Shown: piece by piece, positions 1 to 64,000 of the stretch
Layout of the letters: every line of letters begins with the position of its first letter
How positions within the stretch are numbered: position 1 is the stretch's first letter
NCBI GenBank assembly: GCA_910577255.1
Contig: CAJTMH010000004.1
Span: 99,505 to 163,504, forward strand
DNA length: 64,000 nt
Direction: 5' to 3'
From: an uncultured Duncaniella sp.
GTDB lineage: Bacteria; Bacteroidota; Bacteroidia; Bacteroidales; Muribaculaceae
Made by a program: the position numbers and the translations under genes
Notes under the pieces: generated by a model
Told to the model about the DNA's origin: nothing
The model's input: the letters and a program-made list of their open reading frames with translations, nothing else
The model's database searches: none

Positions 1-550
1 TTGTCTCTATCAGGATGATGGTGAGCATATAGGCCATCGGGTCATTGGATCCGCTCTCGAGTTCTAGCATCGGACGCAGATTCTGCTTAAGGTTCACCTT
101 CTGGGTACCGAGTATGCCGAACACCGAAGCCGAGTCAGTGGATGACATGGTGGCAGCCAGGAGTAAGGAGGGCAGAAAAGCGAAATGTATGTTAGTCCAT
201 GCCATCCCTGACAGCCACCATACGAACAGACCTGTGAGAAGCGCCGTAAGAAGCACTCCAACTGTTGAAAGCACCAATCCTGGAGCTATGACAGGCCGTA
301 TGGCCGACAGTTTGGTATCCATACCACCCGAGAAGAGGATGATACAGAGAGCTATCATGCCGATAAACTGTGCGGTGTGCATGTCACTGAACTGGATCCC
401 AAGGCCGTCGGTGCCGAATGCCATCCCCACCAAAAGGAATATGAGAAGCAGCGGCAGACCTATACGGTAACTGGTCTTGCCGAGTAGCACTCCGGCAATG
501 AGCAAGGTAGAGCCTATGAGGAGTATGTTTTCAGAAGTAATGTAGTTCAT
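1..550 (-). CDS. cation:proton antiporter (NhaP2/CPA1-like K+/H+), N-terminal part; gene continues past window start
   Basis: Reverse strand from ATG (550-548) reads MNYITSENILLIGSTLLIAGVLLGKTSYRIGLPLLLIFLLVGMAFGTDGLGIQF..., a run of TM helices typical of NhaP2 N-termini. The + ORF 45..470 is its antisense shadow. Confidence 0.7.
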   Translation of the reverse strand, partial: MNYITSENILLIGSTLLIAGVLLGKTSYRIGLPLLLIFLLVGMAFGTDGLGIQFSDMHTAQFIGMIALCIILFSGGMDTKLSAIRPVIAPGLVLSTVGVLLTALLTGLFVWWLSGMAWTNIHFAFLPSLLLAATMSSTDSASVFGILGTQKVNLKQNLRPMLELESGSNDPMAYMLTIILIET

Positions 551-605
551 GCAGTGTCAAGAAAATATATTTTATGGCAGGGATAAACCGGGCCCCAGAA
601 AAATG

Positions 606-1148
606 TCAGCGGGTCACTACCTTGTACTCAGTTGCACCACCCGACACCACCGAATAGCGTGTGAGGCTGTAACCCCGGTCGGCAGCAGGCCCTGAACGCG
701 GCATGCCGTGATTTGTGAATATATCATAGGTGCTTCCGCAGTCGGGACATTCGGCAAAGAGTTCACCGTCAGGGACCCTCACCCTTATGGTAGGTCTGGC
801 CTCGTAAGGGCACGCAAGATCATAAGCCACGAGATTGCCGAGCACATCGGTGACAAGCAACAACCCTCCATAGCCTGTGCGGTCAAGCACGGTGTAAGGG
901 AAGTCGGAGGGTACTTTTTCAGCCGGAGGATTGAAAATATAAGTGCGGTAATCGGCTGCATCACCTTTTACTCCGTAGATATTCCAGTCACCGACGGTGT
1001 GGAAGGTGAGATGCACTTCGGCATAGGGAAGACGGTTGTCGTCGACCGAGTCACAGCCGCCGCCACAAACCAGCATTACCGCCGCGGCGGCCGCGACGGT
1101 AATGTAATTTTTAAGGCCGGAGACTCCGGCGGGAAGAGAGATTCGCAT
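606..1148 (-). CDS. hypothetical lipoprotein with Rieske-like Cys pattern lacking His ligands
   Basis: Start trimmed to MRISLPAGVSGLKNYITVAAAAAVMLVCGGGCDS (signal peptide plus lipobox Cys). C-terminal CPYE...CPDCG spacing resembles a Rieske fold but has no His. Confidence 0.5.
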   Translation of the reverse strand: MRISLPAGVSGLKNYITVAAAAAVMLVCGGGCDSVDDNRLPYAEVHLTFHTVGDWNIYGVKGDAADYRTYIFNPPAEKVPSDFPYTVLDRTGYGGLLLVTDVLGNLVAYDLACPYEARPTIRVRVPDGELFAECPDCGSTYDIFTNHGMPRSGPAADRGYSLTRYSVVSGGATEYKVVTR

Positions 1149-1209
1149 GTGTGTGTTGTGTTCTAAATTTCTGAGCCGGGGGAGCGGTGAGGCTGACCGG
1201 ACCGGCACC

Positions 1210-1629
1210 TTACTGGAAAAGCGAAGTGAAGACGTCGCCGAACTTATCGGCGGCTTCCTGAATCTTGCCTCCGATGAACGGACGAAGCATGGCAGGAATC
1301 TCCAGATCGATTTTAGGTGTCAGCGAGGTGCTGCCTTCACCGGCCGAAGCCAGGTCAAGGCTCAGTTTCAGGGGCACCGGTGAACCTTCGGCCGAGAAGC
1401 CTACATGGGTCGGGGCGGTGCGCTCGCTGATGCGGAACACGAGCTGGCCTATTGACGGAGCGTTCATCTTCACGCAGTCGCCCTCGAATTCCACGCCCTG
1501 GAGCTTTTCGCGCTGCTCAGCGGGCAGAGCCTCTACGAGGTCCTTGTACTGGCCGAGGTCGGAGACTTTGGCATAAATCTCCTCGACGGGACGAGGAAGA
1601 GTGACTGATTTTCCTGAGTAAGTTGACAT
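1210..1629 (-). CDS. hypothetical protein (small SRPBCC-like?)
   Basis: 139-aa ORF with protein-like composition, tightly packed between neighbours. No motif recognised. Confidence 0.45.
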   Translation of the reverse strand: MSTYSGKSVTLPRPVEEIYAKVSDLGQYKDLVEALPAEQREKLQGVEFEGDCVKMNAPSIGQLVFRISERTAPTHVGFSAEGSPVPLKLSLDLASAGEGSTSLTPKIDLEIPAMLRPFIGGKIQEAADKFGDVFTSLFQ

Positions 1630-1661
1630 TTATGAAGTGTGGGTAAGTTATGTATGCTCGA

Positions 1662-2312
1662 TTATTCTTTGTCGGTGTCAGCGGGCGACCACATTGACGG
1701 ATCCTTGCGCCACTCCTTAAGGGTAGCGACATCGCTTTCACGGATGAAACCGGTCTCAAGCGCAGCGTTGATGAGAGCCGAATAGTTGGAGAGTGTGATG
1801 AGATTCACACCTGCTTCTTTGAAACGCTTGGTAGCCACAGGGAATTCGTAGCTGAATATAGCCACCATGCCTATCACTTCGCAACCTGCGTTACGGATAG
1901 CTTCGACAGCCTTGAGGCTGCTGCCGCCGGTCGACACAAGATCCTCAACCACCACTACTTTCTGTCCGGGGCGGAGATCACCTTCGATAAGGTTTTCCAG
2001 GCCGTGATCCTTAGGGGTAGAACGCACGTAGACATACGGAAGGCCGAGGCTGTCGGACACAAGCGCGCCCTGTGCGATGGCACCTGTAGCCACACCGGCC
2101 ACGGCATCAACGTCGCCAAAGTTCTCAAGGATAATGCGGCTGAGCTCCACCTTGATGAAGTTACGCACATCAGGATATGACAAAGTCTTGCGGTTATCAG
2201 TATATATTGGAGAATTCCAGCCGGATGCCCAGGTGAAAGGATTGTCAGGCTGAAGTTTTATAGCACTGATTTTCAACAATTTCTCAGCAAGAATGAGGTC
2301 AAGGTGTTTCAT
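1662..2312 (-). CDS. pyrE: orotate phosphoribosyltransferase
   Basis: 216 aa. PRPP-binding loop VVVVEDLVSTGGS. N-terminus (KLQPDNPFTWASGWNSPIYTDNR) is typical of OPRTase. Confidence 0.9.
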   Translation of the reverse strand: MKHLDLILAEKLLKISAIKLQPDNPFTWASGWNSPIYTDNRKTLSYPDVRNFIKVELSRIILENFGDVDAVAGVATGAIAQGALVSDSLGLPYVYVRSTPKDHGLENLIEGDLRPGQKVVVVEDLVSTGGSSLKAVEAIRNAGCEVIGMVAIFSYEFPVATKRFKEAGVNLITLSNYSALINAALETGFIRESDVATLKEWRKDPSMWSPADTDKE

Positions 2313-2401
2313 ATAATCGGAATTGATAATTTTCAGAGTGCAAAATTAGTTCTTATTCAAGCTTTCTGCAACTATTTTTAGTTTAAGTTTTATAAAAGAG
2401 C

Positions 2402-2475
2402 AAAAAAAGAGATGTCTCCCGACATCTCTCTTCCTTTTTAAACCTTTATCTTAATCTAATACTATGAAAAACACA
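2402..2475 (-). ncRNA. putative small RNA, paralog A (5' end approximate)
   Basis: Minus strand has a -7 box TACATTTG (2487-2480) and a conserved core GTGTTTTTCATAGTATTAGATT. A 9-bp hairpin AGAGATGTC/GACATCTCT (2429-2408) is followed by T7. Homologous to locus 20691-20757. Confidence 0.4.
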
Positions 2476-2637
2476 CGTACAAATGTAGGTATATTTTTTT
2501 GAATATTCCTAACGGCCAATCCCAATTTAACATATTTTTGCATCACCTTTTCAAAAAGTGATACTATTTTATCCAATTCAACACTTCATCTAATATTCCG
2601 CGTGTGGGTTGATAACTAAAATATATGAAAAATGTTG

Positions 2638-2645
2638 TATATTTG
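2638..2645 (+). promoter_or_regulatory. Bacteroidetes-type -7 promoter box (TATATTTG) upstream of HAD hydrolase gene
   Basis: Matches TAnnTTTG, ~95 nt upstream of the ATG at 2740. Confidence 0.35.
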
Positions 2646-2739
2646 TGCTGCCGGTCAGTTTGTCACATAGCAATTTAAACCGTCCACAATAGCAGCAACC
2701 ACACACGTGACATTTGCCACGAAAATTCAATATTACATT

Positions 2740-3591
2740 ATGAAACACCTCTTTATATCAGATATGGACGGCACACTTCTTGGCAGTGACAGTCTCGTGA
2801 GTCAGGAAAGCGCCGAAATCATCACCGAACTTTCAAAAAAGGGAGCCATGATAACCGTGGCCACGGCGCGCACTCCTGCCACCGTCGAGCCGCTGCTATC
2901 ACAAACCTACACCACCATCCCGGCCATAGTGATGACCGGTGCGGCAATGTGGGACCGCGTCGCCCACCGGTACATTCATCCTGTGCTCCACGATCCGGCC
3001 GCCCTTCCCGGTGTGATGAGCTGTTTCCACAGCCACGGTGTGAATCCATTCGTCTATATTTTCAGTCCCGACGGAGAGCTCACGGTGTATCACAATGGCA
3101 ATATGACCGGACATGAGCAGAAATTTTACGAGGAACGCCGGCACCTCACTCTGAAGCATTTTGTCCTTGACGACCCGCGCGGACTGGAATGCCCTATAGG
3201 CGACACCATCCTTGTGTTCGGCATGGGTGATTTCGATGTAATCGAAGCGATAGCCGACGAGCTCGCCAAGGATTCGCGCCTATCCATCTCGGCCTACCGC
3301 GACATCTTCAACCATAAGCTCGGGACAATAGAAGTGTTCAGGGCAGGGGTATCGAAAGCCGCAGCCGTGAAACGCCTGGCTGAACATGTTGGCGCCGACC
3401 GGATCACCGTTTACGGCGACAATCTGAACGACCTCTCGATGCTCGCCGTAGCCGACGATTCAGTGGCCGTGGCAAACGCCGCGCCCGAAGTCCTGACAGC
3501 CGCATCACGCACCATAGGCCCCAACACCCAATCCTCAGTGGCCCGCGACATGAAGGCCACCGTTGAGAAAGAATTGGAAGCCCACAAGTAA
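2740..3591 (+). CDS. Cof-type HAD-IIB family hydrolase
   Basis: Motif I DMDGTLL and late motif GDNLNDLSM. Start moved to MKHLFISDMDGTL. Confidence 0.8.
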   Translation: MKHLFISDMDGTLLGSDSLVSQESAEIITELSKKGAMITVATARTPATVEPLLSQTYTTIPAIVMTGAAMWDRVAHRYIHPVLHDPAALPGVMSCFHSHGVNPFVYIFSPDGELTVYHNGNMTGHEQKFYEERRHLTLKHFVLDDPRGLECPIGDTILVFGMGDFDVIEAIADELAKDSRLSISAYRDIFNHKLGTIEVFRAGVSKAAAVKRLAEHVGADRITVYGDNLNDLSMLAVADDSVAVANAAPEVLTAASRTIGPNTQSSVARDMKATVEKELEAHK

Positions 3592-3699
3592 AACCACACA
3601 CCAACCTCCTGCCACCACCGGAAATACAGGACAAAACAAAAGGCCCCGACTCCACAAAATCAGAGTCGGGGCTTCCTTGATTTAATATATCCTGAATAA

Positions 3700-6600
3700 T
3701 CAGATCCAGACTTTTAACACCTTTCCATTGCTCAAGCGCACAATGTAGAATGTATTGGTGGCCAATCGGAACTCTTCAGAATCAGACATATCATGACGAT
3801 CGGTAATCTTTATGCCATTCAAATCATAGATATAGCATGACAGTCCCGAGCCATTTACCACTTTGAGAGTAGTGCCTTCGACAAATATTTTAACCTCATC
3901 AAAGTCTGCGCCTTCAATCCCGGAAAAACCATCTTCCGAAACAGAAAAACTCAATGTGGCTCCATACAGAGTAGTCCCGGATTCCGTTTTGACAAACGCC
4001 CTCACGGCATAATTACCCTTTGACAACTCTCCACTCTTAAATGTATACTGCATTGACTCGTCAGTAGTGACTGTAATTACTTGCTGCGGAGCATACATAC
4101 GTGCCGACTGGGCTCCGAGTGCCCAATACTCATATCCTTGACTCACGATAGCCTCCGAACCAGCCACACAGTAACCGCACATTACCAGTGCATTGTTTTC
4201 CCTGTCGGTTCTGAATACGGTATAGACTGTTGCAGGATAATAGATGAATTCAGACTCCGTCCGGAAAGTTTCCCAATTATCGGAGGCGTAAATCTCATCA
4301 TGATAACGCACGGCGGTGCGATATTGATAGTCAGTATTAGGTTCAAGCATACCATTCACAAGAGAAACTGAAATCGATCCATCATCCTGCTTCACACCTT
4401 TAGTAAATGCGGGGGCAGAATCCCAACCTTTCATCTGCTTCCATTGGAAACCAAATTCAGCCGAGCTGTATGAATCACAGTCGATTTCCCCATTCATCGT
4501 CGCAGAGCGGTTAGATATGTTAGAGACATCGGACGTAAGAGTTGAAATAGCCAACGTGGTAAAACTACGCATGTTAGAATATAAACGTCCACTCTCTTTT
4601 GTCTCGATAAAACTTCTGCAATAATATGTTATACCCGGAGTTAGCTCGTTTATTAATTCCCTGCCGGATTTATCATCAGAAACAACCACGTCACTTCCGA
4701 TTTCAATTCCTGCCGAAACAAATGTGGCATCTCCATAGTTGGAAGACCAGCCAATCAAAGCAGCAGTCTGGGAAACCTCACCCAAAGTAATGGTCGAAGT
4801 CACAGCTGACGTCCTGAAGGAAAAAGCAGAGCCTGATGAATCAGCGTGCCATGACATCTCCTCTCCATTAACCTTAGCAAAAATCGCGACATTATACTGG
4901 CTACCGGGGATAAGATTCACAAGTTCCTGTTCGCCGGTATAAGGTAAAATTTCCCCATTGTTCAACCGATACTGTACATCCGAAATTTCTGCATCTCCGG
5001 AATCAAACGTCACTTTCATTTTTGCTTTTGTCTGTGTGATTCCAGAAAACGACACAATTACATTAACCGGCAAAGTCCTATACTCAAACCATGAATAATC
5101 CCAATCAACTTTTGACAGAGGACAATATCGTTCGTTCACAAGGCCTCTGAACCTAATATTATATTGTTCGTTGGGCGCGAGATTATTTAGCGTCAATGTA
5201 TTTCCACAAATCGAATAAGGTTGTGTATCATTTACAGAATTTGCAAGAGCATACTCAATTTGAGAAATAACCGCATCGCCGTCCTGCGAAGCATCAAGCT
5301 CTAAGGATATAGATGTTTGTGTGATTTTTTTGACTGTTGCAGTTATTGTAGCTCTGTCAGTTCCTGCAAAATTCCAAGTTGAATTTTTGGAACTTGTATA
5401 ATATACTTTGTCGCCATCAATTACAGCATATACCCTCCATCTGATTCCCAGACCGGGACATAATTGCGTGGCCACAGCCTTTAACACTTTATCGTCTGTA
5501 GGAATGGCAGGCATATCAATAATATCTGATTTCACATAGCTATCGGCTGATTCGAAGAAGCCGTCTGAATCAATGTAATATTCAAAGCCATAATCAATTG
5601 ACGCGTCATCATCTGTCTCTGACAATGTTGCGGCAAATGTCACAGTTGTTTGTGTGAACGAATCGGAATTACAGTTGAGGAAATATGTGTCCAACGTAGT
5701 AAATTCGAGTATGTCAGAATATATGATATCACCACCTGCAGGCTGAATATAAGTTCTTGCCTGGTATGTGGCGCCCATTTCAAGATTCTTCTTAACACAA
5801 GTATAATCCGAGTCATTTCCTGCATCTTCCACCTCTTCCCAATCAGGACTCTCTTTTTTTCTAAACTGCATTCCCCGCTGATATATGTTAGCATCCCCAA
5901 AGATAACATTACCTGACAAAATTGCCTGATGCTGAGACACTTTTAATAGCTCAGGCTTGTTTGCTATGATAGGTAATGTAGTAAACACCGATGCCTCACT
6001 ATATACTTGACCAAGATTTTCAATATCTGTATAAAAGCGGACTTCATAAGAAACATCAGGTTTCAATCTTGACAAACCGTAGGATAGGGTTGAGGATACA
6101 TCGTTGAATGCGATATTTGACCATGTGCTGCCACTTTGTTCTTTGAATTCCAGCCCGGAAGACAAGATAACAGCATCACCGTTGTTTACACTACATGAGA
6201 CTTTCGCCGATGCCTGTGTTACATTATCTATCGTCATTTCCTCAAATGTAACACCCAATGTTTCGAATTCAATCAGCTGGCTTGAGCCGTTAGTCCAACG
6301 TATCGACAGCGGGCTTTCAAAATTAGGCACAGATTCGACATAATAACCATAAACGGATTTAGGATGTAGGTTATTTAATGTCAATGGAGCACCATCAGCA
6401 GGAATTTTTGTCGATATCTCGGAAAATTCACTGACATTGGGGATCTTGAGATTCCAAATTCCGCCAAAACATGGCCAACTTGGAGAGCCGCCTGCTAAAT
6501 CTGTTTCAAATTTGAGCTTATGAACCCCTTGAGGGACAACTACGGTGATCGTTTCTTTTTCGCTGTCAGACTTCCAGCTTGCATTTGATATATATGCCTT

Positions 6601-7719
6601 GGAAACATCATCCACATAAAAACTCATAGATGACGTTTTCGACCCAATATTATTCCCTTGCCAGCCATAACAGAGCCATTGAAAGGAAATAGTGGATTCA
6701 TCAGTCAGAATCACATCAATTTCTATGGTTTCCTTGTAATACGAATCAGTATTATAGACACCCGAGTAAGTATTAGTTTTCCAACCAGAAGAAAAGTCGG
6801 GTTTTAGTAATGTTGAGGTGTCGTCCAGTAAATATTGTTCCAGTTTACTGCATTCATGCCTTGGTTGCTTAGATCCATATACATAATAAAAATCAGCATT
6901 GGCGTCGCCAAAGTCGGGTGTATAATTCAGCGTGGCAGTGGTTTGAGTTATTGGTGCTACTTCCAGATCCGAGAAGCCTATACCTAATGTTTCGAAACCG
7001 CCTATTGGCGAAAACACTCTTTCATCCTGACCTGCGACCACACTATAGGCTCTATATAAATATTTCTGTGCCGGGAATAAAGCAGATATCTCTCCTGTCT
7101 TTGATTCAATCCAATCGTCAGGAGTAGTGTTTGAGATTGAGATATTCCGCAACATTCCTATATCCAGGCCCATATTTGAAGGCCTTGTCTTGCTATATGA
7201 CCAAGCGATAGTGTGCTTCCCGGCAGTCAGCGGCACAGTGACACTTTCAAAATCACGGAAGCCACTGATGGTTTGTATTTTGACATCATCAACATACAAG
7301 CTAAGCATTCCTATTCCATCCTCGGAATCCACACTCCATTCATAAGTAAGATTTGAAGAATCATAGAGCGTCACATCAACTGTAATTTTTGACTCCTGAT
7401 CAGAGGGAACATTCTGGTTACTTTCAATCCAACCTTTGATGCTTCGCGCCGCCCAAGCATAGGAACTCTTATTGTTTATCTGCACAGGATCGGATGTAGG
7501 CAATAAAGCCGATTTAGAGAATTCATCTATTTCCGGCAGAACACCGTACTTATACTGAAATCCATGGTCTGCACTGGCATCGGGGAAATCCGCCGACAGA
7601 GTTGCTTTTGTTTGTGTGATGTCAGTAGCTTCATGAAGGGCTATCTGAGCCGAAGAATTGGAAAGACCAACAAGTATAGCCAACACCGACATCATCCTCT
7701 TTAGGTAATGATGTTTCAT
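3700..7719 (-). CDS. large secreted multi-FN3-like repeat protein with T9SS C-terminal sorting domain
   Basis: Signal peptide MMSVLAILVGLSNSSAQ. At least 9 ~90-100-aa modules share F.TL...TQT.A...GDA. The C-terminal beta-sandwich ends ...FYIVRLSNGKVLKVWI, typical of a T9SS CTD. Confidence 0.75.
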   Translation of the reverse strand: MKHHYLKRMMSVLAILVGLSNSSAQIALHEATDITQTKATLSADFPDASADHGFQYKYGVLPEIDEFSKSALLPTSDPVQINNKSSYAWAARSIKGWIESNQNVPSDQESKITVDVTLYDSSNLTYEWSVDSEDGIGMLSLYVDDVKIQTISGFRDFESVTVPLTAGKHTIAWSYSKTRPSNMGLDIGMLRNISISNTTPDDWIESKTGEISALFPAQKYLYRAYSVVAGQDERVFSPIGGFETLGIGFSDLEVAPITQTTATLNYTPDFGDANADFYYVYGSKQPRHECSKLEQYLLDDTSTLLKPDFSSGWKTNTYSGVYNTDSYYKETIEIDVILTDESTISFQWLCYGWQGNNIGSKTSSMSFYVDDVSKAYISNASWKSDSEKETITVVVPQGVHKLKFETDLAGGSPSWPCFGGIWNLKIPNVSEFSEISTKIPADGAPLTLNNLHPKSVYGYYVESVPNFESPLSIRWTNGSSQLIEFETLGVTFEEMTIDNVTQASAKVSCSVNNGDAVILSSGLEFKEQSGSTWSNIAFNDVSSTLSYGLSRLKPDVSYEVRFYTDIENLGQVYSEASVFTTLPIIANKPELLKVSQHQAILSGNVIFGDANIYQRGMQFRKKESPDWEEVEDAGNDSDYTCVKKNLEMGATYQARTYIQPAGGDIIYSDILEFTTLDTYFLNCNSDSFTQTTVTFAATLSETDDDASIDYGFEYYIDSDGFFESADSYVKSDIIDMPAIPTDDKVLKAVATQLCPGLGIRWRVYAVIDGDKVYYTSSKNSTWNFAGTDRATITATVKKITQTSISLELDASQDGDAVISQIEYALANSVNDTQPYSICGNTLTLNNLAPNEQYNIRFRGLVNERYCPLSKVDWDYSWFEYRTLPVNVIVSFSGITQTKAKMKVTFDSGDAEISDVQYRLNNGEILPYTGEQELVNLIPGSQYNVAIFAKVNGEEMSWHADSSGSAFSFRTSAVTSTITLGEVSQTAALIGWSSNYGDATFVSAGIEIGSDVVVSDDKSGRELINELTPGITYYCRSFIETKESGRLYSNMRSFTTLAISTLTSDVSNISNRSATMNGEIDCDSYSSAEFGFQWKQMKGWDSAPAFTKGVKQDDGSISVSLVNGMLEPNTDYQYRTAVRYHDEIYASDNWETFRTESEFIYYPATVYTVFRTDRENNALVMCGYCVAGSEAIVSQGYEYWALGAQSARMYAPQQVITVTTDESMQYTFKSGELSKGNYAVRAFVKTESGTTLYGATLSFSVSEDGFSGIEGADFDEVKIFVEGTTLKVVNGSGLSCYIYDLNGIKITDRHDMSDSEEFRLATNTFYIVRLSNGKVLKVWI

Positions 7720-7774
7720 GAGTAATTATTCGCCCATGCAACTCTCCAATAGGGCCATTGTGATTGGTTTATAC

Positions 7775-8117
7775 AAAAAAAGCGTGAGAGCCGTACTTGT
7801 TGCTCGTCCCACGGTTAGAGGCTCTGGCATGTGCCCATCGTAGTAGAACGAGCAAACTTGCAGAAGCCTCACGCAGAATATGATATACGTCCGAGCCCGA
7901 CGCTTTCGCGCCGGACCGAAAGGAATATACATATCCAACTAAGACATCTACTGTTTGCTGCATTCTTGACTACGATTTTGAAACTGCCAGATTTCTAACC
8001 GTCAAGAAAGAGCGTCGAGTAAACGCTTTTTCATCATGTCTATGCCATGGAATGTACCATGGCAATAAAATGGCCCGCCCGCATAACCCTCGAGATGGCT
8101 TCTGCGATGGGGTCTAT
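7775..8117 (-). promoter_or_regulatory. long structured 5' leader (possible attenuator or independent ncRNA) upstream of the T9SS cargo gene
   Basis: -7 box TAACTTTG (8130-8123, minus strand). No credible ORF. Has a GAAA-tetraloop hairpin, a GCCATGG/CCATGGC hairpin (8044-8063) and alternative pairings. A T7 run (7781-7775) sits 55 nt before the ATG at 7719. Confidence 0.3.
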
Positions 8118-8223
8118 GACCGCAAAGTTAATAATATTTTTTTATAACCAAACAATTCGTCCCACGAAATCAACATGTTAAGCACCTACGCGAGAAAGAT
8201 TTGGAGAATTGAAGAATAATGCT

Positions 8224-8231
8224 TAAATTTG
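8224..8231 (+). promoter_or_regulatory. -7 promoter box (TAAATTTG) for tRNA-Leu
   Basis: TAnnTTTG match 23 nt upstream of the tRNA 5' end. Confidence 0.4.
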
Positions 8232-8253
8232 CACCCACAAATCCTTTTTGACT

Positions 8254-8335
8254 GCGCATGTGGCGTAATTGGTAGCCGCGTTAGACTTAGGATCTAATGT
8301 CTCAGGACGTGGGGGTTCGAGTCCCTTCATGCGCA
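8254..8335 (+). tRNA. tRNA-Leu (anticodon TAG), type II with long variable arm
   Basis: 7-bp acceptor stem GCGCATG/CATGCGC plus discriminator A. Anticodon stem TTAGA/TCTAA with loop CTTAGGA. T-loop TTCGAGT. No encoded CCA. Confidence 0.9.
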
Positions 8336-8430
8336 CAATTCCTTTAATCAGCCAACCGATTATCACTTATCGGTTGGCTGATAGATTTTACCAACTTATC
8401 ACTCCGGCTATGATGTGTTACCTTAAAGCA

Positions 8431-10515
8431 ATGACCCGACATAATCTCACCACCATATTTATAATCTGCGCAGCGATCCTGAGCGCTATCCCTGCACAAG
8501 CCATACGTGCGCGCCGCGGCATAATGACTGAAACACAGGCCGACGGTTCGACAATCGACATACGCATCCTCGGCGACGAGCACTTCCATGTCACCACAAC
8601 CTCCGACGGCTATCCGCTCGTGGAGGAGGATGGCATCTATTACTATGCCACTACCGACAGCGAAGGACGCCTCGTGGCCTCAACCCTCAAAGCACAGAAT
8701 CCTTCAGCGCGTTCGCTCGAGTCGCAGCTTTTCCTCAGCACCATCGACAAGAGCAAGGTGATGGCGGAGACTGTGGCATCGCGCCGCCAGCGCAACGCTT
8801 CACGAGCCAATGCCGCAATAAACCGCGCTCCGGCGAATATGCTGACCACCACTTTTCCGGGACACGGCGAGCAAAAGGTGCTGGTGATACTCGCCGAATA
8901 CTCCGATGTGAAGTTCTCCATATCCGATCCGTTCGGCTATTTCAATTCCATGCTCAACGAGGAGGGTTTCACCGGCGAAGGAGCCACGGGATCGGCCCGC
9001 GATTATTTCCTTGCCTCATCGGCAGGCCAGTTCTCCCCTATTTTTGATGTTTACGGTCCTGTCACTCTCCCGAACAACCGCACTTATTACGGAAGGAACA
9101 ATATATATGGCGATGACGACAAGGCCCACGAAATGATTATCCACGCCTGTGACATACTCAAAAAGGAGGGTGTGGACTTCACGCAATACGACCGCGACGA
9201 CGACGGCATCATCGACAATGTGTATCTCTTTTATGCCGGACGAGGCGAAGCTACCGGCGGTGGCAAGAATACTGTCTGGCCACATGCGTGGGAAATCTGG
9301 GCCGGAGCGAATGAGACACATATATATGATGGGAAACGCCTCGACCATTACGCCTGCTCCAACGAACTTCTCGACTCCCGAGGAACCGTGGACGGCATAG
9401 GTACTTTCTGCCATGAGTTCTCACATGTGCTCGGACTTCCCGACCTTTACTATACCGGCGACGGTGATTATGAGGAATATTGCACCCCCGACACATGGTC
9501 GATACTCGACTACGGCCCTTACAACAACAATAGCCGCACACCGCCACTGTATTCATCGTTTGAACGCATGTCGATGGGCTGGCTCACACCTGTCAAGATA
9601 AGCCGCGCAGCCAATATGACCCTCACCCCCATAGCCGACAATATCGCCTACATGGTGGAAACAGACAAGGAGAATGAGTTTTTCCTCTTTGAAAACCGCC
9701 AGACATCAGGATGGGACAAATATCTTGAGGGGAGCGGTATGCTTGTGTGGCATATCGACTACAATTCCTCACTATGGCATGACAATGAGGTCAACAACAC
9801 GGCCAATCATCAAAACGTGGATGTGGTAGAGGCAACAGCCCGCACCGACTATCAAGCTGCCGCGTCAGACGCGTTCCCCGGTCCCGGCAAAGTAACCTCG
9901 TTCACATACTCAACCACTCCGCGATTCGCGTCATGGAGCGGCAAAAACCCGGGATTCCCAATCACCGGCATCGCCCTTGCCGCCAACGGCAATGTGACTT
10001 TTAAAGCCGCCGAGGGAGCCGCTCTCTACATAGCTGCCCCAACGCCACTCAAAGCATCGGAGATTGAATCGGGCTCATTCACAGCCAACTGGGAAAGTGT
10101 GGCAGATGCTGAGCGCTACCTCATAACCCTCACTGACGAGACTTCAGGAAAGACACTGCTGACTAACGTGGATGCCGGCACTTCGGGCTGCCACACCATC
10201 ACGGGACTTACCCCGGACAACACCTACTCCTACACGGTGCGCTCGGTGGGCAACACTGTGGTGAGCTCTCCGTCGGCAAAAATGACGGTGACCACATCCG
10301 ACCTCTCGGACATAGACTCCGTGACCATTGACCGCAAGGGGGAAATCTCAGTCCGCGACAGGCATATAATAATCTCCGGCTCTGAGGAGGAGGTCGAAAT
10401 CTTCACGCTCCAGGGTATACGGATATACCGAGGCCAGGAACGTGAAATAGCTGTACGTCCGGGGCTCTATGTGGTGGCCATCGGAGGTCATGCCGAAAAG
10501 GTGGCGGTGAAATAA
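8431..10515 (+). CDS. M6-family (immune inhibitor A-like) zinc metalloprotease, T9SS cargo
   Basis: HEFSHVLGLPDLY (HExxH...D) zinc motif and signal peptide MTRHNLTTIFIICAAILSAIPAQA. C-terminal FN3-like domain plus CTD (...GLYVVAIGGHAEKVAVK). Start set at 8431 so the CDS clears the tRNA. Confidence 0.8.
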   Translation: MTRHNLTTIFIICAAILSAIPAQAIRARRGIMTETQADGSTIDIRILGDEHFHVTTTSDGYPLVEEDGIYYYATTDSEGRLVASTLKAQNPSARSLESQLFLSTIDKSKVMAETVASRRQRNASRANAAINRAPANMLTTTFPGHGEQKVLVILAEYSDVKFSISDPFGYFNSMLNEEGFTGEGATGSARDYFLASSAGQFSPIFDVYGPVTLPNNRTYYGRNNIYGDDDKAHEMIIHACDILKKEGVDFTQYDRDDDGIIDNVYLFYAGRGEATGGGKNTVWPHAWEIWAGANETHIYDGKRLDHYACSNELLDSRGTVDGIGTFCHEFSHVLGLPDLYYTGDGDYEEYCTPDTWSILDYGPYNNNSRTPPLYSSFERMSMGWLTPVKISRAANMTLTPIADNIAYMVETDKENEFFLFENRQTSGWDKYLEGSGMLVWHIDYNSSLWHDNEVNNTANHQNVDVVEATARTDYQAAASDAFPGPGKVTSFTYSTTPRFASWSGKNPGFPITGIALAANGNVTFKAAEGAALYIAAPTPLKASEIESGSFTANWESVADAERYLITLTDETSGKTLLTNVDAGTSGCHTITGLTPDNTYSYTVRSVGNTVVSSPSAKMTVTTSDLSDIDSVTIDRKGEISVRDRHIIISGSEEEVEIFTLQGIRIYRGQEREIAVRPGLYVVAIGGHAEKVAVK

Positions 10516-10580
10516 TCCACTGCCAACATCAGTACAGAATATAAAGTTTATGATTTCGGGAAATCGGGATCAGACGATGA

Positions 10581-11117
10581 TCATACAATCTTCAGATCCA
10601 TCACCTGCCGTCCATCAAGGTCGACAGCGAGGTGCTTACCGGCCGTAAGAACCACAGGCTCGGTGGAAAGCGGCAGGAATATCACGTCGCCCATCTTAAG
10701 CGTCATATACCGGCTCACCTGATGCACCGCCTCCGCTATGGCTTCGGCCTGAGGCGGAAGGATAAGTGACGCATCACCGACAAGAATCTCAACAGGAGCG
10801 GCGGCAACCGATGGCTCCAACCATTCTCCGTGAGCTATAGTCCCATCCATTCCTGACAATACGCCCTGCATAGCTTCATCACAGCCGGGAAGGGTGACAC
10901 GCAGTGCCACAGTGACGGCATCATAATAGCGCGAGGCAAATTTCACGGCCACATTTTTCCCCAACCGACCTATCCTGACCGCGAGGTGTCCGCACACGCT
11001 CCAACCGTCGCCCCAATCAGGTAAAAACAACGGACGACCGGGCAAAAGCATCGCTGAGTCGGGATGAATGTCGAGCATGAGAGGAGAGTCCGGATTGATG
11101 ATGCGGATTATTTTCAT
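10581..11117 (-). CDS. fumarylacetoacetate-hydrolase-family-like protein (divergent)
   Basis: 178 aa. C-terminal MTLKMGDVIFLP resembles the FAH-family ...L.PGDVI.TGTP segment. Assignment is weak. Confidence 0.4.
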   Translation of the reverse strand: MKIIRIINPDSPLMLDIHPDSAMLLPGRPLFLPDWGDGWSVCGHLAVRIGRLGKNVAVKFASRYYDAVTVALRVTLPGCDEAMQGVLSGMDGTIAHGEWLEPSVAAAPVEILVGDASLILPPQAEAIAEAVHQVSRYMTLKMGDVIFLPLSTEPVVLTAGKHLAVDLDGRQVMDLKIV

Positions 11118-11157
11118 TTGATAATGGGTTGAAAAGGTTGGAGGGTAAGGCTGATTG

Positions 11158-11790
11158 CTACTTCGATTTCATGCGGTTATACATCACCGCCAAATGAGCA
11201 TAGATAGAAGTATTCTGAATCGTGATGTCGGGCGAGGTGCGGATATGGAACGGTGTAAAATTCCACAAAGCCTTTATGCCTGAATTCACACAAAGCTCGG
11301 CCACCTCGGCCGCGCTCTCCACCGGGACGGCAATGACCGCAATCTCAGCTCCGAGAGCTTCGCGACGCGCAGGGAGCTCGGCAAGGTCGTAGATCGGCGT
11401 ACCATCAATTTCCGTACCCACAAGCGCCGGGTCGACATCAAATCCGGCCACAATATTCAGACCATAACGCGAGAGACCTGAATCGGCAATCAAAGCTGCG
11501 CCGAGGCTACCCACCCCCATCATCACCGCTTTATGATCACGGTGAAATCCGAGGAAATCAAGCAAGCCACGCTCAAGCTGGGCCACTTCATAGCCTATGC
11601 GTGTCTTACCCTTGATGTTGAGATAAGAGAGGTCCTTGGCTATCTGCGATGCGTCGACGTTCAGTTCCTGCGATATAGCGGTGGACGACACGTATTCCAC
11701 CCCTTGGGCACGAAGCCGCGAGACGCAAGCCAGATACCAAGGCAAGCGTCCGATGGCAGGTTCCGGGACGTAGATTTCAGTGTTCTCCAT
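11158..11790 (-). CDS. rex: redox-sensing transcriptional repressor Rex
   Basis: N-terminal winged helix (RLPWYLACVSRL...SSTAISQELNVDASQIAKDLSYL) plus Rossmann GVGSLGAAL. Confidence 0.85.
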   Translation of the reverse strand: MENTEIYVPEPAIGRLPWYLACVSRLRAQGVEYVSSTAISQELNVDASQIAKDLSYLNIKGKTRIGYEVAQLERGLLDFLGFHRDHKAVMMGVGSLGAALIADSGLSRYGLNIVAGFDVDPALVGTEIDGTPIYDLAELPARREALGAEIAVIAVPVESAAEVAELCVNSGIKALWNFTPFHIRTSPDITIQNTSIYAHLAVMYNRMKSK

Positions 11791-11891
11791 GCTTTAAATC
11801 AGTTACGTGAGGCAAAATTACAATTTTTTCATATAAAAGCCAAAACCATGACCTATAAATTGCTATTGCTCACTGATTGCGCCACAGACAT

Positions 11892-13052
11892 CTATCTGAC
11901 TTTACCACCGGTGATATCCTCGAATGTCGAGCGGTCCTCCTCCTTCTCGTCGGCCGACACACCACCACGGTTAAGTATGTATTCCTCATAGTAGGCCAGG
12001 CAGAGGGTGGTGAGAGGAAGGGCTATTATCATCCCTATAAGCCCCAGGAGCGTACCCCATACCGACAGTGACAGCAGGATAATGGCCGGATTGAGCCCCA
12101 TGGCCTTACCCATGATTTTCGGAGTGAGGATATAGTCGCAGATGCTCTGGCTCACCACGTAGACGAGTATACATTTGCCCCACACGCTCCAGAAACCGAC
12201 TTCTCCTCCCATCGAATATATTATGCATACGAGTGTTACCGGTATGAGCGTGACGTACTGGAAATAGGGTATCATGTAGAGGACCCCAACCAGTAAGCCG
12301 AGCAATATGGCCAATGGGATACCCACGATCGAGAACCCGATGCAATAGAACACCGCCGCGCAGAGGGCAAGGAGAGCCTGTCCGCGGAAATAGCGGTTCA
12401 TACTGTTCTTGATGTCATCTCCTACCTTGTAGGCTATCGGACGGTACTTTGGAGGCACAAGAAGCCTGAAACCCTTCATGAGCTGCTGGTAGTCAATGAG
12501 GATGAAAATCACATATATGAATGTCAGCAGCCACTCCAGGGTGTGCATCACCATCTCGATCGAGCCCGACACAAGGGCGGTGCCTTTCTCAAGGATGGTC
12601 TGTGCATGCTGTCCGCTGAGCGACTCGGCCACACGCTCGAGGTTGAAATTGCGGTGTATATAGTCGTGGACCTCATCGGGTATGAGAGGGAAAGTGGTAC
12701 CATGCTCCGAGTAGGCTTTTATCAAAAGCGACATCTGATGCATCTCGCTGAGCACCGACGGCAGACACAGATAGCAGATGGCCACGATGAAAAACGTGAC
12801 CTCAAAGAGTGTCACGAAGATGGCCACGATACGCCCGCGGAGATGCAGGAGCCGGCGGTTGAACTGCACAAGAGGCTCAAGCAGATAGGAAATCAGACAT
12901 GCGAGACAGAAGGGAAGCAACACATTTTTAAGCGTGTTGATGAGCCATACCGCCCCAACTATGAACGCTATGGTGATAAGTATGCGTATTACACGGTCAA
13001 ATGTAAACGGACGAGAATGTGATATGCTCCCGGTCTTCATAAATCGAAACAA
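11892..13052 (-). CDS. AI-2E family transporter (PerM-like permease)
   Basis: 386 aa, ~8 TM helices, layout typical of AI-2E/UPF0118 proteins. Confidence 0.75.
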   Translation of the reverse strand: MFRFMKTGSISHSRPFTFDRVIRILITIAFIVGAVWLINTLKNVLLPFCLACLISYLLEPLVQFNRRLLHLRGRIVAIFVTLFEVTFFIVAICYLCLPSVLSEMHQMSLLIKAYSEHGTTFPLIPDEVHDYIHRNFNLERVAESLSGQHAQTILEKGTALVSGSIEMVMHTLEWLLTFIYVIFILIDYQQLMKGFRLLVPPKYRPIAYKVGDDIKNSMNRYFRGQALLALCAAVFYCIGFSIVGIPLAILLGLLVGVLYMIPYFQYVTLIPVTLVCIIYSMGGEVGFWSVWGKCILVYVVSQSICDYILTPKIMGKAMGLNPAIILLSLSVWGTLLGLIGMIIALPLTTLCLAYYEEYILNRGGVSADEKEEDRSTFEDITGGKVR

Positions 13053-13108
13053 TGAAACGTTACCTGTAAATATAATGACTGAGGAGGCGATAATGTTTGA
13101 AAAATTTG

Positions 13109-13116
13109 TAACTTTG
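13109..13116 (+). promoter_or_regulatory. -7 promoter box (TAACTTTG) for gltX
   Basis: TAnnTTTG 28 nt upstream of the ATG, with a TTTG about 10-13 nt upstream, closer than the usual -33 spacing. Confidence 0.4.
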
Positions 13117-13143
13117 CAATCTGATTAACAACCGAATCCTACT

Positions 13144-14670
13144 ATGAACCGTAAAGTACGCGTGAGATTCGCCCCCTCACCCACCGGGCCGCTACATATC
13201 GGCGGTGTGCGCACCGCTCTCTACAACTATCTTTTCGCCCGTCGCCACGGCGGAGAGATGATACTCCGTATAGAGGACACTGACTCCAACAGATTTGTCC
13301 CCGGAGCTGAGGACTACATCAACGAGTCGCTCAAATGGCTCGGTATAAAAATCGACGAAGGTGTCCGTGAAGGTGGCAACTACGGCCCCTACAAGCAGAG
13401 CGAACGTCGTGACATCTACCGCGAGTATGTGAAGCAGCTACTTGACAACGGCAAAGCATACATGGCTTTCGACACCCCCGAAGAACTCGAAGCAGCCCGC
13501 GCAGCCACACCCAACTTCCAGTATGATGCATCGACCCGCCTGAACATGCGCAACTCCTTGGCTCTCCCCGCCGAAGAGGTGAAACGCCTGCTCGATGAAG
13601 GGACACCCTACGTGGTACGCTTCCTCATAGAACCGGGACGCGACGTGGAAGTTATAGACCTGCTCAGGGGCAAAGTGACCATCAACTCGTCGATTCTCGA
13701 CGACAAGGTGCTCTACAAGAGCGCAGACGACCTCCCCACCTATCATCTGGCCAACATCGTCGACGACCACCTCATGGAAGTCTCCCACGTGATACGCGGT
13801 GAAGAATGGCTCCCATCGGCACCACTCCATTTCCTCCTCTACGAGGCATTCGGCTGGGGCGACACTCGTCCTGAATTCGTCCACCTCCCGCTCCTCCTCA
13901 AACCCGACGGCAAGGGTAAGCTCTCGAAGCGCGACGGCGACCGCCTCGGCTTCCCGGTGTTCCCCCTCGAGTGGCACGACCCCAAGACAGGCGCCATCTC
14001 AAGCGGTTACCGCGAATCAGGCTATCTCCCCGAGGCTGTCATCAATTTCCTGGCGCTCCTCGGCTGGAATCCCGGCGATGACACCGAAATCATGTCGATG
14101 GACGAGCTCATCGAGAAATTCTCATTTGACCACTGCTCACGCTCAGGAGCCAAATTCGCCTACGACAAAGGCCGTTGGTTCAACCACGAATATCTCCAGA
14201 CCACACCCGACGCGGAACTTGCCCAGCTTTTCCGCCCGGTGCTTGCCGCCCACGGCGTAAACCCCGACGACTTCTCCGATGACTACATCACACGCGTGGT
14301 AGGACTCGTGAAGGGCCGTATCAACTTCGTGGCCGACCTCTGGGACCAGGCCAAATTCTTCTTCACCGCCCCGACAGAATATGCCGAAAAGGATATCAAG
14401 AAACGCTGGAAAGAGGACACCCCCGCCATACTCACCGAGCTTATCGAGGTGCTCCGTTCACTCCCCGACTTCAGCTCGAAGGGAGCCGAACCTGTGGTGC
14501 TCGACTGGGTGGCGCAGAAAGGCTATCATCTCGGCAATGTGATGAACGCTTTCCGCCTCACGCTCGTCGGCGAATGCAAAGGTCCCCACATCTTCGACAT
14601 CACCGAACTGCTCGGACGCGATGAGACCATCAGACGTATAGCCAAAGGGATTGAAACCATCAATGCGTAA
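13144..14670 (+). CDS. gltX: glutamate--tRNA ligase
   Basis: Class I signatures PTGPLHIGG (HIGH) and KLSKR (KMSKS). 508 aa. Confidence 0.95.
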
Positions 14671-14676
14671 CGCTAT

Positions 14677-15648
14677 ATGATAAAGGTAGGAATCATAGGA
14701 GGGTCGGGATACGCAGCCGGAGAGCTGGTGAGAATCCTCATCAACCACCCCGACGTGGAAATCAAATGGGTACACTCGCGCACAGTGGCAGGTCAGCGCA
14801 TAGTGGATGTCCACCAGGGCCTCCACGGAGAGACCGACATGAACTTCTCGAGCACTTACGACCTCGGGAACATCGATGTACTCTTCTGTTGCCGTCCGGC
14901 CGGAAAAACCCGCGAGTTCCTCGCCGATAACGCCATACCGGAAAATCTCAAAATCATCGACCTTGCACGTGACTACCGCATAGAGGACGGCACCCACGAC
15001 TTCGTCTATGGCCTCTCGGAACTCAACCGCAAGCGCATAGTGCGAGGAGCCATGCATGTTGCCAACCCTGGATGCCTGGCCATGGTGGTGGAACTTTCTC
15101 TCATGCCTCTGGCCAAAAACCTCCTCCTGAACAGCGACATCCACACCACAATCATCACGGGGAGCACCAGCGACGGCGGCGAACTACGTCCCTCATCCCA
15201 CTACTCGCGACGCAACGACAACCTCGTGGTCTACCGGCCTTTCGCTCATCAGCAGCAGCCCGAAATCCTACAGGCCCTGCGTGCTGCCCAGCAAAGCTTC
15301 AACGCCAAGCTCCACATGGTGCCTATCCGCGGACCGTTCTCGCGCGGCATCATGGCCGTTAGCTACATGGACTGTCCCCTTGAGCTGACGGATGTAATAA
15401 AGCTATACAAGGACTATTTCGACGACCATAATTTCACCTTCATAACATCAAAAATCCCCGATTTGAAGGATGTGGTCAACACTAATAAGTGTATAATACA
15501 TCTTGACAAAATAGAAGGACGCCTCATGGTCACAGCCGTCATCGACAATCTCCTTAAGGGTGGCGCCGGCAACGCTGTGCATAACATGAACCTCCTATTC
15601 GGACTTCAGGAGACCACCGGTCTCACCATGAAGTCGGTGGCATTCTGA
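14677..15648 (+). CDS. argC: N-acetyl-gamma-glutamyl-phosphate reductase
   Basis: GGSGYAAGEL NAD-binding N-terminus and catalytic-Cys context ANPGC. 323 aa. Confidence 0.9.
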   Translation: MIKVGIIGGSGYAAGELVRILINHPDVEIKWVHSRTVAGQRIVDVHQGLHGETDMNFSSTYDLGNIDVLFCCRPAGKTREFLADNAIPENLKIIDLARDYRIEDGTHDFVYGLSELNRKRIVRGAMHVANPGCLAMVVELSLMPLAKNLLLNSDIHTTIITGSTSDGGELRPSSHYSRRNDNLVVYRPFAHQQQPEILQALRAAQQSFNAKLHMVPIRGPFSRGIMAVSYMDCPLELTDVIKLYKDYFDDHNFTFITSKIPDLKDVVNTNKCIIHLDKIEGRLMVTAVIDNLLKGGAGNAVHNMNLLFGLQETTGLTMKSVAF

Positions 15649-15718
15649 CATTCCGGAGCTGAAAGCCGCCACCTAACACATCACAACGCCTTTCCGAAGG
15701 CGAGATTTATCGAACAGA

Positions 15719-15772
15719 TTGCGGAACGCGTCGATGTCTTCATGGCATCCATCGGCGTTCCGCAAACTTTTT
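15719..15772 (+). terminator. rho-independent terminator after argC
   Basis: Long hairpin TTGCGGAACGCGTCGATG...CATCGGCGTTCCGCAA followed by ACTTTTT. Confidence 0.5.
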
Positions 15773-15908
15773 ATATACTTACGCGTAAATATAACTAAGG
15801 TGTAAGCCCATACATCACAGCTCGTTAACACCTATTCAGTGATTATAATTTCTGTCGTCAAAACATAAGTGATTGTCTATCTTGCTTGTGGCCGCACGTC
15901 AAAGTCGA

Positions 15909-15916
15909 TACCTTTG
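15909..15916 (+). promoter_or_regulatory. -7 promoter box (TACCTTTG) for the efflux operon
   Basis: TAnnTTTG match ~118 nt upstream of the TolC-like start. Confidence 0.3.
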
Positions 15917-16033
15917 CCCCACATTCACCCGGGGCAACCGGAGGGGAGCACCGTGGGAGTCCCACACTCGAATTGACACATTGCCACAATCCTTACCCAT
16001 CCCGATTACCCCCCCTCACAAATCATCTTCGTT

Positions 16034-17335
16034 ATGTTGAAACATCATCTGTCCCTTATCGGATTGCTCGCAGTAGCCACCGTGGCAGCCCAGACAAGGG
16101 AGGTCTGGACTTATCAGGACTGCGTTGACTATGCCCGCGAGCACAACATCTCGCTCCAGCAGTCACAACTGGCCGAGCAGCGTACCGACTATTCGGTTGA
16201 AGCCGCGAAAGCCCAATGGGAGCCCACCCTCGATTTCGGCACCTCGCATGCTTTCTCCAACTCCATCTGGGGTGAAGGAAAACACAACACCCTCGGAGGT
16301 AATTTCAGCCTCAACGCCGGGTGGAACGTATATAACGGCGGAATCCGTTCGAACACCATCAAGCTCAACAGAAAACAGAGCGAAATCGACGCGCTGGCCA
16401 CATCTGACCTCTTCCGCACCATAGAGACCGACATCCTGACGGTATACCTAAATATTCTCTACGCCCAGGAGTCGATAGCTATCTACGAGGAGACCGTACA
16501 GCTTTCCAAAGCCCAGACCGACCGTGCGCGCCAACTCATGGAGGCAGGTACCCTCTCACGTGTCGACTACACCCAACTGCTGGCGCAACTCGAGCAGGAC
16601 AACTATAGCCTCGTCAATGCAAAGAGCCAGTATGCCACCCGCCGCATGGAGCTGAAAAAACTCCTGCAACTCGGTCTTACCGACTCCATCACGCCCGCCA
16701 CCGTTCACTGGCCGGAGGCAGAAGTCCTCGCGCCGCTCCCTCCCATCGAGGAGAGTTATGCCATGGCCATCGATACTGACCTGCAGCTCAAGTCGCTATC
16801 ACTACGCAAGGAAGCCGCTGACCTCAACATAGCTATAGCTAAAGCCGGCAGAGCACCGCGCATCGACCTGAACGCCGGTGTGAGCACCGCCTACGCAGTC
16901 CCCGCCGACAACTTCGGCAAGCAACTGCGCAATTCGCTCAGCGAACAGATAGGCATATCCTTCTCACTCCCTATCTTCGATCAGAAGAAGACAAAGGTGG
17001 CAGTTGCACAAGCCAATATCGACAAGATGGGAATTGAGCTCGATACCGACCAGCGCCTACTTGACCTCTCACAGACCATCGAGACATGGTATGTAGATGT
17101 CCGTGAAGCCCAAAGCCGTTACACAGCCGCCATCGAGCAGGAAAAGTCCGCCTCACTGAGCAACACCCTCGTCACCGAACGTTTCACCCTCGGTCTCGTC
17201 AATCCGGTGGAACTCCTCACAGCCCACAACAATCTTCTCGAGGCACGCCATGCGCTGCTTCAGGCCAAGTACATGACTTTGCTTGGGCGCAAAATGATTG
17301 ATTTCTACCGTACGGCCTCCATAGCGTTGCCCTAA
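16034..17335 (+). CDS. TolC-family outer membrane efflux protein
   Basis: Signal peptide and two-repeat OEP architecture. First gene of an OMF/adaptor/ABC operon. Confidence 0.85.
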   Translation: MLKHHLSLIGLLAVATVAAQTREVWTYQDCVDYAREHNISLQQSQLAEQRTDYSVEAAKAQWEPTLDFGTSHAFSNSIWGEGKHNTLGGNFSLNAGWNVYNGGIRSNTIKLNRKQSEIDALATSDLFRTIETDILTVYLNILYAQESIAIYEETVQLSKAQTDRARQLMEAGTLSRVDYTQLLAQLEQDNYSLVNAKSQYATRRMELKKLLQLGLTDSITPATVHWPEAEVLAPLPPIEESYAMAIDTDLQLKSLSLRKEAADLNIAIAKAGRAPRIDLNAGVSTAYAVPADNFGKQLRNSLSEQIGISFSLPIFDQKKTKVAVAQANIDKMGIELDTDQRLLDLSQTIETWYVDVREAQSRYTAAIEQEKSASLSNTLVTERFTLGLVNPVELLTAHNNLLEARHALLQAKYMTLLGRKMIDFYRTASIALP

Positions 17336-17368
17336 TCCACCAGCATCACCGATAACACCAATTCAACT

Positions 17369-18538
17369 ATGAGAAAAGCAAAATACATAGCATGCATCGC
17401 CATAGCAGCCCTCATGACCGCCGGCTGCAAGAAAGAGGCAAAGATAGCACTCAACACCCAGAAAGTATCAGCCGGAGACATCAGCGAGACCGTCACGGCC
17501 ACCGGCACACTTGAATCGGTTACGCAGGTCGACGTGGGCACACAGGTCACCGGCATCATCGACAAGCTGTATGTCGACTTCAACTCCGTTGTTACCAAGG
17601 GACAGCTCATAGCCGAAATAGAGAAGACCATCCTGCAGGCCGACCTCAACAGCGCCGACGCCACCCTCGAATCAGCCCGACTGACCTACGAATACACCCT
17701 CACAAACTATAAGCGCGACAAGGCTCTCTATGACAAAGACCTCATAAGCCAGTATGACTACCAGACCTCACTGAAGGACTATAAGGTGGCCGAACAGGCC
17801 TATGACAAGGCTCAGGCTGACCGCGTGAGAGCCGCCAAGAACCTCAACTACGCCGAAATTTATTCGCCTATCGACGGCATCGTCATCTCACGCGAGGTCG
17901 AGGTAGGCCAGACCGTGGTGTCCAACATGAGCGTGGCCAACCTCTACACCATAGCCGACCTTGACCACATGCAGGTTGTCGGCAACGTGGACGAAGCCGA
18001 CATAGGCCAGGTGAAGGTGGGCCAGCGTGTGGTATTCACTGTTGACGCTTACCCCGATGATTCTTTCGAGGGACATGTCACACAGGTCCGCCTCTCTGCC
18101 ACCACCGAGAGCAACGTCGTGACCTACGAGGTGATTGTCTCGGCCAACAATGATGACCACAAACTCATCCCCGGACTCACCGCCAACCTCACCATATATG
18201 TCCTGGAGGAGAACGGTGTCATCACCGTACCTGTCTCAGCCACAAAATTCACTCCGCGCGACTATCCGGATGTCAAAGGACTTCCGCAGCCTGCATCATC
18301 AGCCAAAGGCTCTGACAGCAACGCCGACCATGTATATGTAGTGCGTGGCGACAGCTTGTATTACACCCCTGTGCAACTCGGGGCAGCCAACGGCATAAAC
18401 GTGGCAGTGACATCCGGACTTAAGGACGGCGACGTGGTGGCATTGGGATATGAATCGGCACAGGCAGCCGCTGATGCCGATAAGTCACAGACCCAGAGCA
18501 GCCCCTTCGCGCCAAAGCGTCCCAACCAGAAAAAGTAA
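17369..18538 (+). CDS. efflux periplasmic adaptor subunit (MacA/HlyD-like)
   Basis: Lipoprotein-like N-terminus (LMTAGC) with coiled-coil hairpin and beta-barrel segments typical of MFP adaptors. Confidence 0.85.
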   Translation: MRKAKYIACIAIAALMTAGCKKEAKIALNTQKVSAGDISETVTATGTLESVTQVDVGTQVTGIIDKLYVDFNSVVTKGQLIAEIEKTILQADLNSADATLESARLTYEYTLTNYKRDKALYDKDLISQYDYQTSLKDYKVAEQAYDKAQADRVRAAKNLNYAEIYSPIDGIVISREVEVGQTVVSNMSVANLYTIADLDHMQVVGNVDEADIGQVKVGQRVVFTVDAYPDDSFEGHVTQVRLSATTESNVVTYEVIVSANNDDHKLIPGLTANLTIYVLEENGVITVPVSATKFTPRDYPDVKGLPQPASSAKGSDSNADHVYVVRGDSLYYTPVQLGAANGINVAVTSGLKDGDVVALGYESAQAAADADKSQTQSSPFAPKRPNQKK

Positions 18539-18580
18539 ACTCTTCTCCACCACCTATATATAAAAAATCCACCTCCAGCC

Positions 18581-19330
18581 ATGTCTGATCGTGAAATAAT
18601 CGTTCTTGAGAACATCCGGCGCAACTTCATAGTAGGCGACGAGACCGTCCACGCCCTCCGCGGGGTATCGTTCCGCATCCGTGAAGGAGAGTTTGTCACC
18701 ATCATGGGTACATCCGGTTCCGGCAAATCCACTCTCCTCAACATCCTTGGATGCCTCGACACCCCCACATCGGGCGAGTATCTGCTCGACGGTATATCCG
18801 TACAGAAGATGAGCAAGAACGAGCGCGCGGTAATACGAAACCGAAAAATCGGATTCGTATTCCAGAACTACAACCTGCTCCCTAAGACAACGTCGCTCGA
18901 CAACGTCGAACTACCGCTCCTCTACAACTCCGCCTACAATGCCAAGGAGCGCCGCGAACGAGCCATACGCGCACTTGATGCCGTGGGGCTGCATGACCGC
19001 CTCTATCACCGCAGCAATCAGATGTCGGGCGGACAGCAGCAGCGAGTGGCCATTGCAAGAGCTCTTGTCAACGATCCGGTGATAATCCTCGCCGATGAAG
19101 CCACCGGCAACCTTGACACGCGCACCTCATTCAGCATTCTCACCCTCTTTCAGGAACTCCACGCGCGCGGCCGCACCATCATCTTCGTGACCCACAACCC
19201 CGAGCTCTCCGACTTCTCCTCTCGCAACATCGTGCTCCGCGACGGCCGTGTCATATCCGACACCTACAACGATCACCCGGCATCGGCCCGCGAAGTCTAC
19301 GAAGCCCTTCCCAAAGAGACCGACCTCTAA
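18581..19330 (+). CDS. ABC transporter ATP-binding protein (MacB-type ATPase as a separate polypeptide)
   Basis: Walker [10 protein letters not shown], signature [15 protein letters not shown], Walker B IILADE. Confidence 0.9.
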
Positions 19331-19359
19331 CCAACAACCTACCTCATTCACCAAGCTTC

Positions 19360-20580
19360 ATGCGATTCATCAACCTTCTAAAAATAGCACTGCGCGCGCT
19401 CAACAACAATAAGCTCCGCTGCTTCCTGACCATGCTCGGCATCATTATTGGCGTGGCATCGGTCATCACCATGCTCGCCATAGGACAGGGGTCGAAAAAC
19501 AGCATCAAAGCCCAGATCTCAGAGATGGGCTCCAACATGCTCATGATCCACCCCGGCACCGGGCAGCGAGGCGGAGTGAGACAGAGCGCCGATGACATGC
19601 AGACACTTAAGGTGGAGGACTACGAAACCCTCCGCGACAATGCCAAATACATAACGGCTATCTCACCACAAGTCAGCAGCTCAGGTCAGTTTATAAACGG
19701 CAACAACAACTATCCGTCGTCGCTCTCAGGCATTACCCCTGATTACCTCGACATCCGCAAACTCAAAGTGAAGTCGGGAGAGATGTTCACCGACCATGAC
19801 ATTGCCACAGCAGCCAAAGTCTGTGTCCTCGGACAGACCGTGGTCGATAATCTTTTCCCAAATGGTGAAAACCCCATTGGGAAGGTTGTGCGATTCAACA
19901 AAATCCCGCTGACTGTCATCGGAGTCCTTGAGGAGAAAGGCACCAACTCCATGGGCCAGGACCAGGACGACGTGGTGCTTGCCCCCTACACCACAGTCAT
20001 GAAACGCGTTCTTGCCATAGACTATATACAAGGATTATTTGCCAGTGCCATCGACGAGAACCTCAGCGAGGAAGCATCCGACGAAATCACTGCCATCCTG
20101 CGCTCCAACCACAAGCTTAAAGACGACGCCGACAACGACTTCAACATACGCTCGCAGCAGGAACTCAGCGAGATGATGAGCTCCACCTCCGACATGATGA
20201 CCGTGCTGCTTGCATGCATAGCCGGCATATCACTTTTGGTAGGAGGCATCGGCATCATGAACATCATGTATGTGTCAGTCACCGAACGCACACGCGAAAT
20301 AGGGCTCCGCATGTCAATCGGGGCACGCGGCATCGACATCCTGTCGCAATTTCTCATCGAGGCTGTAATCATAAGCGTGACAGGCGGCATCATCGGCATC
20401 ATAATGGGAATCATCGCTTCCTGGCTTGTCAATGTCATAGCACAGTGGCCCATTTACATCCAGATTTATTCGGTGGTGCTCTCGTTTGTGGTCTGCACTG
20501 TCACCGGAATATTCTTCGGATGGTATCCGGCTCGCAAAGCCGCTAATCTTGACCCCATCGAAGCCATCCGCTACGAATAA
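19360..20580 (+). CDS. ABC transporter permease (MacB periplasmic domain plus FtsX-like TM domain)
   Basis: 406 aa. N-terminal TM, large periplasmic domain and C-terminal FtsX-type helices. Confidence 0.9.
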   Translation: MRFINLLKIALRALNNNKLRCFLTMLGIIIGVASVITMLAIGQGSKNSIKAQISEMGSNMLMIHPGTGQRGGVRQSADDMQTLKVEDYETLRDNAKYITAISPQVSSSGQFINGNNNYPSSLSGITPDYLDIRKLKVKSGEMFTDHDIATAAKVCVLGQTVVDNLFPNGENPIGKVVRFNKIPLTVIGVLEEKGTNSMGQDQDDVVLAPYTTVMKRVLAIDYIQGLFASAIDENLSEEASDEITAILRSNHKLKDDADNDFNIRSQQELSEMMSSTSDMMTVLLACIAGISLLVGGIGIMNIMYVSVTERTREIGLRMSIGARGIDILSQFLIEAVIISVTGGIIGIIMGIIASWLVNVIAQWPIYIQIYSVVLSFVVCTVTGIFFGWYPARKAANLDPIEAIRYE

Positions 20581-20690
20581 AGTCGACACACCTCTTACCT
20601 CACCCCTGCATCGAGCACCTTACTACTTCGCTCAGTGCGGGGGTGTGGCTTATTATATAGTAGCGGTAAGTCAACGGATGGAGTAGGTAC

Positions 20691-20757
20691 AAAAAAAATT
20701 GATTGTCTCACGACAACCAACCTTAGTTAACCTTAAATCTAATACCATGAAAAACAC
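20691..20757 (-). ncRNA. putative small RNA, paralog B (5' end approximate)
   Basis: Minus strand has -33 TTTG (20792-20789), a 19-nt spacer and -7 TACCTTTG (20769-20762). The core GTGTTTTTCATGGTATTAGATT is followed by hairpin TTGGTTGTC/GACAATCAA, whose G-U pair forms only on the minus strand, then T8. Confidence 0.4.
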
Positions 20758-21024
20758 GCTACAAAGGTAAAGGCTTTTTTTCGCTCCACAAAACATTTTG
20801 CTACAAAATTCACTTTGTTTTAACATTATTTTTAGCATCGTGGTCAAAAATTGGACATTTCAATAAATTTTTGGCGGTTTTCAAGGCTTTTTGTAGCATT
20901 TTGCTACTTCAGCATATCATTATCACGTTTTATTGCATTATGCCTCATTAATATTTATTAACACATAGTAATTACATGAATTTCAACCCATTACATAAAA
21001 CTTGCGAAAACCATCATTTTTTCG

Positions 21025-21032
21025 TATCTTTG
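21025..21032 (+). promoter_or_regulatory. -7 promoter box (TATCTTTG) for parC
   Basis: TAnnTTTG 65 nt upstream of the ATG at 21097. Confidence 0.35.
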
Positions 21033-21096
21033 CGTGAAGAAGGCATCACATCCTTGAGAGCCTGTAACCTGAAGAACGGAGAAAACTGACCCACAA

Positions 21097-23844
21097 ATGA
21101 GCGAGGAGATTAACGATATCAACGACCCCCTGGAAGAGGAGGAGATGGCCAACGACGAACAGTCAATCGTCAAGCCTGAAAAATTCGATCCGAAGATCAT
21201 CGTCGACACCAGCAACGACGTGGTGCGCCATCAACTGCGCGGCATGTACCAGAGCTGGTTTCTCGACTATGCAAGCTATGTGATCCTGGAGCGAGCCGTA
21301 CCGCATATCGATGACGGACTCAAACCGGTGCAACGACGCATACTCCACTCCATGAAGCTCCTCGACGACGGTCGATTCAACAAAGTAGCCAACATCGTGG
21401 GTAACACTATGCAGTTTCACCCCCACGGCGACGCCTCAATCTATGAGGCGCTCGTGCAGCTCGGACAAAAGGAACTGCTCGTTGAGACGCAAGGCAACTG
21501 GGGCAACATCCTGACAGGTGCCGGCGCCGCTGCCGGCCGTTACATCGAGGCTCGTCTCTCACAATTCGCCCTCGACGTGGTCTACAACCCGAAAGTGACC
21601 GAATGGACACTCAGCTACGACGGACGAAAAAAGGAGCCGGTAACCCTACCCATCAAATTCCCGCTGCTCCTGTCGCAGGGTGTCGAAGGCATAGCCGTAG
21701 GTCTATCCTCCAAGATTCTCCCTCATAATTTCAATGAAATCATCGACGCGGCCATCGCCCACCTGAAAGGGGAGGAATTCACACTCTATCCCGACTTTTT
21801 CACCGGCGGCGCCATCGATGTGTCGCGCTACAACGACGGAGAACGCGGCGGAGCCGTGAAGATTAGAGCCAAGATAGAAAAGGTCGACAACAAGACCCTC
21901 GCAATCACCGAAATCCCCTACGGCAAAACCACCGCCACCCTCATCGACTCGATACTCAAGGCATTCGAGAGCGGAAAAATCAAGATCCGCAAAGTCGACG
22001 ACAACACCGCCGAGCATGCCAACATCCTCGTCCACCTGCTCCCCGGCACTTCGAGCGACCGCACCATCGACGCACTTTATGCCTTCACCGACTGCGAGAT
22101 TTCCGTCTCGCCCAACTGCTGCGTCATCTCCGACAACAAGCCTCATTTCATCGGGGTTAGCGACGTGCTCCGACACAATGTGGAGGGCACACGCACCATT
22201 CTTGGCCGCGAGCTCCAGATACAGCTTGACGAGGTGCGCGAGCAACTCCACTTCGCCACCCTCGAGCGCATTTTCATCGAGAAGCGAATCTACAAGGACA
22301 AGGGTTATGAAGAAAGTGAAAACCGCCAGGCCGCCATCGACCATATCCGAGGCCGTCTTGACAAATGGAAAAAACTCTTCATCCGTGAAGTCACCGACGA
22401 GGACATCATACGGCTTTTCGAAATCAAGATGGGACGCATCCTTAAGTTCAACGCCGACAAGTGCGATGAACAGATCGCCGCATTCAACGCGCGCATCGAG
22501 GAGCTGAACCACCATCTGGCACATCTCACCGACTACACCATCCGCTGGTATGAACGCCTCAAGGAAAAATACGGGGCAGCATTCCCGCGAATGACCACCA
22601 TACGCAATTTCGACAATATCCAGGCTGCCACAGTGGCCGAAGCCAACGAACGCCTTTACCACAACAGCGCCGAGGGCTTCATAGGCACAGGCCTTAAGAA
22701 GGATGACAACACCGAGTGCATAGGCAACTGCTCGTCAATCGACGACGTTATCGTGTTCTACAACGATGGCCGCTACAAAGTGGTCCGTGTACAGGAAAAA
22801 TTATTCATCGGCAAGAACGTGCGCCACGTTGCCGTGTTCAAGCGCAACGACACCCGCACCGTCTACAATGTAATCTACCAGAACGGCAAAGGTGGCACCT
22901 ACTATATGAAGCGCTTCTCAGTCACCGGTATCACGCGCGACAAGGAGTACAACCTCACACCCGGCGAACCGGGCACACGCATCTGCTGGTTCACCGCCAA
23001 CTCCAACGGCGAGGCCGAGGTGGTGAAAGTGACCCTCAAACCCAAACTGCGTCTCAAAACCCTCCAGATCGACGTGGACTTCTCGGAACTCGCCATCAAG
23101 GGACGCGGAGCGATGGGCAACATCGTCACCCGCAACGAAGTACACCGCTTCTCGCTGAAACGCGAAGGTGGCTCGACCCTCGGCGGACGCGACGTGTGGT
23201 TCGACCCCGACGTGATGCGCCTCAACTATGACGGACGCGGTGACTATCTCGGAGAGTTCAACAGCGGCGACCTCGTGCTCGTCATCACAAAGAACGGCGA
23301 GTACTACACTTCATCGTTCGACGCCTCCAACCACTACCCCGAAAATCTCATGCGCATCGAGAAGTTCGATCCACATAAAGTGTGGACCGCCATTCTCGAC
23401 GATGCCGACCAGAAATATCCCTATATCAAGCGCTTCTCCTTCGAGGCATCCTCGAAACCACAGCGATTCATCGGCGACAATGACAAGTCACACCTACTCC
23501 TGCTCAGCGATCAGCCCGGCCTGAGAGTGGAAGTGACATTTGGGGGCGCAGATGCGGTGCGACCACCGCTCGAGGTAATAGCTCGCGAGTTCATCGGAGT
23601 CAAATCATTCAAAGCCAAAGGCAAACGCCTCACAACATTCAAGATCGCCGACATAACCGAACTCGAACCTGTAGCCACCGGCGATGAGCCGGAAGCCTCA
23701 CAGAGCGACGACTCGACCGACACTCCGGATGACAATTCAGGCACCTCCGGAGAGCCACAAAATGCCTCACCGCAACCCGACGACGACAAGAGCGACGACG
23801 AAATCCGCGACGAAATCACCGGGCAGCAACGCCTGTTCACCTGA
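21097..23844 (+). CDS. parC: DNA topoisomerase IV subunit A
   Basis: Type IIA subunit A motifs (QRRILH, HPHGDASIYEAL, GRYIEARL). 915 aa with an acidic tail. ParC rather than GyrA is inferred from motif variants. Confidence 0.8.
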   Translation: MSEEINDINDPLEEEEMANDEQSIVKPEKFDPKIIVDTSNDVVRHQLRGMYQSWFLDYASYVILERAVPHIDDGLKPVQRRILHSMKLLDDGRFNKVANIVGNTMQFHPHGDASIYEALVQLGQKELLVETQGNWGNILTGAGAAAGRYIEARLSQFALDVVYNPKVTEWTLSYDGRKKEPVTLPIKFPLLLSQGVEGIAVGLSSKILPHNFNEIIDAAIAHLKGEEFTLYPDFFTGGAIDVSRYNDGERGGAVKIRAKIEKVDNKTLAITEIPYGKTTATLIDSILKAFESGKIKIRKVDDNTAEHANILVHLLPGTSSDRTIDALYAFTDCEISVSPNCCVISDNKPHFIGVSDVLRHNVEGTRTILGRELQIQLDEVREQLHFATLERIFIEKRIYKDKGYEESENRQAAIDHIRGRLDKWKKLFIREVTDEDIIRLFEIKMGRILKFNADKCDEQIAAFNARIEELNHHLAHLTDYTIRWYERLKEKYGAAFPRMTTIRNFDNIQAATVAEANERLYHNSAEGFIGTGLKKDDNTECIGNCSSIDDVIVFYNDGRYKVVRVQEKLFIGKNVRHVAVFKRNDTRTVYNVIYQNGKGGTYYMKRFSVTGITRDKEYNLTPGEPGTRICWFTANSNGEAEVVKVTLKPKLRLKTLQIDVDFSELAIKGRGAMGNIVTRNEVHRFSLKREGGSTLGGRDVWFDPDVMRLNYDGRGDYLGEFNSGDLVLVITKNGEYYTSSFDASNHYPENLMRIEKFDPHKVWTAILDDADQKYPYIKRFSFEASSKPQRFIGDNDKSHLLLLSDQPGLRVEVTFGGADAVRPPLEVIAREFIGVKSFKAKGKRLTTFKIADITELEPVATGDEPEASQSDDSTDTPDDNSGTSGEPQNASPQPDDDKSDDEIRDEITGQQRLFT

Positions 23845-23880
23845 CATCACACACATCAACCTCTCCTCCACCCCACAAGG

Positions 23881-24750
23881 ATGAAACACACCCTCATACT
23901 CACAATTGCACTGGCGGCATGGGCCCTCCTGACCCAAGCCGCCCATGCAAGCGAGCCGGCCGATACCACCCCTCCCCCTCTCAGGCCGGTATTTGCCGCC
24001 TACACCTTCGAGGCGGGAAGTTCACACCTTACCGACACATACCTTACTCCACTCAAATACACCGGGTGGCATGCCGGACTGGACTACATGCGCTACCAGG
24101 CCATGAAATTTTCCCCCGAAAAGTGGACCATGCGCCTGCACGCCAACCTGGGGCTTGACCGCACACAAAACCCATCGGGCAACGCCACCATGTGGGCCCT
24201 CATGTTTGACTTCGACTGGGGCATGATGCGACGTTTCAATCCGGCCCGGGGACTCACCCTTGCCGTAGGAGGCTCGACATCCATCCAAGCAGGATGCCTC
24301 TACAACTCGCGCAACGGCAACAATCCCGCCTCAGCCAAAGGAGCATGGACCGTCAACCTGACCGGCTACGCGGCTTACCGCCTAAACATCGGGCGCCTGC
24401 CGGTGACATTCATGTACCAGCCCACACTTCCGGTCACTGGTATATTCTTCGCCCCCGATTACGGCGAATTATACTATGAGATATACCTCGGCGACCATTC
24501 GGGACTCGTCCATGGAGCATGGTGGGGCAATTATTTCAGCCTCGACAACCTGCTCACAGCCGACCTGCACTTCGGAGCCACAAACCTGCGTCTCGGCTAC
24601 CGCTGCAAGGTGTTCTCCTCCGAAATCAACCACATCACCACCAACATCCTCACCAACTCACTGGTAATCGGCGTGAGCGGCGAATGGCTCTCTGTCAACC
24701 CCCGCAGACTCCCTTCATCCGAAGCCAAGCTCATACAGGCCATTTACTAA
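23881..24750 (+). CDS. putative outer-membrane beta-barrel protein, function unknown
   Basis: Signal peptide MKHTLILTIALAAWALLTQAAHA, alternating beta-strand-like pattern, C-terminal aromatic residue (..QAIY). Confidence 0.5.
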   Translation: MKHTLILTIALAAWALLTQAAHASEPADTTPPPLRPVFAAYTFEAGSSHLTDTYLTPLKYTGWHAGLDYMRYQAMKFSPEKWTMRLHANLGLDRTQNPSGNATMWALMFDFDWGMMRRFNPARGLTLAVGGSTSIQAGCLYNSRNGNNPASAKGAWTVNLTGYAAYRLNIGRLPVTFMYQPTLPVTGIFFAPDYGELYYEIYLGDHSGLVHGAWWGNYFSLDNLLTADLHFGATNLRLGYRCKVFSSEINHITTNILTNSLVIGVSGEWLSVNPRRLPSSEAKLIQAIY

Positions 24751-24785
24751 CAACTCCCGGCTGTGCCAAACCACCACCGAACATC

Positions 24786-25814
24786 ATGAACAGGAAAATC
24801 ACCATCATACTCGTCGCAGTAATGGCCTTGATGGCCACATCATGCCGCGACGTGCCGGAATATGGCAACGACTCAATGGGCAATTTCGAAGCCCTTTGGA
24901 CCATAATTGACCAGCATTACTGTTTCTTCGAGGAAAAGGATATCGACTGGGACGCCATCCACGATAAATATGCCCGGCGCATCGGCCCGGAGATGACCCG
25001 CGAGGAACTCTTCGTGGTCTGCGCCGACATGCTCGACGAGCTACGTGACGGCCACGTAAACCTATCATCGTCGTTCAACACCTCCTACTACCGCAGTTGG
25101 TGGAGCGACTACCCACAGAATTTCTCCCTCCGCCTCATCGAGGAATCGTATTTCAACTTCAACTACCGACAGAGCAGCGGCATGATCTATGATTATCTAA
25201 GCGAGAACATCGGCTACATCTACTACGGCTCATTCAGCAGCATAGTGGGCGAAGGCAACCTTGACCAAGCCTTATATTTCCTGCGCGGGGCCCAAGGCCT
25301 CATAATCGATGTCCGCGACAACGGAGGCGGCAACCTCACCAACGTGGAGACATTCGTTGCCCGGTTCATCAAGGAGCCTACCCTCGTGGGCTATATCTCC
25401 CACAAGACAGGCCCTGGGCACTCCGACTTCTCAGAGCCCCAACCCATCACCTACAAACCGGCCCAGGAAGGCCGCATACGCTGGGGCAAACCTATCATCG
25501 TACTCGCCAACCGCTCAACATTCTCAGCCGCCAACAACTTTGTCGCCACAATGAAAAATCTCCCCGGAGTACGCATAGTCGGCGCGACTACCGGAGGAGG
25601 TAGCGGCATGCCATTCTCATCCGAGATTCCATGCGGATGGTCAGTGAGATTCTCGGCATGCTCGATGCTGGACGCCAATGGCGAAAGCACAGAGTCGGGG
25701 GTACAACCCAGTGAGGGGTGCGCCATCGACCTCGACCCTCTCGACGCCATCGCAGGCCATGACACTATACTCGACTTTGCCATAGCGCTCATGCAGCAGG
25801 AAATAGCTAATTAG
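24786..25814 (+). CDS. S41-family peptidase lipoprotein
   Basis: Start set at MNRKITIILVAVMALMATSC (lipobox). DVRDNGGGN and FSAANNF/GGGSGMP segments are typical of S41 peptidases. Confidence 0.8.
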   Translation: MNRKITIILVAVMALMATSCRDVPEYGNDSMGNFEALWTIIDQHYCFFEEKDIDWDAIHDKYARRIGPEMTREELFVVCADMLDELRDGHVNLSSSFNTSYYRSWWSDYPQNFSLRLIEESYFNFNYRQSSGMIYDYLSENIGYIYYGSFSSIVGEGNLDQALYFLRGAQGLIIDVRDNGGGNLTNVETFVARFIKEPTLVGYISHKTGPGHSDFSEPQPITYKPAQEGRIRWGKPIIVLANRSTFSAANNFVATMKNLPGVRIVGATTGGGSGMPFSSEIPCGWSVRFSACSMLDANGESTESGVQPSEGCAIDLDPLDAIAGHDTILDFAIALMQQEIAN

Positions 25815-25934
25815 CAATTAAGCAACACATTAAATCCTAAACTGGACTCTTACCGCACCCCGGTCCCGTCGCCCCAAAAGCGTCATGGCCGGGGTGCTGA
25901 GCATATAGCTACCAATCCTTAAAATAAGTTAAAT

Positions 25935-25963
25935 TATAGTACTTGGTATTGCATAGTACTATA
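25935..25963. promoter_or_regulatory. candidate PadR operator (9-bp inverted repeat)
   Basis: TATAGTACT-N11-AGTACTATA, immediately upstream of a -7 box TACCTTTG (25972-25979) and the padR ATG (26021). Confidence 0.3.
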
Positions 25964-26020
25964 AAACCACATACCTTTGCAACGTGAACGGACAACTATC
26001 CACCGTCACCCATACACAAA

Positions 26021-26440
26021 ATGAACATAGACAATCTAAAATCACAGATGCGCAAAGGGATGCTTGAATTCTGCGTGCTGCTACTTCTGAAGCGTGGGGA
26101 CGCCTATGCCTCGGAGATGATAGCCCGACTGAAAGAAGCGCATCTTATCGTAATGGAGGGCACACTTTATCCACTCCTCACCCGCCTGAAAAACGACGGA
26201 CTCCTCTCCTACCGCTGGGAAGAGTCGACCCAAGGGCCACCGCGAAAATACTACTCCATCACCGAGCTCGGACTGCAGTTTTTGCAGCAGCTCCAGGAGT
26301 CTTGGAACGAGATAGCCCGATCGGTCACTCTCCTGCAGGACGAAAACACCTCAATATCCATAACACAAATCATCAACGAAGAAACAATCACCAACCCCGC
26401 TGACGCCGACAACGACTCAGACCAAAACATCGCATTATGA
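26021..26440 (+). CDS. PadR-family transcriptional regulator
   Basis: Winged-helix segment FCVLLLLKRGDAYASEMIARLKE...EGTLYPLLTRLKNDGLL is typical of PadR. Confidence 0.85.
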   Translation: MNIDNLKSQMRKGMLEFCVLLLLKRGDAYASEMIARLKEAHLIVMEGTLYPLLTRLKNDGLLSYRWEESTQGPPRKYYSITELGLQFLQQLQESWNEIARSVTLLQDENTSISITQIINEETITNPADADNDSDQNIAL

Positions 26441-27546
26441 AAAAGACTTTTCCTGTCAACATCAACGGCAAAATATTCTACATCGACGAAGACGCTTATT
26501 CACTCCTCCAGAGCTATCTATCACAGCTTCGCGCCACATTCCCCGGCGAAGAGGGTTCAGAAATCGTCACCGATATCGAAAGCCGCATATCCGAACTCTT
26601 TGACGAGCGCATAGCCTTAGGGGCCAACGTGATAGTCATCGACGATGTCCGTCTCGTGATAGAGACTATGGGCCGTCCCGAAGAACTCTCGGAAGAGAGC
26701 AGCTATGACGACCCGACCACTCAGCAGGCCACCAACGACGGCACTGTTCCCCCGGCCACCCCTGGTTCATTCCCTCCCCCACCCCCAATCCATAAGCGCC
26801 TCTACCGCGACGTACGCCACAAAGTGTTCGGCGGCGTGATAGCAGGTCTGGGACAATATCTCGGCTGGGACGTGACCGTGATGCGCATCTTCGCCGTCGT
26901 CATCACCCTCTGCACCTACTTCTGGCCATGTGTCATCATCTACCTCATAGCATGGATGATTATCCCGGTGGCGCGCACACCACGCCAGATTCTTGAAATG
27001 CAAGGCCAGCCGGTCACACTCGACAACGTCGGGCAGACTGTCATCAACAACGCCAATCCCCCGACGGCCCCCATCCCCAACGAAAGCAATTCAAGTTTCA
27101 GCAACTTTCTCAACACCTTCTTTTCTGTAGCAGCCAAAGGGATTCTCGGGTTCATTGGATTCTTCTCAGGCATCTGCGCCGTAGTCATGGCCATATTCTC
27201 CCTTGTGATCATCGCAGGCATTTGCACCTACTACTTCGCCGGCAACTATGGACTGCTCGACGCAATGGACCTCTTCGACACCGCTTCGCCCTATCTCGAA
27301 TCATGGGGAATAGTATGTGTGCTGCTCGCCGTCTTTATCCCGGCATTCGCCCTCTCATGGGCAGGGTGCGCAGTCCTCTTCAAAGTGCGCGGGGCATCAG
27401 CTCCTATGGTCCTCACTGCCATCATCTTTGAAATCATATTCATAATCGCAGCTGCAGTTCTCCTCAACCTCAACGACGCATCCGAAACCATCTCCTACAT
27501 CGTCGCCGCCGGTCCTGCCACCATAATCCCTCCCATGCTCAGCTGA
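26437..27546 (+). CDS. PspC-domain membrane protein
   Basis: LYRDVRHKVFGGVIAGLGQYLGWDVTVMRIFAVV is a PspC domain. The start overlaps the padR stop by 4 nt. Confidence 0.8.
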   Translation: MKKTFPVNINGKIFYIDEDAYSLLQSYLSQLRATFPGEEGSEIVTDIESRISELFDERIALGANVIVIDDVRLVIETMGRPEELSEESSYDDPTTQQATNDGTVPPATPGSFPPPPPIHKRLYRDVRHKVFGGVIAGLGQYLGWDVTVMRIFAVVITLCTYFWPCVIIYLIAWMIIPVARTPRQILEMQGQPVTLDNVGQTVINNANPPTAPIPNESNSSFSNFLNTFFSVAAKGILGFIGFFSGICAVVMAIFSLVIIAGICTYYFAGNYGLLDAMDLFDTASPYLESWGIVCVLLAVFIPAFALSWAGCAVLFKVRGASAPMVLTAIIFEIIFIIAAAVLLNLNDASETISYIVAAGPATIIPPMLS

Positions 27547-27843
27547 CCGTCACACATTAATTTATAAATAGATAACGAAATATCCATAAGGCATAAATCA
27601 CATTCGACACACAAATCCATAAACAAACAGAAAATCACACAATTCACATTCTGACACACCTGCTGAAATCCCGGGGACGCCACAAACCGCCCCGGGATTA
27701 CACATCTCCACAGATTGCTTGGCTGACAGTCCGACCACATCCCCGATCAAACGAGTTAAATGTTAAATTTTAACATTCGGGATTTGCTTTTGTGGTTTTT
27801 TATCTGTATTTTCGCTTTCTCAACCTTTAAGAATCGTCGGACA

Positions 27844-28785
27844 ATGAATCTCATAGAGGAATTTCTCGGATATCTGCGGCTTGAGCTCAACTACTCCGCC
27901 CTGACGGTCGACGCATATCGCCTCGACCTCACCCAGTGGGCAGAGTTTGCCACCGACCGCCATCCAGAGGAACTCTCCCCGATGGACATCACCACCTCCG
28001 ACCTCAGGCAGTGGATAGGCTCCCTGGCCCGCAAAGGGTGCACACCCCGCACCATCCGACGCAAAAGCTCCGCTTTAAGGGCATTTTTCAGATATCTGAT
28101 GCGCAATCACGGTCTAACATCCAATCCCGCCTCCGAACTGACACTCACCAAGACCGCGAAGACCCTTCCGGTCTACATCCGCCCCAACGAGACTGCGGCG
28201 ATTCTCGACGAAATGGATTCAACACCCTCCGCCGATTTCTCCGACACACGCGACCGCCTGATCCTTGAGATGTTCTATGCCACCGGCATGCGATGCCAGG
28301 AGCTCATAGACCTCCTTGACATCAATGTCGACACCACCCGACGTGAACTAAAGGTGCATGGAAAACGTAATAAAGAAAGAATAATTCCATTTGCCGGCGA
28401 GCTGGCCGAAGCCATTGACCACTACCGCACAGTGCGCGACAGCAACCCGGCCACAGCAATCTCCTCTCGCGACAGAGAGGCACGGTTTTTCGTCAGGAAA
28501 AACGGCGAGCCGATCTACCGCAAACTGGCCTACAAAGTGGTGCACGAAGCCCTCGCGCTCGGAGGAGCACATGCTTCGCGCCTGAGCCCCCACGTGCTCC
28601 GCCACTCGTTCGCCACCGACATGCTTAACAACGGCGCTTCAATAAGCTCCGTCCAGCAACTGCTTGGTCATGCGTCACTTGCATCAACACAAGTGTACAC
28701 CCACATAACCTACAGGGAACTTAAACACAATTACCAACTCGCACACCCTCGTGCATTAAAAAAAGGAGGAAAACATGGAAATTAA
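27844..28785 (+). CDS. tyrosine recombinase, XerC/XerD-like
   Basis: Start set at MNLIEEFLGYLRLE. Catalytic region HVLRHSFATDML...GHASLASTQVYTH. Confidence 0.85.
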   Translation: MNLIEEFLGYLRLELNYSALTVDAYRLDLTQWAEFATDRHPEELSPMDITTSDLRQWIGSLARKGCTPRTIRRKSSALRAFFRYLMRNHGLTSNPASELTLTKTAKTLPVYIRPNETAAILDEMDSTPSADFSDTRDRLILEMFYATGMRCQELIDLLDINVDTTRRELKVHGKRNKERIIPFAGELAEAIDHYRTVRDSNPATAISSRDREARFFVRKNGEPIYRKLAYKVVHEALALGGAHASRLSPHVLRHSFATDMLNNGASISSVQQLLGHASLASTQVYTHITYRELKHNYQLAHPRALKKGGKHGN

Positions 28786-29068
28786 CATCAAAGCCGTTCA
28801 CTTCGACATTACTGAAAAGCTCACCGCCTTCATCAACAAAAAAATCGAAAAACTGGTGCGCCGACATCCGTCAGTGATGGACGCTGACATTTCCCTCAAA
28901 GTGGTAAAGCCCGAGACAGCCATGAACAAACAGGCCATCGTGAAAATTAACGTTCCCGAGCAGCCCGACCTCGTGGCCGACAAGACAGCCGACTCTTTTG
29001 AGGAAGCCATCGACCTCTGCCTCGAAGCACTCGACAAGCAGCTCGAAAAAGTGAAAAACAAGAAATAA
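28775..29068 (+). CDS. hpf: ribosome hibernation promoting factor (short HPF/RaiA)
   Basis: 97 aa, MEINIKAVHFDITEKLTAFINKKIEKL..., typical sigma-54-modulation/HPF fold sequence. Confidence 0.85.
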   Translation: MEINIKAVHFDITEKLTAFINKKIEKLVRRHPSVMDADISLKVVKPETAMNKQAIVKINVPEQPDLVADKTADSFEEAIDLCLEALDKQLEKVKNKK

Positions 29069-29115
29069 CTCAACGAAACCATAAACGTCAATAAGAAGGC
29101 ATAAGCCTCAGCATA

Positions 29116-29158
29116 GCGCCGCGTCCCAAGATAGGGACGCGGCGCTTGATTTTAGTGT
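29116..29158 (+). terminator. rho-independent terminator after hpf
   Basis: GC-rich 12-bp stem GCGCCGCGTCCC/GGGACGCGGCGC with loop AAGATA, followed by TTGATTTT. Confidence 0.55.
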
Positions 29159-29383
29159 CGAAAAAGCCTCGATTTGTTAATCGGAATAGACATTAAAATA
29201 CAATAATTAACCTATTTTCACAATGCAATCAAAGTGTGAAATCTGATTGATGAATTTTAGGTTATTTTCACACTAAAACGTAAACCTTCGATTATCAGCA
29301 CTTTACCAACTCCGTTTTAACAACATTTTAAACGTTTCACATTTTTTGGCTTGGCCTGATTTTTTCAAACGGCTCAAAATGAC

Positions 29384-29391
29384 TATCTTTG
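29384..29391 (+). promoter_or_regulatory. -7 promoter box (TATCTTTG) for ndk
   Basis: TAnnTTTG 44 nt upstream of the ATG at 29435. Confidence 0.35.
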
Positions 29392-29434
29392 AAGTATCGG
29401 AATTATTTATGTAAAAATTCGTTAAATTCAAACG

Positions 29435-29896
29435 ATGGAACAGACTCTAATCATTTTCAAGCCTTCAGCTATTGAGCGCGCACTTGTCGGCAAGGTTCTC
29501 TCCCGCTTCGAGCAGAAAGGCCTCATCATTACCGGCATGAAGATGATGCAACTCTCCCCTGAGCTTCTGAAAGAGCATTACGCTCACCTCGTTGACCGTC
29601 CATTCTTCCCGCTGATCGTAGCATCCATGACCGCATGTCCGGTCATAGTGATGTGCCTCAAAGGGATTGACGCCATAAACGTCGTGCGGACCCTCACCGG
29701 CTCAACCAACGGCCGCCAGGCTGCCCCCGGAACCATCCGCGGTGATTTCTCGATGTCAAACCAAGCCAACATCATCCACGCCTCATCCTCTCCTGAGGAT
29801 GCCGAGGTAGAAATCAAGCGCTTCTTCCGCGACGACGAACTCTTCGACTATCTCCCCGCCAAGATGCCATATCTTTACAGCGAGGACGAACTCTGA
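29435..29896 (+). CDS. ndk: nucleoside-diphosphate kinase
   Basis: 153 aa. TLIIFKPSAIERALVGKVLSRFEQKGL and the active-site His context NIIHASSS. Confidence 0.95.
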   Translation: MEQTLIIFKPSAIERALVGKVLSRFEQKGLIITGMKMMQLSPELLKEHYAHLVDRPFFPLIVASMTACPVIVMCLKGIDAINVVRTLTGSTNGRQAAPGTIRGDFSMSNQANIIHASSSPEDAEVEIKRFFRDDELFDYLPAKMPYLYSEDEL

Positions 29897-29970
29897 ACCT
29901 TAAACCATCTCTCACTTAGATAACGGATAACCATCATCACTCCTCTTGCCCTGAAAACCAACAAATAAAG

Positions 29971-30795
29971 ATGACTCTCAAAAAATTAAATACCCTCCTC
30001 GCAGCCGCTCTTCTCTCGCTCGCAGGCATATCCGCCCAAGCACAGCACCGCCTGCCGGAATCTCACTCCAACCAACATAACTCACTCATAGCCAACCAGC
30101 GTCCGTCGCTCAACCCCTTCAAGCTCGAAAACAACAATATTCTCCTCAACCAGGTGAAAGAGCGCGAAGCCCAGTATGACAGCGAAGTTTACGCCAACTT
30201 CTGGAACAGTGAACGTGTCAACCCCTACGGCTCTGCAGTGGCAATCCCCGAACACAAGAACATTGACGTATCCGAATATGTAGCCCCCGTGAAAGGACAT
30301 GTGACATCCAACTACGGCTACCGTTCACGCTTCGGCCGCATGCACTATGGCATCGACCTCAAGCTTCAGGTGGGCGACACTGTGCGCGCTGCATTCTCCG
30401 GTAAAGTCCGTCTCACAAAATACGAAGGCCGCGGATATGGCTACTATGTAGTGGTACGCCACGACAACGGAATGGAGACCGTCTACGGACACCTCAGCCG
30501 CTTCCTCGTGAAACCTAACCAGTATGTCAAGGCCGGCGAACCTATCGCCCTCGGCGGCAACACAGGACGCAGCACAGGAGCACATCTCCACTTCGAGACA
30601 CGCTACCTCGGCATTCCCATCAACCCCACAGCAATCATTGACTTCGAGAACTTCGTGCCTCACAAGGATGTGTTCGCATTCGACAAGCGCACCTACGCGA
30701 AGCCCCAGAAATACGCTCCTGCAAAGCGCAAATCAAAGACTTACGCTTCAAAGAAGCGCAAAACAACCAAACGCCGCACCGCGAAGAAGAAATAA
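29971..30795 (+). CDS. M23-family metallopeptidase with basic C-terminal tail
   Basis: HYGIDL and GNTGRSTGAHLHFE zinc-ligand motifs. Signal peptide. Lys/Arg-rich C-terminus. Confidence 0.85.
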   Translation: MTLKKLNTLLAAALLSLAGISAQAQHRLPESHSNQHNSLIANQRPSLNPFKLENNNILLNQVKEREAQYDSEVYANFWNSERVNPYGSAVAIPEHKNIDVSEYVAPVKGHVTSNYGYRSRFGRMHYGIDLKLQVGDTVRAAFSGKVRLTKYEGRGYGYYVVVRHDNGMETVYGHLSRFLVKPNQYVKAGEPIALGGNTGRSTGAHLHFETRYLGIPINPTAIIDFENFVPHKDVFAFDKRTYAKPQKYAPAKRKSKTYASKKRKTTKRRTAKKK

Positions 30796-31017
30796 AACTA
30801 TCTCTTCAGACCGACAACGGCAAACCAACTCTCGCTCAGATAGTCTGACCGGCCACTCCGGTCAACGCCATCTCCCTCCACATCTCTTGCAGAAAAAGTA
30901 ATCTCTATCTCACTTAAGGATATTATACTCAAGATTGTGGATAGACGACACCAAACGGTATCATCTATTACAAAAGGTCATGCAGGATTGCAACGCCTCA
31001 CACAATTATAATCCGCA

Positions 31018-31077
31018 AAACGAAATGTTCCGGCTTCCCGAAACGAAATGTTCCGCTACCTAAAACGAAACGTACCT
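31018..31077. repeat. three phased direct repeats at the prophage end; candidate transposase-binding sites
   Basis: AAAACGAAATGTTCCG (31018-31033), GAAACGAAATGTTCCG (31041-31056) and AAAACGAAACGTACC (31063-31077). Spacing is 23 and 22 bp, about two helical turns. Confidence 0.5.
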
Positions 31078-31099
31078 TTTTCTCCCCCCTCATAAGTGA

Positions 31100-31140
31100 C
31101 CGCCACAACCCATTTCAAGGCTGTGGCGGTTCTGTTTTTA
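31100..31140 (+). terminator. hairpin plus T-run just inside the prophage end (inward-facing terminator)
   Basis: ACCGCCACA...TGTGGCGGT stem followed by TCTGTTTTT on the + strand. Confidence 0.45.
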
Positions 31141-31174
31141 TGCGATTGTAATGGCATTATAACGCCGTTCTCCC

Positions 31175-31570
31175 CTACTCCAGCCAGCGGTCAACGGTGG
31201 CGATGGCTTCGGTGCGGAAGGCGTTGAAGGCTTCCCACTCGGCTTCGTAATCCCCGGCTTTAGCTATGTCTGGGTTCTTAAACAGCTCTATCTGGTGGGT
31301 CTTGATGGCATCCTCCTCCGTCTGGCTGTAACGGCTGCGGATTATGCCGTTTATCAGGCTGTCACGGCTCATATCGCCAGAGGCTATCAGTGTGCCACCG
31401 TCAGGCTCGGTGCCGGTATAGGCATAGCCTGTAACAGGCTCAGGGGCTTCCTCTCCGTCCCTGACCTCAGGCACATAATCCTCTATGACTTCCTCGTTGA
31501 GGTAAGCCATATAACGGTTGTCATCATATTTGACGAGCGTCTTGCGCTCGGTGTAGATTGCTTTATTCAT
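31175..31570 (-). CDS. hypothetical acidic phage protein (last gene of the tail/DGR operon)
   Basis: Start trimmed to MNKAIYTERK (31570), 2 nt after the RT stop. 131 aa, acidic, no motif recognised. Not Avd-like (not basic, not obviously helical). Confidence 0.5.
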   Translation of the reverse strand: MNKAIYTERKTLVKYDDNRYMAYLNEEVIEDYVPEVRDGEEAPEPVTGYAYTGTEPDGGTLIASGDMSRDSLINGIIRSRYSQTEEDAIKTHQIELFKNPDIAKAGDYEAEWEAFNAFRTEAIATVDRWLE

Positions 31571-31572
31571 TG

Positions 31573-33213
31573 TCACGTGAATTTGTAAAACTTCTTGTTT
31601 AACTTGTTGACCTGCTCCATGACCACGGTCGGACATGGGAGGTCAGCCTTGGTAAAGTCTTTTTCGGCTTGGTCGATCATGATAGCTGAACCTGTGTAGG
31701 AATAGTATTCGGCATCCTTTACCGTAGGGGTGCCGTTGCTGTCCTTTTCCCTCTCATAGACATAGCTCTCATGTTCCTCGCCGTCCACCGCCGTTTGAAC
31801 GACGGTTTGCAGTATGCGCTTGTACCGGATCACGAGGCACTTCTTGGGGCGGGTTTTTCGCTCCTGCCTCACGACACCATCCGGGCCGGTGACCTCGGCG
31901 AAGTAGTCTTCGGTTTCAACCTTGCTGTCCTCTATGGCATAGTCGAGCAGCATTATCTTGAAGTTATCCTCCTGCGCCGGATCTTTACAGACAATATCAG
32001 TAAACGGGCGCTTCTGGTCGTAGCGCATACCCTTGAACGGGATGTTGGCACGACGGTTCTTTATGACCTTTCCAAGTCGCTTTTCCATGTTTATATCGAG
32101 TTTTCTTAATAATGTATGCGAATTTGCGTGGGTGGCGAAACCTATACGGCTGGCACATTCCAACCGGGTTTCCTCCGGTGTCATGCCCTTCTTTTTACAT
32201 TTTGCCACCTGCCGACATAGGGCTTTCTTATTGCGCTTGCGAAGGGCGCGGTGGGTATGAAATGAAACATAGCCGCACACGTCTATGCCTCTGCTCCAGA
32301 CCGGGCGCACGTTCCAGTTCCGGTTGACCTCTATCAGATAATCCCGGGCAAGTACCATTATGCACATCTCCGTGACAAGGTGTAAGAATGTCTTGTCACG
32401 ATGGAGCATGACTATATTGTCGGCAAATCTGAAATACTGTATCGGTTCACTTATATAGCGGTCAAACTTGCCGACCATATAAGCCACTCCCCTGCCTAAT
32501 TCATCCGCCTGTTCCTTCGTGCGGCAGGTCACGAGGCTGTCGCTGACATAACGGTTACGCCAATATGCGAGCCTTTCGGGGTCTCCGGCTATACCGAAAA
32601 TCCCTACCGCGTCATGGTCAAACTTGGCTAAAAAGAAATTTGCTAATATCTGCGAGATCTTGACCCCTAAAGGCAGCCCCTGACGGAAGCTGTCGATAAA
32701 TTCATCGAGGAACCGCAACAGTTTTGGGTCTTTGATTTTAGTCCTGACCCGTTCTTTCATCAGGAAATGTGCGATATTCTGGAAATAGTGGTGGGCGTCA
32801 AGCTGAACGAAATACCACGTGCTTTCCGGATCAGTATAAAGCTCCTTGCGCAGCAGGTTGATGAAATCATGGGTGCCGCGTCCCTTGACGCAGGAGCACG
32901 ACCGCCGGATGAACGTGTCGGTAAACAGACGCTCGGTCTGAAGCAGCGGCGCCCACTGGCGCACATGGTCACGCACGGGAAGTTTGCTCACGATCCTGCG
33001 CTTGGGCTCGAAAATCTCCTCGTCCTGATACTCGGAGGTATGCCCGGTGCCGTCCCGGTATTCAGCCAGAAGTTCCATGAGGTTGGCTTTGAGGTTTGCC
33101 GCGAAGCGCTGCACATTGTCGCGCCGCTCTTTATATTCGGCAAAGCCCCGGAAAGCCGCCTCATAGTTCTCGATGGTCTCAATACGAGGAGATATGTATC
33201 CTCGTCGTTTCAT
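31573..33213 (-). CDS. DGR-type reverse transcriptase with ~180-aa C-terminal extension
   Basis: RT motifs: FVQLDAHHYFQNI (motif A Asp), LPLGVKISQILANFFL (the LGxxxSQ signature of DGR RTs) and YFRFADNIVML (motif C, FADN in place of YxDD). Lies adjacent to the TR. Confidence 0.85.
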   Translation of the reverse strand: MKRRGYISPRIETIENYEAAFRGFAEYKERRDNVQRFAANLKANLMELLAEYRDGTGHTSEYQDEEIFEPKRRIVSKLPVRDHVRQWAPLLQTERLFTDTFIRRSCSCVKGRGTHDFINLLRKELYTDPESTWYFVQLDAHHYFQNIAHFLMKERVRTKIKDPKLLRFLDEFIDSFRQGLPLGVKISQILANFFLAKFDHDAVGIFGIAGDPERLAYWRNRYVSDSLVTCRTKEQADELGRGVAYMVGKFDRYISEPIQYFRFADNIVMLHRDKTFLHLVTEMCIMVLARDYLIEVNRNWNVRPVWSRGIDVCGYVSFHTHRALRKRNKKALCRQVAKCKKKGMTPEETRLECASRIGFATHANSHTLLRKLDINMEKRLGKVIKNRRANIPFKGMRYDQKRPFTDIVCKDPAQEDNFKIMLLDYAIEDSKVETEDYFAEVTGPDGVVRQERKTRPKKCLVIRYKRILQTVVQTAVDGEEHESYVYEREKDSNGTPTVKDAEYYSYTGSAIMIDQAEKDFTKADLPCPTVVMEQVNKLNKKFYKFT

Positions 33214-33394
33214 TGTGTCTCGGTGTCATGGGTGTCTTAATGTGTCATTTTGGGTCAAACCGCAGTGTGATCTGCAATTTTCTCTTGCTTCGTTACCGTC
33301 GGCTGGAATCGTTGATTCCATCTACCGGCACTGCCCGCATTTCGTTTGTTTTTCGCCTTGGGGCGAGGCCCTGTCACCCCGCTTCTGGATTGTT

Positions 33395-33516
33395 GAGGGG
33401 CGAGCCGATGTTCGCATTGGCATTCGTGGGAGCGTTGTTCACATTGACCGCTCCTACGCCCGCATTGCCACCGTTGTTGGCGTTGGCGCCGCGAAACACA
33501 GCACGGAAGCCCGAAG
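33395..33516 (-). repeat. DGR template repeat (TR)
   Basis: 122-nt non-coding copy of the target gene 3' segment. In the VR frame it reads SGFRAVFRGANANNGGNAGVGAVNVNNAPTNANANIGSPL, with 10 AAY Asn codons and 24 adenines in total. Confidence 0.8.
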
Positions 33517-33557
33517 ACCGACTCTTGGACGACAGCAGCCCGATTGTTAAATCAACG

Positions 33558-33565
33558 CAAATTTA
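33558..33565 (-). promoter_or_regulatory. -7 promoter box (TAAATTTG) upstream of TR; candidate promoter of the TR-RT transcript
   Basis: Minus strand TAAATTTG lies 42 nt upstream of the TR 5' boundary. Confidence 0.35.
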
Positions 33566-33758
33566 ACACTTTTTCGTCTATCGAGACCGATATAAACATG
33601 GAAATATGTCAATGTTCTCTTTGCCCCCATTGCTGACGGGTGTCGGAACAAGTCCGACACGGGGGCTCCCTACGGTCGCCGGGTGCTTTGCCTTCGGCGC
33701 GTGCCAGGAACACCATGCACACACCGGACACCGGGCACCCTTTGACCTCCTGACCACT

Positions 33759-35234
33759 TTAGGCCACCGCGTAATACTCCGGCTCCAACGAGAACTCCTC
33801 TGCGAAATCGCAGAGGGGAGAGCCGATGTGCGCATAGGCATCCGAGACAGCGTTGTACACATCGACCGCACCACAGCCCGCAGGGCCACCATCGTTCGCA
33901 CTGGCACCACGGAAGACAGCACGGAAGCCCGAAGTGACGTTACCGTTGTTCCAGAAATAGTCACATTGGTAGGTAGATTCACTGCCGCCCGACTGGGTAG
34001 GCCACATCTCAAGATTATCGTAGCTCATCTTTATGATATAGCCGGAAGCGATCGGAGACGTTGATTTCAATACCATCCCGGCGGTGGAACCGTAGGTGTA
34101 GGTTCCATAGATGCTCGGGGTAACCCAATGTCTCATTGACTTGTCGGCATTCGCCTCGCCAAGTTCATCCTCGCTTACACGCCAGATATAGCCGAAGAAG
34201 TTTTTAAGACCGAAGAATACTGGTACTTTGGCGGTGAATACTGTCGTGCCGTCGGCATTAACTATCGGGATCTCTTTCACTCCGAGACCGTCTGCCATAT
34301 CGACGCCGGCGCTCATGTGCAGTATCGGATTATTACCGTTATAATTACTCCAGCTCGTCCAGTCCCAGTTGGTCACACCGGTGCCGAAGCCGCCTTGATA
34401 GAGCCCGTTGGCGTCCTTGTTGGCGTTGAAGGCTGCCTGAACGTTGCGGGTGCCCATGACTATCTCGACAAGGATCTTTACCACGGCTGCGGCTCTCATT
34501 GTGCCCGCAAGCCATCCTGCCCCGTTCTTATGGGCCGCCGCCGCGAACTGGGCGGTGCTTCGGTTCGTGGCGCAATGGCCGAGCAAGGAGCGGTAGGTGT
34601 CATCCCACCCCGAGGTGTTGTTGCCGCCACGGTACTTGACATCATCGTTGATATAGCTGACAAGGGTGTCGGTGTCGCGGTCAAGGGCCGCAAGGCCGGT
34701 GGCGCTGAGAGAGCCCACCGGGATACGGTAGTTGTACTGTCCTTTGATAGGATACAGGCTCACGGCTTCAAACTCAAGATTGCCCTGCGTCCACTTGGCG
34801 AAGTAGAAGGGTTTGCCCCACCCCCACTGATAATGCCCCATGCTTCCGTCGAGCTTGGCGGTCTCGCCATTTGCAAAGCGGTAGTGGTTGGTGGGGTCGA
34901 GCTTGCGCCGGCTGTGGTCGTTCTTGACAAGGTAGCCGCCAAGACCGAGTATATCCTTGAGGTTTTTTAGCATCTCAAGGCTGCCACAATAGGTGGCTGC
35001 CGCAGGGGTGGCGAGGTCTGTGCGCCATACCCTGCCGCACCACGGGGCGTTTGCCATATTGACGGCCGCTGTAAGGTCCATGCACTGGCTGGCGCCGCTT
35101 TTGGTGTCGAAAACCTCTATCTTCTTGTCGGTGGCATCCGTCGAGGCTGCCGGGAGATCGTCTATCTGCTCGCCGGTTTTGTATGCGTCGAGCATCGATA
35201 ACAGGTCCGCTTCCTGTTGTGCTGTTAATGCCAT
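33759..35234 (-). CDS. DGR target protein: tail-tip receptor-binding protein with C-terminal variable (C-type-lectin-like) region
   Basis: 491 aa. The last ~60 aa (..WNNGNVTSGFRAVFRGASANDGGPAGCGAVDVYNAVSDAYAHIGSPLC..) contain the VR. Sits at the distal end of the tail module. Confidence 0.85.
   Translation of the reverse strand: MALTAQQEADLLSMLDAYKTGEQIDDLPAASTDATDKKIEVFDTKSGASQCMDLTAAVNMANAPWCGRVWRTDLATPAAATYCGSLEMLKNLKDILGLGGYLVKNDHSRRKLDPTNHYRFANGETAKLDGSMGHYQWGWGKPFYFAKWTQGNLEFEAVSLYPIKGQYNYRIPVGSLSATGLAALDRDTDTLVSYINDDVKYRGGNNTSGWDDTYRSLLGHCATNRSTAQFAAAAHKNGAGWLAGTMRAAAVVKILVEIVMGTRNVQAAFNANKDANGLYQGGFGTGVTNWDWTSWSNYNGNNPILHMSAGVDMADGLGVKEIPIVNADGTTVFTAKVPVFFGLKNFFGYIWRVSEDELGEANADKSMRHWVTPSIYGTYTYGSTAGMVLKSTSPIASGYIIKMSYDNLEMWPTQSGGSESTYQCDYFWNNGNVTSGFRAVFRGASANDGGPAGCGAVDVYNAVSDAYAHIGSPLCDFAEEFSLEPEYYAVA
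33797..33816 (-). other. 8-bp stem / 4-nt loop hairpin immediately 3' of VR
   Basis: CCTCTGCG-AAAT-CGCAGAGG is a perfect inverted repeat. It overlaps the last 4 nt of TR/VR homology and is absent from the TR copy. Confidence 0.5.
33813..33934 (-). repeat. DGR variable repeat (VR)
   Basis: Ungapped alignment to TR (offset +418) has 98/122 identities. 12 of the 24 mismatches are at TR adenines. Confidence 0.8.
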
Positions 35235-35265
35235 TTGAATTTCGTTTTAATGGTGTTTGAATTTG

Positions 35266-36351
35266 TTATACTACTCTCATTCTCGTGCTGCGCCGGATTT
35301 TGCCGGAGCTTGTCAGGCGCATCCTCGGAGGTCGTACCGTGATGCTGACCTCTTTCCACAGTTCCGTGTTGCCGGGCGGTATCACATAGAAGGAGGTCGT
35401 ACCGGTGCCGGTGACTGTCAGTTCCCCGGAAGGGTTTACTTTCAGGCTGCTCCCCTCCTCCCTCTGATATAGGAGGTTCTGCATTACATAGCTCGGAAGC
35501 AGTTTTGCATCGATACGCTGTGCCTTCTTGTTTTTGGTCGAGATGGTCGCCGGGGCTGACACTTCGAGGATTGCCGGCGCGGCGGCCGACTCCCCGGAGA
35601 CGGCTTTCATCAACGCCTCAAGCTCGACTATTTTCTCCCCTGCCGTCTGTGCCGCCGCGCTTGCGGAGGCTCCCGCATTTTGCGTTTCTGACTTCAGGGT
35701 CGAGAGGTTCTGGGCTTCGGTGTTGGCTGCCGTGGCGGCTCGGTTCGCCGCGAGGGTGGCCGCCTCGGCATTGCCCTTGGCGGTGTTCAGCTCGGCAATC
35801 TTAGCCGCCACGTTGGTCTGACGCTGCGTCTCGTTGGACTGGCGTGCCGTTTCCTGACTCTTGCGGGTCGCCTCGGCGGTCTGACGAGCCGACTCCTGAT
35901 TCTGTCGGGTGGTCTCGTTCGCCTGACGGGTCGCCTCGTTAGCCTCGATCTGCTTACGGGAGTTGTCGGCGTTGGTGGCTGCCGCGTTGGCTTTGGCCGT
36001 CGCCGCCTGTGCCGCCGCTTTCTCGGCGCTTATATCCGTTATGGCGGTCGTAACGCGATTGGCGGCGGCATTGGCGTTGTCGGCTGCGGTGTTCGCCTTG
36101 GTGGTGGCCTGCTGACAGACAGCTATCTGCACATCCACATCTTTTGTCAGCAGCTTCAAGGGGGCGAGGACATTCTTTTCGACTCCGCCCAATGAGTAGC
36201 GTGCCGGAAGGGAGGTTATACCGTCAAGCGACGTAGCTACCTCGATGCGGTCAACCGCCGTACCGTGCGTGCGCAGGTATTCAAGGAACACCGGGGCGAG
36301 CTGGGCGCAGAATGCCTCAAGCTCCATCTGCGGGGTCTGTATCTGTCCCAT
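35266..36351 (-). CDS. tail fiber-like protein: coiled-coil shaft with heptad repeats plus C-terminal bacterial Ig-like (Big_2-like) domain
   Basis: Ala/Asn/Thr/Gln-rich coiled coil (..ATRQANETTRQNQESARQTAEATRKSQETARQSNETQRQ..). C-terminal beta-rich domain (..KVNPSGELTVTGTGTTSFYVIPPGN..). Confidence 0.6.
   Translation of the reverse strand: MGQIQTPQMELEAFCAQLAPVFLEYLRTHGTAVDRIEVATSLDGITSLPARYSLGGVEKNVLAPLKLLTKDVDVQIAVCQQATTKANTAADNANAAANRVTTAITDISAEKAAAQAATAKANAAATNADNSRKQIEANEATRQANETTRQNQESARQTAEATRKSQETARQSNETQRQTNVAAKIAELNTAKGNAEAATLAANRAATAANTEAQNLSTLKSETQNAGASASAAAQTAGEKIVELEALMKAVSGESAAAPAILEVSAPATISTKNKKAQRIDAKLLPSYVMQNLLYQREEGSSLKVNPSGELTVTGTGTTSFYVIPPGNTELWKEVSITVRPPRMRLTSSGKIRRSTRMRVV
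35818..35943 (-). repeat. imperfect 21-nt tandem repeat x6 (encodes heptads xETxRQx)
   Basis: Six consecutive 21-mers begin CTGACG/CTGGCG/CTTGCG/CTGACG/CTGTCG/CTGACG on the + strand. Confidence 0.8.
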
Positions 36352-36362
36352 GGCCCCGCAGC

Positions 36363-36638
36363 TTAGTCGTTGAGCATTTCGGTTATGCAGCCGGGGACGG
36401 CAGCATAGACAGCCGTCACTTCATCTGCCGTGAGGGCATTATAGGGCTTGAGCTGCGTGATCAGGTAATTGCCGGTGGTCTCGAAGCTCACGGTACCGGC
36501 ATCGGCGCTACCCTTCTTTATGGTACCGCTGATTGTGGTGTTGCCGCCGCTCACGATTTTCGTGAAGTGGATCTCGACGGCCTCGGTGACTTTTTCCGGG
36601 GCGTAGTTGGTGGTGGAGTTTTCTGCTTTCTTTTCCAT
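36363..36638 (-). CDS. hypothetical phage protein
   Basis: 91-aa ORF in the tail operon, tightly packed. Confidence 0.45.
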   Translation of the reverse strand: MEKKAENSTTNYAPEKVTEAVEIHFTKIVSGGNTTISGTIKKGSADAGTVSFETTGNYLITQLKPYNALTADEVTAVYAAVPGCITEMLND

Positions 36639-36657
36639 GTTTGATTATTTTTGATGG

Positions 36658-36969
36658 TTAGACATTGTTTTCTATTATATCGACTATCTGCCCGTAGGCT
36701 CCGCACGAATAGGCTTCGGCTGCCACCTCCTTGAGAAGGCTGGCCTCCTCGGTGGTCATCTCAACCGATTCCGGATCGGCCGCTATCTTGCGGCTGATCT
36801 TATGGAGCTCGTATTTCTTCTCCGGAGGCATAGGGGCGCCCCCCACGTTGTTAAGGTTGAAGATTACCATACACAGTGACTCGGCGATGTTGGTTCCTTT
36901 GCCGGTCTTTTCGTTGACCACCTCTTTGCCGAAGCAGTCCACAAACGGTTTGTTGAAGTTCACTTTCAT
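36658..36969 (-). CDS. hypothetical phage protein
   Basis: 103-aa ORF in the tail operon. Confidence 0.45.
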   Translation of the reverse strand: MKVNFNKPFVDCFGKEVVNEKTGKGTNIAESLCMVIFNLNNVGGAPMPPEKKYELHKISRKIAADPESVEMTTEEASLLKEVAAEAYSCGAYGQIVDIIENNV

Positions 36970-37002
36970 TGTTTTTGTATTTTGGAATTTTTACTCATAT
37001 CA

Positions 37003-40000
37003 TTACCATTCCCTCGGGAACTTGTGCTGAACCCATGCGCCGTAATAGGTCACATTGCTTATAGTCACCTGCAATTCCCGATGGTAAATAAAGCACATGG
37101 CATCGCCGCAACTCTCGATAGTCAACGGGCTGGAATAGGTCGCGTAACTTTCGTTATCATAGATTATATAGCTGCGTCCGCTTTTGGTCTCCCATTTCAT
37201 CGTGGAGGAATTATACTCACGGCGGTAACTCCAGCCCGGTATCACCCGCACATAGTTGCCGTTGTTGGAACCACGTTTGATAAACAGGACGTGCCCGTTA
37301 TCGTAGGGCTGCATGTCCGGAAGGGTCAGTCTTATTTCGCGGGTCTTGGACTCGTAGGATTTGCTGCTGTTGGCGCGCCAGTTGAAATGGGTTGAGACAT
37401 ACACGCTGTTGACATCTCGGGCTATGGTGACGCTCTTTGTCGTCGGAACGGTCGTCTGTGTGATACTGTCGTGGCCTATGACCTGAGTTTTCAGTGCGAG
37501 GCCGGAAACGTAGCCACCGCTTATGGCTATGGCGCTGTTGTCCGCAGCTCCACGGGCACCGACAAGAAGGGCGTAGTTGTGACCCAATCCCCACCAGTCA
37601 GAATCATCGTAGTTCTCAAACCGTGCAACACCTCTCGCTCCGGAGGTCGAAGGAAGCACGTTGCCGCCTATCCCGGCGAAACATCCGTGGGCGTCGTTAC
37701 GGAAGATTATGTAGGCGTCGTTGCTGAAATCGGGGCCGTTGGTCAGACCGCTGCCGGACACGACAAATCCTCCGATGTGGGTGGTGCCGTTTGTCTCAAC
37801 ACGGAAAGAGTTGTTCATCGTCACCATGCCGTTGAAGTTGATTTTAGACGCTTGGATGGTAACGGACTCCGCACTCTGGTTTATTGCCGAGATTATGCCG
37901 TCCTTCTCTACCCGCATGGCTATCTGGGTGGAATGCACGTTGATGCTCGCCTCGGCGGTGCTGACGCGTCCGCTCAGGGCATCCACAGTCGTTTTGGTGG
38001 CGTAGATCTGACTGGCGTAGGCGGTGGTCACAAGACCGCTCGTGTTGGTCAGATTGCCGGCGCTGTCGAAGCTGCCGACCACCGTGCTGATTTTGTCCTT
38101 GTTTTGCAGGATATAGCTCACGCTGTCCTGCTGGTTGGTTATATCCTCCCACGTGTTGGAGTTGTCGTAACCGATATAACGGTAGGTGTGTCCGTCAGAG
38201 GTGTTGTGCCACGTGGCACCCACATATTTATGTTCCTGACCGCTGGGCCATGAATTCCATGGATTGCTTGCCTGATTATATACTTTTGCGTCACCGGCGC
38301 TGTTGGCAATGGCCGCGACCGCCTCGATCCTCGCCTTGGCTGTGTCGAGGTCACCCTGAACACCCGCCACTGTCGAGCTTATGGAGTCGGTCTTGACACG
38401 GAGCGCCGAGATGGCGGTCTCGTTGGCGCTTATCCGCGTAGCATAGTTTGTTATGCTTCCTTCGGCCGCATTTAGCCTGACACCGAGCCGTGTGATGTTG
38501 TCGTTAATGTTGTCAATGTAATTTGCATGGAGCGACAGGGTCGCCTCGGCCGCGTCAAGGTCTATGCCGATCTGTGTGACGGTGCCGTTGAGCTTGTCGT
38601 ATTTGTCGGCGTATATTCTTATCTGCTCCTCGGCCGCGTCAAGCTCAATGCCGAGATTGGTGACCGTGCCCTTCAGATTGTTGATATTGGTGCCAAGCAG
38701 CCTGATATTACCGGCTGTCTGAATAATCTGCGTCGAGACCTCTTTTTTGAAGTCATCGAGGGGCTTGTCTGTGACGGATAATATCGACACATACATGTCG
38801 CCGGTGTACTGAAGCACGAAATCCCCTTTGCCGTCCCATGTGCCCTGCCATTGAAGATCCTGCCACTCCATCGAGGAGGTGACAGCCACAGTTGCCGGAA
38901 CCGGGAGGGAACCGGGCTCCGATGTAGCTCCGCTCATTCCGATAGTCAGGGTACCGTCGCTTTTGGCAAAGAAGCAGATGCTCATATAAAGCGTATCTTT
39001 GACATCGACCCATTGGTCGGTCATGTCATTGTGCGCGGGAGGCACATATTCCTTATGGGTGCCGGGCTTCCGGATCAATGCGTTTGCCTGACGGATCATG
39101 CTCTTTTTTATATGCAGCACGTTGCGACCGTCAAGTTGCTCGATACCGGCTATCCTGCCGTCGGCGACATAGGTGTTGCCGTTCATCAGCAACGCTTTGC
39201 CGTTGGAGGTTATCACCTTGCCGTCGTCCTGAACGGTCCATCCGTCCATGGTCTCGTCGAAGGTGGCGTTGCGCAGGTAGTTGTCATCCTCGGTAAGCTC
39301 ATAACGGAGGTTGCTGTACCGGGTGGCGAACATCGCCTTGAGCATCTCTATCTTGGCATCAATGCTCTCGCCCGTGCGCCGCAGCCTAAAATCCCCGACG
39401 GCATATAGGTTGGTCAGCAGCTCGCCGAAGCCGTCGAGCCACCCGAAAAGGTGATGGTGTATGCCTTGAAGATTGCCGAGCCTTCCCTTCAGGTAATTGT
39501 CCGGATCGGTTTTCATTCCATAGACAATATCCATGTAAGGCGTGGCGGTGCCGACCGTGATTATTTGGATCAGACCCTTGCGGTCGGCATCGGTGGCGTT
39601 GTCAACCCTCGTGAACGTGTCGCCCTTGGATATGACATCGGCGGCAGCCCTGCCGTCTGCCGACACGAAGTTTTTTAACTCCACCCAGTCGAGACGGTCC
39701 TCGCCGTCGCTCTGGTCGCCGCAGCCTGCATCGGTGATGATAAGCTCATAGTGCTTGGTGATATAATGGTCGTTCTCGCCAGAGGGCATACCGTTATACT
39801 GCTGCACCATTATGTAGTCATCCTTGCGGAATGGATTGTAGAATTTGCCGTCATGAGTCTGGAGATAGACCCTGCCTGTCGCCGGGTCGTAATGGTCAAC
39901 CTCCATCATACCTGTGAAGATGCGGTTGTCATTCTCGCCCAGCAACTGGGATATCACCATGGTGAAAACACGGAGGGTGCCGCGTATCACTATGTCGTCG

Positions 40001-41877
40001 AACTCGGCGGTATATTTCGTTTCCGGTATGCCGAGGGCGTTCAGAACCTCACGTTTGAATATGGACCACCCTTTGCCGCCGATGAAGCCGGAGATGAAAT
40101 CCTCGCTCGATAGTTGACCCCGGAACTCGGATGCGCCGTTGACCTGCAGCTGCGCAAGCGTAGCCTTGAGCCGGGTGAGCAGTTCACCGAATATGGCGTT
40201 GCCGTCAGCATCGATCTTAGCTCCGCTCAGCCCCTCTTTGTAAGTGCCGACCTCCAGCCCGGCAAGGAACTTGATCAGCCCCGCCGCCTCGTCGTCATGA
40301 AGCCGGGAGAGCGCACGCTTGGCAATCTCCTTGATCGTGCGCAGCGCGCTCAATATGTTTGTATCAGTGAACGGTGTATTGTCACCGGTGCCTATGATAT
40401 CCGGCAACCCCGCTTTTCCGCTCTCGACATAGTTCTTGATGCCGGTTATATTATCCCGCACCTTATCGAGGGTGCGACGGCTCAATGCGTCACTGATCTC
40501 AAGATCCATCTGCGAAGGCAGATTGACCTTACGGGTTATTTTTGTAATGCGGCTGTCTCGATAACCGGGACCGGGAAAATATTTCTCGCTCTCAAGGCGC
40601 ACACGCCGACCTACCGTCAGAACGATATTGTTCTGCTCAATCCATACGTGATCTGTCGGGGCCTTATACACCGCTACGTCAAGGGCGTGGTCGGCATTAT
40701 ATTTGTTTACGGCGTCCAGCAGTTCGGCTTCAGCACGCCTGTAATATTCATCGGGCATCCTGATGTTCCAAGGAATGTACCTGTCACCGGGCTTAGGCAC
40801 CAGCGTCGTGCCCGGCAACTGTGTACCGTCATCGTATGGCCAGATGGTGATGATTTCAAACTCACGGGTAGCGCTGTCAAAATTGACCTCGAAATAATAT
40901 GTGCCGTTATCCTCGTTTCCAAGACCGGCAAGCTCGCTGCCCTCTTGAAACGACACACGCTTTACAAGACCGCCTATCTCATATTGGTTCGGATCAAACG
41001 GCAGGTTATTGTCCTTGAAATAATAAACCGTGAATTTATTGCCGTCCTCGCCGGTAAGTTCCTCACTCCTGACGCTGCTGACAGTACCCGTATAATGAGG
41101 ATATATTCCGGAGAATGCCGCTTCCTCATAATGGTCCACCCTGCTGTATTTATCGGCATTGACTTCCACATAGCGTTGACCGCCGGGAAGGCGAAGCCGG
41201 GACGAACCGTATTTTGTCTGGTCTATGTTTTTGCTGCTTCCGACCGGAAACAGCCTTGTGTAGAATTTTACATTATCAGCATCGCCGCAATCAAGGGAAG
41301 TCAGACCTTTGTCATATCCGAGTGTCAAAGGTTCCCCATGTTCGCAACGACACAAATTAACGGTGGTTCCCTCTCCCCAGTATTCCACACCGACCTTCTC
41401 GGCGAGCTCACGCAGCGCCTCGTCACAATATTTGCCCCGGTAGTCTATAACGATGTTGTCAACGCCTTCGACTATGCCCACTTTCCAGTCGTTCGTGCCG
41501 AAACCGTCATTGATGCATTTTACAATCAACGCAAGATGCTCCCTCGGGGATGCGGTAAGCGTAAACACCGGCTCGTTATCACCGTCCACGCTCTTTATCA
41601 CAAGGAAATTCTTTATAAGGCTCTCGACACCGTACATTTTCAGGTTGTAGATCCATTCGCCGGTGCTTTTCTGCTTGGGACGGTACTGCTTTGTCAGCCA
41701 ATATCGCTCCCACATGAAGTCCGCGTAATCATCGACATCAAGAGCTATATGCCGGGGCAATGTGAAGGACAGGGACAGCACATTATCCCCCTGTATCTCC
41801 TTGACCTGTGTCGATGAGTTTTCAGGGGACAGCTCCGCCTTCAGGATACCTGTTTTGTCGTATATCTTTATAAGCAT
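37003..41877 (-). CDS. large tail tip / host-specificity protein (Tal/gpJ-like)
   Basis: 1624 aa, directly after the Dit-like and tape-measure genes. Internal triple ~33-aa repeat (LGIELDAAEEQI / IGIDLDAAEATL / LGVRLNAAEGSI), as seen in fibre shafts. Confidence 0.7.
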   Translation of the reverse strand: MLIKIYDKTGILKAELSPENSSTQVKEIQGDNVLSLSFTLPRHIALDVDDYADFMWERYWLTKQYRPKQKSTGEWIYNLKMYGVESLIKNFLVIKSVDGDNEPVFTLTASPREHLALIVKCINDGFGTNDWKVGIVEGVDNIVIDYRGKYCDEALRELAEKVGVEYWGEGTTVNLCRCEHGEPLTLGYDKGLTSLDCGDADNVKFYTRLFPVGSSKNIDQTKYGSSRLRLPGGQRYVEVNADKYSRVDHYEEAAFSGIYPHYTGTVSSVRSEELTGEDGNKFTVYYFKDNNLPFDPNQYEIGGLVKRVSFQEGSELAGLGNEDNGTYYFEVNFDSATREFEIITIWPYDDGTQLPGTTLVPKPGDRYIPWNIRMPDEYYRRAEAELLDAVNKYNADHALDVAVYKAPTDHVWIEQNNIVLTVGRRVRLESEKYFPGPGYRDSRITKITRKVNLPSQMDLEISDALSRRTLDKVRDNITGIKNYVESGKAGLPDIIGTGDNTPFTDTNILSALRTIKEIAKRALSRLHDDEAAGLIKFLAGLEVGTYKEGLSGAKIDADGNAIFGELLTRLKATLAQLQVNGASEFRGQLSSEDFISGFIGGKGWSIFKREVLNALGIPETKYTAEFDDIVIRGTLRVFTMVISQLLGENDNRIFTGMMEVDHYDPATGRVYLQTHDGKFYNPFRKDDYIMVQQYNGMPSGENDHYITKHYELIITDAGCGDQSDGEDRLDWVELKNFVSADGRAAADVISKGDTFTRVDNATDADRKGLIQIITVGTATPYMDIVYGMKTDPDNYLKGRLGNLQGIHHHLFGWLDGFGELLTNLYAVGDFRLRRTGESIDAKIEMLKAMFATRYSNLRYELTEDDNYLRNATFDETMDGWTVQDDGKVITSNGKALLMNGNTYVADGRIAGIEQLDGRNVLHIKKSMIRQANALIRKPGTHKEYVPPAHNDMTDQWVDVKDTLYMSICFFAKSDGTLTIGMSGATSEPGSLPVPATVAVTSSMEWQDLQWQGTWDGKGDFVLQYTGDMYVSILSVTDKPLDDFKKEVSTQIIQTAGNIRLLGTNINNLKGTVTNLGIELDAAEEQIRIYADKYDKLNGTVTQIGIDLDAAEATLSLHANYIDNINDNITRLGVRLNAAEGSITNYATRISANETAISALRVKTDSISSTVAGVQGDLDTAKARIEAVAAIANSAGDAKVYNQASNPWNSWPSGQEHKYVGATWHNTSDGHTYRYIGYDNSNTWEDITNQQDSVSYILQNKDKISTVVGSFDSAGNLTNTSGLVTTAYASQIYATKTTVDALSGRVSTAEASINVHSTQIAMRVEKDGIISAINQSAESVTIQASKINFNGMVTMNNSFRVETNGTTHIGGFVVSGSGLTNGPDFSNDAYIIFRNDAHGCFAGIGGNVLPSTSGARGVARFENYDDSDWWGLGHNYALLVGARGAADNSAIAISGGYVSGLALKTQVIGHDSITQTTVPTTKSVTIARDVNSVYVSTHFNWRANSSKSYESKTREIRLTLPDMQPYDNGHVLFIKRGSNNGNYVRVIPGWSYRREYNSSTMKWETKSGRSYIIYDNESYATYSSPLTIESCGDAMCFIYHRELQVTISNVTYYGAWVQHKFPREW

Positions 41878-41900
41878 ATTGTAACATCGTTATAATACGG

Positions 41901-42362
41901 TTAAAAAGATGGTTCCGGCTCCTTGAATGTCACTTTGAAACGGCTTGCCTGAACCCCCTCCTTCCATAGATATGTAAGGGGCTTGTAAGATGTGCTCGAC
42001 ATATAATACATGCGCATGGTAAGACCGATGGAGGGGAAGTTAAATGAAAGCCACCCGTCGGCACCCTGCTTCAAGAACGTTATGAATGCACGATACCGGG
42101 TAAGCCATCCGGTAACCGTCGGTGCGAATATGGCGAAATGCAGGGTAACTTCACGCTCCTCGTTTTTAACATCGAGTTTGTCTGAATATTTGGTGCCGTC
42201 ATGCTCCCGTATATTCACTCCGACATGACTCTTGACCTTGGAAGGTGCCATGATGGCGGTGAGGTTCTCCCTGCCGCCGGCTTTCTCCTCGGTCAGGAAG
42301 GCTCCGAACTCACTCCAGATGTCGATGCCGTTGATTGTAACAAGTCCGTCAAGTCCACACAT
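41901..42362 (-). CDS. distal tail protein (Dit-like), by position
   Basis: 153 aa, between the tape measure and the tail tip protein. Confidence 0.5.
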   Translation of the reverse strand: MCGLDGLVTINGIDIWSEFGAFLTEEKAGGRENLTAIMAPSKVKSHVGVNIREHDGTKYSDKLDVKNEEREVTLHFAIFAPTVTGWLTRYRAFITFLKQGADGWLSFNFPSIGLTMRMYYMSSTSYKPLTYLWKEGVQASRFKVTFKEPEPSF

Positions 42363-42366
42363 AGTC

Positions 42367-45300
42367 TTATATCTTTATTCCGTCACGTATTATCTGATCA
42401 AGTTTCTCGTTGATTTCACGGGTATTCCGGGCCGTGTCCCCGGTATTTTCCTCTATTTTCGCCAAGCGGTCGAGCGCCACACCCATTTTTTGGGAGACAT
42501 CCTCCACATTCTCGTCGATGGAGACAGTGTGCATCTGTACGCTCGTGCCTATCCCTTCGAGTTTGGTGCCCTGATCCTGCGACATGGCGGTATAGACACC
42601 GGCCCTCCCGCTTTGGGACTGCGACTGGGACTCTGAGTCCGGATCGTCAGGGTGGCGTATGTCGATGCCGGCTTTGTCAAACATACCCGCGACGGTCTCA
42701 AGCAATCCTTCAAGCGTGGGGAGATTGCTTCCGTAGCGGTCGATGAGTCCCGCGGTGAGCTTGGCAACCTCGCCCATAAGCTCCTGTTCGGTCATCTTTC
42801 CTTCAGCGTATTTCTCATAAAGAGCGGATATGTCGTCACTGAAGCTCCCCACCACCTTGTCAAGGACTATCGTCCTGAGCATGTCGGTTACTATGTTCCG
42901 GAATGTGTCGGATGCATACTCCTTGAAGGAATCAAGCGCATCCTTGCCGTTGTCGAGCCAGTCCCATAAACCGTCCACGAAGTTGCCGACAAGCGGTTCA
43001 TACAGGGAACTTACATATTCGTGCAGGTTCTGAAGATACTCGTCATATTTCTCCCGAAGCTCGATGAGGGCCTCAAGAGTCTCCTTGGTCTGGCCGACAA
43101 GTTTATTGCCGTAGTTGTCAAGTATCGAACGGGCAAGCTCCTTGTCTATAAGCCCTCTATCATCAAACAGTTCGCCGAGACCGTTTTTGCGCGCCCAAGA
43201 CACAAGGTCTTCGGTTTTCTGGGAATGGCCTCCAATACCCGAACCGAGGAATCCGCTGCTCTTTTTGCGTGTCTCGATACGGAGATTATTGATTGCTGCC
43301 GTAGTGCCTTCTTTATAGCCCCCCTGTCCCCAGATGTCCCGCCACTCGTCCCACCATGACAATGCGGACAGGTTGCCCATCACCCAATTGAATGCTCCGG
43401 TGAGCCAGCCCCCGCCGCTTTGATTGCGGTATATTGCCTGCGCCTCGGCTGCCTTCTTCACATAGGCGGCATAAACCTCGTCATGATATTCACGCCAGTT
43501 TCGCAGGTTCCGCAGGCCGTCCTCGGCAAACCATGTGTCCTCCTCATGGCGGGCATCCATAACGGCTATTCGATACTGGCTCACTGCGTCAGTTAGGGCG
43601 TTGATCTCCTTTACCTTCTCAGCATAGGCTTCGTATTCCTTGAATGCCTTGTTGTTGCCAAGCTCGCTTATCTTCTGCAGTAACTGAACCGCAGTGGAAA
43701 CAAGGGCCAGAATTATCGAGGCTTTCTCGACTGCGGAGACAGCCTCCACGCCGACTTTCTGCACGGTGGCTATTCCGTCGATGGTGTCAGTGACAAAGCT
43801 CCCGATATCCATTATCAGACCCACAATCTCGCCGGCAGTACCTCCGATGGCATTGCCGACACCTTTAATGGCTTCCGTCAGCTGCGAGACGCTATCCCGG
43901 GCTTCCTTCTCTGCCTTGACAAAGTTGTTGCTCGCCCTGACATGCCGGTCCTTTGCCTCGGTGTATTTTTTCAGCGCCTCGCCCATGCTGAGATAGGTGG
44001 CTACAATAACCGGCTTGCCGTTGGCGTCAACGCCTTCGGACTTGAGACCTGTAAAGATTTTGCCTCCGTTGGTCACGGTATCGAGCTGCCGTTTGGCTGC
44101 AGCAAGCTCACGCTGGGCCACCGACAATTCCTGCGCCCTTTTAGACAAAGCACCAAACGGATCACGGCTGTCCAACTCATCCATTATCTCGCGGATTGTC
44201 GTAGTATATTCGCGCAGGTCCTGAGGGTCAAGAACCGAGGACGCTGCGGTCTTGGCTTTCTCAAGCTGTGAAAGAAGTTCGTTCAGGGTCTCGGTCGAGG
44301 TGCCGCGAAGATCCTCAAAGGCGCGGATATAATCGGGCGACTGGCGCAGCACATCGAAGTCATGCGCCATCAGTTCCTTCCCTTTGGATTTTATAGCCTC
44401 GGCCATGGAACGGTCAATCCGCGCCACAGCTTCAGCATCTCCGGCAGATTCAGCCTGTAACCGGGCTTTACGAAGCTCCGCTATCTCGGAGTTATACCGC
44501 TCCTCTATTTCTTTGCGTTGGTCGGCATAGGATTGATATTTATCCAGAAGCTCCTTATAAAGATTGTCCGTGCCGGCTTTCATGGCGGCGTCCGCGCTTT
44601 CCTGCGCCCTCGTGATCTGCTCCTGCTGCTCGGTAGTCAACCCGTATTCATTCAGCCCGACAGTTCCGGCTTCCTTATTCCGTGCGGCAAAATCATCCCG
44701 CATCTTGTCTATCTCGGCACATTGCTTCTCATAGTCAAGAGCTATCTGACGGCGGCGGCGCTCGGCACTGTCGGCCATTTGGTCGATTTCATCCTGCTCG
44801 TTCTGCCAACGGAGCTTACGCAACTCCTCCGCAGCCTTGCGGACTGCCTCCAACCGCTCATCTTTGCCGGGAACGGTCTTAGATTGGCTCTCTACAGTTG
44901 TGGCTGCCATCTGTGGAATTCTGAGTGCTGCAAGGGCGTCCTCAGTCGCCCCGATTTCTTTCTGCAGATCACCCACGCGTTTTTCAGCTTCATCAGCGGC
45001 CGCCTTTATCTGACGGTCACGCTCCTGAAGGGCAAGCCTGTTGCTTTCTGAGTTATATGTCTGCGCATCACTGACTTCATAGGTGTAAGTTTTCCACGTC
45101 CTTCCGACACCGGCAGAGGTCACGGCATAGTGATCGTGAGCGACCTCCCGTACCCCCTTCATGCCACGTGCCTTTGCATCAGCGTAACTAACCTCATCAC
45201 CTTTGGATTTGACACCGTACCGGGCATTGCGCCGGGCAAGTTCCTGCTTCTCGATCATCGTCGAGTAAGCGCCGGTGACAGCCTTGTCAAGAGCAGCCGC

Positions 45301-46545
45301 CTTGGCGCGCAGAACGAATGATTGCACCACGTTAGAGGTGTTGTTGACAAGCACAGCTTCCGCATCCTTGACATTGTTTACAGACAATCCAAGTTCCTGA
45401 AAAGCCTTCTTGTTCTCATCGACAAATTTACGCCGCTTTGACATGTCATCCCCGAGGGCTTTCCACGCGCGCTGCAGTTTATTATATGCGGCAATCTGGG
45501 AACCCGCACTTTCCCCTATCGACCGGGCGATTTCCCCGTTGATTTCCTTTGTGCGCTCCAGTTGTGCCTGACGCTCCTCCTCGGCTTTCTTTGCGGCATC
45601 GTTGCCTTTCGCAAACGCGTATAGGGCACCTACAACGGTGACTATGGCCATCGCGAGCAGCACATAGGGATTCGCCTTGGCTACAGCGTTGAATGCCGCC
45701 TGTGCGACCGTGGCCGCTTTGGTGGCGATGACACCGCGCCCTACCGCCCATGTGCGTATGGTCTCGGCAGTGGCGGCGGCGTTGGTCTGTATTGTGTTGA
45801 CTCCCTGCATGAGGGCGGACTGCCCCTGAAGATTGACTTGCATGGAGGTAAGGGCATTACTCGCCACAAGTGCCGTCTGCAGACGTGTCTGTACTTCAAT
45901 GAGGTCGGCTTCGCTGAGTCCGAGAGCCTGTGCTCCGGCGGTCGCCAGCCCGAACCCGTCAACGACAAGCTGCATACCTCCCGCCAATTGATCGAAGCCG
46001 CGAGTGTCGGATGCTGCGTTGGTGACGGCTTGGGAAGTGTCCACTATTGCATCGTTGAGCTCTCCGGCTTTCTCGGTAAGTTCATCGATATGGCGGGCAA
46101 GTTCCCGACCTTGCGCAGTCTGTTTCTCTGCATCTGTCAGGGAACGGTAAGCCAACAGCAATGTGGCTATCTCTTCGCGGACATTACGTAGCTGCATACG
46201 CAGTGACTGCCCGGCATTCTCGGATTCTGCCTTGAGTCGGCGTTGCTCTTCCTCCAATTGCCTGATGGCCGCACGTTCCCCTTCCAGTTCGCTCTTGTAG
46301 GCTTTGAGTTTAGCCTGAGCCTCCATCCAGCTTTTACCGGGTGCCGCATTTTTTAGGCTCTTTTCAAGACGGGCATATTCCTTCTCCATGCCGCTGACAT
46401 AGCTTTTCTGCAGCTTCAGGGATTCGGTGATTTCCTTGAGCTCCTTTTTGGATTCATCGGAAAAACGCGCCACTGTCTGACCGGCCTTCTTAAGACCGGG
46501 GGACAGTCCGTCCTGTAAAAATATCTCAAGCTCTACTGGCTTCAT
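42367..46545 (-). CDS. tail tape measure protein
   Basis: 1392 aa, largely alpha-helical coiled coil with central hydrophobic segments. Follows the frameshifted chaperone pair. Confidence 0.85.
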   Translation of the reverse strand: MKPVELEIFLQDGLSPGLKKAGQTVARFSDESKKELKEITESLKLQKSYVSGMEKEYARLEKSLKNAAPGKSWMEAQAKLKAYKSELEGERAAIRQLEEEQRRLKAESENAGQSLRMQLRNVREEIATLLLAYRSLTDAEKQTAQGRELARHIDELTEKAGELNDAIVDTSQAVTNAASDTRGFDQLAGGMQLVVDGFGLATAGAQALGLSEADLIEVQTRLQTALVASNALTSMQVNLQGQSALMQGVNTIQTNAAATAETIRTWAVGRGVIATKAATVAQAAFNAVAKANPYVLLAMAIVTVVGALYAFAKGNDAAKKAEEERQAQLERTKEINGEIARSIGESAGSQIAAYNKLQRAWKALGDDMSKRRKFVDENKKAFQELGLSVNNVKDAEAVLVNNTSNVVQSFVLRAKAAALDKAVTGAYSTMIEKQELARRNARYGVKSKGDEVSYADAKARGMKGVREVAHDHYAVTSAGVGRTWKTYTYEVSDAQTYNSESNRLALQERDRQIKAAADEAEKRVGDLQKEIGATEDALAALRIPQMAATTVESQSKTVPGKDERLEAVRKAAEELRKLRWQNEQDEIDQMADSAERRRRQIALDYEKQCAEIDKMRDDFAARNKEAGTVGLNEYGLTTEQQEQITRAQESADAAMKAGTDNLYKELLDKYQSYADQRKEIEERYNSEIAELRKARLQAESAGDAEAVARIDRSMAEAIKSKGKELMAHDFDVLRQSPDYIRAFEDLRGTSTETLNELLSQLEKAKTAASSVLDPQDLREYTTTIREIMDELDSRDPFGALSKRAQELSVAQRELAAAKRQLDTVTNGGKIFTGLKSEGVDANGKPVIVATYLSMGEALKKYTEAKDRHVRASNNFVKAEKEARDSVSQLTEAIKGVGNAIGGTAGEIVGLIMDIGSFVTDTIDGIATVQKVGVEAVSAVEKASIILALVSTAVQLLQKISELGNNKAFKEYEAYAEKVKEINALTDAVSQYRIAVMDARHEEDTWFAEDGLRNLRNWREYHDEVYAAYVKKAAEAQAIYRNQSGGGWLTGAFNWVMGNLSALSWWDEWRDIWGQGGYKEGTTAAINNLRIETRKKSSGFLGSGIGGHSQKTEDLVSWARKNGLGELFDDRGLIDKELARSILDNYGNKLVGQTKETLEALIELREKYDEYLQNLHEYVSSLYEPLVGNFVDGLWDWLDNGKDALDSFKEYASDTFRNIVTDMLRTIVLDKVVGSFSDDISALYEKYAEGKMTEQELMGEVAKLTAGLIDRYGSNLPTLEGLLETVAGMFDKAGIDIRHPDDPDSESQSQSQSGRAGVYTAMSQDQGTKLEGIGTSVQMHTVSIDENVEDVSQKMGVALDRLAKIEENTGDTARNTREINEKLDQIIRDGIKI

Positions 46546-46551
46546 GCTTTT

Positions 46552-46887
46552 TCAATGTTTCAGGTTGCTTTTGAAAAATCCGGCTACTTCTGCAGCCTGC
46601 TCTTCCGGAGTGGCGTTTACAATGTTATTGCCGGAAGATGATTTGGGGCTTTTGTTTGTCTTTTTGTAATGAGGAGCATCACTCAACATCATTATCAAGG
46701 TCTGATAGTTCACCTTGTTAAGGATGTAGTCAACACTCCATCCTGTGACGTCGGCGATCTGCCATATAAATCCGAAGATGCTATGGGAGCTTTCATAACC
46801 GCTCGTTAACTCATCTTCGCCTTTCGGCTCAGTCTCGGCTTCATCGGATTCGTCCGCTCGGCCAATCTGATAATATTCGTAAAAGGG
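46552..46887 (-). CDS. tail assembly chaperone, -1 frame extension (T part of a G-T fusion)
   Basis: Frame -1 relative to 46806..47294, entered at heptamer C_CCT_TTT (46887-46881). Continues YEYYQIGRADESDEAE... to the stop at 46552. Confidence 0.55.
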   Translation of the reverse strand, partial: PFYEYYQIGRADESDEAETEPKGEDELTSGYESSHSIFGFIWQIADVTGWSVDYILNKVNYQTLIMMLSDAPHYKKTNKSPKSSSGNNIVNATPEEQAAEVAGFFKSNLKH

Positions 46888-47294
46888 TCGGTACCCATGA
46901 GACTCACAAAACGATGTATGGCACCAATCTGGTAACGATGCTCCACACAGTTGCGGATAAACCATGAGACCGGGCGCAGGAACCGGCGCCGAATGGGACC
47001 GACACAGATGGCACATGCTATCATGTGACATATTTTGGCTCCGTGGTCGGCGATGAACCGCATCTGCTCCTCGCTGTTGAAAGCCGCCATCTGCGCCGCC
47101 GTCACACCCATTGACAGATATGTCCGGGCAAAATCTATCTGCCCGGACATGTAAGGTCGTTTGAGGGTGACACGAAGCACGACTGGGCGTTTACGGAACG
47201 GCACCTTGAATCCCTTTAGCGGAATTGATATTCCACGGTTCAACAGCGCGTCGGCAGCTTCGCACTGTATCGCCCTTGCCGTAGCTTCATCCAT
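46806..47294 (-). CDS. tail assembly chaperone (G-like)
   Basis: 162 aa, located between the major tail and tape measure genes. The stop lies 24 codons after the slippery heptamer. Confidence 0.6.
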   Translation of the reverse strand: MDEATARAIQCEAADALLNRGISIPLKGFKVPFRKRPVVLRVTLKRPYMSGQIDFARTYLSMGVTAAQMAAFNSEEQMRFIADHGAKICHMIACAICVGPIRRRFLRPVSWFIRNCVEHRYQIGAIHRFVSLMGTDPFTNIIRLAERTNPMKPRLSRKAKMS

Positions 47295-47306
47295 GCTCTG
47301 TCAGGA

Positions 47307-47861
47307 TTAGGAGCCGGCTGCGGCTTCGGTCTCTTCGGGAAGGAGCCATCCGTTGTCGGCGCTCCATTCTGTCGGTAATTCCGTGCTTTCGAACACTCCG
47401 TAAGGGGGGACCTTGTCGGCCACAGGCGCCGCCACCTTCAGTTCTACTTCAATCTTTGCGGTCTCGGTGAGGGTGAGCTTGCCGCCGAGATCCGACAGCA
47501 GCGTGGCGTTGGGGATAAGTACGGACTGGCCGGAAACAAGTTCAAGCTCCCACGGCCCTTCCATCACTATGATTTTTCTCGGGGCGGTCCAGCCTGTCAC
47601 TTTCTCTCCCTTTTTATGGAGAGAACCGCCAAGGAGCTGTTGAAGACTCTCGAAATTCAACTGGATCATGTCGAACTTGGGTCCGATCTTACCGTTTGAC
47701 TGAGGTATCACAAGAACCGGCGCACCCGGGACCTGCTCCGCATCTATCTCGGCAGACTCGGGCTTCGTACCGCCCATGTCGAAACTGTTTTTGGCTATAT
47801 AGCCGACTTTCTTGTTTTTATATTTTACGGCACCTATGCCGTACATGAAGTCTTTGTTCAT
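47307..47861 (-). CDS. major tail (tube) protein, by position
   Basis: 184 aa, beta-rich, immediately upstream of the chaperone pair. Confidence 0.55.
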   Translation of the reverse strand: MNKDFMYGIGAVKYKNKKVGYIAKNSFDMGGTKPESAEIDAEQVPGAPVLVIPQSNGKIGPKFDMIQLNFESLQQLLGGSLHKKGEKVTGWTAPRKIIVMEGPWELELVSGQSVLIPNATLLSDLGGKLTLTETAKIEVELKVAAPVADKVPPYGVFESTELPTEWSADNGWLLPEETEAAAGS

Positions 47862-48340
47862 TTCTCTTTCTTTTTCAGATTGAATGTAATTGTTACAAGT
47901 ACCCCGGAAACTATACCCAAAACATAAATCAGTATAGGGTCTGCCAATGGGTCTGAGCGTTTCTGCCGCTCCTGTATAAGTTCGTTCTGTTTCTGTTCGA
48001 GAGCATCACGCGCAGTATGATAGAGTGCCTCGTAGTATTCTACTTGACGTTGCAGCGAATCACATGTGCCGGTAATGTATATCACACCACCTTTTTGCTT
48101 CGCCTCTATATGCGCCCGGTCTTTACTTTCGCGAAAGACGGCTCCCTCTGGTAGCTTAAGGAGGCTGTCCACGGATACCGTAAGATTCACCTTGCTCCCC
48201 GGGATCATCTCGGTCTGAATGTGTTTTACTACAATACCCGTCGTGTCGCTCCTCTCGGATGTCGAAGATGTCTGCTCCTGCTGCATCTGAGTCTTTTTGG
48301 TTGTCGCGCAACTTGAAAAGCACAGGACAATAATCAGCAT
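47858..48340 (-). CDS. unimolecular-spanin-like protein (N-terminal lipoprotein signal plus C-terminal TM helix)
   Basis: Start set at MLIIVLCFSSC (lipobox). C-terminal helix ILIYVLGIVSGVLVTITFNL followed by KKKEK. Confidence 0.5.
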   Translation of the reverse strand: MLIIVLCFSSCATTKKTQMQQEQTSSTSERSDTTGIVVKHIQTEMIPGSKVNLTVSVDSLLKLPEGAVFRESKDRAHIEAKQKGGVIYITGTCDSLQRQVEYYEALYHTARDALEQKQNELIQERQKRSDPLADPILIYVLGIVSGVLVTITFNLKKKEK

Positions 48341-48656
48341 GACGGCAGCCGGAAGCAGCCTCGACAGCCTTGCGCAACCGGGCCATCTCGCGTTTGGTTG
48401 AAGCCATCTCCTTCTTTGTTGACTGAAGGTCTGTTCTCGTAGCGTTGAGTTCATCTTTCAAGGGTTTTACGATATTCTCCACCAAAATCCGTGTGGCATT
48501 CTCGGTGTTGGTGATACGCACGGTCTCGGCATCTGCCCGGGCTTTCTCTGCATCGGCGTTAGCCTTGCGCACGGTCGCTTTCATAGTAGCTACCGCCACC
48601 ACGAGGGCGACAAGACCGCCACCAAGCAATATGTTGAGGATTTCGCTGAAGGACAT
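48156..48656 (-). CDS. holin-like membrane protein (single N-terminal TM plus coiled coil)
   Basis: ILNILLGGGLVALVVAVATM TM helix. Follows the endolysin. Its 3' end overlaps the spanin-like gene by 185 nt in another frame. Confidence 0.45.
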   Translation of the reverse strand: MSFSEILNILLGGGLVALVVAVATMKATVRKANADAEKARADAETVRITNTENATRILVENIVKPLKDELNATRTDLQSTKKEMASTKREMARLRKAVEAASGCRHADYCPVLFKLRDNQKDSDAAGADIFDIREERHDGYCSKTHSDRDDPGEQGESYGIRGQPP

Positions 48657-48681
48657 CGCTGTGTTTGGTTTTAATTGTTGT

Positions 48682-49143
48682 TTACTGGTTTATGTCTATC
48701 GACTTAAGCCATTTCTGGACATCGAAACTCGGACAGGCTTTGGCCGCCACTTCGTTGTGGCCGATTATTCTGACTCCGGGGAAGCGGCAATGAAAGTCCT
48801 TTACATACGCTTCCATTGCCTTGAGCTGCGCAGGGGTGCGGGTATCCTTGGGCTTCATCGCCCTGTCACAGCCCCCGGCATATACCACATGACGACTGAC
48901 AGAATTGTAACCTTTGGCGCCATTAGTGATTTCCCACGGATCGACGTTGGCATCCTCGTTGTTATCGACCAGACGCTCAACGCTGCCGTCAAGATGAATA
49001 ATGTCGGTGTAACCTACTTGTTTCCATCCACGGCCTCCGGCAGACACCGGGGAGAGGTGCATGCGCCGTATATCGGCAGCCGTCACCTCACGCCCTTCGG
49101 GTGTCGCCGTGCAGTGGAGGACTAAATACTGCAGCTTTGCCAT
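48682..49143 (-). CDS. N-acetylmuramoyl-L-alanine amidase (endolysin, Amidase_2/PGRP-like)
   Basis: LVLHCTATPEG..., GYNSVSRHVVYAGG and IIGHNEV..KACPSFDV are typical of zinc amidase endolysins. Confidence 0.85.
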   Translation of the reverse strand: MAKLQYLVLHCTATPEGREVTAADIRRMHLSPVSAGGRGWKQVGYTDIIHLDGSVERLVDNNEDANVDPWEITNGAKGYNSVSRHVVYAGGCDRAMKPKDTRTPAQLKAMEAYVKDFHCRFPGVRIIGHNEVAAKACPSFDVQKWLKSIDINQ

Positions 49144-49145
49144 CT

Positions 49146-50219
49146 TTAACCCTTATTTGCTGCCGGGGCTTCGTATCCGCTCATTATGGCAGCTCCCGCA
49201 TCCTGCTTCTTGAACAGGCAGATGAAGTAATGACGGAAGTTGATGAGGCTACGCTGGTTCAACGGGTCGGTGGATGCCTCGCTGTAATACATCTTGGTAG
49301 AGCCGGTGGCCTTGAATACACGGGGTGTGTAGAAGGCGAAGGAGGCTTGGAACTCGCCGGCTTCGGCAGTGGCACCTACAGCCTTCTTTTTACCGGCGGT
49401 GGTATAGAGCGGACATGCAGCATAGGTGTAAATGGTGAAGCCGTACAGATTGCCCACCTTTCCGGTGTTGCGGTCGATATTGAACTGTTCACGGAAAGTC
49501 TGGCTGACGAGGAGCAGGTCATTTACATGATCTGTACAAAGCACTAATCGACGGTTATCCGTGGGAACCTTAAGCTTGTCAAGGGCAGCTTTTAGCGCAA
49601 CAAGGTCATTGGGAGTCAGACGGCGACGACCTGTTTCGGGATCGACCTCACCGGTGGTTTTCAACAGCGGGGTAGTGGCGCTGTTCTCGTTGGGGCAAAG
49701 CGCATGTGCAGCCTTGCGGAACTTGGCATCGCTGATGGCGTTGCCATGACTCTCTTTGACACGCGACATCTTGTCATAGGTAATGGCATGAAGCTCGTCA
49801 TCTGTAATCGGGGTCGCCTTGGTCTGGAATTTGTCAAGGTTTATCGCGATATCTCCGTCATCAAGCTTCTGCGTCTCGATGGGATAGGTGGTGTTGTTGA
49901 TCAGCACATCCGGGTCAACCCCCACATCCACGAGGTGTATGACATCGTTGTTGACTATCGAGGACTGGTCCGGCACCCCGTCGAGCCATGAGCCGCTGAG
50001 GAACTCGCGCAAAGCTTTGACAAGTTCGCCGGTCCATATCTCGGCATAGACACCGGCCCGGAGCGCGGATCCGACCGAAGGGACGAAACTCATCACGGAA
50101 CCCACGGCGACCATTGCGGCAGAACCCGCAAGGGGATGCACATCAACGGCAGTCGCCATGACCGCGCCCATCACAATGTTGAAAAGCAGGGCGCAAAGGA
50201 TTTTTAATGTTGTTTTCAT
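49146..50219 (-). CDS. major capsid protein (HK97-fold), with unusual hydrophobic N-terminal ~45 aa; start uncertain
   Basis: 357 aa, follows the prohead protease. The first ATG gives MKTTLKILCALLFNIVMGAVMATAV...; the alternative start MSFVPSVG is at 50093. Confidence 0.75.
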   Translation of the reverse strand: MKTTLKILCALLFNIVMGAVMATAVDVHPLAGSAAMVAVGSVMSFVPSVGSALRAGVYAEIWTGELVKALREFLSGSWLDGVPDQSSIVNNDVIHLVDVGVDPDVLINNTTYPIETQKLDDGDIAINLDKFQTKATPITDDELHAITYDKMSRVKESHGNAISDAKFRKAAHALCPNENSATTPLLKTTGEVDPETGRRRLTPNDLVALKAALDKLKVPTDNRRLVLCTDHVNDLLLVSQTFREQFNIDRNTGKVGNLYGFTIYTYAACPLYTTAGKKKAVGATAEAGEFQASFAFYTPRVFKATGSTKMYYSEASTDPLNQRSLINFRHYFICLFKKQDAGAAIMSGYEAPAANKG

Positions 50220-50238
50220 TTGCGGTTATTTTTGTTGG

Positions 50239-51186
50239 TTAGATGTTGCAGTCCATGCCGTACTCGGATTTGTAGAGACGGCGGTATTCGCCGGGGTTGT
50301 CCTTTCGAAGCTTCAGAAGCTCCTCCTCCGGAACCTCGCTGAGTTTGGTGTAGGTCTTGGCTTCTCCTGAAACCGGGGTCGTATCACTTGAGGAGTTTAC
50401 CGTCTTGCTAAGGCGGGCACGCGGGGACATGGCATCAAGAGTTGCTTTAAGCGAGTCGATGCCGATTGTTTTGCCGAGGTTGATGAAGTGTTCCTTCTTG
50501 TCCTCGGTAAGGCGATTTTCTCTGATGGCAAGCTCCACTGCGGATGTCACCTGAGTAAGCTCGAGCCCGGCCTTGTCTTTCTTTAACTGCTCGTTCTCGG
50601 TCGCGGCGGCTTGTAATTCCGTCACTTTGGCGAGAACTGCCGTTTCATCTGCCGTTTCCGGCAAGCCCAGTTTAAGGGCAATGGTCTTGAGTTCCATTTG
50701 CTGTTTTGTTGTTTGAGGTTTATTACTGAGTGCGGGCAGGGGGTTCTCGCTGTCTCTGCCCAGCGTTATCTGCTTTCCATTATGGCGCATGACTATGGCG
50801 TTGTCATTGGCACCGATATCTACTATGGAGGTCTCGAAGATTTTGCTCTTCGTGATTGTGGGAGCGGTCTGCCCGGCGACGAGATGTTCCGGCTCCTCGC
50901 TAAGTTCAAGCACGTCGATGCCTATGCTCACCATGCGGAGGGAACCGACCTCCCACTGTTTCTTACACTGTTTCGACAACTCGGTCGCACAGTCGAAGAC
51001 CGGCTCCCCGGTAATCTCACCGTCCTTGACCTCTATGTCCTTCATGAAGCCGATGACCTTGCCTCGCTCGTGCATATATAGCAGCACAGGGTTCCGCTCA
51101 TACTGCGCGGTATCGCACCCGGCTGTCAGCACCCGGCTGCCATGGCTGTTCAGGCTGTCGTCCGTTAGTCTTACTCGTTTTCCCAT
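50239..51186 (-). CDS. prohead protease (HK97/S78-like) fused to a scaffold-like coiled coil
   Basis: N-terminal LNSHGSRVLTAG...NPVLLYMHE is protease-like. The C-terminal half is helical and charged. Confidence 0.75.
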   Translation of the reverse strand: MGKRVRLTDDSLNSHGSRVLTAGCDTAQYERNPVLLYMHERGKVIGFMKDIEVKDGEITGEPVFDCATELSKQCKKQWEVGSLRMVSIGIDVLELSEEPEHLVAGQTAPTITKSKIFETSIVDIGANDNAIVMRHNGKQITLGRDSENPLPALSNKPQTTKQQMELKTIALKLGLPETADETAVLAKVTELQAAATENEQLKKDKAGLELTQVTSAVELAIRENRLTEDKKEHFINLGKTIGIDSLKATLDAMSPRARLSKTVNSSSDTTPVSGEAKTYTKLSEVPEEELLKLRKDNPGEYRRLYKSEYGMDCNI

Positions 51187-51318
51187 TGCGATGTGATGCG
51201 TTTGAATTTCGATGCAATATTACAGGGTAATTCCCTGCCTGACAAAAAAGTGTGAAACGGTTGCACACTTCTATGAAACCATTGCTCACTTTTTTTGCCG
51301 GCACGGTCGAACTCGCCA

Positions 51319-51335
51319 CTTTTGCATTGCAAAAG
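51319..51335. promoter_or_regulatory. perfect 8-bp inverted repeat (CTTTTGCA-T-TGCAAAAG) in the divergent late-operon control region
   Basis: Located 20 nt upstream of the small terminase ATG, between divergent structural operons. Confidence 0.3.
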
Positions 51336-51354
51336 CGCAAAAATCATTATCATC

Positions 51355-51828
51355 ATGACTAAAGCAGAACTGGAAAAAAAGAAATCCACAGCCCGGGCAC
51401 TGTTCATGTCCGGCATGGAGCAGACAGAGATAGCCGACAAGACCGGCGTGTCACGCACGACCATATCGAAGTGGTGCACAGCCGAGGGATGGAAGGAGGC
51501 CCGAGCCGCCAAAAACATAACCCGTCCGGAACTCGTCAACAAGCTGCTCCTGACAATCGACAACCTCATTGAGCAGGTCAACAGCTCTAAAGACCCGGCT
51601 ATGATGTCCTCTCTCGGTGACAGACTCGCAAAGCTATCATCGGTAATAGAGAAGCTCGACAAGAAGGCCAATGTGGTGGATGCGATTGAGGTGTTCACCG
51701 CTTTCTCGAAATGGCTCGAATTCAGGGCTAAGACAGACCCGGAAGTCACCGTGGAGCTCATCAAGCAGATCAATCGTTTTCAGGACAAGTTCATAATCGA
51801 ATCGGTGGGCAAAGGCTCACTGGCATGA
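51355..51828 (+). CDS. terminase small subunit (HTH)
   Basis: Start set at MTKAELEKKK. HTH segment MEQTEIADKTGVSRTTISKW. Immediately precedes the large subunit. Confidence 0.6.
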   Translation: MTKAELEKKKSTARALFMSGMEQTEIADKTGVSRTTISKWCTAEGWKEARAAKNITRPELVNKLLLTIDNLIEQVNSSKDPAMMSSLGDRLAKLSSVIEKLDKKANVVDAIEVFTAFSKWLEFRAKTDPEVTVELIKQINRFQDKFIIESVGKGSLA

Positions 51829-51832
51829 TACT

Positions 51833-53401
51833 ATGGCAAAAAAGCTGACGGCTGACCAGAAAGTCGCTCTGGAGAAATGGCGGGAGCATTGCCGGGATGT
51901 GCAGTCGATGACGGGCGTGTCCCTCGCGGTGGCACGCGAATCTCCGGCGGAGCGTGACCGGCGCATCAAAAGGCTGCTTTCCAATTACAATGAATTCTGC
52001 GAGTATTATTTCGCACACTTCATGACGCTCCGGGACAAATCCACCGGGGAGGTGGTAAAGGTTATACACAACGCGCCTTTCCACACCAAAGCAGCCATGA
52101 AGATCAGGAACACACCGAACCTGAAGGCGGTGTTCAAATGGCCGCGTGGTCATGCCAAATCCACCCATATCGGAGTATTCATTCCCCTTTGGCTGATTTT
52201 CCAACCGAAGCGCCTGATTGATTTCATGGTGACGGTAGGCAAGTCGGAGGACAGCGCCGTGCGTCTGCTCGGAGACCTTCAGGCGGAGCTTGAGTATAAC
52301 CAGAAGCTGATTGCTGATTTCGGCGAACAGAAGAACCTCGGCTCATGGCTCGAAGGGGAATTCAAAACCAAGGGCGGGGCCAAGTTCCTCGCCGTGGGGC
52401 GCGGCCAGTCACCCCGAGGTCTGCGTGACCGGGAGGCCCGTCCTGACTTCATAGTCATAGACGACTTGGACGATGACGAAACGTGCCGCAACGAAAAGCG
52501 CGTGAAGGATTTGACCGATTGGGTCAAGGAAGCTTTGTTCGGCGCGCTCGACGTGGGACGTGGCCGCTTCATCATGGTCGGCAACCTTATATCCAAAACC
52601 TCTGTCCTCGCAAATATATGCGCCTCGAAGGGAGTCCATGTGTCGGAAATAAAGGCTGTCGATGCCGAAGGAAATCCGGTGTGGGCGGATAAATGGACAC
52701 GCGAGGAGGCGGAGGCTTACCGTGAATTCGTGGGCTATCGTGCATGGGAAAAGGAAATGATGCATAATCCGATAAAGGACGGTACTATCTTCCGGCACGA
52801 GTGGATACGCTTCAAGAAGATACTTCCGCTGCATAAATACGACATGCTCGTGTGCTATACCGACCCCTCGTTCAAATCAACGACCTCTAACGACTATAAA
52901 GCCTCGCGTCTGTGGGGCAAGGTCGGCACTGAACTGCATCTGATCGACTGTTATGTGCGGCAGGACACGGTATCGGGCATGGTCCGCTGGCTATATAATC
53001 TTTACGAGTCTTTGCCGGACGATGTGGTGGTGTCATTCTTCATGGAAGCGAATTTCATGCAGGACATAATCCTTGACGAATTCGATGCGGAAGGGCGACT
53101 CAGGGGATATCAGCTCCCCTTGATGCCGGACACCCGAAAAAAGCCGGAAAAGATACAGCGCATCGAGGCTGTGTCGCCGCTGTGGGAGCGTGGCAAGGTT
53201 TTCTACAACGAGGAGCTGAAGGAGTCGCCGGACATGCAGGTCGGAATCGACCAGACCCTTTCGCTTGAGCGTGGCTCCCGCGCCCATGACGACGCTCCGG
53301 ATGCTGACGAGGGTGCTATATGGATTCTCCAGCGATGCTCAAGACAAGAAGTTTTCAAACCGGTGGTCATCGAAAGACGGTCACCCAAAAATATGTGGTA
53401 A
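51833..53401 (+). CDS. terminase large subunit
   Basis: 522 aa. Walker B-like FIVIDDLDDDE and the C-terminal nuclease Asp cluster (HDDAPDADEGAIW). Confidence 0.85.
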   Translation: MAKKLTADQKVALEKWREHCRDVQSMTGVSLAVARESPAERDRRIKRLLSNYNEFCEYYFAHFMTLRDKSTGEVVKVIHNAPFHTKAAMKIRNTPNLKAVFKWPRGHAKSTHIGVFIPLWLIFQPKRLIDFMVTVGKSEDSAVRLLGDLQAELEYNQKLIADFGEQKNLGSWLEGEFKTKGGAKFLAVGRGQSPRGLRDREARPDFIVIDDLDDDETCRNEKRVKDLTDWVKEALFGALDVGRGRFIMVGNLISKTSVLANICASKGVHVSEIKAVDAEGNPVWADKWTREEAEAYREFVGYRAWEKEMMHNPIKDGTIFRHEWIRFKKILPLHKYDMLVCYTDPSFKSTTSNDYKASRLWGKVGTELHLIDCYVRQDTVSGMVRWLYNLYESLPDDVVVSFFMEANFMQDIILDEFDAEGRLRGYQLPLMPDTRKKPEKIQRIEAVSPLWERGKVFYNEELKESPDMQVGIDQTLSLERGSRAHDDAPDADEGAIWILQRCSRQEVFKPVVIERRSPKNMW

Positions 53402-53403
53402 CT

Positions 53404-53634
53404 ATGATAGAGAGAATCAGACAGTATGTATTCGCATGGCGCTATCGTCGCGCTGTGCGCAAAGCAAAGGAGCTCGCCGGACTGTTCGGCATGAGATATT
53501 ATGTCATATCCCTGAACGGTAAGCTCAAGGTTGTGCCCAAGCAGACCATAAAGGAGCTTGTGCGCCGCAAGAGGTTCCGCAAGGGAGTGACTGTCGATGA
53601 CATAGAGAAAAAAGCGCTGTTTGTAACCCGATAA
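53404..53634 (+). CDS. small basic hypothetical phage protein
   Basis: Start set at MIERIRQYVF (2 nt after the terL stop). 76 aa. Confidence 0.4.
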   Translation: MIERIRQYVFAWRYRRAVRKAKELAGLFGMRYYVISLNGKLKVVPKQTIKELVRRKRFRKGVTVDDIEKKALFVTR

Positions 53635-53645
53635 CCTTTTATAAT

Positions 53646-54062
53646 ATGTTTGTGACAGATGATGATTACAGCGTGGTTGTCGGTGATGACGCACTGAAGG
53701 TGATATCCCGTGCTTCAGTCGAGAACCGTGCCAATGCCGAACTTGAGGCGATGGAGGAGATTTCCGGATATCTGCGACCGGTATATGACTGCGCCGCAAT
53801 ATTCGGCTCCGAGGGGGACGGCCGCAACCGGCTAATTGTGATGTACACGGTTGATATAGCCCTATACCACATGGTGGCTTCTTTACCGCAAAAGATGGGT
53901 ATTGAGATACGCAAGGAGCGCTACGAGCGCGCCATCAAATGGCTCGAAGGGGTCCAGTCCGGGAAAATAGTGCCTGATCTGCCTGTTGTAGATGACTCCG
54001 ACAATTCCCCTACAAATACAATAATTTATCACTCGGAACGAAAGCTCCGGCATAACTGGTAA
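53646..54062 (+). CDS. Mu gp36-like (DUF1320-type) head-tail connector protein
   Basis: 138 aa. N-terminal MFVTDDDYSVVVGDDALKVI...AELEAMEEISGYLR pattern resembles the gp36/DUF1320 family (recognised from memory). Confidence 0.5.
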   Translation: MFVTDDDYSVVVGDDALKVISRASVENRANAELEAMEEISGYLRPVYDCAAIFGSEGDGRNRLIVMYTVDIALYHMVASLPQKMGIEIRKERYERAIKWLEGVQSGKIVPDLPVVDDSDNSPTNTIIYHSERKLRHNW

Positions 54063-54066
54063 CGGT

Positions 54067-55389
54067 ATGAATATTCTCGACAATTTTCTTCAGAATTTCC
54101 GCTCAAGGAAAACTGAAGCTCCAATACTGCATACACCGCATGGTGATCTTAATCTCGCCAAGCCCGGAGACCGCAAGAAGTTCCAACGCACGGTGTTTGA
54201 GATTCAACGGGTGACCGATGCCTTAACCCAACAGGACATAGCCGACTGGCGCATGGCTTGGCAGATGGCATTGAACGTTGACTCACCAAACCGCCGCAAG
54301 TTATACGATATATATCGGGATGTGGATGCCGACCCGCACCTCTCCGGCTGTACCACCCAGCGCCGGGGATTCGTGATGTCCCGATCATTCAAACTCGTAA
54401 ACGCCTCCGGCGACGAGGATGAGAAAGCTCGGCATTATTTCGACCAGTCATGGTTCAAACAGCTCCTGAGACTCGCACATGATTCCATCTGGTGGGGGCA
54501 TTCACTGATCGAGCTCGGGGAACTTACCCGTGACGGCGACGGTTGCCTCTGCTATGACGGCGTGAAGCTCATCCCCCGAAAACATGTGATCCCGGAATAC
54601 CATCGTTGTGTTGTGAATATCGGCGACGACTGGAAATCCGGGGTTAACTATCACGAGGCACCCTACGCCGACTGGCTTATAGAGGCCGGTTTGCCGGATG
54701 ACCTCGGGATTTATCTCAAGGCTGCCCAGCAGACCATACCGAAAAAACATGCCAATGCGTTCTGGGACGCTTTCGCTGAGATTTTCGGGATGCCGATGCG
54801 CATTGCCCGAACCACGACACGCGACCCTAAGGAGTGGAACCGCCTCGAAAAGATGATGCGGGATGCCGGAACCGCTCTCTCCATGGTCGCCGGCATGGAG
54901 ACCGAGATACAGTTTGTCGAGTCCGGAAAGGGCGACGCTTTCAACGTCTATGACAAGCGCATCGACAGGGCAAACTCGGAGTTGTCAAAACTTACCATCG
55001 GGCAGACCATGACCATCGAGGACGGCTCCTCCCTTTCACAATCGGAAACTCACCTTCAGGTGTTCGAGAACCTTGTTGAGTCAGACCGGGATATGCTGCG
55101 CGACATAGTGAACAATCAGCTCATACCACGAATGATAAAACACGGTTTCCCTCTGAAGGGACTGCGTTTTGAATGGAATGATGCGGTTGATTACACTCCG
55201 GAACAGCAGATTCAATACGAGACTATGATTGCCGACCGTTACGAAGTTGATCCGTCATATTTTGCCGACAAATACGGCATGCCGGTCGGAGAGCGTCGCG
55301 ACAGGATGCCAGAACCTCCGACAGATAGTTCTGACGATAATCCTGACGATGACGGAAAGCAAAAGAATTCCCGCCGTTTTTTCGACTGA
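54067..55389 (+). CDS. portal protein (Mu gp29/DUF935-like)
   Basis: 440 aa, between terminase and the Mu-F-like gene, with an acidic C-terminal tail. Ends at ...RRFFD* within a T6 run. Confidence 0.75.
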   Translation: MNILDNFLQNFRSRKTEAPILHTPHGDLNLAKPGDRKKFQRTVFEIQRVTDALTQQDIADWRMAWQMALNVDSPNRRKLYDIYRDVDADPHLSGCTTQRRGFVMSRSFKLVNASGDEDEKARHYFDQSWFKQLLRLAHDSIWWGHSLIELGELTRDGDGCLCYDGVKLIPRKHVIPEYHRCVVNIGDDWKSGVNYHEAPYADWLIEAGLPDDLGIYLKAAQQTIPKKHANAFWDAFAEIFGMPMRIARTTTRDPKEWNRLEKMMRDAGTALSMVAGMETEIQFVESGKGDAFNVYDKRIDRANSELSKLTIGQTMTIEDGSSLSQSETHLQVFENLVESDRDMLRDIVNNQLIPRMIKHGFPLKGLRFEWNDAVDYTPEQQIQYETMIADRYEVDPSYFADKYGMPVGERRDRMPEPPTDSSDDNPDDDGKQKNSRRFFD

Positions 55390-55514
55390 GCCCCGCTGAC
55401 TATGCGGGGCTGCATGAGCGTTATGCCCGGTGGCTCGGCGACAATCCCCCGACACTGACTCTCGGGAAAGAGGAGGATGCTTTACGCAAGCGACTCTCCG
55501 GATTATTCAATGGT

Positions 55515-56708
55515 ATGATGAAAGCTGTGTACAAAACAGACGGCGCAGAACTTGCCATCGACATATTGTCAACCCCTCAAGTCCGGGAATTCATGGATGC
55601 CCATGCGGTGGCTCTCGACTCGTCGTTTGAAAAGGTCGATATGTCGGACGCCATGCGCCGGAGGCTTCAACGCTCAAACTTCGTTTTCTCCGGCATGAAG
55701 TCGTACCATGAGGTCAATGAGGCTCTCTCGTTGCTTTATGATGATAACGGTGTTATAAAGCCGTTCGAACAGTTTTTGAACGATGCCCGGAATATCGATG
55801 AGATCTACAACCGCAACTGGCTCCGGTCTGAGTATAATTTCGTGGCTTCATCGGCACAGATGGCTTCCAAATGGGAAAGGTTCATGGCTGACGGTGACCG
55901 TTACAATCTCCAGTACCGAACCCAGAAGGATGACAAGGTGCGTCCGGAACATGCCGCTCTCGACGGTGTGACGCTGCCGCCTTCGGATTCTTTCTGGGAA
56001 GAATTCTATCCGCCCAACGGTTGGAACTGCCGTTGCACCGTGGTTCAGGTGCGCAAATCTAAATACACCGAGACTCCGCATGACGAGGCTATGCGTCTCG
56101 GCGATGACGCTCTCCAGCGCGACACCAAGGGGATATTCCGTTTCAATCCCGGACTGGAGCAAAAGTCTGTCCCGGATTACAACCCATACACCATCCGTCG
56201 CTGCCGGGACTGCGACATAGCCAAAGGGAAGCTCAAGCTCGCCCGGGCATTCGTGCCGGACAATGAGGTCTGCGCGGCTTGCAAGTACATACGCTCCTGT
56301 CTGGAATTCCGCCGAGATCCCGGGTTCGTGAATTATCGTAAAAGTATCGTTGAAGATGCGACCAGACTTGAAGCCGGGCATCCGAATCTGGCGACAGGGA
56401 ATTTTTACCAGACTAAAAAATCATTCAAACGTGGAATAGCCCATGCCATGAATATCGAGGAGGCTGAAATGTTCTCCAAAATCAATCTGCACATATCAGA
56501 TCTTGTTTATGTGCGCGAGAGCCCATTGGGTGAAGTCAAAGATATGACGAACCCGAAGGCTATCGCGAACATCAAAAAGAAAAAGGAGCGTGGCGTAACC
56601 GGATATAACGTTTATGAGCTTCAACTCGGTTCCGACACTTGGATTGTAAAGACCGAAGTCTATAAAGAGCGCACTGAAGCCATATACCATATAATGAAAA
56701 AAGAGTAA
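55515..56708 (+). CDS. head morphogenesis protein (Mu F / SPP1 gp7 family) with C-terminal extension; true N-terminus may lie upstream
   Basis: NWLRSEYNFVASSAQMASKWERF...YRTQKDDKVRPEHAALDGV...NGWNCRCTVVQV is the Mu F signature. The frame is open and protein-like from 55353, with no start codon before 55515. Confidence 0.85.
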   Translation: MMKAVYKTDGAELAIDILSTPQVREFMDAHAVALDSSFEKVDMSDAMRRRLQRSNFVFSGMKSYHEVNEALSLLYDDNGVIKPFEQFLNDARNIDEIYNRNWLRSEYNFVASSAQMASKWERFMADGDRYNLQYRTQKDDKVRPEHAALDGVTLPPSDSFWEEFYPPNGWNCRCTVVQVRKSKYTETPHDEAMRLGDDALQRDTKGIFRFNPGLEQKSVPDYNPYTIRRCRDCDIAKGKLKLARAFVPDNEVCAACKYIRSCLEFRRDPGFVNYRKSIVEDATRLEAGHPNLATGNFYQTKKSFKRGIAHAMNIEEAEMFSKINLHISDLVYVRESPLGEVKDMTNPKAIANIKKKKERGVTGYNVYELQLGSDTWIVKTEVYKERTEAIYHIMKKE

Positions 56709-56870
56709 GCAATAACCCACACGTCGATCACATACGACTTTAAAGGCTAAAACCTACTCTTTGAGTGCAAAGATAACACATTAATTTCAAATATAGTTGA
56801 TGTTATGAGCTAAAAATATCATTGTCCCTCCGGGGAGGACATAAAAATGCCCCCGGCTTGTTAAACAGTC

Positions 56871-56967
56871 GTCTCACTTACTCTTTAACACAAACACGGA
56901 TTCACCGGCCGCCGGGAGCATTATGCCTTACCGGCCGGTGAATCCGTGCTATTTGAATAAGTGAGAC
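56871..56967. other. 97-nt nested inverted repeat (10-bp outer plus 16-bp inner perfect stems)
   Basis: Outer stem GTCTCACTTA (56871-80) / TAAGTGAGAC (56958-67). Inner stem CACGGATTCACCGGCC (56895-910) / GGCCGGTGAATCCGTG (56933-48). Confidence 0.45.
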
Positions 56968-56994
56968 ACTGCAAAATTAACAATTAATTTCGAT

Positions 56995-57237
56995 ATGACG
57001 ATATTTGAGATACTGAAATTCAACCGGGAACTGCTTGAAAGGCTACGCAATATCGGTGTGCGTCTCGAGGACACACGTTATATTGACCTTTTCGGTGAAT
57101 TCAACGATATGGTTCTTGCCGGGGAAAAGGTGTCCTATGCGGTAGCCGTCCTTGCCGAGAAATACGGTATCAGCGAAAGGAAGGTATATAGCCTTGTCAG
57201 GCATTTCCGCAATGACTGCAATCCGGGTGCAGTGTGA
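56995..57237 (+). CDS. small HTH protein, Mor/C-like transcription activator candidate
   Basis: 80 aa. C-terminal HTH AVAVLAEKYGISERKVYSLVRHF. Confidence 0.4.
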   Translation: MTIFEILKFNRELLERLRNIGVRLEDTRYIDLFGEFNDMVLAGEKVSYAVAVLAEKYGISERKVYSLVRHFRNDCNPGAV

Positions 57238-57307
57238 TTGGTCTTTGCCGTGGTGAAGGGGTGTCTCCCCTGCTCTACCTTTGCATCATCACCAACGACA
57301 AATCATC

Positions 57308-57952
57308 ATGGCAAAAAACAAATACCATCAAATTCTTGCCCGTATCCTTTCGGAGGGCAAGACACAGACCAACCGCAAGGGAGATATACTCTATCTGATC
57401 AACCAGTCACTGTCTCTTACACCGGGCGACCTCCTCGATATTTTTGAGGAACACGGCATTGCCCGGAAGAAACTGCGCACCGAGCTTCAGCTTTTCATGC
57501 AGGGTGAAAGTTCAGTGGAGCGATACCGCGAGGTCGGCATCAACTGGTGGGATTACTGCGGCTCCATACTCATCAATTCCTATCCCACTTACTTCGAGAA
57601 GCTGCCCCCGCTCATCGACCGTATCAACCGGGAAAAGCGCAATTCAAAGAATTATGTGCTGTTCCTCAGTGAGACCAACGCCCAATCAAATCAAACGCCG
57701 TGCCTGTCGCTTGTGCAGTTCCAGATCGACGAGGGCGAGCTTGTACTAACCGCATACCAGCGCAGCTCTGACGCAAGTCTCGGTCTTCCCGCCGACATAT
57801 ACCATCTCTACCTTATGGCAAAGCACATTGATGTGCCGCTCAAGTCCATCACGCTGTTCCTCGGCAATGTGCATATCTACGAAAATAATATTGACAACAC
57901 CCGCAAGCTGCTCTCCGGCAACGATACGGTAAGATTCAAACTCAACGTATGA
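57308..57952 (+). CDS. thymidylate-synthase-family pyrimidine C5 transferase, predicted cytosine-nucleotide specific (dCMP hydroxymethylase/methylase-like)
   Basis: Aligns by eye to E. coli ThyA: NRKGD (DRTGTG), TPCLSLVQFQ (catalytic Cys132), YQRSSDASLGLPADIY (QRSCDVFLGLPFNIASY) and GNVHIYENN (GDTHLYSNH). Asp163 replaces ThyA Asn177. Confidence 0.75.
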   Translation: MAKNKYHQILARILSEGKTQTNRKGDILYLINQSLSLTPGDLLDIFEEHGIARKKLRTELQLFMQGESSVERYREVGINWWDYCGSILINSYPTYFEKLPPLIDRINREKRNSKNYVLFLSETNAQSNQTPCLSLVQFQIDEGELVLTAYQRSSDASLGLPADIYHLYLMAKHIDVPLKSITLFLGNVHIYENNIDNTRKLLSGNDTVRFKLNV

Positions 57953-58803
57953 GCAAACTGTATATGTCCGCGCCATTGCCTTTCGTAGGGCAAAAGCGCA
58001 TGTTCGCCAAGCACTTCATAGAGGTTATAAAGCAATATCCCGCCGGCACCGTATTCGTTGACCTGTTCGGAGGCTCCGGATTATTGTCGCATATCACAAA
58101 ACACTTCCATCCCGATTCAACAGTGATATATAATGACTTTGACGGATACCGCCGGCGCATCGACAACATATCGCGCACCAACCATCTGCTGTCATTGATC
58201 CGTCCCATCGCATCCCGGTTCCCGCGCCATAAGCCGGTGACCGGCGATGCCCGGGAGGAGATATTCCGCATACTGGAATCGGAGGAGCGAGAATCAGGAT
58301 TCCTTGATTTCATCACCATTTCGTCATCGTTGATGTTCTCAATGAAATACAAGATGTCAATCCCTGAGATGCGCAAGGAAGTTCTTTACAATAATGTCCG
58401 CAAATCCGGGTATGCCGAATGCCCGGATTATCTCGAAGGGCTTGAGATAACCTCGTGTGACTACAAAGAGCTTTTCGAAAGATATCGAAACATCCCGGGA
58501 GTTGTATTCCTTGTGGACCCACCGTACCTCTCAACTGATGTCGGCACCTACCGTATGTATTGGCGACTCGCCGATTACCTCGATGTGCTGTCGGTACTCC
58601 CGAGGCATAATTTCATCTATTTCACGTCCGAAAAATCATGCATTGTGGAGCTGTGCGAGTGGATGGGTCGGAACCCGGCTCTCGGCAACCCGTTTGCCCG
58701 ATGCCGGCGCAAGGAATTCAACGCCACCATGAATTATAATGCAGGATACACCGATATTATGCTTTTCACAGACCCGGGCGCGCAACCATCACGCCAAATT
58801 TAG
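57949..58803 (+). CDS. DNA N6-adenine methyltransferase (Dam-like, alpha-class motif order)
   Basis: Motif I FVDLFGGSG near the N-terminus and motif IV DPPY downstream. The ATG overlaps the upstream stop (ATGA). Confidence 0.8.
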   Translation: MSKLYMSAPLPFVGQKRMFAKHFIEVIKQYPAGTVFVDLFGGSGLLSHITKHFHPDSTVIYNDFDGYRRRIDNISRTNHLLSLIRPIASRFPRHKPVTGDAREEIFRILESEERESGFLDFITISSSLMFSMKYKMSIPEMRKEVLYNNVRKSGYAECPDYLEGLEITSCDYKELFERYRNIPGVVFLVDPPYLSTDVGTYRMYWRLADYLDVLSVLPRHNFIYFTSEKSCIVELCEWMGRNPALGNPFARCRRKEFNATMNYNAGYTDIMLFTDPGAQPSRQI

Positions 58804-58830
58804 CCGTTTATTCGCCCATATAACGCAATA

Positions 58831-58869
58831 GAGCCGTCACCCGATAAAGGTAACGGCTCCCGTTGTTTT
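58831..58869. terminator. bidirectional terminator between convergent genes
   Basis: GAGCCGTCACC...GGTAACGGCTC hairpin followed by CCGTTGTTTT. Confidence 0.5.
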
Positions 58870-58886
58870 AATGCGACACGTGGCGT

Positions 58887-59390
58887 TTATGGGGCTTTGG
58901 GCGCAGCACTCTTGATGGCTACGTAGCTGTAAACCTCGATGCTCTCCACAATATCCTCATGGTCGTGGTTGGTGTGGGACTCGGCGAGTTGGAAGTCTTT
59001 GAAGGTCTCGCCATCGATGCCGGCGATCACATCATGGATTTTATCGGGCAGATCAAGGTCTATCCCGACACCGGCAAAATCCTTATATGCCGGAGCCCAG
59101 TCAGTAACTATATGCAGTCTGACATTAGCCTCGGCACGGTATTCCACCGCCGGAACAATGTCATTCCAACGGATAGGCTCGAATTCGATGAACACCGCCG
59201 GACGCTCCCATGGAGTGTCCTGATCGATGAATTCGACATTGCGGTTCCACAGGTCGATATGCTTTATAGCCCGAGGATAAAGTTCGTCATCGACATCCGC
59301 TTCATCCGGTCTTGTGTAATATTCCCCGGCAGCGTTTACGCAAAGAGCCTCAAGCCGGGTCTTGATCGCGTTGTATAATTCCTTTCTCAT
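58887..59390 (-). CDS. hypothetical phage structural (neck/tail-completion?) protein
   Basis: 167 aa, translationally coupled to the upstream morphogenesis gene (4-nt overlap). Confidence 0.45.
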   Translation of the reverse strand: MRKELYNAIKTRLEALCVNAAGEYYTRPDEADVDDELYPRAIKHIDLWNRNVEFIDQDTPWERPAVFIEFEPIRWNDIVPAVEYRAEANVRLHIVTDWAPAYKDFAGVGIDLDLPDKIHDVIAGIDGETFKDFQLAESHTNHDHEDIVESIEVYSYVAIKSAAPKAP

Positions 59391-59983
59391 TTCTCGTTTA
59401 TGTCAAAATCAATTTTGAAGTATTCTGTTATATTTTCCTCGATTATCTCCCTGACGGTTGCCTCGACCTCGGGAGATGTGCCGATGAATTTGCGCTGTGG
59501 TATCTTGATTGTCCTGCCGACCTTCATCAATGCCATGAATTTCCAGAACTCGGCTTCGGTGGACAGCTGTATGGTTCTTTTGTCATTGCGCCGGGTCCCG
59601 TCCTTCTTCCTGCCGAAGGAACCGGTGGCTTCGTAATACTTGTGCCAGAAAAACCGCTTCATGCGTTCTGTTACCTTTATCTCCCCGCCTTCGTTGTGGA
59701 TGGCGGCCGCCGGGTGATCCGAGCGGAAAACTATGCTGCTGTCCTTCCTGACACTGTAAATGCTCCGGCGAAGACCGCCGGTGTCCACGAGTATCAGACC
59801 GCCGGGACGGGTCGGACTTTTTCGCCGTTGCCATGCCTGAGTGAAAAAAGCCTGACGCTCGAAGTTCCGGTCGAACTCGTCGGTCAGCTCAACCTCGATA
59901 TCCCGGAGTATGTTCCGGATCACACGCTCGAAATCATTGCTCATCATCGTCATCGAATAGTGATGGCTGTATATTGCTGTCAA
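59387..59983 (-). CDS. virion morphogenesis protein (Mu G-like); start uncertain (Met at 59953/59947/59944 possible)
   Basis: FERQAFFTQAWQRRKSPTRPGGLILVDTGGLRRS pattern is typical of the Mu gpG / tail-completion S family. Confidence 0.55.
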   Translation of the reverse strand: MTAIYSHHYSMTMMSNDFERVIRNILRDIEVELTDEFDRNFERQAFFTQAWQRRKSPTRPGGLILVDTGGLRRSIYSVRKDSSIVFRSDHPAAAIHNEGGEIKVTERMKRFFWHKYYEATGSFGRKKDGTRRNDKRTIQLSTEAEFWKFMALMKVGRTIKIPQRKFIGTSPEVEATVREIIEENITEYFKIDFDINEK

Positions 59984-60170
59984 CGAATCCCGGCTTGGTC
60001 GGTGCTTTCAGCAGGTTATAAAACGTCCGTTCGCTGAAACCATACAAAGGATATATGTACCTCAGCCATATCTCCCTGTTGGGGATGCCTTGCTTGGCAT
60101 ATTGGTCATATATCCTGTTGGTGTCAGCGACTCGCTTTTTGTAACTTATTCCGGGTTTCTTTTTTGACAT
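59934..60170 (-). CDS. small basic hypothetical protein (possible DNA-binding)
   Basis: 78 aa, Lys-rich N-terminus and acidic tail DDDDEQ. Confidence 0.4.
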   Translation of the reverse strand: MSKKKPGISYKKRVADTNRIYDQYAKQGIPNREIWLRYIYPLYGFSERTFYNLLKAPTKPGFVDSNIQPSLFDDDDEQ

Positions 60171-60175
60171 TCAGC

Positions 60176-60370
60176 TCATCGATGTTTCTTTGGTTCCGGT
60201 TTATACGGTCTGATGTCGAGGATCATTTCGCAGCTCACTGTCACTCTGCCGCTCCCCTCGCACTGGAGGCACGTGTGGGTCTCCCCTTCCTCGTCACCGG
60301 GGACTCTGCCCGAGCCTTTGCAGACCCGGCAGAGTGCCACTTTCGGAGGACGTGATATTTCTCGTTTCAT
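60176..60370 (-). CDS. mini zinc-finger protein with two DnaJ-type CxxCxGxG motifs
   Basis: Start set at MKREISRPP. Motifs CRVCKGSGRV and CLQCEGSGRV. 64 aa. Confidence 0.55.
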   Translation of the reverse strand: MKREISRPPKVALCRVCKGSGRVPGDEEGETHTCLQCEGSGRVTVSCEMILDIRPYKPEPKKHR

Positions 60371-60888
60371 ACTACGCTCTCCTCCTTTTTGGGTTCGACG
60401 AAGAAGGTCTCCTCCTGCACCACCGAGATGCCGCAACGTGCGAGGTTGGCTGCCACTGTCTCATCTTCTCGGTCGGCGAGAAGTTTGTCCTTGGCTATCT
60501 CCTCGGTGGCACGGATATGACCGGGCAGGAACTCTTTGATGAGCTGCAGTGCGCTTGCCCATGTGAACCCCTTGAGAGTTTTGAGCTTTGGGGTACCGGT
60601 GCGGAACCCGATGGTGCCATGCACCATGTCGAGGCTCTTTTTCTTTGAGAACAGCTCCGACTGGTTTTCGGTGGCGAAAGACTGAAGTGTCTCAAACGCT
60701 TCGTCCTGTGTGGTCTGCAGCTGTGAGAGTCTTTCCTGATGCTTCTCTCGAATACGTGCGCACTGGAGCTCGATGTCTGCAGTGATTTTCGCACGTTCTG
60801 CGTCTGCCTTGGCGTAAACTGCGAAGGCTTCCTCGGCCGCGTCTTTTGACACGCCGGTGATGATTGTCTTTTTTGCTCTTTTTGCCAT
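60367..60888 (-). CDS. gam: Mu Gam-like host-nuclease inhibitor protein
   Basis: Start set at MAKRAKK. Coiled-coil N-terminal half and a beta-rich C-terminal half colinear with Mu Gam (173 aa). Confidence 0.75.
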   Translation of the reverse strand: MAKRAKKTIITGVSKDAAEEAFAVYAKADAERAKITADIELQCARIREKHQERLSQLQTTQDEAFETLQSFATENQSELFSKKKSLDMVHGTIGFRTGTPKLKTLKGFTWASALQLIKEFLPGHIRATEEIAKDKLLADREDETVAANLARCGISVVQEETFFVEPKKEESVV

Positions 60889-60910
60889 ATAGTTTTGTTG
60901 TTGATGGTGA

Positions 60911-61081
60911 TTATTCATCTATCGGGAACACCGTGTCGGTGTCATCGCTGTATTCGGCTATGTCAGCCTGACTCGTGGTCCATTCAGCAAGTTCACGCAT
61001 GAGGTTTATATAATCCTCGTTCTCCATGTCGGAGGTATGGAGCTGAATGAAGTTCTTGATTTGTTGTATTACCCTTTTCAT
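60911..61081 (-). CDS. small acidic hypothetical protein (56 aa; below the ORF-track cutoff)
   Basis: The ATG at 61081-61079 lies 1 nt after the upstream stop. Reads MKRVIQQIKNFIQLHTSDMENEDYINLMRELAEWTTSQADIAEYSDDTDTVFPIDE*. Confidence 0.4.
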   Translation of the reverse strand: MKRVIQQIKNFIQLHTSDMENEDYINLMRELAEWTTSQADIAEYSDDTDTVFPIDE

Positions 61082-61082
61082 T

Positions 61083-61568
61083 TCAGTTATAGCTTGTCAT
61101 GCCGGGACCGGCAAGGTTGATAAGATAAGTTATTCGCTCGGTTGGGGCCGGAGCCTGTTCAGGCTGTTCCTTCTTGCGCTGCCATCCCTTGCGCTTGATT
61201 GAGCGGAGTTTGGTCGCAAGTTCCATCAGTTCTTCGATTGACAGCTGACCGAAGGCTTTGCCGGCTATTCTCGGGTGACGGCAGAAATCGTTGATCTGCG
61301 CCCAGTCGGTAGTATCAACCTCAAGCTCCTGCATCAGCTTAAGGACTATGCTGCGGCGACGCTTCAGCTCGTCCTTGGTGCCGCTCATTCCCTCGATGGC
61401 GGTGCAGAGGTCGGAGTATTCTTTCCGGGTCATCTCCTTGAGGGAGTCGGTGCGCCCGGCGGTGTACTGCAGCACGAACTGACGCTTTGCCTCGTCCGGC
61501 TCTCCATGTATGGTGAGCTTATGGAAAGCGGAGTAGAACCGCCCGAAGTTAGTTACCTGCTGTTTCAT
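61083..61568 (-). CDS. hypothetical early protein (GemA/gp16-like by position)
   Basis: 161 aa. The family call is weak and based on position. Confidence 0.35.
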   Translation of the reverse strand: MKQQVTNFGRFYSAFHKLTIHGEPDEAKRQFVLQYTAGRTDSLKEMTRKEYSDLCTAIEGMSGTKDELKRRRSIVLKLMQELEVDTTDWAQINDFCRHPRIAGKAFGQLSIEELMELATKLRSIKRKGWQRKKEQPEQAPAPTERITYLINLAGPGMTSYN

Positions 61569-61767
61569 TGCTCTTGCTCTGTTCTTGTTTGTAGTGAAGC
61601 ATTGCCATCAGGGTTTCTTCTGACAGATGTTTTGCCACCCCTAAGAAATATGTGTCCACATACTCGGCGATTGCCCATTCAGAAGCATATTCAAGGTTCT
61701 TCTCGATGAATTGAGCTTTTTCGGTTCGGCCTAACTGCCGAAAGGCTTGATTGATGTTTTGTGCCAT
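61549..61767 (-). CDS. hypothetical early protein
   Basis: 72-aa ORF in the early operon. Confidence 0.4.
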   Translation of the reverse strand: MAQNINQAFRQLGRTEKAQFIEKNLEYASEWAIAEYVDTYFLGVAKHLSEETLMAMLHYKQEQSKSNETAGN

Positions 61768-61771
61768 AATC

Positions 61772-61990
61772 TTATCTTTTATTAGGTTTCCACTCTACTG
61801 TTACCACGGCAATGACCTCGCCGGTTCCCTTGCAGTCGGGGCACTCCTCCATCGATGGGCCTTCGACCGTATCAATCGGGAATCCTCCCCTGCCGTTGCA
61901 ATAGCGGCATGTCATCGGAGCGGAAACAAACGCCTCATTATGGATGCGCCCGGAAGGTTCAAGCTCCACTATCTGTTTCTTTATGCTCAT
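61772..61990 (-). CDS. mini zinc-finger protein with two CxxCxGxG motifs (second copy)
   Basis: Motifs CRYCNGRGG and CPDCKGTGE. 72 aa. Confidence 0.55.
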   Translation of the reverse strand: MSIKKQIVELEPSGRIHNEAFVSAPMTCRYCNGRGGFPIDTVEGPSMEECPDCKGTGEVIAVVTVEWKPNKR

Positions 61991-62618
61991 CTTTTTCTAT
62001 GTTGTTTGACGTTCTTAACTCTCCTTCTTCCCATATTGTGTAGCAGCTGCCCGGATCTCCGGTGAAGCGCCCTTGACAATAAGCCTTGTAGCCTACCACT
62101 CGGATTTTAATTCCGGCTTTGTATTTGAGTCGCCCTGCCGGTTTGCCGGCTGGTTCCCCTTTATACTCCTGCGATATGAATATGAAACTCTTGCGATGGA
62201 AACGGCTTATCAGCTCCATGAATTGATCGTAAGTGATTCCGCTCTCCTGAAAGCTGTCGATTATGACGAACTTTGCGCTCTTAGGGCGACCGAGTCTCTC
62301 AGCAAGTTCCTCGTAGGTGTCATCAGTGATCACGCGGAATCGCCCCTGCACCTCACTCATCCTTTCACGCTTTATTCGCATCTGGAACGACTGACTTATT
62401 CCTTCCTCATAGCTCAAATACAGGGTGGTCCCGTAGTTGCATAATTCCTTGGCAAGCTGCATCACGAAGCTGCTCTTGCCGGATGCCGAGGCGCCACTGA
62501 TAAACCATGTCTCGTTGACTGGCACCTCACCAAATGGACCGCTCCATTTCTCGCCCCATGGTAAGGTCTTGTATTTTTTGGCGAGAACCTCTTTCGGACT
62601 GTATGCTCGCTTTGCCAT
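61959..62618 (-). CDS. P-loop NTPase (RecA/KaiC-superfamily-like)
   Basis: Walker A GASASGKSS and Walker B-like FVIIDSFQE. 219 aa. Confidence 0.6.
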   Translation of the reverse strand: MAKRAYSPKEVLAKKYKTLPWGEKWSGPFGEVPVNETWFISGASASGKSSFVMQLAKELCNYGTTLYLSYEEGISQSFQMRIKRERMSEVQGRFRVITDDTYEELAERLGRPKSAKFVIIDSFQESGITYDQFMELISRFHRKSFIFISQEYKGEPAGKPAGRLKYKAGIKIRVVGYKAYCQGRFTGDPGSCYTIWEEGELRTSNNIEKDEHKETDSGA

Positions 62619-62620
62619 CG

Positions 62621-62851
62621 TTACTTCTTCTCTTGAGTCTTTTTCAATTCTGCTATAAGCAAATCTGCCTCTGCCACAGCGTCCTTAACATCATCCTCTC
62701 TTGATGTCAAGAGTTTTCTGCGTTCCATATAGACAGCAAACGCTATCTCATATCGACGCTGCTCCCAATCGGGCTCAGCATCCTGTGCCTTACGCATCAT
62801 TCGGTTGATATTGATCACCGAATCCATATATTGTTTTTCAATCACAGTCAT
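62621..62851 (-). CDS. hypothetical early protein
   Basis: 76-aa helical ORF, tightly packed. Confidence 0.4.
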   Translation of the reverse strand: MTVIEKQYMDSVININRMMRKAQDAEPDWEQRRYEIAFAVYMERRKLLTSREDDVKDAVAEADLLIAELKKTQEKK

Positions 62852-62853
62852 AA

Positions 62854-63129
62854 TTATTTACGTTTTGAGGTTTTATGGGGAAACTTGTAACACCATCCCA
62901 TGATTTTTTCCAACTTGATGCCTTCGGGCAAAAGGCCAAATGTATTTACCTTTACAATACCCAACTTAGGACATACACGGCCTAAATGAAGGTCAATATA
63001 CTTGCCGTCCTTAAAGACCACTCGAATTTCACGACGCTTGTTTGCTTTCGTTAACTCTGACGGATCCTTCAGCACTCTACGGCTCCCGTCCGCAAACGTG
63101 ACTTTAATCTTGTAATCCATCATAGTCAC
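62854..63129 (-). CDS. hypothetical early protein
   Basis: 91-aa ORF with a 4-nt overlap with the upstream ATPase gene. Confidence 0.4.
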   Translation of the reverse strand: MTMMDYKIKVTFADGSRRVLKDPSELTKANKRREIRVVFKDGKYIDLHLGRVCPKLGIVKVNTFGLLPEGIKLEKIMGWCYKFPHKTSKRK

Positions 63130-63998
63130 GCCATTTTAAGTTTTTCAATTTCGGTATACACACGGCGCAGACCGCCGGCACTCTTTCTCACGATCACACC
63201 GATATCGGTGCCTTCCGGAGCGTTGACCTTAGCCACAACGCGAGCTTGCTCTTTCAGGAATGCCTCACGTTCACGTCCGTCATCCGGGGTTATCCTGCTG
63301 TAACGGTCTCCGTAACGGCTGAACATCTCGGCATAACCAACCTTGTTGCACTCGATGGAGCGGTTGATTTTCGCCTTGAGTCCGTCGGCGCCCATCATAT
63401 ACCATGCGCAGCACCGCTCGGTGGCGTTCCAAAGTGCCTTCAATTCGAGGAAGGCTTCATACTGGAGGTCGCCGGCTTCGTCAAGTATGATCAGCGGGGT
63501 GTCTATTGAGCGAAGGTAGAACACAAGGTCGGCATACACATCCGAGTATGACCCTCTGGTGTTGGAACCGAACTCGGTCGCTATCTTGCGAACGAGCTTC
63601 AGCTTGGTCTTGACCTGCGAACAGTCGATGTAGACCGCATTCGGATGGGTCTTGACATAATGCCGGGCGGTAAAGGTCTTGCCGATATTGGGAAGGTCAC
63701 ACAACAGACCGCTCAACCCACGCTCCTGTATGAATTCGAGCTGCGTAGTGATATACTTGAAGGTCTCGGTCTTGGCTGCCTTCCATTCTATCCCGCCACG
63801 GAGATTGACCCCGAGCTTGCGGGCTATGCTCATCCAGTTGCCGTCGCTAAGGACACGCTCGGTCTGCCCGTTCTTGATGGAGCTGTATGCCGAGGTTGTC
63901 ACCCCGAGTGAAGCGGCGTGTTTGGCATCGCTCGGGTAATTTGTCCGGGCTGCCCTTATCGCTTCTGCGATTTTGTTTCTGATTTCTGTTGTAATCAT
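63126..63998 (-). CDS. MuB-like AAA+ transposition ATPase with N-terminal HTH
   Basis: HTH (AASLGVTTSAYSSIKNG), Walker A LPNIGKT and Walker B LIILDEAGD. 290 aa, in the position expected downstream of a transposase gene. Confidence 0.75.
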   Translation of the reverse strand: MITTEIRNKIAEAIRAARTNYPSDAKHAASLGVTTSAYSSIKNGQTERVLSDGNWMSIARKLGVNLRGGIEWKAAKTETFKYITTQLEFIQERGLSGLLCDLPNIGKTFTARHYVKTHPNAVYIDCSQVKTKLKLVRKIATEFGSNTRGSYSDVYADLVFYLRSIDTPLIILDEAGDLQYEAFLELKALWNATERCCAWYMMGADGLKAKINRSIECNKVGYAEMFSRYGDRYSRITPDDGREREAFLKEQARVVAKVNAPEGTDIGVIVRKSAGGLRRVYTEIEKLKMA

Positions 63999-64000
63999 AT

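Follow-up and report, generated by a model that had tools for sequence, protein, structure and literature searches.

Among the described diversity-generating retroelements (DGRs), that of phage BPP-1 has the order mtd VR - avd - TR - brt; IMH plus hairpin is a known requirement there and is enough at the target, and the donor functions work in trans (PMC3240598). In hankyphage (Bacteroides phage p00) the activity of the DGR was demonstrated experimentally (PMC6199706, PMC12135933). An Avd-less group, 'Lineage 3 / 3A' of Wu et al. (2018), is restricted to Bacteroides and relatives and usually has a single target and few non-A-to-N differences, and C-terminal extensions occur in about 20% of DGR reverse transcriptases (RTs) in general (PMC5758913). 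Trans use of the TR of another locus was inferred within one genome (PMC10907252).

The window, which is the whole 64-kb stretch of DNA analysed here, contains a Mu-like transposable prophage of about 38 kb (31003..64000, no strand assigned) that extends past the right window edge, its end having been set at 31003 as the point where copies diverge. The gene set comprises Gam, MuB-like, ThyA, Dam, Mu-F, Mu portal, terminase, capsid and tape-measure genes, and a transposase (phrog_310, E = 2.8e-45) was found on L059, the prophage continuation. At least eight different host contexts hold identical phage copies. The DGR cassette (31175-35234) forms the final 4.2 kb of the prophage, and the locus is a genuine, active DGR at the end of the tail genes. 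This supports the sequence-only reading, which had described a transposable Bacteroidales prophage whose tail module ends in a DGR; the 491-aa ORF, VR, 122-nt TR, 546-aa RT, LGxxxSQ-type motif (LGVKISQ) and TAAATTTG that it listed are all present. No further TR/VR repeat copy was found in the 64-kb window or in the remaining prophage. The DGR is probably a working, Avd-less one, carried by a Mu-like phage that is widespread among mouse-gut Bacteroidales (Muribaculaceae and Bacteroides).

The resemblance to hankyphage, which had been suggested in the same reading, stands for the architecture and fails for sequence, RNA family and target size. Both are Mu-like transposable temperate phages of Bacteroidales with a broad host range, both have the DGR behind the tail genes and close to an end of the genome, and both have an RT with a C-terminal extension and genes for ThyA and Dam. 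In contrast, there is no nucleotide similarity, the RT and terminase are 27% and 32% identical, the hankyphage RT has a canonical RYCDD without insertion, its spacer RNA is RT-3 instead of RT-17, its VR occupies residues 2188-2225 within a large ORF (PMC6199706) compared to a target of 491 aa, and an Avd is annotated by its authors. The window phage is only distantly related to hankyphage. Lineage 3 / 3A, by its published description, resembles the window DGR in having no avd; the xDN motif, the RT-17 RNA and the acidic 131-aa ORF described below are unmentioned in PMC5758913.

The RT of 546 aa (31573..33213, minus strand) was recognized by its motifs, its AF2 model (pLDDT 77) and structural matches. 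Motif 4, LGVKISQ (residues 182-188), has the form [LIV]GxxxSQ also seen in BPP-1. The top PDB matches were the structures 8UB7, 8UBD and 8UBF of the BPP-1 DGR RT (E = 3e-15), which outranked the G2L4, group II, DRT9 and retron RTs in the structure search, and no full-length fit was obtained for the defence-RT families. The RT belongs to the same clade as that of BPP-1, the best structure match, 8UB7, being 24% identical, and the placement among DGR RTs proposed earlier is thereby confirmed. Differences from BPP-1 are the length (546 aa vs 328 aa), a helical insertion of about 50 aa between motifs 4 and 5, a beta-rich C-terminal domain (about residues 400-546), and motif C, which is RFADN (xDN instead of YxDD) in the window and YMDD in BPP-1. 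The DGRs of crAss-like phages (e.g. cr52_1, cr50_1) have RTs that are 28-32% identical over the N-terminal 370 aa and homologous tail proteins as targets (37% identity over residues 197-484 for cr50_1), whereas these RTs have a canonical YADD without insertion and the genomes are lytic or pseudolysogenic and crAss-type, the window phage being Mu-like.

A conserved acidic ORF of 131 aa (pI 4.4; 31175..31570, minus strand) abuts the RT and is found directly after it in 19 related loci with 27-92% identity. It gave no match in Pfam, PHROG or PDB, and it is possibly a family-specific accessory gene. Its candidacy as Avd was rejected, since it is not Avd-like and its pI contrasts with that of the basic Avd proteins (9.5 +/- 0.7; PMC5758913). 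Avd is missing from the DGR family to which the window locus belongs, and the absence of an avd gene is a further difference from BPP-1.

The target gene (33759..35234, minus strand) is an ORF of 491 aa that closes the tail module; the encoded variable protein matches phrog_5302 'tail protein' (E = 7.6e-55), and its homolog clusters have up to 18,023 member sequences. The significant PDB matches of its AF2 model (pLDDT 85.6) were only DGR variable proteins, namely TaqVP 5VF4 (E = 2.4e-5) and Mtd 1YU0-4, so that the proposed check of the C-terminus for a C-type-lectin fold came out in favour of the sequence-only reading. BPP-1 has the same arrangement, a receptor-binding tail gene whose product takes a DGR-type variable fold and whose 3' end contains the VR. 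The VR (33813..33934, minus strand) codes for residues 434-474 and forms with the TR an ungapped repeat of 122 nt (VR 33934-33813, TR 33516-33395). These limits had been given correctly, but the VR stops 54 nt short of the stop codon and thus does not coincide with the last 120 nt of the gene.

Directly 3' of the TR/VR homology there is a hairpin, CCTCTGCG-ATTT-CGCAGAGG (33797..33816, minus strand), that overlaps the GC-rich VR end GGCTCTCCCCTC (33824-33813). Its DNA fold (-8.9 kcal/mol, z = -2.96) was matched by 0 of 200 shuffles, compared to z = -0.03 for the equivalent flank of the TR in the same test. In the close relatives compared, the stem is conserved, the loops vary, and the hairpin is absent at all TRs. 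The GC-rich VR end together with the hairpin (IMH plus hairpin) is a candidate target-recognition element; BPP-1 likewise has a GC-rich VR end, a hairpin only at the target and adenine-specific variation, its loop being GRNA instead of ATTT and the window phage being Mu-like.

The TR (33395..33516, minus strand) is non-coding, contains 24 adenines and reads ...ANANNGGNAGVGAVNVNNAPTNANAN... in the VR frame. This allele, TR-a, is identical in six other copies (L048-L051, L065, L086) and in 7/7 copies of the P0127 clone, whose VRs agree with it. Other copies of the clone to which the window belongs also have TR-a-concordant VRs (L049; P0135, 37 contigs), which shows that the resident TR-a is functional. 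The Bacteroidetes-type -7 promoter box TAAATTTG lies 42-49 nt upstream of the TR (33558..33565, minus strand); a TAnnTTTG box is present 33-55 nt upstream of the TR in 20/25 related loci with divergent flanks, the chance expectation being about 3% per locus, and it is likely to act as the promoter of the TR / RT-17 / RT transcript. As in BPP-1, a structured spacer RNA separates the TR from the RT, which follows shortly downstream. This RNA (33268..33370, minus strand) is a full-model match to Rfam RF03020 'RT-17 RNA' (54.7 bits vs a gathering score of 40.4, E = 5.9e-9), also found in L008, L012, L023, L034 and L067, with compensatory changes at 11/22 predicted pairs in an independent family alignment. 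Its position is that of the BPP-1 spacer (Sp), which belongs to a different family, RT-10 (PMC5737381).

The comparison of the window VR with the resident TR showed 24 mismatches, 12 at adenines and 12 at non-adenine positions, 8 of the latter at third codon positions. The sequence-only reading had correctly counted 12/24 changed adenines, 9 of these 12 at positions 1-2 of AAY codons, and had missed the 12 non-adenine mismatches; with these counted, adenines account for just 50% of the mismatches (hypergeometric P = 1.6e-4). The TR/VR pairs of 35 related loci differ almost exclusively at adenines and have 0-1 non-A mismatches each, so the adenine bias expected of relatives was found there. The half share of non-adenine mismatches, their prevalence at third codon positions and the FADN motif in place of YxDD would agree with a decaying or inactive DGR, in which the adjacent TR and VR drifted since the last homing and synonymous VR changes were tolerated. 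The unusual motif C, together with published non-A-to-N differences (23% of DGRs, as many as 11 per target), which were ascribed to atypical incorporation (PMC5758913), could also suggest an RT that misincorporates at non-adenine template positions.

Both of these explanations are extremely improbable. When the VR was compared with the TR of the sister lineage (L008), only 9 mismatches were left, 9/9 at adenines and none at other positions (P = 2.6e-8), and 12/12 of the non-A mismatches to the resident TR equal the sister-lineage base. All 12 therefore fit one specific foreign TR allele, contrary to drift. Against decay it also counts that the resident TR, and not the VR, departs from the family consensus, that both the window clone and the P0127 clone include TR-a-concordant VRs, and that FADN is invariant across the family, the members of which have pure adenine signatures. 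Against low-fidelity mutagenesis, the same fixed non-A bases recur in many independent VR alleles instead of being random, they match the TR of another lineage, and no more than one non-A mismatch was found in any of the 35 relatives sharing these RT motifs. A template TR-x was inferred solely from the discordant VRs (CAT at idx 50-52, T43) and was later found as the cis TR of a co-circulating lineage, P0123-type (L089-L092), the RT of which is 88.6% identical. On this comparison the most recent template of the window VR was probably that of a related phage instead of the adjacent TR-a, and the 12 non-adenine mismatches would more plausibly be the record of a template exchange between phages than of decay or low-fidelity mutagenesis. 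Four of the 12 adenine changes (idx 50, 51, 61, 64) are template-template differences and not mutagenesis, which takes them out of the mutagenesis signature described earlier; the adjacent TR/VR pair as such is not valid DGR evidence in this copy, because the VR, being apparently foreign-templated, was not written from it.

The activity of the element follows from the copies with identical RT, which are identical over 6 kb save for the VR and, in some, the TR. In 11 such copies zero variable columns were found over about 6 kb outside VR and TR, the TR differing only in some of them. Of the 20 variable VR columns 19 fall on sister-TR adenines, the other (idx 51) being the adenine by which TR-x is told apart. 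This restriction to template adenines is again at odds with decay, and it is the heterogeneity that had been predicted for the VR. Within a sub-clade having the same TR, TR-b, 28/28 VR differences are at TR-x adenines but only 17/28 at TR-b adenines, two of its members (L047 and L053) sharing the host junction, which suggests that diversification went on under a non-resident template. The clade of L054, L055 and L087 has a common tract and TR-a', yet three VR alleles. VRs assembled from metagenomes are possibly consensus paths instead of single haplotypes, which could not create the fixed non-A markers.

The comparison copies come mostly from metagenome assemblies, and VR/TR repeats do cause breaks or collapses during assembly (L077, L098 and many Logan contigs); an assembler might accordingly have spliced the VR of a co-occurring relative into the phage contig. 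This is highly improbable, as more than 10 assemblies, made independently in different projects, show the pattern and the clone-donor matches at the VR edges (up to 19 and 12 nt) are below the usual assembly k-mers.

The exchange could also be due to homologous recombination between co-infecting relatives without retrohoming in trans, either by moving VRs made in cis in a TR-x phage into the clone or by placing a TR-a segment onto many VR backgrounds. The locus is indeed mosaic at a larger scale, with 98-100% identity to L011 over 36200-34401 that stops abruptly at about 34400; the TR alleles are islands of divergence inside conserved flanks; and the tract 33807-33694 in L054/L055/L087 has the SNP pattern of the P0123-type lineage, which left a genuine recombination tract in this one sub-clade of the window phage. 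On the other side, the donor differs from the window clone up to 33935 and again from 33807 on, and in the window, L047, L051, L053 and L056 donor markers occur only between 33915 and 33819 with native flanks. Because the donor flanks differ right up to the VR, at least six independent alleles would each require crossovers within the short exact matches at its edges, at most 19 nt (5') and 12 nt (3'). All foreign-type alleles on the window backbone are linked to the RT of the clone and to TR-a or TR-a', no TR-x phage with the flanks of the window clone was found among 14 copies of the clone and 7 of the P0127 clone, and the VR differences arose inside sub-clades marked by TR-b or the tract. 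Recombination is thus an unlikely source of the foreign VRs, and the confinement of donor markers to the TR-homologous segment favours retrohoming in trans.

It seems rather likely, judging from these sequence patterns, that the VR was rewritten by retrohoming in trans from a P0123-type TR-x in a working Avd-less DGR. By homology with BPP-1, a transcript with the TR and the downstream RT-17 RNA would be copied by the RT into cDNA, random bases entering opposite template adenines; the cDNA would replace the VR at the 3' end of the tail-protein gene, presumably steered by the GC-rich VR end and the VR-only hairpin, and about 20 codon positions of the C-lectin-type receptor-binding surface would be re-randomised. 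The outcome of this mechanism, adenine-only variation limited to the VR, was observed here. For the transfer, a cell would hold both the window phage and a P0123-type relative, whose RT/TR-RNA complex would target the VR of the window phage; alternatively, the TR RNA of the relative might be used by either RT. The VR recognition elements are the same in both phages save one loop base, and the P0123-type tract in L054/L055/L087 speaks for co-residence of the two lineages. In Thiohalocapsa PB-PSB1 the trans-TR targets lie within one bacterial genome, at loci that are incomplete or remote (PMC10907252), whereas the TR and RT next to the window target are its own, intact and functional, and a different phage would have supplied the template.

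Derived bases common to all VR alleles were found within sub-clades, T32 and T98 in the TR-b clade and C32 in the TR-a' clade; about 3 such unchanging shared non-A bases were observed vs 0.3 expected under independent full rewriting. This excess, together with the states at every site differing within a clade, which fit an ancestral A, would agree with a process independent of the resident TR, in which the VR templates itself, its adenines being mutated cumulatively, e.g. via read-through transcripts, and its own non-A bases persisting regardless of the TR. Such a process is improbable: a mechanism or precedent is not known, VR transcripts would lack an RT-17 RNA immediately downstream, the origin of a TR-x-type VR on this backbone would still need explanation, and selection or partial-length homing could yield the shared sites. 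With retrohoming in trans as the preferred reading, the shared bases exceed the prediction of independent full rewriting and may point to partial events, to selection or to some further process. Ordinary recombination with the donor lineage occurs too, as is seen in the L054 clade. Foreign-type VRs make up about 10/14 alleles in the window clone compared to 0-2 per clone in relatives, a frequency that trans-homing alone leaves without explanation. The same foreign-template phenomenon was found in other clones (L071; L090/L091).

The locus is a diversity-generating retroelement (DGR), in which a 491-aa target ORF assigned to the PHROG class 'tail protein' (33759-35234, minus strand) contains at its 3' end the variable repeat (VR, 33934-33813). 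The VR forms a 122-nt ungapped direct repeat with the template repeat (TR, 33516-33395), which is preceded by a TAAATTTG box (33565-33558, minus strand) and lies 181 nt upstream of a 546-aa reverse transcriptase (RT, 31573-33213, minus strand) bearing the motif LGVKISQ. All these elements, proposed by a sequence-only reading of the window, were recovered where that reading had placed them. Of 25 related loci, 20 have a TAnnTTTG box, a putative promoter element, at a distance of 33-55 nt ahead of the TR.

The placement of the RT among DGR enzymes was confirmed, DGR RTs being nearer to it than group II, retron or defence RTs. Its N-terminal 370 aa showed 24-32% identity to phage DGR RTs (crAss-like, hankyphage, BPP-1; tblastn/BLASTP). 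The AF2 model of the RT (pLDDT 77) gave the BPP-1 DGR RT 8UB7 as best PDB match (E = 3e-15); the DGR-RT structures 8UB7, 8UBD, 8UBF, 8UBC and 8UBE occupied ranks 1-3, 5 and 6, with G2L4 at rank 4, and group II intron, DRT9 and retron RT structures ranked below 8UB7. Searches of the RT against group II, DRT, retron and defence-RT models gave partial matches only, all below threshold. The AF2 model of the target (pLDDT 85.6) matched in the PDB only DGR variable proteins (TaqVP, Mtd), with E-values of 2.4e-5 to 8e-3 and low global TM-scores of 0.2-0.4; a C-type-lectin (or Ig) fold displaying the VR is possible. The TR/VR layout recurred in 35 related loci with RT identities of 42-95%, where each pair differed at 6-17 positions, of which none or one was non-adenine. 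The adenine-specific signature holds for these relatives.

The RT length of 546 aa is conserved in a large Bacteroidales family, throughout which motif 4, LGVKISQ, of the [LIV]GxxxSQ type, is invariant. This family is set apart from the Brt, hankyphage, crAss-like, LBR48 and Perkons RTs by an extra helical segment of about 50 aa inserted between motifs 4 and C, by a beta-rich C-terminal domain and by motif C itself, which is RFADN in the family and R[YN]xDD in the others. The canonical YxDD is absent from the window RT; RFADN aligns with RYMDD of Brt and RYCDD of hankyphage, is invariant in the family and sits at a predicted beta-hairpin turn. The alternative BLASTP alignment, in which YMDD of Brt stands opposite RYVSD (221-225), was rejected because that aspartate is not conserved in the family, and because RFADN is invariant and lies at the predicted turn. 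In an exhaustive profile search, 8 of the 14 representatives of the clade with the insertion had xDN, as did scattered DGR RTs of canonical length; on this distribution xDN is a tolerated variant rather than a lesion, and it is not unique to the family. Judged by the adenine signatures in relatives, RFADN would be compatible with activity. A literature search on FADN in reverse transcriptases returned nothing relevant, and evidence of activity for xDN RTs appears to be undescribed in the literature searched.

No ORF of a size fitting Avd, the small, basic four-helix-bundle accessory protein, occurs between VR and RT. The absence of Avd was already known for Lineage 3 DGRs and does not exclude membership of the class; both Avd-less DGRs limited to Bacteroides and relatives (Lineage 3/3A) and C-terminal extensions of DGR RTs have been described (PMC5758913). 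The window element joins the known Avd-less Bacteroidales phage DGRs. An acidic 131-aa ORF (pI 4.4; 31175-31570, minus strand), the sole neighbour that is conserved, abuts the RT stop codon throughout the family at 27-92% identity and has no match in Pfam, PHROG or PDB. It was considered as Avd and ruled out by its charge and the lack of any homology; it may be an accessory factor of the Avd-less DGR type.

Candidate target-recognition elements, a GC-rich IMH and a hairpin, are found 3' of the VR and are missing from the TR. The hairpin (33816-33797, 8-bp stem and 4-nt loop) lies directly 3' of the TR/VR homology on the VR side only, with a fold z-score of -2.96 at the VR and -0.03 at the TR flank, and is kept in close relatives. 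The same VR-only asymmetry is required for target recognition in BPP-1; the loop, ATTT in the window, differs from the GRNA consensus (PMC3240598). The spacer between TR and RT was identified over its full length as the Rfam RT-17 RNA (RF03020; 54.7 bits against a gathering threshold of 40.4), which occurs across the family and exceeded the gathering threshold in five relatives as well, and an independent alignment showed compensatory changes at 11 of 22 predicted pairs. RT-10 occupies the equivalent position in BPP-1, and Weinberg et al. raised the possibility that further RT motifs have this role in other DGRs (PMC5737381). RT-17 can now be assigned to the DGR family of the window, a link with this RT clade that appears to be undescribed in the literature searched. 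This clade appears to work with an xDN motif C and without Avd; it carries the conserved insertion, the C-terminal domain, RT-17 RNA and the acidic partner ORF, and the window type offers a compact system for the study of Avd-independent mutagenic retrohoming.

The TR/VR pair of the window is less regular than the sequence-only reading had it. The counts of 24 TR adenines, 12 of them changed in the VR, are correct, but a further 12 non-adenine mismatches had been omitted, 8 of which fall on third codon positions of the VR frame. The differences are therefore not limited to TR adenines, which account for 50% of them (12/24, P = 1.6e-4), and 4 of the 12 supposed adenine substitutions proved to be template differences rather than products of mutagenesis. 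Taken alone, the pair would fail the usual DGR adenine criterion. A scan of both strands with adenine mismatches allowed freely found no other repeat copy in the window, only the known pair, which disposes of a better VR elsewhere in it. A hidden second TR outside the window was likewise discarded: the remaining prophage arm (fetched as L058-L063, of which L059 overlaps the window end at 100%) is free of TR-like sequence, and a second TR is absent from the whole prophage.

Comparison with close relatives showed that it is the window VR that carries the family-typical non-adenine bases, the resident template (TR-a) being an unusual allele. When every sampled TR was tested as candidate parent of the window VR, the TR of the L008 type, that of the sister lineage P0122, gave 9 mismatches, all nine at adenines and none at other bases (P = 2.6e-8), and each of the 12 non-adenine differences between the window VR and TR-a corresponded to the base in this TR. 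Decay in situ was rejected on these grounds, since the odd allele is the resident TR and all the non-adenine differences match a foreign one. The foreign template, TR-x (string GGTGGCCATGCGGGCTGTGGTGCGGTC), was reconstructed from seven fully discordant VR alleles; it equals the sister TR except for A at repeat position (idx) 51 (CAT, not CCT). TR-x was later found as the resident TR of a P0123-type phage lineage, whose RT is 88.6% identical to that of the window. The P0122 sister clone was accordingly dismissed as direct donor of most alleles, because idx 51 varies among the VRs and the sister TR has C there, whereas the P0123-type TR matches. A phage combining the flanks of the window clone with TR-x in cis was also considered; the contigs of P0144 and P0147, foreign-type alleles on the backbone of the clone, have TR-a or its one-base variant TR-a', as do those of P0127, the closest variant of the RT, and this candidate was abandoned. 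When IMG/VR and JGI metagenome contigs were searched for exact strings of TR-x and of a clone-specific spacer, each string gave one contig, in collections that hold few copies of the phage. A larger mosaic was present upstream, where 36200-34401 is 98-100% identical over 1.8 kb to the viral contig L011, with a sharp break near 34400 inside the target gene; the C-terminal third of the target is itself mosaic and most closely resembles L008 and L005 by turns.

In the assembly collection, 585 blocks encode exactly this RT protein and about 1,000 more encode close variants, and the usefulness of the window DGR comes mainly from this abundance. Across about 6 kb, ten fetched copies and the window (n = 11) had variable columns nowhere but in the VR and, for some copies, in the TR; 19 of the 20 variable VR columns lay at adenines of the sister TR and the remaining one at the extra adenine of TR-x. 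The heterogeneity predicted by the sequence-only reading was thus observed, being confined among near-identical genomes to the VR and template-adenine positions, with the TR varying too in some copies. Because RT-identical copies vary only in the VR and in some TRs, the VR undergoes diversification within one clone. Most VR alleles, those of the window, L047/L052, L051, L053-L056, L086 and L087, keep fixed non-adenine differences from TR-a, and the foreign-type alleles, about 10 of 14 in the clone, differ mutually at adenine sites interleaved with these fixed markers. TR-a is a functional template, since the VR of L049 is fully concordant with it, the proteins P0135, P0145 and P0146 agree with it too, and the clone of P0127 has TR-a in 7/7 copies and concordant VRs in 2/2. 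In L048 part of the VR seems to have been rewritten from TR-a. A few derived bases are common to each sub-clade, in excess of what full and independent rewriting would give.

Two routes may have brought foreign sequence into the VR. In retrohoming in trans between co-resident phages, a cDNA copied from the TR of a relative would be bounded by the TR-homologous segment. On either side of the VR the donor lineage differs from the clone, as far as 33935 and again from 33807, and in the window, L047, L051, L053 and L056 donor markers are restricted to 33915-33819, between native flanks. Reassortment by ordinary recombination is the main rival; it would have to place both crossovers, repeatedly, within windows of at most 19 and 12 nt, and we regard it as unlikely, although a recombination tract from the P0123-type lineage does exist at 33807-33694 in L054, L055 and L087. 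Retrohoming in trans is consequently the reading favoured for the window VR, and we hold it to be probable. It follows from the tract that the window clone and the P0123-type phage have shared cells. The sub-clades also speak for retrohoming in trans. In the sub-clade with the template variant TR-b, which has a single TR and in which L047 and L053 share one host junction, 28 of 28 VR differences fall on TR-x adenines and 17 of 28 on TR-b adenines; since the tract-bearing sub-clade (L054/L055/L087) also contains three VR alleles, diversification from a non-resident template went on once the present TRs had been established. VRs written from a foreign template between native flanks were found elsewhere, in the P0122 clone (L071, with L011-type markers) and in the P0123 clone (L090, L091). 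In BPP-1 donor functions act in trans, IMH and hairpin being sufficient at the target (PMC3240598), and within one bacterial genome the TR of another locus has been inferred to be used in trans (PMC10907252).

It is conceivable, and we put it forward tentatively, that related DGR phages which share a cell use retrohoming in trans to rewrite one another's receptor-binding genes, so that a phage with its own TR and RT intact has its tropism determinant templated by the TR of a competitor. If the route is retrohoming in trans, co-hosted DGR phages would swap receptor-binding information without recombination, which bears on the evolution of host range in the gut. Wu et al. found non-A-to-N differences in 23% of DGRs, up to 11 per target, and attributed them to non-canonical mutagenesis (PMC5758913). 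The window case shows another cause, a testable one, and, if the proposal is true, many of the catalogued differences would be records of template exchange. An intact DGR target templated by the TR of another phage appears to be undescribed in the literature searched. A TR/VR pair that fails an adenine-bias filter may still belong to a fully active DGR, and surveys will misclassify such pairs if they drop them or treat them as decay. Non-adenine TR/VR differences can serve as a tracer of the template that wrote last, a tracer which successfully predicted a TR allele not yet sampled.

Under the same proposal the TRs would also acquire adenine mutations, as in TR-b and TR-a'. TR-b (L047, L052, L053, L056; 3698-3819, equivalent to window 33516-33395) has nine changes, all at A (7 A>G, 1 A>T, 1 A>C), and TR-a' (L054, L055, L087) has a single adenine change, A32C, with C at idx 32 in all VRs of its clade. 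Adenine-only TR polymorphism suggests occasional homing into the TR, gene conversion or VR-to-TR copying, which would erode the template. The TR and VR of L093 share A71T. In L066, of the sister clone, VR and TR (3287-3408 and 3698-3819) are identical with 0 mismatches, the result of a non-mutagenic homing or conversion event. A TCG (Ser) duplication at the 5' edge of the TR/VR homology (equivalent to 33932-33935; L047, L053, L056) gives a 492-aa target, idx 1 shows a T/G polymorphism and one allele, P0139, lacks 13 aa within the VR; all three are probably by-products of variable 5' cDNA integration. In L077 (2398-3840), L098 (1-1339) and L099 a single copy of the repeat directly continues the target gene and the VR-TR interval is missing, through either repeat collapse in assembly or a real VR-TR deletion. 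L098 and L099 were excluded as further cases of TR adenine mutation, the repeat having probably collapsed. Many short-read contigs begin about 300 nt upstream of the RT, that is, they break in the TR.

The prophage starts at 31003 and extends beyond 64000. Among its genes are those for a Mu-type transposase, MuB, Gam, Mu-F and a Mu portal and, as identical copies occur in many host contexts and insertion sites, it is transposable. The first inter-copy difference towards its far end is a change in CT-repeat length and not the junction. The likeness to hankyphage proposed by the sequence-only reading holds for a Mu-like temperate Bacteroidales phage with a DGR and does not extend to relatedness to p00 at species or genus level: megablast gave no nucleotide match to hankyphage p00, and amino-acid identities of 32% for the terminase and 27% for the RT indicate a distant relation only. 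Hankyphage p00 has an RT-3 spacer RNA and a YCDD RT without the insertion, whereas the window phage has RT-17 RNA and a FADN RT with it. In a related Mu-like phage (ERZ1755896 NODE_128), the place taken by ThyA/Dam in the window phage is occupied by a 383-aa RT of hankyphage type with RYCDD (L061, 14888-16039, minus strand), with a weak TR-like match nearby (16246-16291); related phage backbones seem to have exchanged DGR cassette types.

A Cas9/Cas1 locus is found about 1 kb from the far end of the prophage in several hosts (L058, L060 and L062, 1-2700; L062 from the complete genome CP039393.1). The host DNA of the window has a tRNA-Leu (8254-8336, plus strand) at a long distance from the junction at 31003, and the insertion site of the prophage is not a tRNA. 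By their source annotations, identical or near-identical RTs (cluster members P0121 and P0122) occur in Muribaculum/Muribaculaceae and in Bacteroides (e.g. B. acidifaciens; 'MULTISPECIES: Bacteroidales'), which points to hosts in more than one family, a breadth also reported for hankyphage.

Follow-up and report, generated by a model that had tools for sequence, protein, structure and literature searches.

In the DGR of Bordetella phage BPP-1 (mtd VR, TR, brt and avd), the VR lies at the C-terminus of a tail protein with a C-type-lectin-like fold, the TR follows downstream with the RT adjoining, the template is AAY-rich, variation is adenine-specific, and a hairpin just 3' of the VR is missing at the TR. 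The cassette described here shares all of these features, and the predicted structure of its target protein matches Mtd. Hankyphage, a transposable phage of Bacteroides and Phocaeicola with a DGR (PMC6199706, PMC12135933), is also similar. Both it and the phage studied here are Mu-like Bacteroidales prophages that insert at random and leave a 5-bp target duplication, and in both a DGR at the right end diversifies a tail protein and genomes can match except in the VR. The TRs of Hankyphages are reported to be identical and invariant, and their VRs to differ at adenines alone (PMC6199706, PMC12135933). Targets that are diversified in trans within one genome have been described for the DGR loci of Thiohalocapsa PB-PSB1 (PMC10907252), and remote DGR targets for Treponema and others (PMC5758913). 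Substitutions other than A-to-N are found in 23% of DGRs, with at most 11 per target, and were ascribed to RT infidelity, integration errors and independent mutation (PMC5758913). We found no description of inter-phage or non-cognate DGR templating in the literature.

The window analyzed here, a stretch of 64,000 nucleotides of contig CAJTMH010000004.1, contains a Mu-like transposable prophage of ~39 kb on the minus strand (31008-64000), the left end of which lies ~6 kb past the window. The right end is at 31008, the window being identical to an empty-site contig (L073) through 31007, and a 5-bp duplication, CAATT, is present at both prophage junctions. The flanks of the prophages in L012-L021 differ, and the phage therefore uses many insertion sites. 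Matches to PHROG families include a MuB-like transposition protein (63126-63998) and Gam (60367-60918), as well as portal, Mu F, terminase, capsid and tape measure proteins, and the host is given as mouse-gut Muribaculum. The element resembles Hankyphage in being a Mu-like prophage of Bacteroidales whose right-end DGR acts on a tail protein, but not in sequence: the DGR region had no match among 50,697 deposited phage records (megablast), and the best match of the RT in a phage database was to an unannotated contig with 43% identity.

The cassette consists, in this order, of the VR-bearing target gene, a spacer, the TR, an RNA element and the RT gene. The target gene (33759-35234, minus strand) encodes a tail protein of 491 aa (PHROG 5302, E 8e-55). 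By sequence this protein had no Pfam match and no match in the PDB, and the fold search alone was informative. An AlphaFold model (pLDDT 91.8) has a C-terminal variable domain that is C-type-lectin-like, with TaqVP (5vf4, E 1e-5) and Mtd (1yu0-1yu4), which are DGR variable proteins, as best PDB fold matches, and the VR is predicted to be displayed on this fold. A non-coding spacer (33517-33758, minus strand) extends from the stop codon of the target gene to the TR; its 3' part (window-oriented 9551 onward) belongs to a segment that is near-identical to L058. Between TR and RT, cmscan identified the RNA element RT-17 (Rfam RF03020; 33268-33370, minus strand) as a full-length match, the score of which (54.7 bits, E 7e-9) is above the gathering score of 40.4. 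RT-17 occupies the equivalent location in L001, L003, L006, L009 and L040 and is probably part of the DGR template RNA.

The GxxxSQ form of motif B marks DGR RTs. The RT gene (31573-33213, minus strand) encodes a protein of 546 aa (Pfam RVT_1; PHROG 1423, E 3e-74), the motif B of which reads GLPLGVKISQ (aa 179-188) and identifies it as an RT of the DGR type. The exact protein recurs in public assemblies (585 blocks). The RT gene is immediately followed by an ORF of 131 aa (31175-31570, minus strand), the only conserved small ORF of the locus, which is acidic, is called in every related locus and had no family or Avd match in Pfam or PHROG.

A repeat search with alignment placed the TR at 33395-33516 and the VR at 33813-33934, both on the minus strand. 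The two copies align over 122 nt without gaps, are 80.3% identical and lie 418 nt apart (blastn E 7e-28). As in other DGRs, the VR is at the 3' end of the coding target and the TR is non-coding and near the RT; translated in the frame of the VR, this AAY-rich template reads SGFRAVFRGANANNGGNAGVGAVNVNNAPTNANANIGSPL. No second copy of TR or VR was found in the window (blastn, word size 7), and none in the remaining ~6 kb of the prophage or the far host flank (L049-L052).

The 3' ends of VR and TR are distinct, in the manner of IMH and IMH*, and a DNA hairpin lies downstream of the VR. This hairpin, CCTCTGCG-ATTT-CGCAGAGG (33797-33816, minus strand), has a perfect 8-bp stem and extends across the 3' boundary of the VR, with the first 4 bases inside the 122-nt core. 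Its predicted DNA fold has an energy of -8.9 kcal/mol (z -2.96, 0/200 shuffles as good), the TR has no such hairpin (z -0.03 for the corresponding sequence), and it is kept in all relatives with only a loop base varying (T/A). By analogy with BPP-1, it is a candidate target-recognition element. The 6 bases past the core read AACAAT at the TR (33389-33394) and TGCGAT at the VR. We considered lengthening the repeat by these 6 nt, with 3 extra adenine mismatches, and dropped the idea: the difference is constant across all relatives and the VR copy forms half of the VR-only hairpin, hence it is a fixed distinction between TR and VR and not a product of mutagenesis.

The 122 aligned positions of the core include 24 mismatches, only half of which are at TR adenines. 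Of the 12 others, 8 affect the third position of a codon in the target ORF. Six are synonymous when taken singly (GTG/GTC, TTT/TTC, CGC/CGT, GGC/GGT, GCC/GCG and TCG/TCT), and the remaining 4 lie within GTA/TGT and CCC/GTC. The adjacent pair hence departs from the DGR pattern, in which mismatches occur only at TR adenines. All of these counts had been given in an earlier note on this DNA and were reproduced exactly by our alignment. The note had read them as a frozen or drifting cassette, in which TR and VR drifted apart over many generations without homing. In a variant of this reading, one recombination event would have produced the mismatch, with no change thereafter. Twelve non-adenine mismatches are indeed more than the 11 that a survey of 372 DGRs gave as its maximum (PMC5758913), recombination has shaped the TR module, and motif C of the RT reads FADN (aa 263-266) instead of the canonical YxDD. 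However, FADN is present in 123 of 125 members of the RT family, including homologues with clean adenine-only cassettes, and we therefore rejected our initial suspicion that the RT is dead.

Comparison of the window with other assemblies also speaks against a frozen cassette. The same lysogen in another assembly (L013) differs from the window at 14 positions in 21,641 + 10,873 nt, and all 14 fall within the VR, at 33827-33901. The same holds for all 11 differences from L054 and all 10 from L055, and for 15 of the 18 differences from L015. The VR is thus the sole variable site among otherwise identical prophages, and the pairwise VR differences on the window backbone are confined to the adenine sites of one TR allele, called L6b, save for 3 sites specific to L013; between the window and L015, 15 of 15 VR differences are at L6b adenine sites (P 5e-14). 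Across 23 distinct TR/VR pairs, the number of non-adenine mismatches is 0 in 14 and 11-21 in 9, all on the window backbone, with no pair in between, which is not what drift would give. Moreover, the RT and TR of the window write matched VRs in L016 and L034. The frozen reading, contradicted by VR-only variation and the bimodal counts, is in our judgment very improbable. Adenine-specific diversification of the VR, which the earlier note had proposed to look for in reads, is instead evident across assemblies.

The template that fits the VR belongs to a related phage. Against the L6b TR, the window VR has 10 mismatches, all of them at adenines (hypergeometric P 7e-9), and this defined alternative allele explains all 12 non-adenine mismatches with the adjacent TR. 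The L6b TR reads ...GTC TTC CGT GGT GCC AAT ACG AAC AAT GGT GGC CAT ... TGT GGT ... GTC ... TCT; it includes an adenine-free L6 word, GCTGTCTTCCGTGGTGCC, followed by an AAY-rich repeat that ends in CCCCTCAACAAT. We refer to the non-adenine alleles of the window VR as the L6 set and to the adjacent TR as the W allele. Other L-type VRs on the window backbone likewise have no non-adenine mismatch with the L6b TR, except for 3 in L013, where window-type alleles (GGA, CCC) stand amid an otherwise L6-type VR and call for a mosaic or patch-repair event. The L6 phages (RT P0273; 1,340 blocks) have flanks that are 10-30% diverged from those of the window lineage, are widespread in the same mouse-gut projects and share its host genus. 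When the L6 RT served as query in a second homology search, no closer cluster emerged. The earlier note was thus correct to infer a source other than the adjacent TR for the VR, and its suggestion of a foreign origin via a relative was close to the truth, the VR fitting the TR of a related phage and the TR module being recombinant; the second TR that it had envisaged, matching the VR perfectly at non-adenine sites, exists in that related phage and not in the window or the rest of the prophage. In substance, both observations that the note had named as refuting its reading have thus been made. Its interpretation is partly supported overall, in its counts and in a non-adjacent template, and fails in the frozen or drifting state of the cassette.

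The adjacent TR is functional. Its W allele is identical in L013-L016, L041, L054 and L055, and as a template it accounts for every non-adenine position in the VRs of L016, L034 and L068. On the window backbone itself, the VR of L016 differs from its cis TR at 8 adenines and no other base; L034/L041 and L058 are matched W-type cassettes. L-type VRs outnumber W-type VRs on this backbone. L068 provides the reciprocal case. Over 4,641 nt, its L6 backbone departs from L063 at 28 positions, all of them in the VR, and this VR has 6 adenine mismatches and no other with the window-type TR, compared to 4 adenine and 22 other mismatches with its own TR.

Our preferred explanation, to which we assign a probability of roughly 0.7, is that trans retrohoming between co-resident related phages wrote the window VR from an L6 TR within an active DGR. 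The VR would last have been overwritten by adenine-mutagenized cDNA from a TR of the L6 lineage rather than from the adjacent TR. Both phages would have been in one cell, presumably as co-resident prophages or upon superinfection, and the TR RNA and RT of either could home into the VR of either; the vehicle was probably cDNA and not DNA-DNA exchange, and which of the RTs acted is likewise a matter of inference. The two lineages have in common the 5' end of the VR, its GC-rich 3' end and the hairpin that lies just beyond it. The 12 non-adenine mismatches would then be fixed allelic differences between two TR lineages, and their mostly synonymous nature would reflect long selection on each TR allele by way of the protein that it writes. 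The odd mismatches would reflect cross-talk between phages, not a dead cassette.

The same pattern could arise by homologous recombination, with VRs or combinations of VR and TR shuffled by DNA-DNA exchange and no cDNA involved. The partner could be the VR of an L6 phage, by short-patch gene conversion, or an unsampled phage of the same backbone with an L6-type TR in cis. Recombination does occur here. In L019 and L020, an ordinary recombination tract of L6 origin extends from the VR to ~135 nt downstream, and this tract, together with the shared projects and host genus, establishes that the two lineages meet; at the level of sample accessions, no L6-type prophage or TR was seen in one genome or sample with a mismatched cassette. 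The window backbone is itself a mosaic, with TR, RT-17 and the 5' end of the RT gene nearly identical to L058 and the 150 nt upstream of the VR nearly identical to L003. Yet the VR content fits neither of these flank donors, and the foreign tracts end inside the VR. Lineages L6 and window share ~17 nt at the 5' edge of the VR and ~11 nt at the 3' edge, and both crossovers with an L6 phage would have to fall inside these short stretches. The last TR-specific site (TCT/TCG) is converted, while the hairpin loop base (T vs A) 12 nt further on is not, and the same is true, for both sites, of the VR-limited cross-type VRs in both directions. Recombination would therefore require equally tight crossovers in every VR-limited case, in both directions and with no flanking marker moved. 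As for an unsampled partner, the window-backbone sample was in part selected through identity of the RT protein, so that a phage of the same backbone with another TR module, including an L6 TR in cis, could have been missed. However, none of ~14 same-backbone contigs with a readable TR has an L6 TR, and a look-up independent of the RT, through a 361-aa neighbour (13 contigs read), added 3 TRs, all W. We consider homologous recombination unlikely as the source of the window VR, and favor trans retrohoming.

The sequences compared are almost all metagenome assemblies or MAGs and thus consensus sequences, and assemblers could in principle have threaded an L6 VR into a contig of the window phage. 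Collapse of the two repeats does happen in such data: in L033, L037, L042 and L070 the target takes a 478-aa form. We had considered L033, L037 and L042 as orphan TR-RT donors acting in trans, and rejected them when the target ORF (478 aa) proved to enter the single repeat copy, which indicates VR/TR collapse or deletion. Threading of an L6 VR is nonetheless hardly credible, because the identity at the VR edges (~17 and ~11 nt) is well under the k-mer sizes that the contig labels name (k105-k141), and because at least 10 assemblies show the pattern, each with a different VR and produced by various projects and assemblers. Nor do the L-type VRs copy any VR that was examined in the L6 phages themselves.

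Retrohoming between these phages may go further. We find it slightly more plausible than its opposite that the two Muribaculum transposable phages routinely rewrite each other's VRs, with the choice of template set by the shared recognition hairpin rather than by adjacency, that TRs are overwritten too, and that templates are a communal resource or weapon. Adenine-only substitutions occur at times also in the TRs of related cassettes, and loose targeting would occasionally overwrite the TRs themselves, leading to such adenine-only 'TR erosion', which challenges the usual assumption of an invariant template. Tools for DGR detection and calls of DGR activity take non-adenine TR/VR mismatches as noise or decay. 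The present case indicates that a cassette can be fully active even when 50% of its mismatches are at non-adenines, its VR apparently being served by the template of another element, and mismatch filters may thus discard real biology. If inter-phage retrohoming is real, scaffold alleles of receptor-binding proteins could cross between phages too diverged for ordinary recombination, and the non-adenine positions of the TR would travel along. It would also bear on how the directionality and target specificity of DGRs are enforced (IMH, hairpin). The system is common in mouse-gut Muribaculum and hence experimentally testable.

Compared to BPP-1, the window DGR has no detected Avd homologue, its RT of 546 aa carries a long C-terminal extension and has FADN as motif C, and RT-17 RNA lies between TR and RT; its VR obeys a non-adjacent TR, and the TRs among relatives of the window phage are not invariant. 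The difference from Hankyphage lies in the host, Muribaculum of the mouse gut, and in the TRs, the alleles of which differ within the family of the window phage and appear to cross-write and erode. The trans targets of Thiohalocapsa and Treponema either lack an intact TR and RT of their own or belong to the regulon of one element in one genome, whereas here each phage has a complete functional cassette, the foreign TR is part of another, independent mobile element, and the exchange appears to be bidirectional.

The DGR cassette occupies the right terminus of a transposable, Mu-like prophage of about 39 kb. This prophage extends beyond the end of the window, and its gene products include MuB-like, Gam, Mu F, and Mu-type portal proteins. 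The junction between prophage and host falls at 31007/31008, and the insertion is bordered by a 5-bp duplication, CAATT (31003-31012 in the window; around 3985-4000 in L050). Contig L073 (around 19700-20080) carries the empty-site host allele, in which an M23 peptidase adjoins thioredoxin and DnaE. The sources label the host 'uncultured Muribaculum sp.', and record names indicate mouse gut.

The cassette is a DGR by its parts, all on the minus strand. The target gene (35234 to 33759, 491 aa) holds the VR (33934 to 33813) within its last 42 codons and is separated by a non-coding spacer of 242 nt from the TR (33516 to 33395). The target protein belongs to a PHROG 'tail protein' family, and its AlphaFold model (pLDDT 91.8) has the DGR variable proteins TaqVP and Mtd as nearest PDB folds. 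Its 90%-identity clusters (P0190, P0204, P0215, P0223, and P0227) have hundreds up to 18,023 distinct members, consistent with pervasive VR diversification across this tail-protein family. A perfect hairpin, CCTCTGCG-ATTT-CGCAGAGG (-8.9 kcal/mol, z -2.96), overlaps the 3' edge of the VR and is absent from the TR. Between the TR and the RT we found a full-length match to the Rfam structured RNA RT-17 (RF03020; 33370 to 33268, 54.7 bits, E 7e-9), which occupies the same place in L001, L003, L006, L009, and L040 and probably forms the structured portion of the template RNA of the DGR. The RT (33213 to 31573, 546 aa) matches Pfam RVT_1 and PHROG 1423. Two canonical DGR features were not found, an Avd-type accessory gene and the YxDD sequence of RT motif C. 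Searches with Pfam and PHROG found no Avd-like gene; the sole conserved small ORF beside the RT (31175-31570, 131 aa) is acidic and matches neither database, and the RT's C-terminal extension of about 200 aa might stand in for the accessory protein. Motif C reads FADN (32416-32427, aa 263-266), as in 123 of 125 homologues (the other 2 have FADD), and cassettes with this motif are evidently active.

Recounting the ungapped 122-nt alignment of TR and VR (E 7e-28) again gave 24 mismatches, 12 at TR adenines and 12 elsewhere, and the codon positions and synonymous pairs of the latter match the earlier listing. The earlier note had taken them to mean a cassette that is frozen or drifting, or repeats acquired by recombination. 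We compared TR and VR across relatives fetched via the RT protein, exact-protein look-ups, and a pattern scan of metagenomes; most of these comparators are metagenome assemblies. In all relatives on other backbones, TR and VR differ at adenines only. At 12 of the 12 discordant positions the window VR has the bases that most relatives carry in TR and VR alike. Hence, the odd repeat is the TR, not the VR, and the window's TR (W) is an unusual allele. A second, better-fitting TR, which the earlier note had proposed to look for, is present neither in the window nor in the rest of the prophage, and this holds for any L6-type TR. The allele that fits the window VR, L6b, is the TR of L040, L059, L061, L062, L067, and L071 and belongs to a second, related phage lineage, L6.

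Expressed as adenine/other mismatches, the window VR scores 12/12 against its cis TR and 10/0 against L6b (P 7e-9). Against W and L6b, respectively, the VRs of other copies score 17/12 and 15/0 (L015), 9/13 and 6/0 (L019), 13/13 and 10/0 (L020), 9/13 and 6/0 (L012), 10/12 and 8/0 (L018), 12/13 and 9/0 (L054), 11/13 and 8/0 (L055), and 13/11 and 11/3 (L013). The three exceptions in L013 are the W-type alleles GGA and CCC (9344 and 9366-9367; window 33870 and 33847-33848), so its otherwise L6-type VR is a mosaic, which suggests either a contribution from two templates or patchy repair.

The VR also varies among otherwise identical copies. In L013, another assembly with the same insertion site and host flank, 21,641 nt compared with the window contain 14 differences, every one of them inside the VR (33827-33901), and 10,873 nt from the opposite prophage end contain none. 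All differences from L054 (11) and L055 (10) over about 11 kb are in the VR, as are 15 of the 18 from L015. L6b has 22 adenines in 118 positions, and pairwise VR differences among the copies fall on these sites only, apart from L013's three W-type sites; for L015 this is 15 of 15 (P about 5e-14). At several sites, two copies have non-A bases that differ from each other, which implies that each was written independently from an adenine-bearing L6-type template. Drift would give a continuum of non-adenine counts, but among 23 distinct TR/VR pairs the mismatches to the cassette's own TR number none in 14 and 11-21 in 9, with nothing between 0 and 11, and all 9 are on the window's backbone. Together with the VR-only differences within one lysogen, this refutes a frozen or drifting cassette. 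We conclude that the twelve non-adenine mismatches mark the use of a foreign template, which was most probably delivered by trans retrohoming from a co-resident related phage (probability about 0.7). The window VR would have been written from an L6-type TR, not from the adjacent W TR, by cDNA from the other phage; co-residence of the phages is what we infer. The reverse case exists: the L6 phage copy L068 differs from L063 at 28 positions in 4,641 nt, all 28 in the VR, which has 6 adenine and 0 other mismatches to W and 4 and 22 to its own TR. VR-limited foreign writing thus runs in both directions.

Both alleles have the marks of use. Between W and L6b there are 17 differing positions, spread over 12 VR-frame codons, 8 of them synonymous. 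Mostly synonymous divergence in a non-coding TR should be expected only under long selection via the protein written, so both appear to be established, functioning templates and not products of drift. Pairs of a W-type TR and a fitting W-type VR occur on the window's backbone (L016), in OFGJ01000186.1 (L034 and L041), and, with a diverged backbone, in L058.

We then considered DNA-DNA exchange between phages in place of cDNA. The two lineages diverge by 10-30% in the sequence on either side of VR and TR, but in the VR-limited cases no flanking marker was transferred. The template-specific site nearest the 3' end (TCT/TCG) has been converted, whereas the hairpin loop base (T in W, A in L6), which lies 12 nt further on, has not; on the 5' side the VR has about 17 nt of identity common to both lineages. 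The TR ends at CCCCTC, beyond which TR and VR diverge. Such boundaries are expected of TR-derived cDNA and not of DNA-DNA exchange between target genes, which have longer stretches of identity in common farther downstream. Ordinary recombination in the region is nevertheless real. In L019/L020 an L6 tract runs from the VR 3' hairpin loop about 135 nt downstream (9407-9540; window 33674-33807); it is homologous recombination with an L6 phage and shows that phages of both lineages come together in one cell. In L012, L017, L018, and L021 an extra TCG codon at the VR 5' junction (near 9278-9284; window about 33933; target 492 aa) agrees with TTCGTCGGGC, present at the 5' end of both the TR and the VR of L6, and resembles a junction that import of an L6 tract would leave behind. 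The window's backbone is itself mosaic: near-identity to L058 covers the 3' part of the spacer, the TR, RT-17, and the 5' end of the RT, and near-identity to L003 covers the 150 nt upstream of the VR. Acquisition by recombination therefore holds for the history of the TR module, but it fails for the VR, whose content matches neither flank donor and whose adenine sites continue to vary.

Alternatively, the VR may have come from a phage with this backbone and an L6 TR in cis, but none was seen among about 14 contigs with a readable TR, drawn from the exact-RT look-up, the metagenome scan, and an RT-independent look-up. An assembly chimera is unlikely: VR/TR collapse occurs in some contigs, but shared tract edges are far shorter than assembly k-mers and the foreign-VR pattern recurs across projects. 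In the public collection, 585 blocks contain contigs with the exact window RT protein, and window-type phages occupy many different sites in L012-L021. The L6 phage (RT P0273) has entries in 1,340 blocks and sits at a fixed site of a contig of about 280 kb in many mouse-gut samples; both types occur in the projects BATT21-1, PRJEB7759, and ERZ272552xx. L6-type phages carry thymidylate synthase and a Dam-like methyltransferase directly after the DGR on the same strand (L057 8243-9479; L062-L071 3724-4641), whereas the window phage has them about 24 kb away on the opposite strand (57281-58803), indicating that the lineages differ by a large rearrangement.

The templates themselves vary. TRs with substitutions at adenine sites only were found in L012, L017, L018, and L021 (9 substitutions; 9698-9825; window 33389-33516), in L019/L020 (1, same place), and in six L6 prophages, L063-L066, L068, and L069 (7; 1194-1321), so the template is not invariant in this DGR family. 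The VRs of L063-L066 and L069 track the eroded TR (5-7 adenine, 0 other mismatches), and that of L068 tracks W, not its own eroded TR. Either cDNA occasionally homes into the TR or the VR converts it. In L033 (1985-3421), L037 (5746-7182, minus strand), L042, and L070, the target ORF (478 aa; P0247, P0258, P0259, and P0269) continues straight into a TR-like repeat that is unmutated, and the spacer and one repeat copy are lacking; these single-copy forms reflect either genuine VR/TR deletions or repeats collapsed during assembly.

In our literature search we found neither a description of two complete phage DGRs that write one another's VRs nor one of natural TRs eroded at adenines only. Use of a TR in trans within one genome is known (PMC10907252, PMC5758913), and non-adenine TR/VR differences have been catalogued, with a maximum of 11 per target, and ascribed to infidelity or mutation (PMC5758913). 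In lifestyle and layout the window prophage resembles Hankyphage (PMC6199706, PMC12135933), although the two have no relation at the nucleotide level.

Follow-up and report, generated by a model that had tools for sequence, protein, structure and literature searches.

We describe a gene cassette in a Mu-like prophage of gut Bacteroidales that combines a short thymidylate synthase (TS)-like enzyme, most likely acting on dCMP rather than dUMP, with an N6-adenine DNA methyltransferase of the Hia5/Hin1523 family. We judge it somewhat better than an even chance that the two enzymes form a DNA-modification cassette protecting phage DNA, with the phage probably marking both cytosine and adenine in its own DNA to escape host restriction. 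The Asn-to-Asp principle behind the predicted change of substrate is already known; what is new here is the TS-like subfamily and the phage that hosts it. The features of interest in the window (the whole 64,000-nucleotide stretch of DNA analysed here) are the following.

56871..56967, forward strand: long nested hairpin (inverted repeats, RNA fold, co-occurrence)
56995..57237, forward strand: first cassette gene, encoding an 80-aa helix-turn-helix (HTH) protein, possibly a Mor/C-like activator (phrog_17790, E 1e-29)
57308..57952, forward strand: TS-fold enzyme of 214 aa, predicted dCMP C5 one-carbon transferase (Pfam, AlphaFold2, Foldseek, residue mapping)
57949..58803, forward strand: Hia5/Hin1523-family N6-adenine DNA methyltransferase of 284 aa (Pfam D12, phrog_56, BLASTP to Hia5)

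The prophage is a Mu-like relative of the Hankyphage of gut Bacteroidales. It encodes a MuB-like transposition protein, Gam, a MuF-like protein, a terminase and a portal, in keeping with the temperate Mu-like phage proposed by the first-pass annotation, and its TS-like protein shares 78% identity with the counterpart in Bacteroides phage p00 (Hankyphage). Hankyvirus lysogenises 52 species in five families (PMC12629997), and Hankyphage-type viruses form no plaques, which makes their biology difficult to study (PMC12135933). Modified cytosine goes unmentioned in the papers that sequenced Hankyphage virion DNA (PMC12135933), a search of the Hankyphage literature turned up neither the TS gene nor any mention of methylation or other DNA modification, and no peptides of the Hankyphage-type TS-like family were found in the supplements to the MetaGPA paper.

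By fold and catalytic set, the 214-aa protein is a member of the thymidylate synthase superfamily. Its reading frame starts at ATG 57308, a start backed by 214-aa homologues aligning at 100% coverage; the program-made list of open reading frames begins it instead at TTG 57281. The protein matches the PF00303 profile with an E-value of 9e-22 (77.9 bits; cutoff 24.3), and its AlphaFold2 model, built on a 12-sequence alignment, reaches a pLDDT of 93 (43 for the single-sequence model) and superimposes on ThyA structures in Foldseek with TM-scores of 0.83-0.85 and an rmsd of about 2.3 Å. More than 8000 homologues are present in the databases, yet the best NCBIfam ThyA equivalog model returns 56.7 bits, far short of its cutoff of 327, and in a neighbor-joining tree the Hankyphage-type family forms a separate clade. 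The same tree and the bit scores place the family nearer to ThyA-type methyl-transferring enzymes than to T4-type hydroxymethylases. Identity remains at 77-81% across Bacteroides, Prevotella, Alistipes, Muribaculaceae, Barnesiella and Paludibacter, and the gene is conserved more tightly than the portal, MuF, methylase and HTH genes of the same loci, which we counted as evidence of selection. Distant members carrying the same signature occur, with no accompanying methylase, in a NinG/SSB/DnaB-type phage and in a 13-kb phi29-like phage. The contigs of four others (P0133, P0146, P0171 and P0231; 1.4-3.4 kb) offer no informative neighbours; P0146 returned mainly members of the main family when used as a query in the context search, and P0197 gave no match against viral contigs. 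We count the occurrence of family members without the methylase in other phages in favour of the cassette interpretation, as an indication that the TS-like enzyme may suffice on its own.

The active site was mapped onto characterised enzymes with two alignments, and conservation was counted over an alignment of 144 sequences, the window protein and 143 members of its family. In phmmer alignments against E. coli ThyA structures, GLPADI lies over GLPFNI, making Asp163 the equivalent of Asn177, while Cys132 corresponds to Cys146, QRSSD lies over QRSCD and GNVHIY over GDTHLY; a MAFFT alignment with T4 gp42, Xp12, RB69 gp48 and SPO1 gp29 reproduces this register. The Cys132 codon (TGC, 57701-57703) lies inside NQTPCLSLVQFQ, the Asp163 codon (GAC, 57794-57796) inside the stretch encoding GLPADIY, and the codon of Gln129, at the E. 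coli L143 position, at 57692-57694. The catalytic set, recognised in large part by the first-pass annotation, holds across the family, each residue being kept in at least 140 of the 144 sequences: Cys132 in 141, Glu59 (E. coli Glu58) in 140, Arg152 and Ser153 (Arg166/Ser167) in 143 and 142, Asp155 (Asp169) in 143, and His189 and Tyr191 (His207/Tyr209) in 141 and 142. The annotation had also placed an aspartate at the base-discriminating Asn177 position and made its reading depend on that alignment; Asp163 occupies the position in both alignments and is conserved in 142/144. In the MAFFT alignment this column holds Asp in the dCMP enzymes T4 gp42, Xp12 TS and RB69 gp48 and Asn in the dUMP enzymes E. 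coli ThyA and SPO1 gp29, and the earlier statement that T4 dCMP hydroxymethylase naturally carries Asp there is correct (Asp179, same column).

The Asn-to-Asp replacement at Asn177 is an experimentally established rule separating dCMP from dUMP enzymes, as cited in PMC13326640, PMC8670742 and PMC6400193, and the first and second of these also cite the conversion of ThyA to a dCMP methylase by N177D (L. casei N229D), in line with the first-pass annotation. The replacement is in routine use as a predictor for virome mining (PMC8670742; bioRxiv 10.1101/2024.12.05.627091), and His147, which is Leu in the TS-like family, is a second position that splits modified from unmodified contigs (PMC8670742). 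The predicted substrate is therefore most likely dCMP, not dUMP. The retained 3′-OH ligands (His189, Tyr191) and phosphate ligands (Arg152, Ser153, Lys114), together with Ser153 itself, indicate a deoxyribose mononucleotide, and conservation of the same ligands led us to consider an enzyme acting directly on polynucleotide DNA unlikely.

The product is harder to assign. At the L143 position, methylases carry Leu or Asn and hydroxymethylases Asp or Glu; the TS-like family has Gln in 135/144. It also has no Trp83 (Cys84 in the window protein) and stops near E. coli residue 230, so that the C-terminal 35-40 residues are absent. Canonical ThyA hydride transfer requires the C-terminal tail, with Trp83 and Leu143 helping to seal the active site. 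T4 hydroxymethylase needs the carboxylate Asp145, and its D145N variant is dead (PMC6400193). Because the family has neither the ThyA tail nor a carboxylate of the T4 Asp145 type, neither known product route is clearly supported and, judged by its residues, it matches no characterised product class; with Gln at L143 and neither tail nor Trp83, the published signature residues cannot separate a methyl from a hydroxymethyl product, and we leave the choice uncalled. Further departures from E. coli ThyA are an invariant Asn at the Arg127 position and a Tyr94 kept only in part among the most divergent members. In the region comparable to the Ser/Thr-x-Tyr arrangement of T4 gp42 (Ser94 and Tyr96), the local sequence reads N-S-Y-P-T-Y, in which Tyr92 and Pro93 are invariant across 12 diverse members and Thr94 and Tyr95 vary in distant ones; the candidate catalytic tyrosines are Tyr92 and Tyr95.

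Comparison with named relatives places these features in context. The Xp12 deoxycytidylate methyltransferase has in common the TS fold, the catalytic Cys, the Asp at the Asn177 position and an amide three residues before the Cys (Asn in Xp12, Gln in the TS-like family), but it is 18% identical, belongs to a different clade, carries an aromatic residue in place of Trp83 and an extended C-terminus where the window protein is short, and is encoded by a lytic phage next to genes for dCMP deaminase and DHFR; no such neighbours occur in the TS-like loci, and the window enzyme stands alone in a temperate transposable phage. The virion DNA of Xp12 contains 5-methylcytosine instead of cytosine. T4 gp42, a dCMP hydroxymethylase, likewise has Asp at the discriminating position, Lys in place of Arg21, neither Trp83 nor a C-terminal tail, and a similar end point (PMC6400193); it differs in overall sequence (15% identity), in its Asp145 where the family has Gln, and in its partners, the dCTPase gp56, glucosyltransferases and the dNMP kinase gp1 (bioRxiv 10.1101/2024.12.05.627091), none of which is found in the window prophage. 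E. coli ThyA is the closest characterised sequence (22% identity), as it is among structures; compared with ThyA N177D, however, the family is also without His147, Trp83, Leu143 and Arg127 and ends 35-40 residues earlier. RB69 gp48, of the 5-hydroxy-dCMP type, has Asn at Asp169 (PMC13326640), whereas the family keeps Asp155. The short archaeal thymidylate synthase (TIGR03283, thy_syn_methano; profile positions 11-200 of 201 covered) is alike in compact layout, but the score of 41.7 bits lies far under the 174.55 cutoff.

The first-pass annotation described the overlapping downstream gene as a "Dam-like" DPPY methylase. The ATGA overlap is present (methylase ATG at 57949-57951, TS-like TGA at 57950-57952), and the enzyme is of the DPPY N6-adenine type, with a match to the Pfam D12 class (35.7 bits, cutoff 22) and FGGSG and DPPY motifs at residues 40-44 (58066-58080) and 190-193 (58516-58527). 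The comparison with Dam proved too broad: BLASTP aligns the protein over its full length with Hia5 (P0335; 32% identity over 277 aa, E 2e-52) and with T4 Dam at only 22% identity (E 4e-5), so that its sequence assigns it more narrowly to the Hia5/Hin1523 family. Hia5, Hin1523 and Nme1821 agree with it in size and in FxGxG and DPPY at equivalent positions. Members of this family are non-specific m6A methylases that occupy the mom position of Mu-like prophages, after Com, and give resistance to many restriction enzymes (PMC3299994). In SuMu the homologue gp53 comes after Com at the right end of a Mu-like phage, and Hia5-type and Hankyphage-type methylases alike belong to the late modification module of Mu-like phages (PMC3299994). 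In p00 the methylase is the last gene, at the right end; in the window the methylase is preceded by the HTH and TS-like genes instead of Com. The Hia5-family identity strengthens an anti-restriction reading. The window methylase itself would be non-specific like Hia5, an expectation for which 32% identity is no proof.

The cassette genes keep together. Of 160 related Bacteroidales loci, about 155 (78/80 viral and about 77/80 genome loci) show linkage of the HTH, TS-like and methylase genes, across three genomic positions and both gene orders, and in nearly all 160 the HTH gene lies directly 5′ of either the TS-like gene or the methylase gene; its product has weak, below-cutoff Pfam matches to HTH_28 (E 4e-4) and Mor (E 1.6e-3). 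In the window the cassette follows the MuF-like head gene, and is relocated relative to p00. In B. clarus the methylase is replaced by ABC-ATPase/GNAT and formyltransferase genes, which we weighed as possible phage genes, and the p00 right-end sequence was not found at that locus. The hairpin ends 27 nt before the first cassette gene. Its outer arms (56871-56883 and 56955-56967) enclose inner arms (56895-56911 and 56932-56948) that form a perfect 17-bp stem with the apex CCGGGAGCATTATGCC; the region 56700-57000 folds as RNA at -92.8 kcal/mol (z -7.7), the same architecture precedes the first cassette gene at 154 loci, and over 23 diverse copies compensatory changes are seen in 12 of the 16 predicted pairs. 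An Rfam scan of 56500-59000 returned just sub-threshold miRNA-precursor noise on the hairpin. From co-occurrence, the one line of evidence bearing on this point, we infer that the hairpin belongs to the cassette.

Taken together, these elements support the two-enzyme modification and anti-restriction module proposed by the first-pass annotation, so far as sequence analysis can check it, and suggest the following scheme. Cys132 would attack C6 of dCMP, with 5,10-methylene-tetrahydrofolate as the one-carbon donor, yielding a C5-modified dCMP (5-methyl-dCMP or 5-hydroxymethyl-dCMP). Since the phage has no dNMP kinase or dCTPase of its own, host kinases would have to make the triphosphate, which would enter phage DNA during replicative transposition, probably replacing cytosine in part; the Hia5-type methylase would then, post-replicatively, introduce m6A at many sites. 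The HTH gene, the hairpin and the two enzymes would together play a role like that of Mu com-mom, shielding progeny from restriction in a phage group of unusually wide host range. Both systems place a DNA-modifying function after a small regulator, a putative one in the cassette, and com-mom lies at or near the right end and confers broad anti-restriction (PMC3299994), but the proteins are unrelated, Mom being acyltransferase-like and Com a zinc finger, and, unlike com-mom, the two enzymes of the cassette would target two bases, one of them before replication.

Partner enzymes bear directly on this scheme. The first-pass annotation saw no kinase or dCTPase partner in the window, which holds inside the prophage; a nucleoside diphosphate kinase gene (29435-29893) lies within the window in flanking, apparently host, DNA. 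The only P-loop candidate in the prophage, a 219-aa protein (61962-62618) with a weak Thymidylate_kin match (E 1e-3), was considered as the missing kinase and rejected, as it is RadA/Sak4-like (RadA E 2e-5, Sak4-like PHROG). When other TS homologues were assayed in E. coli, a promiscuous phage kinase was supplied alongside them for clear incorporation, and a homologue alone gave a trace signal only (PMC13326640; bioRxiv 10.1101/2024.12.05.627091). Against the cassette interpretation we counted the missing phage kinase and dCTPase, the silence of the virion-sequencing papers on modified cytosine, the lack of both the ThyA tail and the T4-type carboxylate, the Arg127-to-Asn change, the partial retention of Tyr94 and the modest identity of the methylase to Hia5. 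A related proposal, which we consider unlikely, is that the Hankyphage-type TS-like proteins (short, Asp177, Gln143, tailless) form an unrecognised functional class working with no phage kinase or dCTPase, either with a product outside the signature rules or with pre-replicative cytosine replacement achieved, in a temperate transposable phage, purely through host enzymes.

The lack of kinase and dCTPase would also fit a role confined to the monophosphate pool, in which dCMP is converted to 5-methyl-dCMP, which a host enzyme deaminates, directly or as the triphosphate, to dTMP or dTTP, or dCMP is simply drained; nucleotide pools would shift in lytic growth or in lysogeny, and virion DNA would stay unmodified. 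Phages with a dCMP-methylating TS have been proposed to make thymidylate through deamination of 5-methyl-dCTP (bioRxiv 10.1101/2024.12.05.627091), and the family's position nearer to ThyA-type than to T4-type enzymes agrees with this. Such deaminases, however, lie within 3 kb of the TS gene in 70% of cases (bioRxiv 10.1101/2024.12.05.627091), and none of the loci examined has a deaminase gene close to its TS-like gene; the hosts already make dTMP, and the lasting association with a DNA methylase in a mom-like module speaks for DNA modification, all of which makes pool manipulation rather improbable. Slightly less credit still is given to a new TS chemistry in which neither hydride transfer nor Asp/Glu-activated water resolves the exocyclic-methylene intermediate formed on dCMP, and the product is something besides 5-methyl-, 5-hydroxymethyl- or 5-hydroxy-dCMP. 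The family does form its own clade with a signature outside the known classes (Gln in place of the class residue, tailless, no Trp83, with Asp169 kept and hence not of the 5-hydroxy type; PMC13326640; PMC6400193), but this support is purely negative: Gln may do no more than hold a water molecule in place, a similar amide, Asn, occupies this site in the Xp12 methylase, and no conserved enzyme adjoins the TS-like gene that could supply or process another group.

Were the enzyme to act on CMP, as MilA and BcmA do, or on another non-DNA substrate, it would be unconnected with DNA altogether. Its Lys114 at the Arg126 position (Lys in 132/144, Arg in 9/144) is indeed MilA/BcmA-like and not the deoxy-specific Arg (PMC5175136). 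Yet these CMP-preferring hydroxymethylases carry Ala at the Ser153 (E. coli Ser167) position, leaving space for the ribose; in MilA this residue (Ala176) is the main determinant, A176S shifting preference to dCMP (PMC5175136), whereas the family holds Ser there almost without exception; N-glycosidase and nucleoside-antibiotic genes are absent nearby, the neighbours being phage replication or modification genes, and we regard this possibility as very unlikely. Least probable of all, in our estimation, is an ordinary auxiliary thymidylate synthase converting dUMP to dTMP, as the database annotation implies. GenBank phage records and metagenome-assembled genomes label the gene 'thymidylate synthase' or 'ThyA', and the closest structures are ThyA, but the near-invariant Asp for Asn177, the Leu at His147, the missing Trp83, Leu143 and C-terminal residues and the low equivalog score all speak against it.

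Few temperate phages of the human and animal gut are as widespread as the Hankyphage-type viruses. If their DNA does carry a C5-modified cytosine together with dense m6A, restriction and CRISPR evasion and host-range prediction would be affected, as would methylation-based host assignment in metagenomes and possibly the sequencing and cloning behaviour of this DNA. The phages we know to replace cytosine before replication are lytic and have kinase and dCTPase partners, and a temperate transposable phage doing so with a single enzyme would extend that paradigm. The TS-like family falls outside the residue rules used to predict the products of viral TS homologues, so that an assay would refine those rules, and the Bacteroidales Hia5 relative could serve as a chromatin-footprinting reagent. 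Should the TS-like proteins constitute a functional class of their own, then, together with the Hia5-type methylase, both strands of every base pair would be marked, which could help explain Hankyvirus lysogeny across dozens of species in five Bacteroidales families.

Both plus-strand genes lie where the first-pass annotation placed them, joined by an ATGA overlap. A mechanical ORF list starts the first, encoding a thymidylate-synthase (TS)-like protein, at TTG 57281; we prefer ATG 57308 because dozens of 214-aa homologues span 100% of the query. The surroundings agree with the Mu-like phage proposed there, with MuB-like, Gam, MuF-like, terminase and portal genes in the window, and the prophage runs from a position of ~31 kb up to the window's right edge with the following organization.

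Prophage and cassette features (coordinates, strand, content)
Minus strand: MuB-like transposition protein, RadA/Sak4-like ATPase, Gam
Minus strand, further genes: neck, protease, capsid, amidase, tape measure, tail genes, reverse transcriptase
51833-58803, plus strand: inverted block with terminase, adaptor, portal, MuF-like protein, then the cassette (80-aa HTH gene, TS-like gene, methylase gene)
57308-57952, plus strand: TS-like gene, ATG 57308 to TGA 57952, 214 aa
57949-58803, plus strand: methylase gene, ATG 57949 to 58803, 284 aa, its start overlapping the TS-like stop

The block at 51833-58803 runs on the strand opposite to the rest of the prophage, and the head-gene block of Hankyphage (Bacteroides phage p00) is similarly inverted.

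The TS-like protein is matched by Pfam Thymidylat_synt (E 9e-22, 77.9 bits, cutoff 24.3) and by PHROG 160 (E 4.5e-32), and scores far under every cutoff of the NCBIfam ThyA equivalogs (best 56.7 bits vs 327). The Pfam match spans profile positions 2-226 of 266; by this coverage and by MAFFT alignment the protein is without the 35-40 C-terminal residues of ThyA and ends at about the same point as T4 gp42. AlphaFold2 yielded a pLDDT of 43 without an alignment and of 93 (pTM 0.91) with 12 diverse family members. The top Foldseek matches in the PDB were all thymidylate synthases (Elizabethkingia, E. coli and M. tuberculosis ThyA), with query-normalised TM of 0.83-0.85 and rmsd of 2.2-2.7 A.

The codons reported for Cys132 (TGC, 57701-57703) and Asp163 (GAC, 57794-57796) were read correctly. 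A phmmer search against PDB sequences sets TPCLSLVQFQ on E. coli APCHAFFQFY, YQRSSDA on YQRSCDV, GNVHIY on GDTHLY and GLPADI on GLPFNI, and the last of these pairings therefore places Asp163 at the position of Asn177. The same register is obtained with MAFFT, using T4 gp42, Xp12 TS, RB69 gp48 and SPO1 gp29 sequences from phage genomes together with the E. coli ThyA sequence. In the Asp163 column, Asp is found in the three dCMP enzymes (T4 gp42, Xp12 TS, RB69 gp48) and Asn in the two dUMP enzymes (E. coli ThyA, SPO1 gp29), so that both alignments uphold the earlier assignment of this residue.

Conservation of key residues in the window protein aligned with 143 full-length database relatives (n=144)
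Cys132, E. coli C146: 141/144
Glu59, E. coli E58: 140/144
Trp81, E. coli W80: 141/144
Arg152, E. coli R166: 143/144
Ser153, E. coli S167: 142/144
Asp155, E. coli D169: 143/144
Asp163, E. coli N177: 142/144
His189, E. coli H207: 141/144
Tyr191, E. coli Y209: 142/144
Gln129, E. coli L143: 135/144
Leu133, E. coli H147: 129/144
Cys84, E. coli W83: 126/144
Lys114, E. coli R126: 132/144
Asn115, E. coli R127: 137/144
Lys24, one residue past E. coli R21: 133/144

Asp at position 177 (E. coli ThyA numbering) is an established determinant of cytosine over uracil preference, and the claim that an Asn-to-Asp change favours dCMP is borne out by mutagenesis of E. coli TS, L. casei TS and T4 Asp179 (cited in PMC13326640, PMC8670742, PMC6400193). 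Leu rather than His occupies position 147 of the TS-like protein; a virome association study found this to be the other site at which modified and unmodified contigs differ (PMC8670742). In the CMP enzyme MilA, Ala in place of TS Ser167 is the main reason for CMP acceptance, and A176S returns the preference to dCMP (PMC5175136); the Ser153 retained by the TS-like family points to dCMP as its likely substrate. Lys at position 126 is shared with MilA, where its role is merely auxiliary, and T4 dCMP hydroxymethylase carries its Lys28 at the Arg21 position itself, whereas Lys24 of the TS-like family stands one residue later. The kept 3'-OH ligands (His189, Tyr191) and phosphate ligands argue for a free mononucleotide, and not a polynucleotide, as the predicted substrate, and Glu59, Asp155 and Trp81 support methylene-tetrahydrofolate as the probable cofactor.

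The predicted product may be either a methyl or a hydroxymethyl derivative. In characterized enzymes, a bulky hydrophobic residue three before the catalytic Cys goes with a methyl product and Asp or Glu with a hydroxymethyl product, while D169N gives a hydroxy product (PMC13326640); the T4 Asp145 carboxylate activates water, D145N being dead, and ThyA Trp83 and the C-terminal tail seal the active site for hydride transfer (PMC6400193). The TS-like family has Gln three before the Cys and the Asp169 equivalent, and is without Trp83 and the C-terminal tail. In the MAFFT alignment Asn takes the Gln129 position in the Xp12 methylase, and an amide there is therefore compatible with methyl transfer, but this enzyme, unlike the TS-like family, retains a long C-terminus. 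In TS mutants with an opened ThyA active site, nucleophiles tend to trap the exocyclic methylene intermediate, which would favour the hydroxymethyl outcome. We consider methyl and hydroxymethyl roughly equally likely, and assign a smaller probability to any other product.

The "Dam-like" label given to the methylase holds for its DPPY motif (residues 190-193; FGGSG at 40-44) and its Pfam class, D12 N6-adenine, but the protein is closer to Hia5, a Mu-like prophage m6A methylase (32% over 277 residues, E 2e-52, central region included), than to T4 Dam (22%, E 4e-5). PDB sequences offered no more than a marginal match, to T4 Dam around DPPY. Searching phage genomes with tblastn recovered homologues in Moraxella phages and in SuMu, a Mu-like phage of Haemophilus, at 33% identity over 95% of the length. 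In SuMu the gene comes immediately after that for a Com homologue, close to the right end, and querying a database with SuMu gp53 led to Hia5 (UniRef G9C944, 72% identical to gp53). The catalytic Asp of Hia5 is residue 194, compared with DPPY at 190-193 here. In Mu-like prophages, Hia5, Hin1523 and Nme1821 are encoded at the mom position; they methylate the majority of adenines, and DNA modified in this way resisted each of the 30 m6A-sensitive restriction enzymes assayed (PMC3299994). By sequence, the window methylase is filed as a Hia5-family member.

The copies in Hankyphage and in recent Hankyvirus isolates share 78% identity with the TS-like protein of the window. In both p00 and jmh43_hp the reverse transcriptase and Avd genes are followed by a 243-bp gene and then by "thymidylate synthase" and "DNA methyltransferase", after which the genome right end is reached. 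Hankyphage thus carries the cassette at its right end and the window prophage behind the MuF-like gene, a difference in place from which we infer that it moved between the two phage types. Across 80 IMG/VR loci and 80 species-representative genomes, the three genes are adjacent in ~155/160 loci and occur in three settings: behind the MuF-like gene (window), at the right end behind diversity-generating retroelement (DGR) genes (p00), and with the methylase before the TS-like gene. The ATGA overlap is restricted to the window-type arrangement, the gap between both genes in p00 being ~100 bp. Hosts comprise Bacteroides, Phocaeicola, Prevotella, Alloprevotella, Alistipes, Muribaculaceae, Barnesiella and Paludibacter, in agreement with the 52 host species of Hankyvirus (PMC12629997). 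Identity across related loci spans a tighter range for the TS-like protein (77-81%) than for portal (67-76%), MuF (63-73%), methylase (59-87%) and HTH gene (44-76%).

A ~100-nt hairpin (window 56826-56967) lies just upstream of the first cassette gene, in all three settings and in 154 loci (e.g. L001:19556-19659, L014:6318-6414). The outer arms are conserved, as is the apex motif CCGGGGGCAnnATGCCCT, and the inner stem is hypervariable between loci with pairing still almost perfect. Compensatory changes affect 12/16 predicted pairs in 23 diverse copies, the RNA fold z-score is -7.7, and no Rfam family matches. The hairpin could serve the cassette as a terminator or an operator, mark a site of RNA processing, or provide a single-strand recombination site through which the cassette moves. 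The ~20-nt apex is reverse-complemented between loci L187/L150 and L016/L019, with hairpin elements otherwise identical, which indicates DNA-level inversion between the two arms. A separate GC-rich hairpin, GAGCCGTCACC...GGTAACGGCTC (58803-58890), between the converging methylase gene and a minus-strand gene at 58887-59390, probably acts as a terminator in both directions.

Among 1.84 billion cluster representatives, searched exhaustively, 52 gave E < 1e-30, mostly fragments, and the family amounts to about a dozen full-length 50%-identity clusters. The next-best full-length matches (P0238, P0239, P0242, P0243, P0269; 63-74 bits) all have Asp at 177, but Leu143 and longer C-termini; the best canonical ThyA structure scores ~45 bits (phmmer, PDB sequences). 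In a neighbour-joining tree on 210 well-aligned columns, of modest support and indicative only, the family forms a clade (bootstrap 66) beside a ThyA-like group, apart from Xp12 and from the T4/RB69 pair. Distant members share the Asp177/Gln143 signature with no methylase neighbour. One (L086, 56% identity) belongs to a phage whose replication module is of the SSB/DnaB type, and is flanked there by small genes and a NinG homologue. Another comes from a very small phi29-like phage, whose ~13-kb ENA contigs (L109/L110) encode a protein-primed DNA polymerase B together with a packaging ATPase of the phi29 (Gp16) type; the 9.6 kb examined showed no kinase. The TS-like enzyme can therefore function alone, and its pairing with the methylase is a trait of the Hankyphage lineage. 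A Hankyphage-type element in Bacteroides clarus YIT 12056 (L144:3932-5501; same element as L038) keeps the HTH and TS-like genes, with the Hia5-like methylase replaced by a 368-aa protein joining an ABC-type ATPase to a GNAT acetyltransferase domain (both matched under Pfam cutoffs) and a 162-aa Formyl_trans_N protein (above cutoff). Because Mu Mom is acyltransferase-like (PMC3299994), these may be an alternative DNA-modification module, or else flanking host DNA.

Elsewhere in the prophage, the DGR reverse transcriptase (31576-33213, minus strand) belongs to a retroelement at 31576-35234. A 141-nt DGR-like repeat pair (33376-33516 and 33794-33934; 77% identity by repeat scan, 88% by MAFFT pair alignment) has its second copy in the 3' end of a 491-aa gene (33759-35234), with many, but not all, mismatches at adenines of the first copy. 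Apparently host DNA contains a nucleoside diphosphate kinase gene (29435-29893; Pfam NDK, E 6e-48), followed by an M23 peptidase gene (29971-30795). The kinase gene is ~1.3 kb away from the last prophage gene identified, an ORF that lies downstream of the reverse transcriptase and ends at 31175. The kinase is the type of host enzyme needed by the pathway proposed below, and its location is probably a coincidence for a randomly transposing phage.

The proposed mechanism would operate during lytic development, when the cassette would be expressed. Its regulator might be the 80-aa protein, which shows weak, sub-threshold similarity to the Mu middle-gene activator Mor. From dCMP the TS-like enzyme would form a C5-substituted dCMP, which host CMP/dCMP kinase and nucleoside diphosphate kinase would phosphorylate to the triphosphate; this would be built into phage DNA by the host replisome during replicative transposition, and every step from the substrate on is our inference. 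Only partial cytosine replacement would be expected because there is no dCTPase. The chief weakness is the absent kinase: no kinase, dCTPase or deaminase is annotated in the p00 or jmh43_hp genomes, and E. coli assays of other TS homologues co-expressed a promiscuous phage kinase, a homologue alone giving only trace incorporation (PMC13326640; bioRxiv 10.1101/2024.12.05.627091).

Asp177 as a predictor of cytosine-modifying TS homologues is established and applied at virome scale, and hence no new principle is put forward here. In the literature searched, we found no recognition that the Hankyphage-type "ThyA" bears this signature, no characterised TS homologue combining Asp177, Gln143 and a missing C-terminal tail, no temperate transposable phage with a pre-replicative cytosine pathway, and no TS homologue paired with a Hia5-type methylase. 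With the Hia5-like enzyme adding m6A post-replication, the packaged DNA would then be marked at both purine and pyrimidine positions, a proposal that is readily testable because inducible Hankyphage-type lysogens exist (PMC12135933, PMC12629997).
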